From a candidate division WOR-3 bacterium (lineage in GTDB: Bacteria; Hydrothermota; Tepidihabitantia; Tepidihabitantales; DTDR01): 29,413 nt of DNA. Below are positions 1-29,413 of this stretch, one piece after another. The position numbers and the translations under genes were made by a program. Within the stretch, counting starts at the first letter, position 1. The number at the start of each line of letters is the position of its first letter. The stretch is taken from NCBI GenBank assembly GCA_039801885.1, contig JBDRVN010000017.1, forward strand, positions 1-29,413. The letters run 5' to 3'. Under the pieces are notes generated by a model, which saw only the letters and a list, made by a program, of their open reading frames with translations, was not told where the DNA came from and ran no database searches.

Positions 1-159
1 AATATTATCATTGTAAGATAAATATTTTATATCTACATTATAAGGCGGCGAAGTAACAATCAAATCAATAGTATTCTCTTCTATACAATCAGTTGTTAAA
101 AAGTCATCATTATAAATTTTAATATTTTTGTTTTTGAAAGTAAAAAATAATTTTTTCAT
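1..159 (-). CDS. Site-specific DNA methyltransferase (N4C/N6A, beta class), N-terminal 53 aa; runs off window start
   Basis: Manual translation: MKKLFFTFKNKNIKIYNDDFLTTDCIEENTIDLIVTSPPYNVDIKYLSYNDNI. It contains catalytic motif IV (DLIVTSPPY) near the N-terminus. Not in the supplied ORF track. Confidence 0.9.
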   Translation of the reverse strand, partial: MKKLFFTFKNKNIKIYNDDFLTTDCIEENTIDLIVTSPPYNVDIKYLSYNDNI

Positions 160-166
160 TTCTTTT

Positions 167-195
167 ATTTTATATAACATTCTTTAAAAAGTCAA
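167..195 (-). promoter_or_regulatory. Sigma70-type promoter for the edge methyltransferase (probably leaderless)
   Basis: TTGACT-17 nt-TAAAAT, then 7 nt to the ATG at 159; no SD. Confidence 0.65.
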
Positions 196-212
196 TGTAT
201 TATGAGAAATGG

Positions 213-240
213 TTGAGTTTTATTTCTCTTTTGTTATACT
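213..240 (+). promoter_or_regulatory. Sigma70-type promoter with extended -10
   Basis: TTGAGT-16 nt-TATACT with TG upstream of the -10; SD GAGGTG before the ATG at 258. Confidence 0.55.
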
Positions 241-257
241 TAATGGTGAGGTGAAGA

Positions 258-1034
258 ATGAGATATTTGAGTTTTATTTTTTTAGGAGTTTTTGGTTTAT
301 CTTTTATTTTAAATGCGGGTGTGCGGATGGTAAGTGATTATGAGGATTATGAAGTAAAGGAAAAGGGAACTCATATTGGTTATATTGAAAAGGATAAGAT
401 GCGTTATGATGTGAAAACGGAAAAGACAGATATGGCAGTTATCTTTCGTGCGGATAAAGAGCTGTTTTGGTCTATTGATAATAAAAAGAAAACTTATATT
501 GAAATAACAAAGAGAGATATGGAAAAGATGAAAAAGAAAATGGAAGAAGGGATGGAGATGATGGAAGAACAATTGAAAAATCTACCGCCTGAACAGCGAA
601 AAAAGATAGAGGAGATGATGAAAGGTAAGACAAAGACGGAAGTTCCTAAAATAATTTATAAAAAGGTTGGAACCAGTGAGAAAGTTAATCAATGGGTTTG
701 TGATAAATACGAAGGGTTAGAAGGAAAAAATAAGGTGGAAGAGGTTTGGACTACTGATTTTTCTAAAATTGGTTTAAAACCAGAAGATTTAAAGGTTATG
801 GAAGAAATGGGAAAATTCTTCTCTCAGATGATGAAAGGAGTTTCTTTTTATAAGATACAGACCGAAAAGAAGGAAGATAAGTTTTTCGGCGTCCCTGTAA
901 GGATAATCGGTTATGACGAAGGTGAGAAGAAATTTAAAATGGAGTTAAAAGAGATAAAACGAGAAAATCTTGCTCCAACCCTTTTTGAGATACCAAAGGG
1001 ATACAAGAAAGAGAAGTTAGAGATTGAAGAATAA
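258..1034 (+). CDS. Exported DUF4412-like protein
   Basis: Signal peptide; helical insert MEEQLKNLPPEQRKKIEEMM; G..EKVNQWVCDKY; C-terminal LFEIPKGYKK typical of DUF4412/LolA-like fold proteins. Confidence 0.75.
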   Translation: MRYLSFIFLGVFGLSFILNAGVRMVSDYEDYEVKEKGTHIGYIEKDKMRYDVKTEKTDMAVIFRADKELFWSIDNKKKTYIEITKRDMEKMKKKMEEGMEMMEEQLKNLPPEQRKKIEEMMKGKTKTEVPKIIYKKVGTSEKVNQWVCDKYEGLEGKNKVEEVWTTDFSKIGLKPEDLKVMEEMGKFFSQMMKGVSFYKIQTEKKEDKFFGVPVRIIGYDEGEKKFKMELKEIKRENLAPTLFEIPKGYKKEKLEIEE

Positions 1035-1037
1035 AAG

Positions 1038-2231
1038 TTAATTCCTATAAAATTCAATTAATTTCTTTCTTATTATTAGTTGCTTCTCCCAATTTCCGTA
1101 GATTTTCCCTTTCGGAAGAAGTTCTTTGATTAGTTTTATTATTTCTTGATTATAAGAGAAATCTTTTAAACCAATTTTAAAAAGGGGTGTTTGAGGCAGA
1201 GGTATAAAAGTATGGAGGTGAATTCTTGCTCCTATTTTTATTAAATCTTTAATTATTTTTATTGTCTCTTTTATATCTTCTTCTTTTTCATTAGGAAAGC
1301 CAAAGATGAAGTCTAAATTTACCTTTAAATTATTTTTTATTGTTATTTCAGTTGCCTTATAAATATCTTCTATTTTATGTCCTCGATTTATCATTTTTAA
1401 AATCCTTTCGCTACCTGATTGGGCACCGATTACTAAATTATCGTTATCACAATATTTTTTTATTAAAGATATTGTCTCTTCATTAACAAATTCGGGTCTA
1501 ACTTCCGAAGGGAAAGTTCCCAAAAATATTCTTCCTTTATTTTTTATCAAATTTCTTATATTTTTCAAAAGTTTTTCTAATTCTGAATAGTTAATACTTT
1601 TGCCATCAATTGAACCATAGGCAAAACTATTGGGTGTGATAAATCTTATATCCCTTTTGTTATTTCTTATTAATATTTCAACCAGTTTTAAGATACTATC
1701 AATTGAGCGGTGTCTCATATTCTTGCCAAAAAGAAAAGGTGTTTGACAGAAATAACAGCCAAAAGGACAACCCCGAGATATTTCAATCGGTCCGAATTTC
1801 TTATATCTCTCACTAAAAGTTATAAATTTATCAAGATTTAAGACCTTTTTCCCATAAATTATCTTCTCTTCTTTTTTATCTTTTATTAAATCTAAAATTA
1901 TATATTCTCCTTCGCCACAAACCACATAATCAAAGCCGAAGTTTAAAACTTCTTTTGGCATTCCTGTTGGGTGCGGTCCACCAGCAATTTTAACTACGTT
2001 ATCCATCTTTAAACTTCCTATTTTCTCTATTAAATTTTTTATCTCAAAAATCTGGGTAGTAAAAAAAGAGAAAAGTAAAAACTTCTCTCCGTTTAGTTCT
2101 TTTAATAATTTTAATAAATCCTGTTCTTTTTTGGCAAAATAGATATTAAAATATTTTTCTAACAAAGGAATTAATGGATTGAAACTATACCGGTTATCCT
2201 TAGAGTAGTAAATAATAATATTAATTGACAT
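1038..2231 (-). CDS. B12-binding domain/radical SAM protein (MJ1487/TIGR04013-like)
   Basis: IAGGPHPT and VCGEGE cobalamin-domain motifs; EISRGCPFGCYFC CxxxCxxC; FPSEVRPE; GAQSGSERILK. Confidence 0.85.
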   Translation of the reverse strand: MSINIIIYYSKDNRYSFNPLIPLLEKYFNIYFAKKEQDLLKLLKELNGEKFLLFSFFTTQIFEIKNLIEKIGSLKMDNVVKIAGGPHPTGMPKEVLNFGFDYVVCGEGEYIILDLIKDKKEEKIIYGKKVLNLDKFITFSERYKKFGPIEISRGCPFGCYFCQTPFLFGKNMRHRSIDSILKLVEILIRNNKRDIRFITPNSFAYGSIDGKSINYSELEKLLKNIRNLIKNKGRIFLGTFPSEVRPEFVNEETISLIKKYCDNDNLVIGAQSGSERILKMINRGHKIEDIYKATEITIKNNLKVNLDFIFGFPNEKEEDIKETIKIIKDLIKIGARIHLHTFIPLPQTPLFKIGLKDFSYNQEIIKLIKELLPKGKIYGNWEKQLIIRKKLIEFYRN

Positions 2232-2240
2232 TTATTAGAT

Positions 2241-3023
2241 TTAAACATTTGATAATTTTTTATATAATTTTTTAATACTCTCGCCATAAAGAATTATTCT
2301 CCCATTTTTAATTTCTCTTTTTTCTTTTATTTGAGATATTAATAAATTGAAAGTTGATTTTTTATCTAACCAAAATTTAACTTCCCGATAATGAATATCG
2401 CTATCGTTTCTCATTTCAATTTCTCCGTGTGTTTTACCAGAAACTTTAAAAACTACTTTCTGGTCGTCAAATTGATTTTTCCCTCTTTTCTTAGAGTTTT
2501 CAACTTCATAATTATTGCTTAAAACTTCAATCACCTCTCGACTCCAAAAAATATGAAATATTTCTTCTTCCTTTATGACTAAAAAATTAACTTCGCCACT
2601 ATTAAACATACTTTTATCAATAAAAGCTTTTAATATTCTTTTTTCCTTTAATTTCTCACATAATTTTCTCATCGGCTCTTGTAATTTTTTCTTATAAAAT
2701 TCTTTATTATTTAAATATTCCTCTCTATTTTCAGGAAAACTTTTAATACATTCTAAAAATATTTCGCCTAATCCATTCATTCCCTGAAAAGTATAATTGC
2801 TTTCAAATCGTGTTTTTCCGTAAAGAAAAATTTGCCATTTCTTTTCGCCACTTTTTACAGAGTAGGAATAGCCATATTCGTCAATCACATCTTTTTTTGC
2901 TTGTGGTTCACTCTTAAATTCTTTCCCGATACCTAAAAGTTCTGCGAATTCTCTACTATCTTCGTGTCCCTTCCTCTTTACATAACTTGCTTTTTCTTTA
3001 CTCATTGCCTTCTTTTTAGGCAT
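2241..3023 (-). CDS. Hypothetical protein, probable type II restriction endonuclease
   Basis: Starts 2 nt after the adenine MTase stop; basic 260-aa soluble protein; KKDVID...SVKS could be a variant PD-(D/E)xK core. The function call rests mainly on context. Confidence 0.55.
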   Translation of the reverse strand: MPKKKAMSKEKASYVKRKGHEDSREFAELLGIGKEFKSEPQAKKDVIDEYGYSYSVKSGEKKWQIFLYGKTRFESNYTFQGMNGLGEIFLECIKSFPENREEYLNNKEFYKKKLQEPMRKLCEKLKEKRILKAFIDKSMFNSGEVNFLVIKEEEIFHIFWSREVIEVLSNNYEVENSKKRGKNQFDDQKVVFKVSGKTHGEIEMRNDSDIHYREVKFWLDKKSTFNLLISQIKEKREIKNGRIILYGESIKKLYKKLSNV

Positions 3024-3025
3024 AA

Positions 3026-3973
3026 TTATCTCTCTTTAATAATTAATAATTCTTTTTCTTTTTTAATATGATTTCTTCTTTCTCTTTTTCGGTTTATTCC
3101 AATTCGTGTCTCTCCTTGTCCTAAAGTGTAATGGGTAGGAAGTTCAATAATTTTAAAATCTTTATACCATTTTCTTATTGTTGGTGAATCGTTATAAGAT
3201 AGAATAAAATTTCCTTTATGAGAGAGAAGCAAGTCTCTTAAAAGTTCATGGTTAAAATTGGTGTGGTGAATTGGAAAATTTCTTTGGGGGTAAAGTCCTC
3301 TAAAAAGTGTGCTATCTTCTCCTAAATAGTAAGGTGGGTCACAGTAAAGGAAATCTTCTTTAAAGTTTGGGATTACTTCTTCAAAAGAAGCGCATTCAAT
3401 TTTTATATTTTTGACATTAAAATTTTTTACTCTTTCCAAAAGACGATTATACATTTCCTCATTAGCATAAACAGAAGACATCCAACCCAAAAAGCCCGGA
3501 CCATAAGAAAGATTATGATTAAAGTAATAATAAGCCGCTAATTTTAAAGGCGATAATTTTATCTTTTCCTGCCAATGTTTTTTAAGTTCTTCTTTTATTT
3601 TATTATAGACCTCTCTGTTCGGTTTTAATTTTTTCAATTCTTGATATAACTCGTAAGGTTTTTCAATTTGTATTTTCCAATAGTTGACAAGAATATCAAA
3701 TATTTCAAATCCTATGACTTCTATTTCCAATTCTTTGGCACAAGCGATTTCAATTGAACCGCCACCGAAAAAAGGAGAAACTAATCTTTTTATGTTGTCG
3801 GGTAGATTTTCGATAACATACCCCACTGCCCAGCTTTTTCCACCAGCATATCTTAAAGGCGACCCTAAATATCTTCTATATTTTTTATTTTTTCCCTGCA
3901 GCTTTTGTAAAAAAAGCTCTTTTTTTGATAATTTTAATTGTTCACTAAATAACAATTGTTGGGAAAAAACCAT
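3026..3973 (-). CDS. DNA adenine methyltransferase (Dam/D12, alpha class)
   Basis: SPLRYAGGKS (motif X), SPFFGGGS (motif I), YCDPPY (motif IV), FILSYND. Confidence 0.93.
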   Translation of the reverse strand: MVFSQQLLFSEQLKLSKKELFLQKLQGKNKKYRRYLGSPLRYAGGKSWAVGYVIENLPDNIKRLVSPFFGGGSIEIACAKELEIEVIGFEIFDILVNYWKIQIEKPYELYQELKKLKPNREVYNKIKEELKKHWQEKIKLSPLKLAAYYYFNHNLSYGPGFLGWMSSVYANEEMYNRLLERVKNFNVKNIKIECASFEEVIPNFKEDFLYCDPPYYLGEDSTLFRGLYPQRNFPIHHTNFNHELLRDLLLSHKGNFILSYNDSPTIRKWYKDFKIIELPTHYTLGQGETRIGINRKRERRNHIKKEKELLIIKER

Positions 3974-3982
3974 TTTTAATAA

Positions 3983-4011
3983 AATATAACAGCAATTTTT
4001 AAAAAATGCAA
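3983..4011 (-). promoter_or_regulatory. Internal sigma70-type promoter for the MTase/putative REase pair
   Basis: TTGCAT-17 nt-TATATT with TG extension; 9 nt to the ATG at 3973; no SD. Confidence 0.5.
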
Positions 4012-4013
4012 TA

Positions 4014-5267
4014 TTAAAAATTTACTATTATCTCTTTCAATTTTTCTATAATCTCTTCTTTTTTTATTTCTTGTTGGTTGCCGGTGGTCATATCTCTTAA
4101 TAGATAAATTCCTTTCTCTCTTTCCCTTTCGCCAATAATTATTACATATTTTATATTTAATTTATCAGCAATTTTAAGTTGTTTTTTTAAAGTTTCTAAA
4201 TCGGGGTTTGAATAGCAAGGAATATTTTTTTCTCTTAAAAGATTTGCTAATTTTTCTGCTTCATAGAAACTATCTTCACAATCATAGATTATCATTAGAT
4301 TTTTATTTTCTTTTAAAAGGTCTTTATTTTCTTTAAGGGCATAAAAAATCCTTTCTAAACCCAAGGCAAAACCAACACAAGGAGCATCTTGACCACCAAG
4401 TTCTTTCATTAGATTGTCATATCGACCACCGCCACCGATACTAATCTTTTCTCCTAAACTTTCGGAGATAAATTCAAAGGTTGTTTTTGTGTAATAGTCT
4501 AAACCCCTTACTAAATTTTCATCAATTTTATATCTGATATTTGATTTTTCTAAATAGAAAAGAAATTTATCAAAATGGTTCTTACATTCCTCACATAAAA
4601 ACTCTTTTACCTTGGGACTTTCTTTTATTATCTTTTGACATTTTTCATTTTTGCAATCAAAAATTCTTAAAGGATTTTTCTCTTTTCTTTCTTGGCAATC
4701 GGGACATAAAAATTCTATTTTATCTTTTAAATAATCTAAAAGGACTTCTTTAAATTTTGGTCGACATTTCTCACAACCAATAGAGTTTACCAGAGTAATG
4801 GTATCTTTTAAATTGATTTCTAAAAAGAAATGGTTGGCAATTTTAATAAGTTCAAAATCACTGTAAGGGCTTTTCTCACCAACAATTTCTAATCCCAATT
4901 GATAATGTTCTCTTAACCTTCCCTTTTGGGGTCTTTCGTATCGGAACATTGGTCCTAAATAATATACCCTTTGGAGAATAGGCAGTTGGTTTTCAATTAT
5001 TGCCCTTATTACACCTGGTGTTCCTTCTGGTCTTAAAGCCAATAATCTTTTTTTCTTGTCATAAAAGGTATACATCTCTTTATTAACGATATCCGAGGTT
5101 ATTCCCGTTGAACGATAATATAATTCAGCATATTCTAAAATTGGCGTCCTTATAAGAGAGAAATTATATAGTTTTACTATTTTTTCAAACTTATTAATAA
5201 TAAAGTTAATGATAGGGCTTTCGTTAGGCAGGATATCAAGCATTCCTTTTAATCTCTTTAGAGGCAT
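4014..5267 (-). CDS. hisS: Histidine--tRNA ligase
   Basis: LRPEGT, GPMFRYERPQKGR, LVRGLDYY, GGGRYD, GFALGLER motifs; C-terminal anticodon-binding domain. Confidence 0.98.
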   Translation of the reverse strand: MPLKRLKGMLDILPNESPIINFIINKFEKIVKLYNFSLIRTPILEYAELYYRSTGITSDIVNKEMYTFYDKKKRLLALRPEGTPGVIRAIIENQLPILQRVYYLGPMFRYERPQKGRLREHYQLGLEIVGEKSPYSDFELIKIANHFFLEINLKDTITLVNSIGCEKCRPKFKEVLLDYLKDKIEFLCPDCQERKEKNPLRIFDCKNEKCQKIIKESPKVKEFLCEECKNHFDKFLFYLEKSNIRYKIDENLVRGLDYYTKTTFEFISESLGEKISIGGGGRYDNLMKELGGQDAPCVGFALGLERIFYALKENKDLLKENKNLMIIYDCEDSFYEAEKLANLLREKNIPCYSNPDLETLKKQLKIADKLNIKYVIIIGEREREKGIYLLRDMTTGNQQEIKKEEIIEKLKEIIVNF

Positions 5268-5269
5268 TT

Positions 5270-5875
5270 TTATTTTCTTATTCTCATTATTCTTATTAAA
5301 TTTTCCCTTTCGTATTCAGAAAGTCTAAAAGATATATAACGGATAGCACTTCTCATTTGTGGAATTAATCGGTATTCTAAGGCGTTTACCCTTCTTCTTG
5401 TCTTTTCAATTTCTTTGGAAAGGATAGCAACAATTTTTAAAAGACTTGCTAACCTTCCTAATTTTTTAATTAAAGAATTTAATTTCTCTAAAGCAATATC
5501 TAATAAAGAAGAGGTTTGATAAAAGGGTAAAATCTTTTCTTTTTCTAAAAGGTCAAAATCATAAAGGGTTGTTTTGATATTTAAAAGAGGTATTATGCTC
5601 TCCTTTATAGAAACTTCATAAGTCTGATTTATTAAAAGATTTTCATAAAATATTCTTTTTTCTAAAAAGAAAGAAGAGTTCAAATATTTTAAGACTTCCT
5701 TTGTCTCTTCGTATACTTCCTTTCTTAATTTTTTTACTTCCTCAATATAGGAAAGTAAGATTCTTAATAGTTGTTCTTGACGGTCTTTTAGAAGCTTGTG
5801 TCCTCTAACAGCAATTATTTCCCTTTTTTTTAATCTTAATAACTCCTGTCGGGTAGCATTAGTTGGGATAAGCAT
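5270..5875 (-). CDS. atpD: V/A-type ATP synthase subunit D
   Basis: TRQELLRLK...RGHKLLKDR and EIEKTRRRVNALE..LIP signatures of NtpD/AtpD. Confidence 0.95.
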   Translation of the reverse strand: MLIPTNATRQELLRLKKREIIAVRGHKLLKDRQEQLLRILLSYIEEVKKLRKEVYEETKEVLKYLNSSFFLEKRIFYENLLINQTYEVSIKESIIPLLNIKTTLYDFDLLEKEKILPFYQTSSLLDIALEKLNSLIKKLGRLASLLKIVAILSKEIEKTRRRVNALEYRLIPQMRSAIRYISFRLSEYERENLIRIMRIRK

Positions 5876-5880
5876 AGTTT

Positions 5881-5908
5881 ATTATAATTATTTAGAGTTA
5901 AAAGTCAA
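5881..5908 (-). promoter_or_regulatory. Sigma70-type promoter for atpD-hisS (leaderless)
   Basis: TTGACT-16 nt-TATAAT, then 5 nt to the ATG at 5875. Confidence 0.75.
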
Positions 5909-5915
5909 TTTTAAG

Positions 5916-5943
5916 TTGACAAAAGTTAGTAATTCTTTATAAT
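5916..5943 (+). promoter_or_regulatory. Sigma70-type promoter for radC (leaderless)
   Basis: Consensus TTGACA-16 nt-TATAAT, then 7 nt to the ATG at 5951. Confidence 0.8.
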
Positions 5944-5950
5944 TAACAAA

Positions 5951-6856
5951 ATGGATAATGAGTTAGTTAATTTTTTTATCGAAAGGAAAATTTTACCTTT
6001 TATTTCCAATAAGGGAAAAATATTTTTTAGAGGGAAAGGTTTAAATGATAAAGAAAAAGATAATATTTCTAAGAGATTGGCTCAGTTTATTAAAACCAAA
6101 GAAGATTGTTCAAATTTAAGAAGGAAGATAATTGATAAGATTAAGGAGAATTATAATTTTTTGCCTATCAAAAATTGGGTAGAAGAGGAAAGACCAAGAG
6201 AGCTTTTAATAAAAAAAGGTGAGAGGTCTTTATCCCTTGCCAAATTATTGGCAATTATATTAAGAACCGGCAAAGAAGGAGAGAGTGCCGAAGATTTGGC
6301 AAAGAAATTATTAAACCAGTTTGGTAGTCTTTCAGCAATTGATAATGCAACAATTAATGAGATAAGTAAAGTACCAGGAATTGGTTTAGCAAAGGCTTGT
6401 TCTTTAAAAGCCGCTTTGGAATTAGGAAAAAGATTATTGGTAGAAAAGGCAGAAAGTAAAAAGAAGTTAAAATCACCCCAAGATGTGATTGATTATGTGA
6501 GTGGAAAAATTGGTCCTTATCTATTTAATGCCAAAAAGGAGCATTTTTCGGTTATCTTTTTAGATATTAAAAATAAGGTGATTGATACCTTAGAATTAAG
6601 TAAAGGAAGTAATAATGCCAGTATTGTTGATGTGAAAGAGATAATTTTGGAAGCCACTAAAAGATCAGCAAATGGTGTTATTTTAGTTCATAACCATCCT
6701 TCCGGAGAAACTGAACCTTCTAAGGAAGATATTTCTTTAACTAAAAAGATTATTCAGACTTGTAAGCTCTGTGGAATAAAGGTTTTAGACCATATTATTG
6801 TTGGTAGGAATAAAGAGGGTTATACTAGTTTTTTAAAATTGGGGTTAATTGATTAA
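5951..6856 (+). CDS. radC: RadC family protein (HhH plus JAB/MPN domain) with N-terminal extension
   Basis: ERPRELL, LLAIILRTG, HhH VPGIGLAKA, JAB motif HNHPSG..EPS.ED, VLDHIIVG. Confidence 0.95.
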   Translation: MDNELVNFFIERKILPFISNKGKIFFRGKGLNDKEKDNISKRLAQFIKTKEDCSNLRRKIIDKIKENYNFLPIKNWVEEERPRELLIKKGERSLSLAKLLAIILRTGKEGESAEDLAKKLLNQFGSLSAIDNATINEISKVPGIGLAKACSLKAALELGKRLLVEKAESKKKLKSPQDVIDYVSGKIGPYLFNAKKEHFSVIFLDIKNKVIDTLELSKGSNNASIVDVKEIILEATKRSANGVILVHNHPSGETEPSKEDISLTKKIIQTCKLCGIKVLDHIIVGRNKEGYTSFLKLGLID

Positions 6857-7245
6857 TGTATCTTATTGATGGTTATAATCTTTTACATCAATTTTATAAA
6901 AATATTGGTGAAGATAAGATAAATTATTATCGGGAGGAATTAATTTATCTTATAAAAGATTATTGCGAAATAAAGAGAAAGAAAGCCCAAATATTTTTTG
7001 ATGTGAAAAGTGTCCCTTTGGCTCTTTTACCACCAATTAGATTAAAAAGTGATTATTTAAAGGTTTCTTACGTAAAGGATGCTGATTTAGCAATTATCAA
7101 TATTTTAGAGAATACGAAAGATATTACCCGTTATACGGTTATTTCTTCTGATAGAAAAATAACGGATTATGCCCAAAAGAGAGGATTTAAAGTTTTTTCT
7201 TCAAAAAATTTTAAAACTATCTTATTGACTTTTAAATTAGAATAA
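6856..7245 (+). CDS. NYN domain (YacP/Rae1-like PIN fold) putative RNase
   Basis: YLIDGYNLL, IFFD, DAD..I, VISSDR motifs; start overlaps the radC stop (TAATG). Confidence 0.85.
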   Translation: MYLIDGYNLLHQFYKNIGEDKINYYREELIYLIKDYCEIKRKKAQIFFDVKSVPLALLPPIRLKSDYLKVSYVKDADLAIINILENTKDITRYTVISSDRKITDYAQKRGFKVFSSKNFKTILLTFKLE

Positions 7246-7252
7246 TTAAAAT
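7225..7252 (+). promoter_or_regulatory. Sigma70-type promoter for the four-gene envelope operon
   Basis: TTGACT-16 nt-TAAAAT overlapping the end of the NYN gene; about 50-nt leader with AAGGAGG at 7296-7302. Confidence 0.6.
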
Positions 7253-7309
7253 AAAATAAGTTAAAATAATGTTAATAAGAAATTTATTAAGCGAAAAGGA
7301 GGATTATCT

Positions 7310-8326
7310 ATGAAAGCAAAACTATTAATTTCTATTGGAATAATTGGTATTATTTTACTTTTTTTATCGTGCGGTAATGAACCACCTCCGCCTTTTTTTG
7401 CGGGTGATGGAAATGATTCAGCAGCGATTAGAAATCTTCTTGGAAGCGAAGTCTTAAAAGTTCATCTTTTTGAAGGTACTATGTTTGGCGAAGAAAACTA
7501 TTTGGTTCCGGTAGCGCTTAAAAGGAGTGTCTATTTTGATTCTCTCTTAAAAAAGGATAGACCTTTTATGAAATTCTTTCCAAAAGCCTTTGGTCGCAAG
7601 AAGATAGAAGAAAGAGATTCTTTTAATATCATATTTATCAAAGATACTACCTGTCATGTCTATTTAGTTAGAGAGTTTAAAGATTCCTTATATATCCTTA
7701 CTGATTCAGTTACTCCTTATTTAGCCGATAGTGGTTATTGTGCTAATTATTTTATAAATAAAGAGACACTAATTGTAAAACCTTTTAATGCCATTTCTTG
7801 GCAGGTTGCCTATTTTGAACCAGTTAAGAAAGATACTGAACCAAGAGAGTGGAAATTAAAGAAGATTTCCGGTTGTCAAATTATATTTGCACCGGATGCT
7901 GAAAAAGCACCAATTTTCTATAATCCCTTTGGTGTAATTGTATCTTCATCAACAAAAACTTGCACTATTTTTGAATTGGAATATCAAAGGACTGCCGACC
8001 CCTCTTGTTCTTTAAAGTTTTCTAATAGAAGACTTTTCTATGTTAATGAAGATAGTTGTGAGAAAAAAGATTCTCTTTTATATTTACCAATGGATTCTTT
8101 AAAAGTTAGTTGTAGGTATTGGTTAAATCCTGATGACTCAGTTTATACTTTTGTTTATTATAAAGATGACAATAATAAGTGGCAAAGGGTTTTATCTTCC
8201 GAGAAATTTGTTCTTCCCGAAGGGTTTAATCGTTTTTATGTAGAAGGTATTACTTATGAATGCTTGGCTCATATTAAAAAAGAACCCAGGGCAATTATTT
8301 GGGGAATTGCAACAAGAGTAAAATAA
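7310..8326 (+). CDS. Lipoprotein of unknown function
   Basis: Basic N-terminus, hydrophobic stretch, lipobox FLS-C21, Pro-rich tether; perfect SD. Confidence 0.8.
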   Translation: MKAKLLISIGIIGIILLFLSCGNEPPPPFFAGDGNDSAAIRNLLGSEVLKVHLFEGTMFGEENYLVPVALKRSVYFDSLLKKDRPFMKFFPKAFGRKKIEERDSFNIIFIKDTTCHVYLVREFKDSLYILTDSVTPYLADSGYCANYFINKETLIVKPFNAISWQVAYFEPVKKDTEPREWKLKKISGCQIIFAPDAEKAPIFYNPFGVIVSSSTKTCTIFELEYQRTADPSCSLKFSNRRLFYVNEDSCEKKDSLLYLPMDSLKVSCRYWLNPDDSVYTFVYYKDDNNKWQRVLSSEKFVLPEGFNRFYVEGITYECLAHIKKEPRAIIWGIATRVK

Positions 8327-8340
8327 AAAGGAGGAAAAAA

Positions 8341-11082
8341 ATGCGAAACCTATTAAAAATTATTTTTATCCTGGCGGTATTTTTTTCTTATACCGCCTAT
8401 GCTGGTGAGACAGGAAAAATTGCTGGCCGAATAATTGATGCTAATACTAAAGAGCCGCTTGTTGGTGTTAATGTTATTGTTGAAGGAACCGAGTTGGGAG
8501 CAGCAACCGATGCTACTGGACATTATTTGATTATTAATGTTCCAGTCGGTACTTACGATATTACTGCTTCTTATGTTGGTTATGAACCGGTAAGAGTTAA
8601 AGGTGTGAAAGTTATTGTTGACCAAACGACTTATATTGATTTTCAATTGAAACCGACAGTGATTGAAATTGAAAAGCCGGTAGAAGTTACCGCGGAAAGA
8701 CCGATGGTTATTAAAACTGCTGTCCAGACGACAAGAGTTGCTGGTGAGGAAGAATTAAAGAAATTGCCCTTGACGGTAGTAACTCAATTAGTAAACCTTC
8801 AAGCAGGTGTTGTTACCCATGGTGGGTTTGCTCATGTTCGGGGTGGTAGATATGATGAGGTTTTGACATTAGTTGATGGAATTTCGGCAGTTGATCCATT
8901 TTATCAAATCGCTTATCACCGACCTCCTTCCGCAGCCGTTTCAGAAGTGTCGATTATTACCGGTGGATTTGATGCCGAATATGGCGAAGCAATGTCTGGT
9001 GTTGTTCAGATTATTAAAAAAGAAGGTGGAGAAAGGCATTCGGGAGTTTTAAGATACACCTCTGATGATTTTTTGCCTGCCAAAGCATTGGATTTTGGTT
9101 ATAATTTTTATCAATTCTCTTTAAGTGGTCCTTTGTTTACTAAGAAATTACGTTATGCTGTATCTGGTGAATTGATGCATACCGAAGATGCCAGTCCCAC
9201 AAAATATAAACTTCAAAAACCAAGGGATGAATATACCGGAGATATCAAATTAACTTATAAATTACCAAAATCCAAATTCTCACTTTCTTATTATACTGCT
9301 TGTTATCAATGGCAAGCGTGGGCAAATAGTTGGAAATACTGGCTTGATCATTATGCGGCAATTAGAAGTTTTGGTGACCAACTCGCTTTTAATTTCAATA
9401 CAATGGTGAAAGATAATATGATTTTAGACTTAAAAGCCGGTTATCACTATTATGACCGATTACAAACCGTAAGGGATAAAGAATATCAAAAAGAAGATAA
9501 ATCCCATATTTTAGAAAAACTTGGTCTATGGGATTTATATCGCTTCAAATCCGAAGACTATGTATTTAGAAATCCGGAAGGTCTCTCACCCGAGAGTGCT
9601 GTTTTTAAACTCTGGAAAGATAAAGATGCGAAGTGGACTGAATATAATGTTTCTGATAACAATCCTTGGGGAGTAGGATTATTTTACTGTTATGGTGACT
9701 ATCGGCTCTGGCATTATCGTCAGTCAAAAACCTATGATTTTAAAGGAGATTTCACATATGTTTATAAGAAAATTCACGAGATAAAAACCGGCTTTGAAGC
9801 AAAATTATATTCCTTATGGTTATTAGAAAACTCCTTACCTTGGTCATCTAATCCTTTCTGGGATGCTTATAAGAAAAATCCTTATTCTCTTGCTTATTAT
9901 CTTCAAGACCGAGCCGATTTTGGTGATTTAGTAGTTAGGGCTGGCTTGCGATTTGATATGTTAAATCCAAAATCAAGATACCGTAAATATGGCGAAGGTG
10001 GAACAAATGTGTTGGATACAACAACTACGGAGGCAAAACCAAAGTATAAAATTTCACCAAGGTTAGGAATTAGTTTCCCTGTTACCGAAAGAATGAAGTT
10101 CAGGTTTTCTTACGGTCATTTCTTCCAGTCACCAACATTTACCAATTTATACGAAAGTCTTTTTGCTGATATTATTCAAAGAGGAAATATTATTGTCGGC
10201 AACCCTGATTTAGATGCCCAAAGAACAATTGCTTACGAAAGTGGTTTAGAATGGCAGATGAGTGATTTCTGGGGTGCCGATCTAACTCTCTTCTATAAAG
10301 ATATTTACGACTTGGTTGGTACCAGGCCAGTTCCTGCTTTACCAATGGGTTATACAATTATTACTAATGTGGAATATGGAAGGGTTTTTGGTTTTGAGGT
10401 TGGTTTACAAAAGAGGCTTTCTAATTATTGGAGCGGAAAACTTGCTTATACCTTCCAGATTGCTAAAGGAACTGCAGCCGAAGCTTGGCAATGGTATACC
10501 TTTAATTATCAAGGTATTCCTTTTACCCAAATTGATTATTACTTAGATTATGACCAAAGACATGTGGTCAATTTAGATTTAGGACTTTCCTTCCCCAGCG
10601 ATTTTGTTTTCATTCCTTTAAGAGATTTTGATATTGGTGCGATTTTTAATTTTGGCAGTGGTTTCCCATATACGCCAACGGATATTAGAGGCACAAGAAT
10701 TGGTGATTTGAATTCGGCAAGAATGCCCGCTACTTGGAATATTGATGCCCGACTATCAAAGGATATTAAGATTGGCGGTCTAAATTTGTCGCTTTTCTGT
10801 GATATTTTGAATGTTACTAATCGTTTAAATGTAACAAGTGTGTATTCGGCAACTGGTGCGCCTGACTGGGACGGACAAGTATTTACTGTGGGTCAATTTA
10901 GTTATGGTCAAATTCCAGGTGATGCTGGTTATCATCCGGCAAGAGATTATAACCACGATGGTTGGATTTCCCAAGAAGAAAGATATGATTCTTATATGAA
11001 AGCAAGAGAGGATTACATAAATAATCCAGGAAATTTTGGCTCACCAAGAAGAGTAAGAATTGGAATTGGTTTTGGGTTTTAA
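8341..11082 (+). CDS. TonB-dependent receptor with N-terminal carboxypeptidase-regulatory-like domain
   Basis: Start moved from 8299 to ATG 8341 (AAGGAGG 8328-8334, then signal peptide). GKIAGRIIDANTKEPLVGVNV prealbumin-like domain; TonB-box-like VEVTAER; plug motifs VRGGR..E...VDG and GGFDAEYG..MSGVV; ISPRLGISFP; GNPDL; terminal RIGIGFGF. Confidence 0.93.
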   Translation: MRNLLKIIFILAVFFSYTAYAGETGKIAGRIIDANTKEPLVGVNVIVEGTELGAATDATGHYLIINVPVGTYDITASYVGYEPVRVKGVKVIVDQTTYIDFQLKPTVIEIEKPVEVTAERPMVIKTAVQTTRVAGEEELKKLPLTVVTQLVNLQAGVVTHGGFAHVRGGRYDEVLTLVDGISAVDPFYQIAYHRPPSAAVSEVSIITGGFDAEYGEAMSGVVQIIKKEGGERHSGVLRYTSDDFLPAKALDFGYNFYQFSLSGPLFTKKLRYAVSGELMHTEDASPTKYKLQKPRDEYTGDIKLTYKLPKSKFSLSYYTACYQWQAWANSWKYWLDHYAAIRSFGDQLAFNFNTMVKDNMILDLKAGYHYYDRLQTVRDKEYQKEDKSHILEKLGLWDLYRFKSEDYVFRNPEGLSPESAVFKLWKDKDAKWTEYNVSDNNPWGVGLFYCYGDYRLWHYRQSKTYDFKGDFTYVYKKIHEIKTGFEAKLYSLWLLENSLPWSSNPFWDAYKKNPYSLAYYLQDRADFGDLVVRAGLRFDMLNPKSRYRKYGEGGTNVLDTTTTEAKPKYKISPRLGISFPVTERMKFRFSYGHFFQSPTFTNLYESLFADIIQRGNIIVGNPDLDAQRTIAYESGLEWQMSDFWGADLTLFYKDIYDLVGTRPVPALPMGYTIITNVEYGRVFGFEVGLQKRLSNYWSGKLAYTFQIAKGTAAEAWQWYTFNYQGIPFTQIDYYLDYDQRHVVNLDLGLSFPSDFVFIPLRDFDIGAIFNFGSGFPYTPTDIRGTRIGDLNSARMPATWNIDARLSKDIKIGGLNLSLFCDILNVTNRLNVTSVYSATGAPDWDGQVFTVGQFSYGQIPGDAGYHPARDYNHDGWISQEERYDSYMKAREDYINNPGNFGSPRRVRIGIGFGF

Positions 11083-11094
11083 AAGGAGGAATTT

Positions 11095-14028
11095 ATGTTT
11101 AAGAAATTATTGATTATTTTATCCTTATTTTCTATCGTACTTATCTTTGCTAAAACAGTTACTCCTACTACTGGGAAAAAGGTTTTTGTTCAAAAATGGA
11201 TTGAATATAATCGTTGGCGATATCCAATTCATAACGACGGAAGATTCGGTTATGATGCAACAACCGGAACTGGAGAAGCAGGTGGCTCTTGGCCAAGACC
11301 TTTAAAAAATTTCTATATCTTTGGCGCCGGAGTTTGGATCGGAGCAATTTCTCCTCAAGGAGAGACATTGGTTTCTTGTGGATATGACCCAAATTCGGGT
11401 TCAAGTGAATTGTGGCCGGAAATTTATTCGCGATATACTGGAACGCCTGCTGACGCAGAGGATACTATCTATTATTTCCCTGATAAATGGCCGCCACCAA
11501 AAGATAAGTTTCCAATGGCACCACAAGACACAGTTTCGGGAATGGATGTTTGGTGTTGTTTTTCTGATGCCCATGCTCCCCAACACAAACCTGGTGATAC
11601 AAAGCCAATAGGTGTAGATGTTTACTTAACCGGATATCATTGGAATTTACCATCCAACAGAGATATCTTCTTTCTCAAATATAATGTAAAAAATGTCTCC
11701 GGTGATACCTTGAAAAATATGTATATTGGTGTGGTTTTGGATGCCGATGTTGGTGCTTATAGTGATGATATGATGGCAATGGTTTATGACGAAGCGACAA
11801 GAAGACCAAGAAAATATGTTTACAATAGAACAAGAACCGATTCAATATTTATTGATAATCTTGCTTGGATTTATGATTCAGATAATCGAGAAAATCCCAG
11901 CACAAAATGGGAAAGGGGAGTGCCGGGAGCAGTTGCCTATGACTTTTTACAAAGTCCTTATGCCTTATGGGATGGTATTGATAACGATGGAGATGGGTTG
12001 ATTGATTTCCAAGAAGTTGATAGTGAGTATATTTGGGGTCTTCCAGATACCACATTAAGAGACAGCGACGAAGATGGAATTCCTGCTTGGAGAGATTTTT
12101 CTGAGATAGAACAATTAGGAATGACCAGTTGTAAAAGATGGCCTATTGAAAACGACCCAAGAACCGATGTGGAAAAATATTTAGTTCTTGCTGGCTATGA
12201 CCATACTACAAGAGAATATAAACCTTATGATTATATTGATGAAACACCAGCAGATAAAAGATTTCTTCAATCAAGTGGTCCTTTTACTTTGCCACCGGAT
12301 TCTATCGCCACTTTGGTTGTTGCAGTAATTGCGGCAAAATATGGTGAAGAAGGTCAACCTTATAATCAAAGGGATACTTGGGATTTAGCAAGAACAAGTG
12401 CCGAAGCACAAAGATGTTATGATAAAAACTGGTTATTACCTGGTCCACCATTTCCACCTGTTGTAACTACTATGCCCCAGGATAACCGAGTAATTTTATC
12501 TTGGGATAATCGAATGGAAAAAATTTCTGACCCTTATTATAAAATTGCCCAAAGGAGCGGCGATACTACCTATCGGGAGTATGATTTTGAAGGTTATAAG
12601 GTTTATAAATCTCTTGATGGAGTTGAATGGGAGTTGAAAGCGATTTGTGATTTGAAGAATGGAATTAATTACGCAGATACTTTTAGGACTATCAAAATAA
12701 TCGGTCGTGATACTACTTATCAAGAAAGCATTTTTGTCTGGGCGAATGATAAAGGAACTTTCTATTACTATATTGATGATAGTGTGATTAATGGTCAAAC
12801 CTACTATTATGCAGTCACTTCCTTTGATTATAACAAACTCCGCGGCGAAATTTTGGTATTGGAAACCGGAATTCAAGCAGTGGAAGTAACACCAAGAAGG
12901 GAAGCAGCGAATTATAAGAAACCAACTTCTGATATAAAAATGCTTATCGGCGACAGTATTAATAATAAATTCAAATTTGATATTATCTTCAGTGCTCCTT
13001 ATTTAGTGAAAAATAAAGAATATCTTTTAACTTTCCTTGACCCAATATGCGATTCAGCGAAGAAACAACCAATTTATCAGGCAATAATTACTGATCCGAG
13101 TTATGCGGAAACAATAATCTCTTATCAATTACCTTATACCTTAGGTAAAAATGAAAAATTCTATTTCCCAACCTTTGACGGAACGAATCTTACATTTACA
13201 ATGAAATTAGATACAGCAAAAATTGAACCTTTTGTTTCCTTTGAAATTAAAAATGTTAATGGAAGTTATTCTGCGGAATCTTTAAGAGCTAAAGAATGTC
13301 CGGAGGCTGCTTGGGCATTTCGTGGTTCTGATTACCGACTTGTTTGGGGAAGAAAACCAGAAGGCGGTTTGACATTAGAAGAGGTTTATGATTTAAATAA
13401 TGGAATAAGGGTAGAATATAATCCAAAATTTAATCAAAATACCTATTACAATTATGGTAATTGCTGGGCGTTTCAAATTGGAAGAACTTCACTGCCATCG
13501 GATACTTTGAGGAATAATGAGATATTTATCTATTTACCTGGTGGATATGTCCAAATTAGAAAAGGTGGGGCAATAAATCCGCAAATTAAACAAATGATTC
13601 AACCTGGTGATACTTGGTATATCTATTCTAATAAAACTTATGGAACAGCACCTTCTTATAATAAATTTAAAATAACTACAACAGAAATGGAATTCACTGA
13701 TATGGCTGGTCAAAAATTAAATGTGAAAGTTGTTCCTAATCCTTATATTATTACTAATAGCTGGGAGAAAACAACATTGGCAAGAAGATTACAGTTTGTG
13801 AATTTACCTGATGAATGTACTATTAGGATTTTCAATCTCGCTGGTGATTTGGTGAAGATAATTGAACATAAATCATCAGAAAAAGAAACAAGAAATAATA
13901 AATTTGGTGGTACTGCCGAATGGAATTTACTGAATGAGCACGAACAGAAGGTTTCTAGCGGCGTGTATATTTTCCATGTGGATTCTAAGTATGGTAAACA
14001 AATTGGTAAATTTGCTATTATAATGTAA
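11095..14028 (+). CDS. Large exported protein with EF-hand-like loop, FN3-like domain and T9SS-like C-terminal sorting domain
   Basis: Signal peptide; DNDGDGLIDFQE; FN3-like VILSWD...FEGYKVYKS...YYYAVTSFD; C-terminal VVPNPY...FVNLP..CTIRIFNLAGDLVK...WNL...VSSGVYIFHV...GKFAIIM; SD 11083-11089. Confidence 0.82.
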   Translation: MFKKLLIILSLFSIVLIFAKTVTPTTGKKVFVQKWIEYNRWRYPIHNDGRFGYDATTGTGEAGGSWPRPLKNFYIFGAGVWIGAISPQGETLVSCGYDPNSGSSELWPEIYSRYTGTPADAEDTIYYFPDKWPPPKDKFPMAPQDTVSGMDVWCCFSDAHAPQHKPGDTKPIGVDVYLTGYHWNLPSNRDIFFLKYNVKNVSGDTLKNMYIGVVLDADVGAYSDDMMAMVYDEATRRPRKYVYNRTRTDSIFIDNLAWIYDSDNRENPSTKWERGVPGAVAYDFLQSPYALWDGIDNDGDGLIDFQEVDSEYIWGLPDTTLRDSDEDGIPAWRDFSEIEQLGMTSCKRWPIENDPRTDVEKYLVLAGYDHTTREYKPYDYIDETPADKRFLQSSGPFTLPPDSIATLVVAVIAAKYGEEGQPYNQRDTWDLARTSAEAQRCYDKNWLLPGPPFPPVVTTMPQDNRVILSWDNRMEKISDPYYKIAQRSGDTTYREYDFEGYKVYKSLDGVEWELKAICDLKNGINYADTFRTIKIIGRDTTYQESIFVWANDKGTFYYYIDDSVINGQTYYYAVTSFDYNKLRGEILVLETGIQAVEVTPRREAANYKKPTSDIKMLIGDSINNKFKFDIIFSAPYLVKNKEYLLTFLDPICDSAKKQPIYQAIITDPSYAETIISYQLPYTLGKNEKFYFPTFDGTNLTFTMKLDTAKIEPFVSFEIKNVNGSYSAESLRAKECPEAAWAFRGSDYRLVWGRKPEGGLTLEEVYDLNNGIRVEYNPKFNQNTYYNYGNCWAFQIGRTSLPSDTLRNNEIFIYLPGGYVQIRKGGAINPQIKQMIQPGDTWYIYSNKTYGTAPSYNKFKITTTEMEFTDMAGQKLNVKVVPNPYIITNSWEKTTLARRLQFVNLPDECTIRIFNLAGDLVKIIEHKSSEKETRNNKFGGTAEWNLLNEHEQKVSSGVYIFHVDSKYGKQIGKFAIIM

Positions 14029-14038
14029 GGAGGATAAG

Positions 14039-15067
14039 ATGAGAACTAAATTATTAACATTAGTTTTGATTATAACCGTTGCTTTTGGTGCTTTTGACAA
14101 AAGAGGGACAACCGGTGCTTCTTGGTTAAAGGTTGACGTTGGTCGGGCAAGCGGTATGGGTTCTTCTTTTGTTGCTCTTTCTGATGATGCCACTGCTACT
14201 TTTTACAATCCTGGTGGTTTAGCCCTTTTGACAAAAAGGGTAATTTTCTTTAATCATATTGATTGGATTGCTGACGTTTCCCACGAATATTTAAGTGCTG
14301 TTGTTCCGGCAGGTGTGGTTGGTAACTTTGGTTTTTCTGTGATTGCCTTGACAATGGGAAATATGTTAGAAACCAAAATTGATTCTTTATATACTTCTCA
14401 AAGAGAAGATGAAAGCACCGGTTTACGTTTTGGTGCTTCCGGAATAGCGGTTGGTGTTAGTTTCGCTCGTTATTTTACTGAAAAATTATCAATGGGCATT
14501 GGTGTAAAAGGGATTCAGGAGAGAATTTGGGATATGTCGGCAAGTACTTTTGCCTTTGATGTGGGATTCCATTTCAATACTGGTTTTCATAATTTAAGGA
14601 TTGGTGTTGCTATTAACAATTACGGTCCGGAAATTGCTTATACTGGTGGAAGACTACGAAGGATTGAGAAGGATGAGAAGACTGGAAAAGAGGTTCCAAT
14701 TTCTTATGTCTCAACACCTGTGCCAATTCCAACAACCTTTAGGTTTGGTATTGCTGCTGATTTAATTTCTAATGAAAATTCTCGCTTAACTTCTTGCTTT
14801 GATTTGGTTCATTATAATGATATCAACGAGACTTTTAATATCGGTTTGGAATACTTAATTTCTAAGATGTTTTCTGTAAGAGCCGGTTATATTCTAAATA
14901 CCGATAGTGAATATCGTGACCAAATTCATTGGATGACCGGACTCTCTGGTGGTTTGGGGATAAAAACCAGTTTGATGAACGGAATGGAATTTGAGATTGA
15001 TTATAGTTATCGTCATCATTACTATTTACTGGGTTCCCATCGGGTAAGTCTTAGTTTTGCCTTTTAA
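14039..15067 (+). CDS. PorV/PorQ (UPF0164, FadL-like) outer-membrane beta-barrel protein
   Basis: Signal peptide; GASWLKVDVGRASGMG...DATATFYNPGGL; PTTFRFG; GLEY; DYSY; HRVSLSFAF terminus; SD 14027-14033. Confidence 0.88.
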   Translation: MRTKLLTLVLIITVAFGAFDKRGTTGASWLKVDVGRASGMGSSFVALSDDATATFYNPGGLALLTKRVIFFNHIDWIADVSHEYLSAVVPAGVVGNFGFSVIALTMGNMLETKIDSLYTSQREDESTGLRFGASGIAVGVSFARYFTEKLSMGIGVKGIQERIWDMSASTFAFDVGFHFNTGFHNLRIGVAINNYGPEIAYTGGRLRRIEKDEKTGKEVPISYVSTPVPIPTTFRFGIAADLISNENSRLTSCFDLVHYNDINETFNIGLEYLISKMFSVRAGYILNTDSEYRDQIHWMTGLSGGLGIKTSLMNGMEFEIDYSYRHHYYLLGSHRVSLSFAF

Positions 15068-15090
15068 TAAATATTAAAAGGAAGGCTTTT

Positions 15091-15119
15091 GGGGGTTGAG
15101 CCAATCAACCCCCTTTTTT
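15091..15119 (+). terminator. Intrinsic terminator closing the envelope operon
   Basis: GGGGGTTGA-gccaa-TCAACCCCC perfect 9-bp stem followed by TTTTTT. Confidence 0.88.
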
Positions 15120-15124
15120 ATTTT

Positions 15125-17167
15125 ATGAAGAAACTATTTATACTTTTTACTTTTATAAATCTTCTTTTTGGGAAATCAAAATGGACAATTATTTTATATT
15201 TTGCTTGTGATAATGATTTATCCAATGCTGGTTACCAGGAAATTTTGAAATTGACCAATTTGGGATATAATAAGAAAGTAAAAACAATAATTTTAATAGA
15301 TAATGCCTTTTATGACACCTCACCTTTTCCAAAAATTTATGAGTTAAATAATGGAAATGTTGAGTTAAAAAGAAGATTACCAGAAGATAATATTGCCGAT
15401 GTAAACTTTTTTAGTGATTTTCTCAAATTTGTTAAGGAAAATTACGAAAGTGATAATTATTTTTTAATATTTTATAGCCACGGCAATGGTTGGTATCCGA
15501 GTTTAAGTCGGGCATTTTTGTATGATGAAACAAACCAAAGTTCTCTTTCGGTTGCTGGTGGCGGATTAAAAGAGTTTCTAAAAGAAGCAAAAGAAATATT
15601 TAATAAAAAGATAAGAATTCTTGGTTTTGATGTCTGTCTAATGGGGATGGTGGAAATCTGCTTTGAAATATTTAACTATTGTGATTATCTTTTTGCTTCA
15701 CCCAGTATCTTGCCAGTTTCTGCTTGGGATTATAAAAGTTTGATAAAGAAGATTGAAGAAGAACCAGAGATAAAAATAAAGGAACTTGCTCAATTTTGGT
15801 GTGAGAATAATTTAGAAAATATAAGGAATAGGGGAGAAGAAGGAATTTTTTCTGCTATTGATTTAAACAAATTAAGAAAGGAATATGAAAAGGCATTTTC
15901 TTTTCTGAAAGAAAAGAATAAAAATTCAATTTCTCAAATAAGAAATAAAATTCAAACCTATCCTTTTTTTGAAAGAGAAGATTCTTTGGCTTCCCATATT
16001 GATTTTTTCCATCTTTTGAAAGAATTAAATTTTGAAGGTGAAATATTTTCTTCAATAATCAGTATAAAAAAAACCAATTTTTATAAAAATGGTTACGGTT
16101 TAGCAATATTTTTCCCCTATCACTATCTTGGTTTTAAAAAATATATAAAGGAATACTCTTTATTAACCTTTCAAAAGGAAGTTAAATGGCTTGAATTTCT
16201 GAATGAGTATTATTCTTTAGACGATATAAGACCGGAAAGGATAAAAGAAATAAAGATAGAAAGAAAAAGAAACGATGTTTTTATAAATTTTTTAAAGCCT
16301 TTTGATTTATCAAAGATTAATTACCATTTATATCTCTTTACTCATTTTGATACAATCTTCTACGATTCTTGCGAAAATTTTAATCTCTGGGAGAATTACG
16401 GGTTTTCTCTTTCGGATAGATTTGCTAAAAAAGATAACGCTTTTTATTCGGGCGAAGGTCTTTTGTTAAATAATTATTTGATTACTAAAGAGAAGATAAA
16501 TTTAGAAGAGGGTGGTTTATTAATTTGTGATTTGCTTTATAATACCGAAGAGACTTATTTTAAAAGAATTAAAAGAGATATATTTTATTTAGAATATTCC
16601 TTTGATAAAATTAACTTCTATAAGTTAGATTCCTTTTATGGCAAAAGTGATTATTTTGAAGAAGTAAGGATTTTTTTACCAAAAGGAAATTATTATTTAA
16701 GGTTTCGCTATCAAACTGATTCTTCCATAACTAATTTAGGAGTTTTTATTGATGAGATAAAAATTATTGCCCTTAAAAATTTAAAAGAATATAAAGTTTT
16801 TAATGATACCAATTATTATTTTTATCATTTAAAGAAAGGGAAATATTATCTTTTTGTTATTCCGGTCGATGAATATGGTAATAAAGGATTTAGTAGTGAA
16901 TTTTATTCTTTTGAAATCTTGGATTATGCTTCTATTATTTCTTTGCCAAATCCCTTTCTAAATCAGAATAATTTTTTATTGGATATTCCGAAAAATTCTT
17001 CTTTTCTTTTAAAAATTTATGATTTAAAAGGTAGTTTAGTTTATCAGAGAAAAATAGCAGAAGAAAGAGTATTTTTAGAAGAAATAAAAAATTTAAGAAA
17101 AGGAATTTATCTACTTTTTATTAATGAAAAGGGTTTTAAAATAGGAGGGAAGGTAATTAAGATTTAA
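15125..17167 (+). CDS. Clostripain-family (C11) cysteine peptidase with T9SS-like C-terminal domain
   Basis: Start moved to ATG 15125 (MKKLFILF signal; the 15089 TTG frame reads through the terminator). WTIILYFACDNDL, catalytic His in SHGNGW, catalytic Cys in GFDVCLMG, GLAIFFP; C-terminal PNPF...KIYDLKGSLV...KGIYLL...KVIKI. Confidence 0.85.
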   Translation: MKKLFILFTFINLLFGKSKWTIILYFACDNDLSNAGYQEILKLTNLGYNKKVKTIILIDNAFYDTSPFPKIYELNNGNVELKRRLPEDNIADVNFFSDFLKFVKENYESDNYFLIFYSHGNGWYPSLSRAFLYDETNQSSLSVAGGGLKEFLKEAKEIFNKKIRILGFDVCLMGMVEICFEIFNYCDYLFASPSILPVSAWDYKSLIKKIEEEPEIKIKELAQFWCENNLENIRNRGEEGIFSAIDLNKLRKEYEKAFSFLKEKNKNSISQIRNKIQTYPFFEREDSLASHIDFFHLLKELNFEGEIFSSIISIKKTNFYKNGYGLAIFFPYHYLGFKKYIKEYSLLTFQKEVKWLEFLNEYYSLDDIRPERIKEIKIERKRNDVFINFLKPFDLSKINYHLYLFTHFDTIFYDSCENFNLWENYGFSLSDRFAKKDNAFYSGEGLLLNNYLITKEKINLEEGGLLICDLLYNTEETYFKRIKRDIFYLEYSFDKINFYKLDSFYGKSDYFEEVRIFLPKGNYYLRFRYQTDSSITNLGVFIDEIKIIALKNLKEYKVFNDTNYYFYHLKKGKYYLFVIPVDEYGNKGFSSEFYSFEILDYASIISLPNPFLNQNNFLLDIPKNSSFLLKIYDLKGSLVYQRKIAEERVFLEEIKNLRKGIYLLFINEKGFKIGGKVIKI

Positions 17168-19624
17168 TCAAGAATGGGCTTCTTGCCAGTTTCTACCAAC
17201 ACCAATATTTACTTTTAGTGGCACCTTTAAGGGATAAATATTTTCCATTGTCTCTTTAATAATCTCTTTAGCTTCTTTTATTTTTTCTTCTTCAATTTCA
17301 AATAAAAGTTCGTCGTGGATTGTTAAAATTAAACCGATACTAAATCTATTTTCTATTAGTTTTCTATCTACTTCAACTATTGCTTTTTTTATTATATCAG
17401 CAGCGCTTCCTTGGATTGGTGCATTAATTGCCTGCCTTTTTGCCTGTTCATAAAGGGTTTTGTTTGGTGATAAAAGGGCAGGAAAGTATCTTGGTCGGCC
17501 AAAAAGAGTTTTGGTATAACCTTCTTCTTTTGCTTTTCTTATAACTTCTTCCCGCCACTCTTTTACTTTCGGAAAACTATTTAAATAATTTTCCATAAAC
17601 TCTTTTGCCTCTTCCTTTTTTAGTTTTAAACTTTCTGCCAGTCCATAATCACTCATTCCGTAAATAAGACCATAATTGACCATTTTGGCAAATCTTCTCA
17701 TATCTTCTTTTACCTCTTCTTCTTTTACTTTAAAAATCTTGGCTGCTGTTGTTGTGTGAATATCTTTGTCTTCTAAGAAAATATTTATCAAATTTTCGTC
17801 CTCAGTAATATGGGCTAAAATTCTTAATTCAATTTGGGAATAATCAGCCGAGATTAAAAGATAACCTTCTTCTGAGATAAAGCCCTTTCTAATTTTCTGT
17901 CCTAATTCACCACGAACAGGAATATTTTGTAAGTTAGGTGAAAGGGAAGAAAGTCTACCGGTAGCAGTTTTTGTCTGGTCAAAATAGGTATGAAGACGAT
18001 AGTTATTATCACACATCTCTGGAAAAGGTTTTAAATAGGTAGTTAAAAGTTTATTCAATTCTCGATAACGAAGGATTTTTTCAATTATTGGTGAATAGGG
18101 AATAAGTTCAATCAATACTTCGGAAGCAGTTGACCTTTCTTTTCCTTTGGGAATTGGTAATTTTAATCTATCAAATAATACCTCGGCAAGTTGTTTGGGA
18201 GAGTTAATATTAAATACCAATCCTGATAAATTATAAATCTCTTTCTGTAAAGAAAAAATTTCTCTTTCTAATTCTTTTGTCAATTGTTTGAAAAATTGAA
18301 TGTCAATTTTTATTCCTCTTTTTTCTATTCGGTAAAGGCAGGGGATTAAAGGCATTTCAATATTATAAAAAAGTTTAGTCAAATCTCTTACAAGTAATTC
18401 CGGTAAAATCTGGTGATAAATAGAATAGATATAATAAACCCCTTCCTTTGGTGAAATACTCTTTTTTAAAAATTTTAAATAAGATAAAATCAAATCTTCC
18501 AAAAGAAATCTTTTTCTTTCTGGTTCCAAAAGATAAGCGGCAATTTTAATATCAAAAACATTCTTTAATTCTAAATCTTCTAAATATTTATATTGCTCTT
18601 TCAAATCATAAGTAATTTTTTCTTTTTCACTTAAAAAAAGTTCTTTTAGATTTTCTAAATTTCCTTCGTAGATGCCGTTTTCATTACCAATATATAATTT
18701 CTTATCACTAATCAAAAAGGCAAAATTTTCTTGTTCTTTAATTGGGGATAGGTCAGTAATAATTTTAAATTGCGGTTCAAATTCTATTTTATCCTCTTCA
18801 AAATCATTAAGAAAGGTTTTAAACCCCAGTTCCTTAAAGATTGTTAAAAGTTTTTTGTTATCTCTTTCTTTAAGTCTTAAATCTTCTAAAGAGAATTCAA
18901 TTGGCACATCTTCTTTTAAACTAACCAATTTTTTAGAAAATAAAGCCTCTTCTTCTTTTCCCTTTAATCTTACATCTTCTTCTAATGCCCTTTCTAAGGA
19001 GCCATATCTATTTAAAATCTCTACAGCCGTCTTCTCACCAATCCCTTTAACTCCTGGTATATTATCTATTTTATCGCCAACTAAAGCAAGATAATCGCTT
19101 ATCTTTTCCGGCTCAATACCATATTTTTCTTTTATCTTCTTTTGGTCATAAAATATTTCTTTATAGGTATCGTAAATAATAATATCTTCATCAACAATCG
19201 GAAATAAGTCTTTATCAGTAGCCACGATATAAACTTTGCATCCCATATTTTTCAATCTCTTTGCTAATGTGCAAAGGACATCATCGGCTTCGTACCCAAG
19301 TACTTCTAATACTTTTATACCATAGGCTTCGCATATCTCTTTAATTATTGGGATTTGGTATCTTAAATCACTTGGTGCTTCCGGTCTTAATTTTTTGTAT
19401 TCTAAAAATATCTTATGTCTAAAAGTTGGTGCTTTGGAATCAAATACGCAAGCAATATATTCTATCTTTCTTTCTTTTAAAATCTTTCTTAAAGTATTAA
19501 CAAAACCAAAGATAGCCGAGGTATTTTCTCCCCGAGCATTTCTTAAAGGATTTCTAATAAAGGCATAATAAGAACGAAAAACAAGAGAATGCCCATCTAA
19601 AAGATAGACCTCTTTTTTATTCAT
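17168..19624 (-). CDS. polA: DNA polymerase I
   Basis: 5'-3' exonuclease (LLDGHSLVFRSYYA, YEADD, GDKIDNIPGVKGIGEKTA); polymerase motifs ADYSQIELR, RRFAKMVNYGLIYG, IHDEL. Confidence 0.98.
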   Translation of the reverse strand: MNKKEVYLLDGHSLVFRSYYAFIRNPLRNARGENTSAIFGFVNTLRKILKERKIEYIACVFDSKAPTFRHKIFLEYKKLRPEAPSDLRYQIPIIKEICEAYGIKVLEVLGYEADDVLCTLAKRLKNMGCKVYIVATDKDLFPIVDEDIIIYDTYKEIFYDQKKIKEKYGIEPEKISDYLALVGDKIDNIPGVKGIGEKTAVEILNRYGSLERALEEDVRLKGKEEEALFSKKLVSLKEDVPIEFSLEDLRLKERDNKKLLTIFKELGFKTFLNDFEEDKIEFEPQFKIITDLSPIKEQENFAFLISDKKLYIGNENGIYEGNLENLKELFLSEKEKITYDLKEQYKYLEDLELKNVFDIKIAAYLLEPERKRFLLEDLILSYLKFLKKSISPKEGVYYIYSIYHQILPELLVRDLTKLFYNIEMPLIPCLYRIEKRGIKIDIQFFKQLTKELEREIFSLQKEIYNLSGLVFNINSPKQLAEVLFDRLKLPIPKGKERSTASEVLIELIPYSPIIEKILRYRELNKLLTTYLKPFPEMCDNNYRLHTYFDQTKTATGRLSSLSPNLQNIPVRGELGQKIRKGFISEEGYLLISADYSQIELRILAHITEDENLINIFLEDKDIHTTTAAKIFKVKEEEVKEDMRRFAKMVNYGLIYGMSDYGLAESLKLKKEEAKEFMENYLNSFPKVKEWREEVIRKAKEEGYTKTLFGRPRYFPALLSPNKTLYEQAKRQAINAPIQGSAADIIKKAIVEVDRKLIENRFSIGLILTIHDELLFEIEEEKIKEAKEIIKETMENIYPLKVPLKVNIGVGRNWQEAHS

Positions 19625-20357
19625 TTTTTCTCTCTTTTAAATATATCTCCCTTACCAAACTAATTGCCCGATAATAAGACTCAAAAGATGTTCCGGCATC
19701 TGCCCACCAGCCTTTTAAGATTTCGTAAGTGAGTTCTCCTTTTTCTAAATATTTATTATTCACATCGGTAATTTCCAATTCCCCCCTTTTTGATGGTTTT
19801 AAAGTTCTAATTATATCAAATACCTGGTTGTCATACATATAAATACCGGTAACCGCATAAGGAGATTTTGGTATCTCCGGTTTCTCTTCAATTCTTATTA
19901 TTTTATCATTCTTAAAAACCGGCACACCGAAACGCTCTGGATTTTTCACCTCCTTTAAGAAAATCTTTGCTCCTTTTTCTTGTTTCTCAAACTTTTCTAC
20001 ATATTCTTTAATATCGTCTTCAAAGATATTATCACCCAGGATAACAACTATTTTATCACCGTCGCTAAAATCTTCAGCCAAAGATAAGGCAGCAGCAATG
20101 CCTGTTTCACCTTCTTGATAGGTATAATGTAATCTTTTTAAGCCAAAATCTTTACCATTACCTAAAAGCCTTAAAAAATCACCGGCATTATTACCACCGG
20201 TAACAATTAATATATCTTCAATTCCGCAGGATATCAGTTTTTTAATCGGAAAGAAAATCATTGGTTCATTATAAACCGGTAAAAGATGTTTATTAGTAAC
20301 TTTCGTTAAAGGATATAACCTCGTTCCCAAACCACCAGCAAGAACAACCCCTTTCAT
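19617..20357 (-). CDS. Glucose-1-phosphate thymidylyltransferase-like sugar nucleotidyltransferase (short RmlA/SpsI type)
   Basis: VLAGGLGTRLYPLT..NKHLLPVY, ILGDNIF, EEKP, KPSKRGELEITD, WADAGT. Confidence 0.9.
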   Translation of the reverse strand: MKGVVLAGGLGTRLYPLTKVTNKHLLPVYNEPMIFFPIKKLISCGIEDILIVTGGNNAGDFLRLLGNGKDFGLKRLHYTYQEGETGIAAALSLAEDFSDGDKIVVILGDNIFEDDIKEYVEKFEKQEKGAKIFLKEVKNPERFGVPVFKNDKIIRIEEKPEIPKSPYAVTGIYMYDNQVFDIIRTLKPSKRGELEITDVNNKYLEKGELTYEILKGWWADAGTSFESYYRAISLVREIYLKERKNE

Positions 20358-20363
20358 TTTCTA

Positions 20364-20391
20364 ATTTTATTTAAAGAGTTTATATTTTCAA
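20364..20391 (-). promoter_or_regulatory. Sigma70-type promoter for nucleotidyltransferase-polA (leaderless)
   Basis: TTGAAA-16 nt-TAAAAT, then 6 nt to the ATG at 20357. Confidence 0.6.
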
Positions 20392-20394
20392 TAA

Positions 20395-21306
20395 CTATGG
20401 TAATAAATATTTAAAAGTTAAGGAAATTCTTTCCGAAGAACCAAGATAGCCGTAATCTAAATAGGTCAAATCAATTGCCAAAAAAATATTTTCTAAAAAT
20501 TGATAGGTATAACCAAGCCCAAAAGAAAAACCACTAAAAGTGCCAATTTTTTCACCTGTCCGATAACCAGCCCGAATAGCAAAATATTCTTTTTCTTTTC
20601 TTATCTCTTTTAATAATACTTCACCACCAATTCCTAAACTTGGTAATTGATCAATATAGGTTGATAAGTCAGAAGCAAAAGTGGCAATAATTTTTTTGGT
20701 AAAAGAGAGTTTATAACTTAAACCAAATCTTAAATTTAATGGCAATATCTCTTTATAACTTATAAATCTTCTTTTTGTTCCTAAATGGAGAAGAGAGGCA
20801 CCAAGATAAAAGTTATTAATTATTTTAAAAATCATTCCTAAATCGGTTGCCAAAGAATAGGCATAATAATTATCATATTTTGAAGCAATATATTTTAAAT
20901 TTGTTCCCAAAGCAAATTTCTTATACAAATTAAAAGAGAGATTTAAAAGAAATAAAATATCGTTACAGGTATAAGTACCAACCGCTGGTCCTGGTCCAAC
21001 AAATTTATCATCACTAAAAGATAATAAAGAAGCACCAAGCCCAAAGCCAAAATTTCTTATAGGTAGGCAAGTGCTTAATGAAGAATAATTGATTTTATTA
21101 TATAAATTAAGAAACATCAAGGAGAAATCAAAGGAGTTAAAAAGTCCTGATGTGCTTGGGTTATAATAGATAGCATCGCAATCATCAGAAATAGCAGTAT
21201 AAGAGGAAGCCATGGCAGTTGCCCTTGCACCAATACTTAACTTCAAAAAATTGGCACCTACTTCTCCTGCATCATAAAAGAAATTAAAGATTAAAAAGAA
21301 AATCAT
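20395..21306 (-). CDS. Second PorV/PorQ (UPF0164) family beta-barrel protein
   Basis: GANFLKLSIGARATAMA....AI.DD.DAIYYNPS; DLGM; LPLNLRFGLSY; IRAGY; GFSFGLG; RISLTFKY. Confidence 0.85.
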   Translation of the reverse strand: MIFFLIFNFFYDAGEVGANFLKLSIGARATAMASSYTAISDDCDAIYYNPSTSGLFNSFDFSLMFLNLYNKINYSSLSTCLPIRNFGFGLGASLLSFSDDKFVGPGPAVGTYTCNDILFLLNLSFNLYKKFALGTNLKYIASKYDNYYAYSLATDLGMIFKIINNFYLGASLLHLGTKRRFISYKEILPLNLRFGLSYKLSFTKKIIATFASDLSTYIDQLPSLGIGGEVLLKEIRKEKEYFAIRAGYRTGEKIGTFSGFSFGLGYTYQFLENIFLAIDLTYLDYGYLGSSERISLTFKYLLP

Positions 21307-21314
21307 TTTAAAAA

Positions 21315-21342
21315 ATAATAACTTATAAATTTAAAAAATCAA
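21315..21342 (-). promoter_or_regulatory. Possible sigma70-type promoter for the second porV-like gene
   Basis: TTGATT-16 nt-TATTAT, then 8 nt to the ATG at 21306. Confidence 0.5.
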
Positions 21343-21354
21343 CTTAAAATTTCT

Positions 21355-21383
21355 GGTAACCTTTTAATATCTTTTTGCGTCTA
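21355..21383 (+). promoter_or_regulatory. ECF sigma-type promoter with no downstream ORF
   Basis: GGTAACC-16 nt-CGTCTA matches the general ECF AAC(-35)/CGT(-10) pattern; AAGGAGG follows at 21391-21397. Confidence 0.5.
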
Positions 21384-21449
21384 ATATATAAAGGAGGGAT
21401 ATTTTTTTAATTATATAGGGAACTGTATAGGAGATAGTATAGTAGTTAA

Positions 21450-22961
21450 TTAATGGCGGAAATGTCTAATATTTGTAAAGATAAGAGAAATATTATTTTC
21501 TTCGCAGGCTTTAATAACCTCTTCATCTCTTAATGAACCGCCTGGTTCAACAACTACTTTAATACCGCATTTTGCTGAGATATCAATAGAGTCTCTAAAA
21601 GGGAAAAAGCCATCTGATGCCAAAACTCCACCTTCGCACCTTCCTTCACTCTTCTTAATGGCAAGTTCTACGGAATCAACTCGGGAAGTCTGTCCAGCAC
21701 CAATTCCAACAGTCATTAAATCTTTCACAATCACAATTCCATTTGATTTCACATATTTAACTGCAAAATAGGCAAAGAGGGCATCCCTTAACTCTTTTTC
21801 TTTCGGCACCCTCTTCGTCATCAGTTTAAAGTCTTCCTTTCTTACAATCCTTTTATCCTTTTCTTGTAATAGATAGCCGGTTAGACAATTTCTTATCTCA
21901 AAACCATCTTCACTTTTCTCTAACTTAATAATCCTTAAATTCTTTTTCTTTTTTAAGATATTTAAGGCATCTTCACTAAAAGAGGGAGCACAAATTACTT
22001 CTAAGAAGATAGTATCAATAATCTTTTCGGCGGTCTCTTTATCAACCTCCCAATTAAAGCCAACAATTCCACCAAACGCCGATTTTGGGTCAGAAAGAAA
22101 AGCCTTCTCAAAAGCCTCCTTTAGAGTTTTTCCTAAGGCAATACCACAAGGGGTATTATGCTTAATAATACAACAAAGTTTATAATCTTTAAATTCTGGA
22201 AAGTCAAAATCAAAGATAATATTGTAAACAGAATTTATATCCAAAAGGTTATTATAAGATAATTCCTTTCCCCAAAGATAAATAAAATTATTTTTCAAAA
22301 AGGGATTATTATAATAAAACCCAACTTGATGGGGATTTTCACCATAACGTAATTTTAATTCTTTTTTTAACGGCAGAGTTAAGTAATCTTGAAAGATATC
22401 TTCATTATTTAGTCTTCTAAAATATTCGCAAATTATACTATCATAATAACTGATATAATCGAATGCCTTATAGGCAAGTTTTCTTTTTAAATCTATACCT
22501 ACTTCACCATTCTTTTTTAATTCTGAAATAACAATTGGATAATCATTCTTATCACAGATAGTGGTTACATATTTATAATTTTTCGCTCCTGCTCTTAAAA
22601 GAGAGACACCACCAATATCAATCAATTCAATCATCTCTTCTTCTTTTAAATTACTTAAAATATTCTTGTCAAAGGGATAGAGATTACAGACAACAATTGA
22701 GATTGGTTTTATTCCCTCTTCTTCTTTACCAAAAGAAAGAATACCACCAAAGATTAAGGGATGTAAAGTTTTTACTCTTCCTTTTAAGATTTCTTTAAAG
22801 CCGGTATATTCGCTAATTTCAATAACTGGCAGATTATTATTTTTTAGGATTTCGTAAGTTTTAGAAGTGGCGATAATTTGGTAGTTTAAAGAAGACAATT
22901 CTTTAGCAAAATCTAAAATCCCTTCTTTATCGTAGACACTGATTAAGGCAATTTTTTCCAT
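21450..22961 (-). CDS. purH: Bifunctional AICAR transformylase/IMP cyclohydrolase
   Basis: ALISVYDKEG, GRVKTLHP, IDIGG, LRYGENPHQ, IKHNTPCG, ASDGFFPFRD, RHFRH terminus. Confidence 0.98.
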   Translation of the reverse strand: MEKIALISVYDKEGILDFAKELSSLNYQIIATSKTYEILKNNNLPVIEISEYTGFKEILKGRVKTLHPLIFGGILSFGKEEEGIKPISIVVCNLYPFDKNILSNLKEEEMIELIDIGGVSLLRAGAKNYKYVTTICDKNDYPIVISELKKNGEVGIDLKRKLAYKAFDYISYYDSIICEYFRRLNNEDIFQDYLTLPLKKELKLRYGENPHQVGFYYNNPFLKNNFIYLWGKELSYNNLLDINSVYNIIFDFDFPEFKDYKLCCIIKHNTPCGIALGKTLKEAFEKAFLSDPKSAFGGIVGFNWEVDKETAEKIIDTIFLEVICAPSFSEDALNILKKKKNLRIIKLEKSEDGFEIRNCLTGYLLQEKDKRIVRKEDFKLMTKRVPKEKELRDALFAYFAVKYVKSNGIVIVKDLMTVGIGAGQTSRVDSVELAIKKSEGRCEGGVLASDGFFPFRDSIDISAKCGIKVVVEPGGSLRDEEVIKACEENNISLIFTNIRHFRH

Positions 22962-22977
22962 TTTTAATGTCTTTTTA

Positions 22978-23005
22978 ATTTTAATAAAAATTATGAAAAA
23001 TTCAA
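22978..23005 (-). promoter_or_regulatory. Possible sigma70-type promoter for purH
   Basis: TTGAAT-16 nt-TAAAAT, 16 nt before the ATG; short leader with no SD. Confidence 0.45.
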
Positions 23006-23016
23006 TTATTTTCTAT

Positions 23017-23045
23017 TTGACAAAAAAAATTTTTTAAGTTATTAT
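23017..23045 (+). promoter_or_regulatory. Sigma70-type promoter for the HEAT-repeat gene (leaderless)
   Basis: TTGACA-17 nt-TATTAT, then 5 nt to the ATG at 23051. Confidence 0.7.
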
Positions 23046-23050
23046 TCAAT

Positions 23051-24709
23051 ATGGATGAGATTGAGAGGTTAAAAAGAGAACTTTCCCATCCCGAAATAAA
23101 TAGAAGATTTAAGGCAATAGAAGATTTGGCGTTTCTGAAAACTCCGCCAGCAATCTTTCTTTTATTGGAAACCTTAGCAAGCGAAGCAAATACGGTTATC
23201 AGGGAGAAGATAATTGAAGAGATTTTGAAAATCGGTAAAGGGGTAGTTCCTTATATTTTAGAAATGTTGAAAGTAGAAAAAGAAGTTGTTAAAAGTTTGG
23301 AGACAAAAAAATTGGAGAAGCCGGCAATTAGAATGTTCTGTCAATTATTAGCAAAGTTGAATGCCAAGGAGAGCGAAGATACTTTAATTGAATTTTTAAA
23401 AGATGACGACCCATTAATAAAGACTTCAGCCTGTGAAGCCTTAGGAAATTTAAAAAGTAAAAAAGCAGTGGAAAACATATTCCCGTTACTTTATGATATA
23501 AATTTCTGGGTAAGAGCCTGTGCCTGCACTGCTTTGGGCGAGATTGGTGACAGCAAGGCGGTTCCGCAACTTTTAGAGAAATTACAAGATGAGAGCCATT
23601 GGGTAAGAAGTGCGGCTTGTGAAGCCTTAGGAAAGATTGGCGATAAAAGGGCGGGTGAAGAACTTGCCTATCTATCTTTATATGATGATTCCGAAATTGT
23701 TCGGGAGGCAGCAATTAAGGCATTGACAATGATTGGTGAAGCCTTTATTTCACCCTATCTTAATGCCTTGATGAGCGATGACTTAAATAAGAGATTTAAG
23801 GCAATGGAGATATTGATAAAAGAAGGTAAGATTGTTCTCTATCCTTTATTAGCCCTTTTAAATAATCCGAGTATTATTTTGAAAACCTGTGCCTGTGAAA
23901 TTTTAGGGAAAATTGGTGATGAGAAGGTAATTGAGGGCTTGGCAAATCTTTTCAATGATAAAGACATTACGGTGCAGATGGCAGCAGTCAATGCCTTAGC
24001 CAATATTAAAAGTGAGAAAACTTGCTCCCATCTTCTTAATTTATTATCTTCGCCCAACCCAACAATTGCTGATTTGGCAAAAAAGGCGTTAATCAAATTA
24101 GGTGAGAAGAGTGTTAATATTTTAATTGTTGAATTAAAAAAAGTTAAAGAGGAAGATAAGAGAATAAAAATTATTGAAATTCTTGGCGATATTAGGAATA
24201 AAGAAAGTCTGGGAGTTTTATTAGAAAGTTGTAAAGAGAGAAGTTCTTTAATTAGATTCCATTCAACTTTGGCGATTAGTAAAATTGTTTCTTTGCCACC
24301 GATTGAAGAAAGAAGAGAGATTATCAAAATAATGAGAGAACTTTTAAAGGATGATTCAGCCATTGTCCGTAGTGTTGCTTTAGAAGTTTTGGGAATATTA
24401 AGGGCGGATGAAGTTTTTGAAGAAGTTGTTAAAATGCTTGAAGACCCAGAAACAAGTGTAAAGAGAAAGGCAGTTTGGGCAATTTCGGAAATTGGTGGTG
24501 AAAGGGCAATTAATATTTTAAGGAAAGCAATAAATTCGGAAGAATCGCCAGTAAAGGTTGAAGTAATTAATTCTTTAATAAAATTGAAGGATAAAGAAGC
24601 CCTGCCTCTTTTAAAAAAAATTACTCGTCCTTGGCCTTTTTCCAAAGAAGAGGAGGAAGTAAAAAAAGTTGCTAAAGAGGGGATTCGGATACTAAAAAGT
24701 TTAAAATAA
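23051..24709 (+). CDS. HEAT/PBS-lyase-like repeat protein
   Basis: About 31-aa repeats of the type L.D....VR..AC.ALG.IGD..AV..L along the whole length; no catalytic domain seen. Confidence 0.92.
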   Translation: MDEIERLKRELSHPEINRRFKAIEDLAFLKTPPAIFLLLETLASEANTVIREKIIEEILKIGKGVVPYILEMLKVEKEVVKSLETKKLEKPAIRMFCQLLAKLNAKESEDTLIEFLKDDDPLIKTSACEALGNLKSKKAVENIFPLLYDINFWVRACACTALGEIGDSKAVPQLLEKLQDESHWVRSAACEALGKIGDKRAGEELAYLSLYDDSEIVREAAIKALTMIGEAFISPYLNALMSDDLNKRFKAMEILIKEGKIVLYPLLALLNNPSIILKTCACEILGKIGDEKVIEGLANLFNDKDITVQMAAVNALANIKSEKTCSHLLNLLSSPNPTIADLAKKALIKLGEKSVNILIVELKKVKEEDKRIKIIEILGDIRNKESLGVLLESCKERSSLIRFHSTLAISKIVSLPPIEERREIIKIMRELLKDDSAIVRSVALEVLGILRADEVFEEVVKMLEDPETSVKRKAVWAISEIGGERAINILRKAINSEESPVKVEVINSLIKLKDKEALPLLKKITRPWPFSKEEEEVKKVAKEGIRILKSLK

Positions 24710-24759
24710 TTCCTAAATCTTAATTCCTCTTTTCGGTATCTAATAAATTGGAGGTCAAA

Positions 24760-27315
24760 ATGTTATTAGAGAAATTTACCCAAAAAGCTCAAGAAGCAAT
24801 AATTCGGGCTAAGGAACTTGCCGAAGAGAAAAGAAATCCAGAAATAAAGCCAGTTCATCTTCTTTTTTCTTTATTAGAAGACGAAGAAGGAGTTGTTTTT
24901 AAAATCCTTAAAAAGATTGGGATAAATTTAGAAAGATTAAAAGAAGATTTAGAGAACCTTTTAAAAAGAGAGCCGGTGGTAAGTTCTGCTACTGATGCCT
25001 ATGTTGGTTATGAAACAAAAAGGGCTTTGGATTCGGCATTAGAATGGGCAAACCAGATGAAGGATGATTATGCGGGAACTGAACATCTTTTTCTTGCCTT
25101 AATTGATAATGCTTCATTAAAAAATTTATTCCGAAATCATAATTTAACTCTTGATTTATTTTTAAGTGGTTTAAAAGAGATAAGAGGTCACCAAAGAATT
25201 ACTTCCCCGGATGCGGAAGAGACTTATGAAGCCTTATTAAAATTTGGCAGGGATTTGACGGAAATGGCGAAAGAGGGAAAACTTGACCCGGTTATTGGTC
25301 GAGAGGAGGAGATTAGAAGGGTTATTCAAATTCTATCAAGGAGAACAAAGAATAATCCGGTTTTAATTGGTGATGCCGGTGTCGGTAAGACGGCAATTGT
25401 TGAAGGGCTTGCCCAGAGGATTGTGAAAAATGATGTTCCGGAAAAATTAAAAGAAACAAGAATTTTTGCTTTAGATATGGGAGCCTTGATTGCTGGCACA
25501 AAATATCGGGGTGAATTTGAGAATCGTTTAAAAGCAGTTTTAAAAGAGATAAAGGCACAGGAAGGAAGAATTATTCTTTTTATTGATGAAGTTCATACCG
25601 TAGTCGGTGCTGGTGCTGCCGAGGGAGCGATGGATGCGGCAAATATTTTAAAACCGATGCTTGCTCGAGGAGAATTAAGATGTATCGGTGCAACAACCGT
25701 TCAGGAATATCGGAAATATATTGAAAAAGATAAGGCATTAGAAAGAAGATTTCAACCGGTATTTGTTAATGAACCATCAGTAGAAGAGACAATTTCCATT
25801 TTAAGAGGATTAAAAGAAAGATACGAAGTCCATCACGGAGTAAAGATTAGTGATTCCGCCTTAGTGGCGGCAGCCGTTTTATCAAAAAGATATATTTCTG
25901 ACAGGTTTTTGCCGGATAAGGCAATTGATTTAGTAGACGAAGCAGCAGCAAAATTGAAAATGGAGATTACTTCCAAACCGAAAAAGATTGATGAGATTGA
26001 AAGGAAGATTTGGCAGTTGGATATGGAGAGGATTTCTTTACAATCAGAAGATGATAAAGAGGCAAAAGAGAGGTTAAAGACAATTGAAGAAGAGTTGAAA
26101 AAATTAAAAGAAGAAAAACAAGAGTTGGAAAAGAAATGGCAAAAAGAAAAAGAATTTATTAGTAAAATTAATAAAATAAAAGAGGAGATTGAAAAGACTA
26201 AAAAAGAGATTGAGAAGGCAGAAAGAGTTTATGATTTAAATCAGGCAGCCGAATTGAAGTATGGAAAATTGACGAAGTTGGAAAAGGAATTGATAAAATT
26301 GGAAGAGGAGATAGAAAAGCTTGATAAAGATGGAAAAAGATTATTAAGAGAGTTAGTTACTGAGGAAGATATTGCTGAGGTTGTTTCTTTGTGGACGGGC
26401 ATACCGATAACAAAACTTTTGGAATCAGAAAAAGAGAAGTTAAAAAAGTTAGAGGACTATATTCATCAAAGATTAGTTAATCAAAAGGAGGCAGTAAAGT
26501 TAGTATGTGATTCAATAAGAAGGGCGAGGCTTGGTTTGAAAGAGGAGAAAAGACCAATTGGTTCATTTCTTTTCTTGGGTCCAACCGGTGTGGGAAAAAC
26601 TGAATTGGCAAGGACCTTAGCAGCCGTTTTATTTGACAGTGATGATGCGATGATTAGGATCGATATGTCGGAATATATGGAAAAACATAATGTTTCTCGT
26701 TTAATTGGTGCGCCACCGGGTTATGTTGGTTATGAAGAAGGCGGTCAATTAACCGAGGCGGTGAGAAAAAGACCTTATTCGGTTATCCTTTTTGATGAGA
26801 TTGAAAAAGCCCACCCGGATGTTTTTAATATCTTTTTACAAATTTTAGATGATGGAAGACTTACTGATGGTCAAGGAAGAGTTGTTGATTTTAAAAATAC
26901 AATAATTATTATGACTTCCAATTTGGGAACCGAGTTGATTAAAGAAGGGACAATAAGGAAGCAAGAATTGTTGACCCTGTTGAAAAGAAGTTTTCGTCCG
27001 GAATTCCTTAATCGGATTGATGAAATTGTGATTTTTAATCCCCTATCTTATGCTGATGTTCAAAAAATTATTGACATTCAATTAAATTTGCTTAAAATTA
27101 GATTAAAGGAAACGGGGGTAGAGTTGATAGTAGAGGAAAAGGTGAAAGATAAGATTGCCGATGAAGGTTTTGATAAAGAATTTGGTGCCCGACCATTAAA
27201 AAGAACAATCCAAAGACTTATTGAGAATCCTTTAACCAAATTACTTCTTGATGAAAAACCCAAAAAGATAACCGCCTATTTGGAAAACGGGGAAATAAAG
27301 TTTAAAAAAGAATAA
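24760..27315 (+). CDS. clpB: ATP-dependent chaperone ClpB
   Basis: Start moved to ATG 24760 (GGAGG at 24750-24754). Clp N domain; two AAA+ modules ([16 protein letters not shown]); long coiled-coil M domain including [20 protein letters not shown]; no ClpP-binding IGF loop. Confidence 0.95.
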
Positions 27316-27390
27316 TCTGCCGAGGGCGGGTTTTCATCCCTCCTTCCCCTCAACCTCGTAAATCCCTCCACTCGCCCTCGGCAGATTATT
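27311..27390 (+). other. Long GC-rich stem-loop at the clpB 3' end with a C/U-rich anti-SD-like loop (terminator/stabiliser or 3'UTR sRNA)
   Basis: AATAATCTGCCGAGGGCGGGT (27311-27331) pairs with ACTCGCCCTCGGCAGATTATT (27370-27390) with one G.U pair; 38-nt loop contains ATCCCTCC twice. Confidence 0.8.
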
Positions 27391-27391
27391 A

Positions 27392-27420
27392 TTGACTTTT
27401 CCACTTTTAAAAAATATAAT
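27392..27420 (+). promoter_or_regulatory. Sigma70-type promoter for the M23 peptidase (leaderless)
   Basis: TTGACT-17 nt-TATAAT, then 6 nt to the ATG at 27427. Confidence 0.8.
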
Positions 27421-27426
27421 TTTAAG

Positions 27427-28506
27427 ATGATAAAAATTTTTTTCTTATCCTTTTTACTTACTTATGAAATTTATGTTGTTAGAAAGAACGATACTCCTTC
27501 TAATATATTAGAAAAAAGAATTAGTCAAAAAAATTTAACGGAGAGGATTCTTAAATTTTTTTCATTACTCAATTTAACAAAAAATATTAACATCGGTGAT
27601 ACTTTTCTTTTTACTGATACTTTAATAATTTATAAAAAAGATATTTTTAAGACCTATTATTTTTACAAAAAAGAAGATTATGTGAATTTGGCAATGCCTT
27701 TTTATTTTCTTGTGAAAAATAAAAAAGTGGTAAAAGGAGAGATAGAAAATTCTCTTTATTTTAGTATGCTTTCTTTAAAGGAAACTCCGAAATTGGTAAG
27801 TAGCTTTGCTGAGATTTTGGAATGGGATATTGATTTCTTTACTGAATCCCATAAAGGTGATTCTTGGTTTTGTTATTTGGAAAAGGTTTATTTAGTAAAT
27901 ATTAATAATGAGACAATTCCTTATGATTACGGAAATATTTTTGCTGTCCGCTATAATGGAAAAGTTGGTAATTTTTATGGTTTTTATTATAAAGGTTATT
28001 TTTATGATTTTAAAGGACAATCTTTAAAAAGGGGATTTTTACGTTCGCCATTAAGATATTCTTATATTTCTTCCCATTTTTCTTTTGCCCGTTTTCATCC
28101 AATTTTAAAAATTGTCCGACCCCATTTAGGAACAGATTATGTCGCACCAAAGGGAACACCAGTTTCTGCCTTAGGGGACGGTCATGTAAGTTATATTGGT
28201 TATAAAGGTGGTTATGGAAATTTAGTAGAGATTACCCATCCTAATGGTTATAAAACAAGATATGGTCATTTATCAAGATTTGGAAGAAATATAAAAAGGG
28301 GAAAGAAAGTAAAACAGGGTGAGATTATTGGCTATGTTGGTCAGACAGGATTAGCGACAGGTCCCCATCTCCATTTTGAAGTGATAAAAGATGGCAGACA
28401 TATTAATCCATTGAAAATAAAAACTGCCCGATATAAAGTATTAACCAATGAAGAAATCAAAGAATTTCAAATAGTTAGAGATTCCTTAGTTAAAATCTTA
28501 CAATAA
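27427..28506 (+). CDS. M23 family peptidoglycan DD-endopeptidase (MepM/Csd3-like)
   Basis: ISSHF...RFHPILK..RPHLGTDY (HxxxD), GYGNLVEITH, TRYGHL, TGPHLHFE (HxH). Confidence 0.93.
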   Translation: MIKIFFLSFLLTYEIYVVRKNDTPSNILEKRISQKNLTERILKFFSLLNLTKNINIGDTFLFTDTLIIYKKDIFKTYYFYKKEDYVNLAMPFYFLVKNKKVVKGEIENSLYFSMLSLKETPKLVSSFAEILEWDIDFFTESHKGDSWFCYLEKVYLVNINNETIPYDYGNIFAVRYNGKVGNFYGFYYKGYFYDFKGQSLKRGFLRSPLRYSYISSHFSFARFHPILKIVRPHLGTDYVAPKGTPVSALGDGHVSYIGYKGGYGNLVEITHPNGYKTRYGHLSRFGRNIKRGKKVKQGEIIGYVGQTGLATGPHLHFEVIKDGRHINPLKIKTARYKVLTNEEIKEFQIVRDSLVKILQ

Positions 28507-28513
28507 GTTTTTA

Positions 28514-28542
28514 TTGACTTTAAAAATTTTTTAATTTATAAT
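28514..28542 (+). promoter_or_regulatory. Sigma70-type promoter for the repeat surface protein
   Basis: TTGACT-17 nt-TATAAT; about 45-nt leader with AAGGAGG at 28580-28586. Confidence 0.75.
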
Positions 28543-28591
28543 AAGATGTGGAAGGAAAAATAAAATTATCTTTTTATATAAGGAGGTTATA

Positions 28592-29413
28592 ATGAGAAAA
28601 AATTATTTTTTAATTTTATTTTCTTTATTTATTTTTGGTTTATCTTTTTCTCAGGTTCATGATGTTGGCGTTCTTTCAATCATTACACCGGTTGATACAA
28701 TAAGAGAAGATACAACAATTTTTCCCCAAGCAAGGATTACAAATTTTGGAACAGAAGGAGAGATATTTGAGGTTTTATTTAAGATTACCGATGAATTAGG
28801 AAACGATGTTTATTATAAAATTGATACTTTAAATCTTACTCCTGATGAAACTACCGATTATACATTCAGCCAAAGTTGGTTAGCGGTAAGAGGTAATTAT
28901 ACTGTCAAATGTTCAACAATGTTATCAGGGGATATTAATAATGATAATGACTGGCAAGATTCTTCGCTTTTTATTATTGCTCACGATGTTGGAGTTGAGT
29001 ATATAATTCAGCCTGTTGACACGATATTAGAGGGGGTTCCGATAGTGCCGCAGGTGGTGGTAAGGAATTATGGTAATGTTGTTGAGGATTTTGATGTGAT
29101 ATTTAGGATAGGAAGTGTATATGAGGATACGGTTTCGGTGGTTGGTTTATTACCTGATTCAGTTTTTACGGTTAGTTTTAGTTCTTGGAGTACGGTTCGT
29201 GGTGGTTATGTTGTAAGTTGTACGACATTATTAGCGGGAGATTTATATCCAAGTAACGACAAAAAGGATAGTTCTTTATTTGTCGTTTATCATGATGTTG
29301 GAGTTGAATACATAATTTCGCCTGTTGATACGTTATTAGAGGGTCAATTAGTTATGCCGCAGGTTAGGCTAATAAATTTTGGTAATATAAGTGAGAGATT
29401 TCCTGTGTTATTC
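28592..29413 (+). CDS. Exported protein with tandem CARDB/Ig-like repeats; runs off window end
   Basis: Manual translation is open for 274 codons: MRKNYFLILFSLFIFGLSFSQVHDVGVLSIITPVDT...; signal peptide and perfect SD. Not in the supplied ORF track. Confidence 0.9.
   Translation, partial: MRKNYFLILFSLFIFGLSFSQVHDVGVLSIITPVDTIREDTTIFPQARITNFGTEGEIFEVLFKITDELGNDVYYKIDTLNLTPDETTDYTFSQSWLAVRGNYTVKCSTMLSGDINNDNDWQDSSLFIIAHDVGVEYIIQPVDTILEGVPIVPQVVVRNYGNVVEDFDVIFRIGSVYEDTVSVVGLLPDSVFTVSFSSWSTVRGGYVVSCTTLLAGDLYPSNDKKDSSLFVVYHDVGVEYIISPVDTLLEGQLVMPQVRLINFGNISERFPVLF
28658..29413 (+). repeat. Tandem protein-domain repeats (108 aa, 103 aa, third partial)
   Basis: HDVGV..II.PVDT...P...NFG/NYG...C.T.L.GD....ND..DSSLF units begin at 28658, 28982 and 29291. 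Confidence 0.88.

Follow-up and report, generated by a model that had tools for sequence, protein, structure and literature searches.

A TonB-dependent receptor, an all-beta surface protein and a PorV/PorQ-family barrel form a candidate SusD-independent nutrient-uptake module in an uncultured WOR-3 bacterium

Glycan uptake in the Bacteroidia is accounted for by the SusC/SusD system, in which a TonB-dependent barrel, with a CarboxypepD_reg-like domain ahead of its TonB box and plug, is encoded beside a surface-exposed TPR lipoprotein, with genes for regulators, glycan enzymes and transporters of the inner membrane around it. TonB-dependent receptors in catabolic loci are also carried by most other FCB phyla (WOR-3, Ignavibacteriota, Calditrichota, Marinisomatota, Zixibacteria and Gemmatimonadota among them). 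Retention of a C-terminal domain (CTD) on a cognate barrel is established for PorU on PorV and for PorZ on PorQ, and SprB and other type-B CTD cargo is co-encoded with a private PorV-like barrel (SprF for SprB) required for its handling, both as described in the available part of PMC10202324. A surface protein other than SusD can also be a stable partner of a TonB-dependent transporter, as the lipid-anchored lipoprotein BtuG is of BtuB (PMC10404256, in the portion available). Finally, in the Bacteroidota BAM complex the 14-stranded FadL/PorV-type barrel BamG uses its extracellular loops to bind the surface lipoprotein BamH and is packed onto the BamA barrel, which provides a precedent for a two-barrel machine (available sections of PMC12578637).

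We analysed a stretch of 29,413 nucleotides (the window) from a hot-spring member of the uncultured WOR-3 group, in which four exported genes run in series on the forward strand at 7310-15067, separated by gaps of 14, 12 and 10 nt. From 5' to 3' they encode a lipoprotein, a TonB-dependent receptor, a 977-aa protein and a barrel of the PorV/PorQ family, and a signal peptide can be read by eye, rather than by a predictor, at the N-terminus of each product. The 10-14 nt spacing and the AAGGAGG motif ahead of every gene confirm the four-gene exported series proposed in the preliminary description. On balance we favor reading the operon as an outer-membrane nutrient-capture and import module. The 977-aa protein would cross by Sec and next by a type IX secretion system (T9SS), and its CTD would be kept and bound non-covalently to the co-encoded barrel, so that the protein would be held at the surface in the manner of PorZ on PorQ and PorU on PorV. 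There its supersandwich, FN3-like and variable beta domains may take up polymeric substrate or fragments and hand them to the adjacent receptor, a lid or hand-over role suggested by gene linkage, for import via TonB-ExbBD, with the WOR-3-specific lipoprotein as a putative accessory. Such a module would stand in for SusC/SusD in FCB lineages without SusD, and the substrate here might perhaps be peptides or glycopeptides freed by a neighboring C11 peptidase.

The receptor (8341-11082, +) comprises 913 aa counted from the ATG after the Shine-Dalgarno motif, the listed open reading frame opening at an upstream TTG at 8299. A signal peptide is followed by a CarboxypepD_reg-like domain (aa 27-112; PF13715, 71 bits), a TonB-box-like strand at about aa 113-124, a plug (aa 126-221; PF07715, 28.5 bits, cut-off 23.9) and the barrel (22-strand profile PF00593, 86.8 bits, cut-off 27); with plug and barrel both above their cut-offs, the product is a TonB-dependent receptor. 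The strand between N-terminal domain and plug carries a V.A.R-P motif whose positions agree in at least 60% of 35 receptor sequences and which, by the usual consensus, is a probable TonB box, and the genome carries the partners of such a receptor (four TonB_C and five ExbD matches). Despite this SusC-like N-terminal layout, assignment to the SusC/RagA family is rejected, as the score against TIGR04056 is 45.2 bits compared with a cut-off of 368.25 and the match covers profile positions 2-117 only, i.e. the N-terminal domain. The locus resembles SusC/SusD in placing the receptor gene beside that of a candidate surface-exposed partner, but this partner is an all-beta protein of about 1000 residues with a T9SS-type tail and without a lipobox, and there is a third component in the form of the PorV/PorQ-family barrel. 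A search for SusD (PF07980) gave no match in the operon or elsewhere in the genome (91% complete), although the model did match in the positive control, Bacteroides thetaiotaomicron; the lack of a SusD match, noted earlier for the operon, extends to the assembled genome.

The receptor, the 977-aa protein and the barrel (hereafter the trio) recur across phyla. A survey of 74 loci, containing 67 relatives of the 977-aa protein with lengths of 600 aa or more, placed the receptor directly 5' of the 977-aa gene in 46 and the barrel directly 3' in 45 of the 53 loci with room for them. Strict adjacency of all three holds in 35/43 testable loci, and six of the eight exceptions still contain the whole trio (41/43 overall). 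Going by record titles, the groups represented are WOR-3, Zixibacteria, Latescibacterota, Ignavibacteriota, Calditrichota, Marinisomatota/Fidelibacterota, Gemmatimonadota, Bacteroidota and others. Similar trios had been mentioned for non-Bacteroidia FCB genomes in the preliminary description, rightly so, and they recur much more consistently than was stated there; literature searches gave no description of the trio. When two genes on either side of each trio are considered, CTD-bearing proteins flank it in 18/32 loci (three with CBM_4_9), LacI regulators in 5/32, and a carbohydrate-active or sugar-uptake gene lies beside it in 10/33 (GH94 phosphorylases four times, a sugar-binding ABC protein three times, alpha-amylase twice and CBM20 once).

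In distant phyla the trio thus sits in PUL-like loci, and together with the empty SusD search of the genome studied here these contexts back the idea of SusD-independent nutrient uptake with which the locus was originally put forward. Because it recurs across related phyla in sugar-utilization loci, the trio looks like an undescribed counterpart of SusC/SusD. If it is one machine, the missing partner of the receptors in those FCB phyla would be named (no SusD having been found in the one genome searched), type IX secretion would be linked to nutrient import, and the retained-tail-on-barrel anchoring of PorZ-PorQ would carry over to a large group of proteins at the cell surface. We offer only tentatively, as a generalization that may well fail, that FCB bacteria outside the Bacteroidia take up polymers via a hitherto undescribed two-barrel machine, in which a T9SS-exported, non-lipidated beta protein of about 1000 residues, its tail permanently on a private PorV/PorQ-type barrel, caps or feeds the neighboring receptor; type IX secretion would then be a prerequisite for nutrient import, and SusD would have a non-homologous functional counterpart. 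For the packing of two barrels against each other BamG and BamA, which belong to other families and serve protein insertion, offer the precedent. The trio is also usable as an annotation marker for polymer-utilization loci in uncultured FCB genomes.

The 977-aa protein (11095-14028, +) belongs to a large family without a name: it has 3065 relatives at E <= 0.001 out of 7999 scored, clustering at 50% identity leaves 4387 representatives, the 30 nearest Atlas clusters are all unnamed, and no library searched holds a name for it. Its AF2 model (pLDDT 84.6, pTM 0.80) is all-beta and begins with a galactose-mutarotase-like supersandwich domain (aa 30-450; 11182-12444, +), which holds a calcium-loop-like DGxDNDGDG insert and whose top structural matches are 9ju0 (Z 20.3, rmsd 3.2, 259 aligned), the GH15 N-domain 1ulv (Z 19.9) and 1lf6 (Z 19.8). 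An FN3-like domain follows (aa 451-600; 12445-12894, +), assigned from AF2 secondary structure and from Foldseek, where FN3 arrays are the top matches, with 17% of its columns at least 90% conserved. The variable beta domain (aa 601-870; 12895-13704, +) is the least conserved, with such columns making up 7% in one alignment (A1) and 1% in another (A3), and the C-terminal beta-sandwich domain with its KVVPNPY motif (aa 871-977; 13705-14025, +) is the most conserved segment at 28%.

Could this protein be an enzyme? In such a case it would be a surface-anchored glycanase, lyase, epimerase or similar activity whose products the receptor imports, the barrel being no more than its dedicated T9SS shuttle or anchor. 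Aldose 1-epimerases and the GH174 fucanases, the latter also matching the model (Z 15.4 and 13.0), have supersandwich domains that are catalytic, and glycan enzymes are abundant in the trio loci. In the N-domain, Asp, His and Trp are near-invariant at numerous positions, and D158 and D225 in the supersandwich domain are invariant across phyla, which lends an enzymatic role some weight. Against this, the protein has no sequence match in Pfam, NCBIfam or the PDB, hence none to any enzyme family; the best structural matches, continued after 1lf6 by the N-domains of GH94, GH116 and GH65, are mostly non-catalytic N-domains, although mutarotase-like and GH174 chains are also among the fold matches; and 20 longer relatives include none with a catalytic Pfam domain, PA14 being found in one and dockerin in one. 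In addition, one protein family accompanies loci whose predicted substrates differ (alpha-glucan, beta-glucan or cellodextrin, peptidase), which a generic partner fits better than does a single catalytic activity. We therefore regard an enzyme as unlikely, and prefer for the 977-aa protein a substrate-capture role within the import module.

The three genes also diverge together. Pairs of the three gene trees have 27, 23 and 22 of 32 splits in common, the best agreement (27/32) being that of receptor and 977-aa protein, and the observed correlation is reached in 0/999 Mantel permutations. In three genomes with two trios each, every one of the trees divides the trios between two clades in the same way. 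Paralogous trios co-diverge as units; part of the agreement reflects a species history in common. This bears on the notion that linkage comes without a shared complex, the receptor importing a small nutrient alone and the 977-aa protein being a co-regulated adhesin or surface-layer-type protein with a private anchor. FN3 and calcium-loop features are frequent in adhesins, and some relatives lack a neighboring receptor or barrel (those of loci L007 and L022, and forms that are truncated or short at L015, L019, L020, L025, L026 and L046), so that the 977-aa family is not obligately bound to a receptor. The strict gene order with 10-14 nt gaps, kept across phyla, the closeness of the receptor tree to the 977-aa tree and the joint divergence of paralogous trios nevertheless make independent action improbable, and argue for the joint module. 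The lipoprotein (338 aa, lipobox LFLS-C; 7310-8326, +) has a narrower distribution: its 22 relatives all come from WOR-3-type sources, where homologues with a nearly invariant Cys lie directly 5' of the receptor, the sister paralogue clade included. It has no match in Pfam or NCBIfam, and its AF2 model (pLDDT 72) gives no Foldseek match at E <= 0.001 and a top structural Z of 5.5; it would be a lineage-specific accessory restricted to WOR-3.

The barrel (342 aa; 14039-15067, +) belongs to the PorV/PorQ family, scoring 179.9 bits against NF033709 (cut-off 90) over profile positions 1-326. It is neither PorV proper nor PorQ proper, as its scores against the equivalog models (NF033710 and NF033711 among them) are 77.4 bits for PorQ, 56.1 for PorV and 52.3 for PorV2 compared with cut-offs of 220, 250 and 325. 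The genome has seven PorV/PorQ-family matches including this one, and on another contig (C8) a PorU-like gene precedes a barrel whose highest score is to PorV (90.6). The operon barrel is a dedicated paralogue rather than the general shuttle, as had been suggested.

The CTD has no match at E <= 0.01 to the type-A models TIGR04183 and PF18962, and the 977-aa protein is absent from the 56 TIGR04183 matches of the genome; an assignment as a type-A CTD is thus rejected. It weakly matches the C-terminal parts of PorZ (26.1 bits) and of PorU (21.9 bits), and so resembles CTDs that are retained. Modeled together, CTD and barrel give an ipSAE of 0.91 in three of three runs compared with 0.00 for the best of three controls, with at least 90% of contacts shared and a partner pLDDT of at least 78; the mark used is reached by 116/157 solved complexes and 2/215 mismatched pairs, counts that apply only approximately because the model was built from our own alignments. 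Binding of the 977-aa CTD to the co-encoded barrel is therefore predicted with high confidence, although the model may pass through its likeness to solved PorV-cargo structures. The preliminary description had a PorV paralogue binding a VVPNPY-type CTD; the predicted contact bears out the pairing, but the CTD falls short of the type-A models. The modeled contact is like that by which PorZ and PorU keep their CTDs on a barrel in the accessible part of PMC10202324, and the co-encoded private barrel is like that of SprB-SprF in the same text, from which the locus differs in that its barrel belongs to the PorV/PorQ family (NF033709), its cargo is no gliding adhesin and the unit includes a receptor gene. 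BtuG, as presented in the available portion of PMC10404256, is held by lipid, whereas the candidate partner here would be anchored via a second barrel.

These resemblances raise the question of whether barrel and 977-aa protein form a core pair of the T9SS attachment complex, a counterpart of PorZ-PorQ with the receptor-like barrel as a secretion accessory, in which case the locus would serve secretion and not uptake. The higher score of the barrel as PorQ than as PorV, the PorZ tail as the best match of the CTD and the presence of a single full trio in this genome are consistent with such a pair. All of these scores nonetheless lie under the equivalog cut-offs (220, 250 and 260 bits), the passenger fold is a supersandwich and not the double propeller of PorZ, and a second PorQ-like barrel is encoded at 20395-21306 (25% identical to the operon barrel). 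Unlike PorZ-PorQ and PorU-PorV, the genes here are adjacent, linked to a receptor that has a plug and TonB-box-like strand, and part of a multi-copy module, other genomes having two or more trios, some of them in tandem (L006, L059 and L064), behind LacI regulators amid catabolic genes. A core secretion role is accordingly quite improbable, and we return to the import module.

That module would depend on type IX secretion, and the 977-aa protein may be T9SS cargo, with a by-eye signal peptide, a modeled beta-sandwich tail of about 100 aa, predicted binding to the barrel and, in the genome, PorU-like and PorV genes and 56 CTD matches. No match to SprA, GldK or GldM turned up in the assembly (91% complete, 70 contigs), nor any tblastn hit with a 1782-aa SprA from the same genus. 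SprA is present in 79/81 genomes of the phylum, including 3/3 of the genus, and in 10/10 trio-bearing genomes of other phyla; the missing GldM match is uninformative because the model is silent in all eight other-phylum genomes with SprA that were considered (0/8). T9SS export of the 977-aa protein in this organism would thus rest on its relatives. The earlier alternative that the 977-aa protein leaves by a minimal route independent of SprA, made up of the receptor and the PorV-like barrel, to which the empty SprA, GldK and GldM searches lend themselves, is highly improbable given the incomplete assembly, the SprA of the relatives, the void GldM result, the TonB and ExbD partners and an importer's layout of plug and TonB box.

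The window contains 11 copies of AAGGAGG compared with 4.70 ± 2.09 expected (0/100 shuffles reach 11), and four of these sites, identical to each other, lie shortly 5' of the four start codons (7296-7302 for gene 1 and 8328-8334, 11083-11089 and 14027-14033 for genes 2-4, all +). A sigma-70-like promoter candidate, TTGACT-16-TAAAAT (7225-7252, +), matches at 10/12 positions 58 nt before the first ATG. The single promoter proposed earlier is therefore present as a site, but the region has 47 promoter-like sites compared with 37.9 ± 5.8 expected, and the candidate, real as a match, is alone poor proof of a promoter. Other intergenic spaces of the window carry 11-12/12 matches ahead of genes, so the organism plausibly uses sigma-70-like promoters, and the candidate is placed much like other strong intergenic sites. 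An RNA library yields nine short contigs that lie on all four genes, as an indication of presence only.

Downstream, an intrinsic terminator (15091-15123, +) consists of a hairpin at 15091-15113 with nine pairs, six of them G-C, and a folding energy of -19.1 kcal/mol (z -2.16), followed by TTTTTTATTT. It tops the 28 terminator-like sites of the window in G-C pairs, in keeping with its description as the clearest of them, and G+C-rich hairpins also trail the barrel gene in three other loci (L001, L002 and L004). One base past the T-run begins a gene for a clostripain-family (C11) peptidase (15125-17167, +; PF03415, 118.4 bits) with a type-A T9SS CTD (TIGR04183, 26.2 bits), which is among the 56 matches mentioned above. 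The earlier statement that no recognizable hydrolase lies inside the operon is qualified by this peptidase directly downstream. Its position is kept in all three of the nearest relatives that have such a gene (the same three loci), and it is probably a conserved neighbor on a separate or attenuated transcript.

The operon comprises four plus-strand genes, in the order lipoprotein (gene 1, 7310-8326, 338 aa), TonB-dependent receptor (gene 2, 8341-11082, 913 aa when read from the ATG that follows the ribosome-binding site), an unnamed secreted protein of 977 aa (gene 3, 11095-14028) and a PorV/PorQ-family barrel (gene 4, 14039-15067, 342 aa); genes 2 to 4 are termed the trio here. The tight spacing and regular ribosome-binding sites of the preliminary description hold exactly, with intergenic gaps of 14, 12 and 10 nt and an AAGGAGG immediately 5' of all four starts; these are four of the 11 such sites in the window, where 4.70 ± 2.09 are expected and 0 of 100 shuffles get to 11. 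The hairpin at 15091-15113 (+; nine pairs, six of them G-C; -19.1 kcal/mol, z -2.16), followed by TTTTTTATTT, has the most G-C pairs among 28 terminator-like sites from three scans covering the window, where it was first described as the clearest intrinsic terminator. The single promoter proposed at 7225-7252 (+) matches the consensus at 10 of 12 positions, but such sites are common in the A+T-rich DNA of the region (47 found versus 37.9 expected). Near-perfect sigma-70-type matches (11-12 of 12) lie in intergenic DNA just 5' of other genes, at 5916-5943, 23017-23045, 27392-27420 and 28514-28542 (+); from these sites the classical -35/-10 consensus seems to be in use in this organism, which makes the assignment of 7225-7252 plausible. 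Nine short contigs of one metatranscriptome run (X5) fall on all four operon genes, six at ≥99% identity. The operon is thus present in an RNA library, presence being all that the contigs indicate; they do not cover 6800-7501 or 15224-17300, and missing contig cover proves nothing about the ends of the operon or the gene that follows.

That gene, starting at 15125 (+), one base past the T-run of the terminator, encodes a clostripain-family (C11) peptidase with a type IX secretion system (T9SS) tail of type A. No recognisable hydrolase is encoded by the four operon genes, as first described, but one begins directly beyond them. The C11 gene has the equivalent position in three of the loci compared, where strong G+C-rich hairpins lie directly 3' of the barrel gene and ahead of the C11 gene (L001:9496-9560, L002:8333-8420 and L004:7698-7790), conserved in position and not in sequence.

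To place the operon among its relatives, one genome per species was scanned, giving 548 stretches with relatives of the 977-aa protein, of which the best 80 resolved into 74 loci. By their record labels, a few of them on implausibly labelled bins, these belong to WOR-3 (also the label of the closest relatives of the window's proteins), Stahlbacteria, TA06, Zixibacteria, Latescibacterota, Edwardsbacteria, Mcinerneyibacteriota, Ignavibacteriota/Melioribacteraceae, Calditrichota, Neomarinimicrobiota/Fidelibacterota, Gemmatimonadota and Bacteroidota. The locus ORFs were searched by phmmer with the window's five proteins; the counts cover the 67 relatives of the 977-aa protein that are 600 aa or longer. 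Where 1.5 kb or more of room is available, the receptor gene lies immediately upstream in 46 of 53; the barrel gene lies immediately downstream in 45 of the 53 with 0.9 kb or more, and both flank directly in 35 of the 43 with room on both sides. The earlier statement that similar trios occur in FCB genomes outside Bacteroidia is borne out across many phyla. Six of the eight exceptions keep all three genes (L030, L035, L039, L053, L059 and L071), strict adjacency being lost through a small ORF in between, ORF calls that overlap, a tandem duplication or a changed gene order; L071, for example, reads receptor, barrel, 977-like gene, and L053 has two 977-like genes in a row and then one barrel. 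L007 and L022 are loners without partners, and short or truncated relatives in L015, L019, L020, L025, L026 and L046 are likewise partnerless. Double trios, tandem or convergent, were seen in L006, L059 and L064. Within the phylum, the 977-aa family is present in 72 of 81 genomes (E ≤ 1e-20).

The genes around complete trios point to nutrient acquisition. Two genes on each side were annotated with Pfam (55 proteins at 32 loci upstream, 58 at 33 downstream), setting aside matches to the five queries. Upstream, 5 of 32 loci have a LacI-type regulator (L032, L036, L047, L054, L061), 18 have T9SS-tail proteins, in three cases with CBM_4_9, three have SurA-like rotamases and one has TonB. A carbohydrate gene lies within two genes downstream in 10 of 33 loci, or 11 if a sodium:solute symporter is included; these regions hold GH94 phosphorylases (L032, L038, L054, L060), sugar-binding ABC proteins (L036, L047, L066), alpha-amylases (L037, L058), a CBM20 protein (L065), and GH2 and DUF3131/glucoamylase-like genes. 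Elsewhere peptidases take the place of carbohydrate genes, namely C11 (the window, L001, L002 and L004, and upstream in L045), M16 (L050) and C39-like (L008). These contexts suggest that the trio stands where SusC/SusD would in loci resembling polysaccharide utilisation loci, with varied predicted substrates. The proposed independence from SusD is supported, as no SusD-family gene was detected in the genome while the positive control worked. The receptor falls outside the SusC/RagA family (45 bits against a cut-off of 368). In L037, L052 and L074, one clade with Bacteroidota and Fidelibacterota records, the SurA-like gene is a multi-rotamase gene directly before the receptor; a rotamase gene also occurs among genes for C-terminal-domain (CTD) proteins on contig C1 of the window's own genome.

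The best-supported reading, which we regard as somewhat more probable than all others together, is a three-part outer-membrane uptake module with a lineage-specific lipoprotein. The 977-aa protein would be delivered to the surface by the T9SS, its conserved tail would stay on a private barrel, and substrate captured by its variable domains would go to the neighbouring TonB-dependent receptor.

The 977-aa protein belongs to no Pfam family; its only NCBIfam match is of the C-terminus to the PorZ tail (26 bits), a profile of the family finds nothing among PDB sequences at E ≤ 0.1, and its 30 closest Protein Atlas clusters are all unnamed. Relatives are nonetheless numerous, with 3065 at E ≤ 0.001 among 7999 candidates scored and 4387 representatives of 50%-identity clusters (2058 at 1e-10, 289 at 1e-30). 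An AlphaFold2 model from 57 sequences (pLDDT 84.6, pTM 0.80) gave only FN3 arrays in a whole-chain Foldseek search of the PDB (TM 0.07-0.24). A search independent of Foldseek identified residues from about 28 to 450 or 510 as a galactose-mutarotase-like supersandwich, matching best 9ju0 (Z 20.3, rmsd 3.2, 259 aligned), then 1ulv, the N-domain of GH15 glucodextranase (Z 19.9), and 1lf6 (Z 19.8), followed by the N-domains of enzymes from GH94, GH116 and GH65, by mutarotase-like proteins, by GH174 fucanases (Z 15.4 and 13.0) and by the periplasmic domain of YidC (Z 13.3). An FN3-like domain (451-600), a beta domain (601-870) and a beta-sandwich tail of ~100 residues complete the chain, and the tail is the best-conserved segment, with 28% of its columns at least 90% conserved versus 15%, 17% and 7% in the three domains before it. 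The main rival, that the protein is an enzyme, draws on this fold, which is catalytic in some families, and on the invariance of D158 and D225; we consider it unlikely, however, as no catalytic family matches the protein, catalytic domains are absent from all 20 longer relatives (PA14 occurs in one and a dockerin in one), and a single family serves loci of differing substrates. The genome holds, besides its one full trio, a 451-aa short paralogue (contig C1, 31039-32394; L076:2043-3395, - strand) made of the N-terminal supersandwich part and a type-A T9SS tail, with neither receptor nor barrel; forms of 430-530 aa akin to it recur in other WOR-3 genomes.

Congruence between the gene trees, a check proposed in the preliminary description, was assessed with FastTree on 34 complete trios and the window, loci with any incomplete gene being left out. 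The receptor, 977-aa protein and barrel trees have 27, 23 and 22 of 32 splits in common pairwise, and their distance matrices correlate (Spearman 0.84, 0.75 and 0.85), with 0 of 999 permutations getting to the observed values, a congruence to which the species history common to all contributes. The point independent of phylogeny is a paralogue split: three genomes, judged by contig names, hold two trios each (L001/L012, L002/L010 and L004/L009), and the same two clades, {window, L006, L001, L002, L004} and {L012, L013, L009, L010}, appear in all three trees. Whole trios thus duplicate and diverge as units, as is expected if the parts are partner-specific, and we consider mere co-regulation of receptor and 977-aa protein improbable.

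The gene 4 barrel scores 179.9 bits with the PorV/PorQ family model, over the cut-off of 90, and fails the PorV, PorQ and PorV2 equivalogs, scoring higher as PorQ (77.4) than as PorV (56.1). The tail of the 977-aa protein is unrecognised by type-A CTD models and weakly similar to the tails of PorZ and PorU, which, according to PMC10202324, are the two T9SS proteins known to keep their tails, bound to PorQ and PorV. When barrel residues 19-342 and tail residues 868-977 were modelled together from 35-row alignments, ipSAE was 0.91 in all three runs against 0.00 for the best of three controls, with at least 90% of contacts in common and partner pLDDT of at least 78. Among solved complexes 116 of 157 attain the mark for such models, among mismatched pairs 2 of 215, an approximate calibration as our own alignments were used, and PorV-cargo complexes may sit in the model's memory. 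The predicted contact supports, and does not show, binding of the tail by the operon's barrel, in line with the earlier proposal that this barrel holds the 977-aa protein by its CTD. A search for fused forms returned two longer proteins with a PorV-like part, of which the first is unrelated to the 977-aa protein (BLASTP E 5.2) and the second has domains of the CARDB and OmpA families; a blank in such a search is weak evidence.

A general PorU-PorV pair sits elsewhere, on contig C8 (4742-9400, locus L075), where the gene for a PorU-like sortase (1168 aa, 281 bits, cut-off 420) is followed by a barrel scoring best as PorV (90.6), which makes the barrel of the operon a private paralogue. A role of the trio in the core attachment complex is, we judge, quite improbable. 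A second PorU-like gene lies on contig C42. The window's other PorV/PorQ-family barrel (20395-21306, -, 303 aa; NF033709 122 bits; PorQ 70.8, PorV 30.1) stands alone between nucleotidyltransferase-like and purH-like genes and may be the organism's true PorQ; the comparison suggested earlier gives it 25% identity to the gene 4 barrel.

The search of the genome (1.56 Mb, 70 contigs, rated 91% complete, the window being contig C17) for the T9SS and TonB-ExbBD succeeded in part: PorU-like and PorV-like proteins, TonB (4 matches) and ExbD (5 matches) were found, as were 56 matches to the type-A tail model, but SprA and GldM were not found in the assembly. The SprA profile gave nothing beyond a 26-bit stretch that occurs likewise in unrelated proteins of ~1000-1200 aa in other genomes, and a same-genus SprA (1782 aa) had no tblastn hit. 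Since 79 of 81 genomes of the phylum have SprA, as do all three of the genus (G015, G055, G060) and all 10 trio-bearing genomes from other phyla, we read its absence as an assembly gap, which is not proven, and an SprA-independent export route as highly improbable. The GldM model is silent in this genome, in 21 relatives and in eight other-phylum genomes that hold SprA, so its silence is uninformative; GldK was matched only in part, in 5 of 21 relatives and always below the cut-off. WOR-3 SprA-like ORFs span ~1750-2000 aa, versus 2245-2441 aa in two Bacteroidota genomes.

The receptor consists of a CarboxypepD_reg-like N-terminal domain, plug and barrel, and its sole match among PDB sequences is a 93-residue chain of the N-terminal domain. 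A conserved strand between this domain and the plug we take, from the usual consensus, to be the TonB box. The lipoprotein has a lipobox, no Pfam or NCBIfam match and only 22 relatives; its homologues lie directly 5' of the receptor in other WOR-3 loci with a nearly invariant Cys, and in the sister paralogue clade they are ORFs of ~370 aa. Its model (pLDDT 72) resembles no known structure convincingly (best Z 5.5), and Foldseek gives nothing at E ≤ 0.001.

TonB-dependent uptake with a surface partner and the retention of tails on PorV-family barrels are both known already; what is new is the combination of uptake partner and retained-tail barrel in one conserved module. A full-text search, which does not extend to subscription journals, found no description of the trio, and the accessible part of the Caldithrix genome paper (PMC5317091) mentions receptors for B12 and thiamine only.

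Two further features of the window were observed. An exported protein of ~95-residue repeats (HDVGV...PVDT...) is encoded at 28592-29413 (+), running off the window end, and has a sub-threshold CARDB match (18.2 bits). Two adjacent ORFs at 2241-3973 (-), read by eye from the translation, resemble a restriction-modification pair, and the 315-aa ORF carries, again by eye, a DPPY motif, which is typical of N6-adenine methyltransferases.

Follow-up and report, generated by a model that had tools for sequence, protein, structure and literature searches.

In Staphylococcus aureus, RNAs such as RsaE and RNAIII pair with Shine-Dalgarno (SD) sequences by means of an unpaired C-rich UCCC motif. These UCCC loops are reported to act independently of Hfq (PMC2790875). 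Meanwhile, the small RNAs RoxS and FsrA of Bacillus subtilis have C-rich regions that pair over long stretches, with no known hub protein, with G-rich regions of a second non-coding RNA, the sponge RosA (PMC8216469). The cuckoo or CcsR RNAs of Alphaproteobacteria are presented as two to four adjacent small hairpins, each carrying CCUCCUCCC (PMC4615179), and in the icaR mRNA of S. aureus a C-rich anti-SD motif in the 3' UTR pairs with the mRNA's own SD and recruits RNase III (PMC3868564).

Here we describe a hairpin at the 3' end of clpB in a candidate division WOR-3 bacterium (genome G000, 1.56 Mb, 31% GC). The window is the whole stretch of DNA that was analysed, 29,413 nucleotides in length; families of one WOR-3 order are numbered f1 (that of G000) to f5, f2 being a sister family. 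The locus resembles the RoxS/RosA pair in that the C-rich loop of the clpB tail and a G-rich tract of a second RNA form a long predicted duplex, and a second RNA with such a tract was found with the exceptions of G011, G165, G170 and genus g2. It differs in that RoxS/RosA has no Rfam or sequence match to the WOR-3 pair, the Rfam covariance model of RsaE/RoxS giving no match to the element; in that the C-rich part is confined to a loop of 38-42 nt, carried by one stem at the clpB 3' end; and in that the partner is a 370-690-nt, boxA-led RNA with anti-SD motifs of its own, known here from sequence alone. Moreover, full-length RNase III was found in none of 13 WOR-3 genomes searched (G000 and 12 relatives), with RNase III-like partial matches of 157-175 aa in two f3 genomes only. 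The element shares with RsaE and RNAIII an unpaired C-rich motif able to pair SD sequences, and the conserved, unpaired SD-complementary motif of C-rich-loop anti-SD small RNAs is present (AUCCCUCCUUC); however, those are independent Firmicutes genes, whereas the WOR-3 element has no Rfam match and no identified mRNA target. As in the cuckoo/CcsR RNAs, an invariant anti-SD loop motif sits on variable, covarying stems, but the WOR-3 element is one hairpin with a very large loop carrying AUCCCUCCUUC(C/A)C and falls outside that group. It likewise falls outside the icaR type: the C-rich anti-SD motif in the 3' UTR is common to both, but most f2 clpB genes have no SD and RNase III was not found. 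Judged by analogy, the element works like the C-rich RNAs of the RoxS, RsaE and cuckoo types, while it is a member of none of them by their defining features.

The features of the locus are given below.

24715..24754 (+): predicted clpB promoter (AAATC ... TCTAA at 24739-24743) and SD GGAGG (24750-24754), from the sequence
24760..27315 (+): clpB, the host gene, 851 aa; TIGR03346 at 1275.5 bits, over the cut-off; the start ATG at 24760 is that of the protein-collection form
27311..27331 (+): hairpin 5' arm; conserved core 27318-27330, with 13 pairs, 6 of them with two-sided changes, and 98.9% of cells paired
27332..27369 (+): hairpin loop, 38 nt, nearly G-free; unpaired in single and consensus folds
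27336..27346 (+): seed ATCCCTCCTTC in the loop, containing the anti-SD CCUCCUU; invariant in 24/24 aligned sequences from three families
27331..27353 (+): loop segment complementary to the large RNA, 23 bp with one G-U and one bulge; partner G000:C10:38706-38729 (+)
27362..27369 (+): second ATCCCTCC copy, genus-specific
27370..27390 (+): hairpin 3' arm and U-rich tail; conserved core 27371-27383
27392..27420 (+): sigma-70-type promoter TTGACT-17-TATAAT with 11/12 consensus matches, conserved in same-genus genomes and serving the next gene

The stem is 21 bp long (27311-27331 with 27370-27390), contains the clpB stop TAA at 27313-27315 and has a sole G-U pair (27329/27372). These properties, together with the GC-rich stem and the 38-nt loop, are all visible in the sequence as the original prediction had described them. 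The predicted plus-strand fold has an energy of -36.45 kcal/mol (z -6.8), which none of 200 shuffles equalled, and it persists at 60 and 75 C; the clpB hairpin is the longest among 16 GC-rich stems found in G000. The outer 8 bp are almost entirely A-U and are lost in relatives, the conserved stem being the inner 13 bp. The claim that the single G-U pair favours folding of the plus strand agrees with the alignment of relatives, in which wobble pairs of the stem are U-G or G-U when read from the plus strand. The loop contains ATCCCTCC twice (starts at 27336 and 27362), and the 16S tail of G000 is GAUCACCUCCUUU. The prediction of a tandem anti-SD loop holds for the first motif, which is conserved in all families with the element. 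The second copy, retained as TCCCTCC in 6/6 genomes of the genus, is genus-specific; the other two families have CCCCCTT or CCCCCCT in its place.

A covariance model built from 24 sequences detected the hairpin in 41 of the 66 genomes of the order, at one locus each (G011 carries it on two contigs and was still counted once). By family, these were 6/6 genomes of f1, 34/44 of f2, 1/2 of f3, 0/4 of f4 and 0/10 of f5; weak model matches in f5 were tRNA-like and were discarded. The element was absent from all 124 genomes searched outside the order (strict filters, 151-genome phylum sample), G000 held no further copies, and viral contigs gave no matches to one strict pattern. All 34 copies examined sit 2-49 nt past the clpB stop. 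Metagenomes yielded 80 pattern matches, 55 of which passed a hairpin filter; by eye, one of the 55 proved to be something else. Of the remaining 54 true copies, 52 had clpB detected upstream. A pattern scan of contigs gave at least four true copies among the 80 loci listed, the rest being chance matches. Hence, the proposed search for copies in the genome and its relatives returned a single-copy element, always 3' of clpB where examined, and not the small dispersed repeat that had been suggested as an alternative. The Rfam scan that had also been proposed found no gathering-score match in the window, none relevant at E<=10 and none at the relatives' loci. Likewise, searches of open literature listings turned up no paper on the element or on WOR-3 small RNAs. 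A cultured WOR-3 strain exists (PMC12285271).

The loop is more conserved than the stem, and the case that had been named as fatal to the prediction, an unconserved loop, did not arise. In five same-genus genomes the element follows clpB in all, with an invariant 19-nt loop block. Among 24 genomes of other families whose DNA 3' of clpB was read, 12 have this seed, borne by another stem; the loop core AUCCCUCCUUC is invariant and unpaired in the consensus fold. The covariation of the 13-bp core tops 500/500 shuffles on three of five measures and is weaker on pair count (41/500 shuffles as good) and pair types, with 42-58% pairing in slid controls; most stem double changes represent one split between families, and the relatives are not independent. 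These data support the clpB tail as a conserved plus-strand RNA structure tied to clpB.

A feature acting at the level of DNA, or one tolerant of sequence, such as a G-quadruplex or i-motif, a Rho loading site, a dispersed repeat or a minus-strand GGA-rich CsrA decoy, would agree with the minus strand, which has at least four G3 tracts in all three families and folds as well (z -4.98). C-rich unpaired RNA also resembles a rut site. However, the element is single-copy, its wobbles favour the plus strand, and the invariant non-C positions of the seed are needed by neither G4 nor rut sites; in addition, a short ORF on the minus strand is frameshifted in G003. Hfq and CsrA were found in none of five genomes, the CsrA search controls being positive, and a CsrB/RsmZ-type minus-strand decoy was rejected on that ground. 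We judge this family of explanations to be very unlikely.

The surroundings of the stem bear on how the clpB transcript ends. It had been proposed that the hairpin is no ordinary terminator and has no clean U-tract. The first part stands: the terminator scan made no call, and the 38-nt loop and, in relatives, an offset U-rich tail depart from the 3-8 nt loop and immediate U-tract of a canonical intrinsic terminator. The second does not carry over to most relatives, which have a U-rich tail 0-4 nt past the stem. The sigma-70-type promoter directly past the stem, which serves a leaderless M23 peptidase gene starting at 27427, likely marks the 3' boundary of the clpB unit. In f2 and f3, a boxA-like sequence was observed 40-75 nt upstream of the element (e.g. 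L053, L056, L064, L066, L068, L399, L400). It is intact in G011 and split in 10 genomes (by eye) into GYTCTT, a small hairpin and ACAATY, an arrangement kept even where it overlaps the last clpB codons. Resembling the 3' half of boxA, ACAATY occurs ahead of the stem in 21 of 25 f2/f3 genomes, compared with 11 of 375 control windows. The presence of this half-motif suggests that Nus factors may be involved in transcribing the clpB tail; NusB was over the cut-off in 11 of 13 genomes.

The 5' end of clpB is also conserved in part. TCTAA lies close before the start in 18 of 20 relatives (by eye), and this promoter element (window 24715-24759; L267-L286), which may be of the ECF-sigma type, is conserved over four to five families. 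Meanwhile, clpB is SD-led in f1 and leaderless in most f2 genomes and in the f4 and f5 genomes read; no SD precedes its start in 8 of the 11 f2 genomes with the element. In f1, the GGAGG SD of clpB could be paired by CCUCC, so that an icaR-type control in cis, with the 3' loop folding back onto clpB's own SD, can be imagined. The missing SD in f2 rules out such self-pairing as a conserved function, and the f1 pairing is limited to 5-6 bp, which makes this reading highly improbable. A clpB mRNA that lacks an SD in most f2 would instead fit a host mRNA that escapes the loop.

A candidate partner emerged from a search for exact complements of the loop, which led to an intergenic region of genus g6 with 26/27 nt matching the f2 loop. 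This was the only other BLAST match of the f2 loop in each of three g6 genomes; it was considered as a paralogue of the element, a reading dropped once the strand was resolved. The region belongs to a large RNA whose counterpart in G000 is given below.

G000:C10:38460-38880 (= L308:1960-2380) (+): large boxA-led structured RNA; homologues L309-L313 and L374-L394

This RNA is about 370-390 nt long in f1 and 510-690 nt in f2, with modules in common. It begins at a boxA-like sequence, which is also seen before the 16S gene, and sits upstream of an unnamed lipoprotein gene of about 650 aa. The lipoprotein had no Pfam match in the portion scanned; its homologue in G000 was recovered by tblastx (2e-5), and homologues were found in 31/41 genomes. 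The large RNA has no Rfam match. Of its two strands, the one with the G-rich tract folds better (-92.3 vs -70.9 and -84.1 vs -56.2). In 5/6 f1 genomes it is preceded by a pattern of the sigma-54 type, following the general consensus of sigma-54 promoters. Several CCUCC motifs occur in it, one of which, CACCUCCUU, is identical to the 16S tail. It was found in 6/6 genomes of f1, 19/44 of f2 and 2/2 of f3, and by eye in one f4 genome. The f1 partner site lies directly ahead of a terminator-like domain and coincides with the SD and AUG of a short open frame (10-41 codons) in 6/6 genomes.

Several comparisons set this site apart. Among 10,050 G-rich windows scored out of 259,242, the best non-self partner of the f1 loop core in G000 was C10:38706-38729 (-39.1, next -29.4); no comparable outlier emerged when three further C-rich hairpins were scored by their loops. 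The loop of the own family outscored that of the other family in 14/14 orthologous leaders, and the remaining 16 leaders scored, including 10/10 from f5, where the element is absent, had no site. The site beat all 25 shuffles in 14/15 f2 and 5/6 f1 large RNAs, G176 being scored with another f2 element because its own was not found, and four further RNAs being scored without shuffles. In 13 of the 14 f2 RNAs that beat their shuffles it lies 173-204 nt from boxA, whose position was set wrongly for G166. Ranked against 620 background windows in each of four f2 genomes not belonging to g6, it outscored 620, 618, 620 and 620 of them. There is no site in G007, a genome with the large RNA and without the element, where 12/25 shuffles were as good. 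The match reaches past the SD core into family-specific flanks and is kept over genera of 50-68% GC. The f2 sites continue into the complement of the stem 5' arm, giving a contiguous antisense of up to 33 nt, and where the stem varies between A and G, the partner correspondingly has T or C (2 and 7 genomes). A second tract, matching the 3' part of the loop together with the beginning of the 3' arm, occurs in six genomes. The G-rich tract is predicted to be partly paired in cis, with an opening cost of 8.7-24.6 kcal/mol; after opening costs, the predicted net binding is negative in 19/19 pairs (-2.9 to -30.6). These comparisons demonstrate a specific 20-30-nt complementarity of the loop to a large non-coding RNA, which the original prediction had missed.

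The match has limits. Genus g2 has the element in 7/7 genomes and the large RNA in 0/7; this absence, and the detection of the large RNA in only 19/44 f2 genomes, indicate that the large RNA is not the sole constraint on the loop. That the loop stays invariant even in genomes without the large RNA points to mRNAs or a protein as further constraints. G011 (f3) has both RNAs and no good site (-25.6), sites are partial, degenerate or lost in G165, G026, G186 and G170, and in G012 (f4) a G-rich tract occupies the f1 position without a clpB element. The position of the site differs between f1 and f2. There is no clear excess of changes compatible with wobble pairing (A>G 8/119 and C>T 4/85 vs G>A 12/265 and T>C 2/111). 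The site of G020 had a duplex measure of -25.0 in the background test, with 103/320 windows as good, and of -38.2 with a finer step. When the whole loop and looser windows were used, the partner's lead narrowed to -39.6 vs -39.1 for a 16S rRNA stretch. A 16S stretch, GGGAGGAAGGUGGGGAUGA at G000:C2:37873-37895 (+), is also fairly complementary to the f1 loop, with -27.5 for the loop core, a complementarity that is probably due to chance.

The loop may act on mRNAs directly. By our own approximate start calls, 319 of 1328 starts in G000 have a strong SD and 186 look leaderless. The loop would pair with SD-led start regions (median -11.6 kcal/mol) and not with leaderless ones (+0.45), in agreement with the expectation that leaderless mRNAs would be spared; the 16S tail pairs with SD regions at -12.0, so that the loop is about equal and not stronger. 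Generic SD silencing by the loop is feasible in these models. The targets had also been expected to be mostly envelope genes, and here the data give enrichment only, with a hydrophobic N-terminus in 151/319 SD-led (47%) vs 66/186 leaderless (35%) genes (p 0.012). No conserved mRNA target was found: of 65 perfect 11-mer matches listed, 15 loci and two own sites were inspected and shared no target, and a 12-mer scan of five g2 genomes gave 10 non-self matches.

These observations could be explained by a generic anti-SD silencer alone, the match to the large RNA being a by-product of cis pairing or a decaying inverted copy. Such a silencer would account for the preference for SD-led starts, for the persistence of the element without the large RNA and for the mostly SD-less clpB of f2. 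For 161/298 SD-led starts in f1, the AUG can be covered by the loop as well, and the genome has three more big-loop CCUCC hairpins. Yet the best SD match of the loop, AAGGAGGG, precedes only 13 called starts, compared with 141 for AAGGAGG, and the anti-AUG hexamer ranks 4th of 30 permutations and is missing in f2. The match also extends well past the SD core into family-specific flanks, with cognate preference in 14/14 orthologous leaders, and is kept over genera of such different GC content. We regard the silencer alone as distinctly unlikely.

The extension of the f2 site into the stem allows the direction of control to be reversed. The hairpin would then be a cis element of the clpB mRNA (a 3' end, a terminator or a stability stem with a protein-binding loop), unzipped by the large RNA through a toehold and strand invasion that alter stability or read-through. 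The contiguous f2 antisense of the 5' loop and 5' arm, the second tract of six genomes, the U-rich tails after the stem and the ACAATY motif before it would fit such a mechanism. However, the second tract is predicted to pair in cis too, f1 sites leave the stem uninvaded, and a terminator needs no 38-nt loop. The element is also near-invariant while the partner site drifts or is lost, a pattern expected of a seed with multiple partners and not of one target site. Reversed control is unlikely in our assessment.

On balance, we lean towards the clpB tail hairpin being a base-pairing riboregulator that is sequestered by the sponge-like large RNA. This reading builds on the conservation and covariation of the hairpin, its position after clpB and its family-matched complementarity to the large RNA. 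The GC-rich stem is predicted to hold the C-rich loop open. The hairpin would be made with the clpB mRNA from a stress promoter, and would act either as a stable 3' fragment or within the intact mRNA. In cells without Hfq, the open 40-nt loop may nucleate pairing by itself and cover the strong SD regions of some mRNAs, from which leaderless mRNAs, clpB in most f2 included, would escape. The large RNA would bind the loop via 20-30 bp and, in f2, invade the stem at its top; since RNase III was not found, such a duplex would be stable and titrate both RNAs. Folding predictions also pair the G-rich tract with a CCUCC motif of the large RNA itself (-10 to -16 kcal/mol), so loop binding would refold this RNA as well. 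The invariant seed would thereby serve several partners, the large RNA being one of them, as a sponge.

A bolder and rather doubtful proposal is that WOR-3 bacteria, which would lack Hfq, CsrA and RNase III, rely on stable RNAs that form a network imitating both the SD and the 16S anti-SD tail. The clpB tail would be its heat-shock key, invading the large RNA and displacing an internal SD/anti-SD pairing. This would expose the anti-SD loops of the large RNA or change read-through into the lipoprotein operon, with leaderless stress genes still translated. A large bacterial non-coding RNA of unknown function would in that case gain a defined RNA ligand.

As a structured RNA the clpB tail is uncatalogued, and its unpaired loop of 40 nt is conserved to an unusual degree; it is rare for sequence comparison on its own to single out a specific RNA partner. 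If sequestration by the large RNA is true, it would extend the logic of C-rich small RNA and G-rich sponge from Bacillus to a distant phylum, tied to the 3' end of a chaperone mRNA. It would also illustrate how such control could operate without Hfq or RNase III, and offer a first clue to the function of a non-coding RNA of 370-690 nt. The pair could be tested in vitro with two transcripts, although the organisms are uncultured.

Other C-rich RNAs were observed in these genomes. A second big-loop hairpin lies just past a secreted choice-of-anchor J/Kelch gene (G000:C2:20151-20230 (-); L021:4152-4231); its loop carries CCUCCUU and CAUCCCUUC, a U-tract follows the stem, and it occurs in 5/5 same-genus genomes. 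A stand-alone rod-shaped RNA (G000:C4:about 900-1085 (+); L023) has its own sigma-70-type promoter and is convergent with rtcA; it presents two CCUCCUU motifs in a 59-nt loop and shows compensatory changes in G004. No 6S RNA was above the Rfam cut-off in G000. A fourth big-loop hairpin, with two CCUCC motifs (G000:C2:56442-56527 (+); L038), lies between a flavorubredoxin-like gene and degP/htrA and was found in 3/5 same-genus genomes. A tRNA-Sec was located at L021:1748-1838 (-). Finally, in an f4 genome we observed another kind of C-rich hairpin with a big loop (L304; G008:C28:9544-9569), followed by a CCUUCCCAAAAGGGAUAA hairpin that resembles one of the g6 large RNA.
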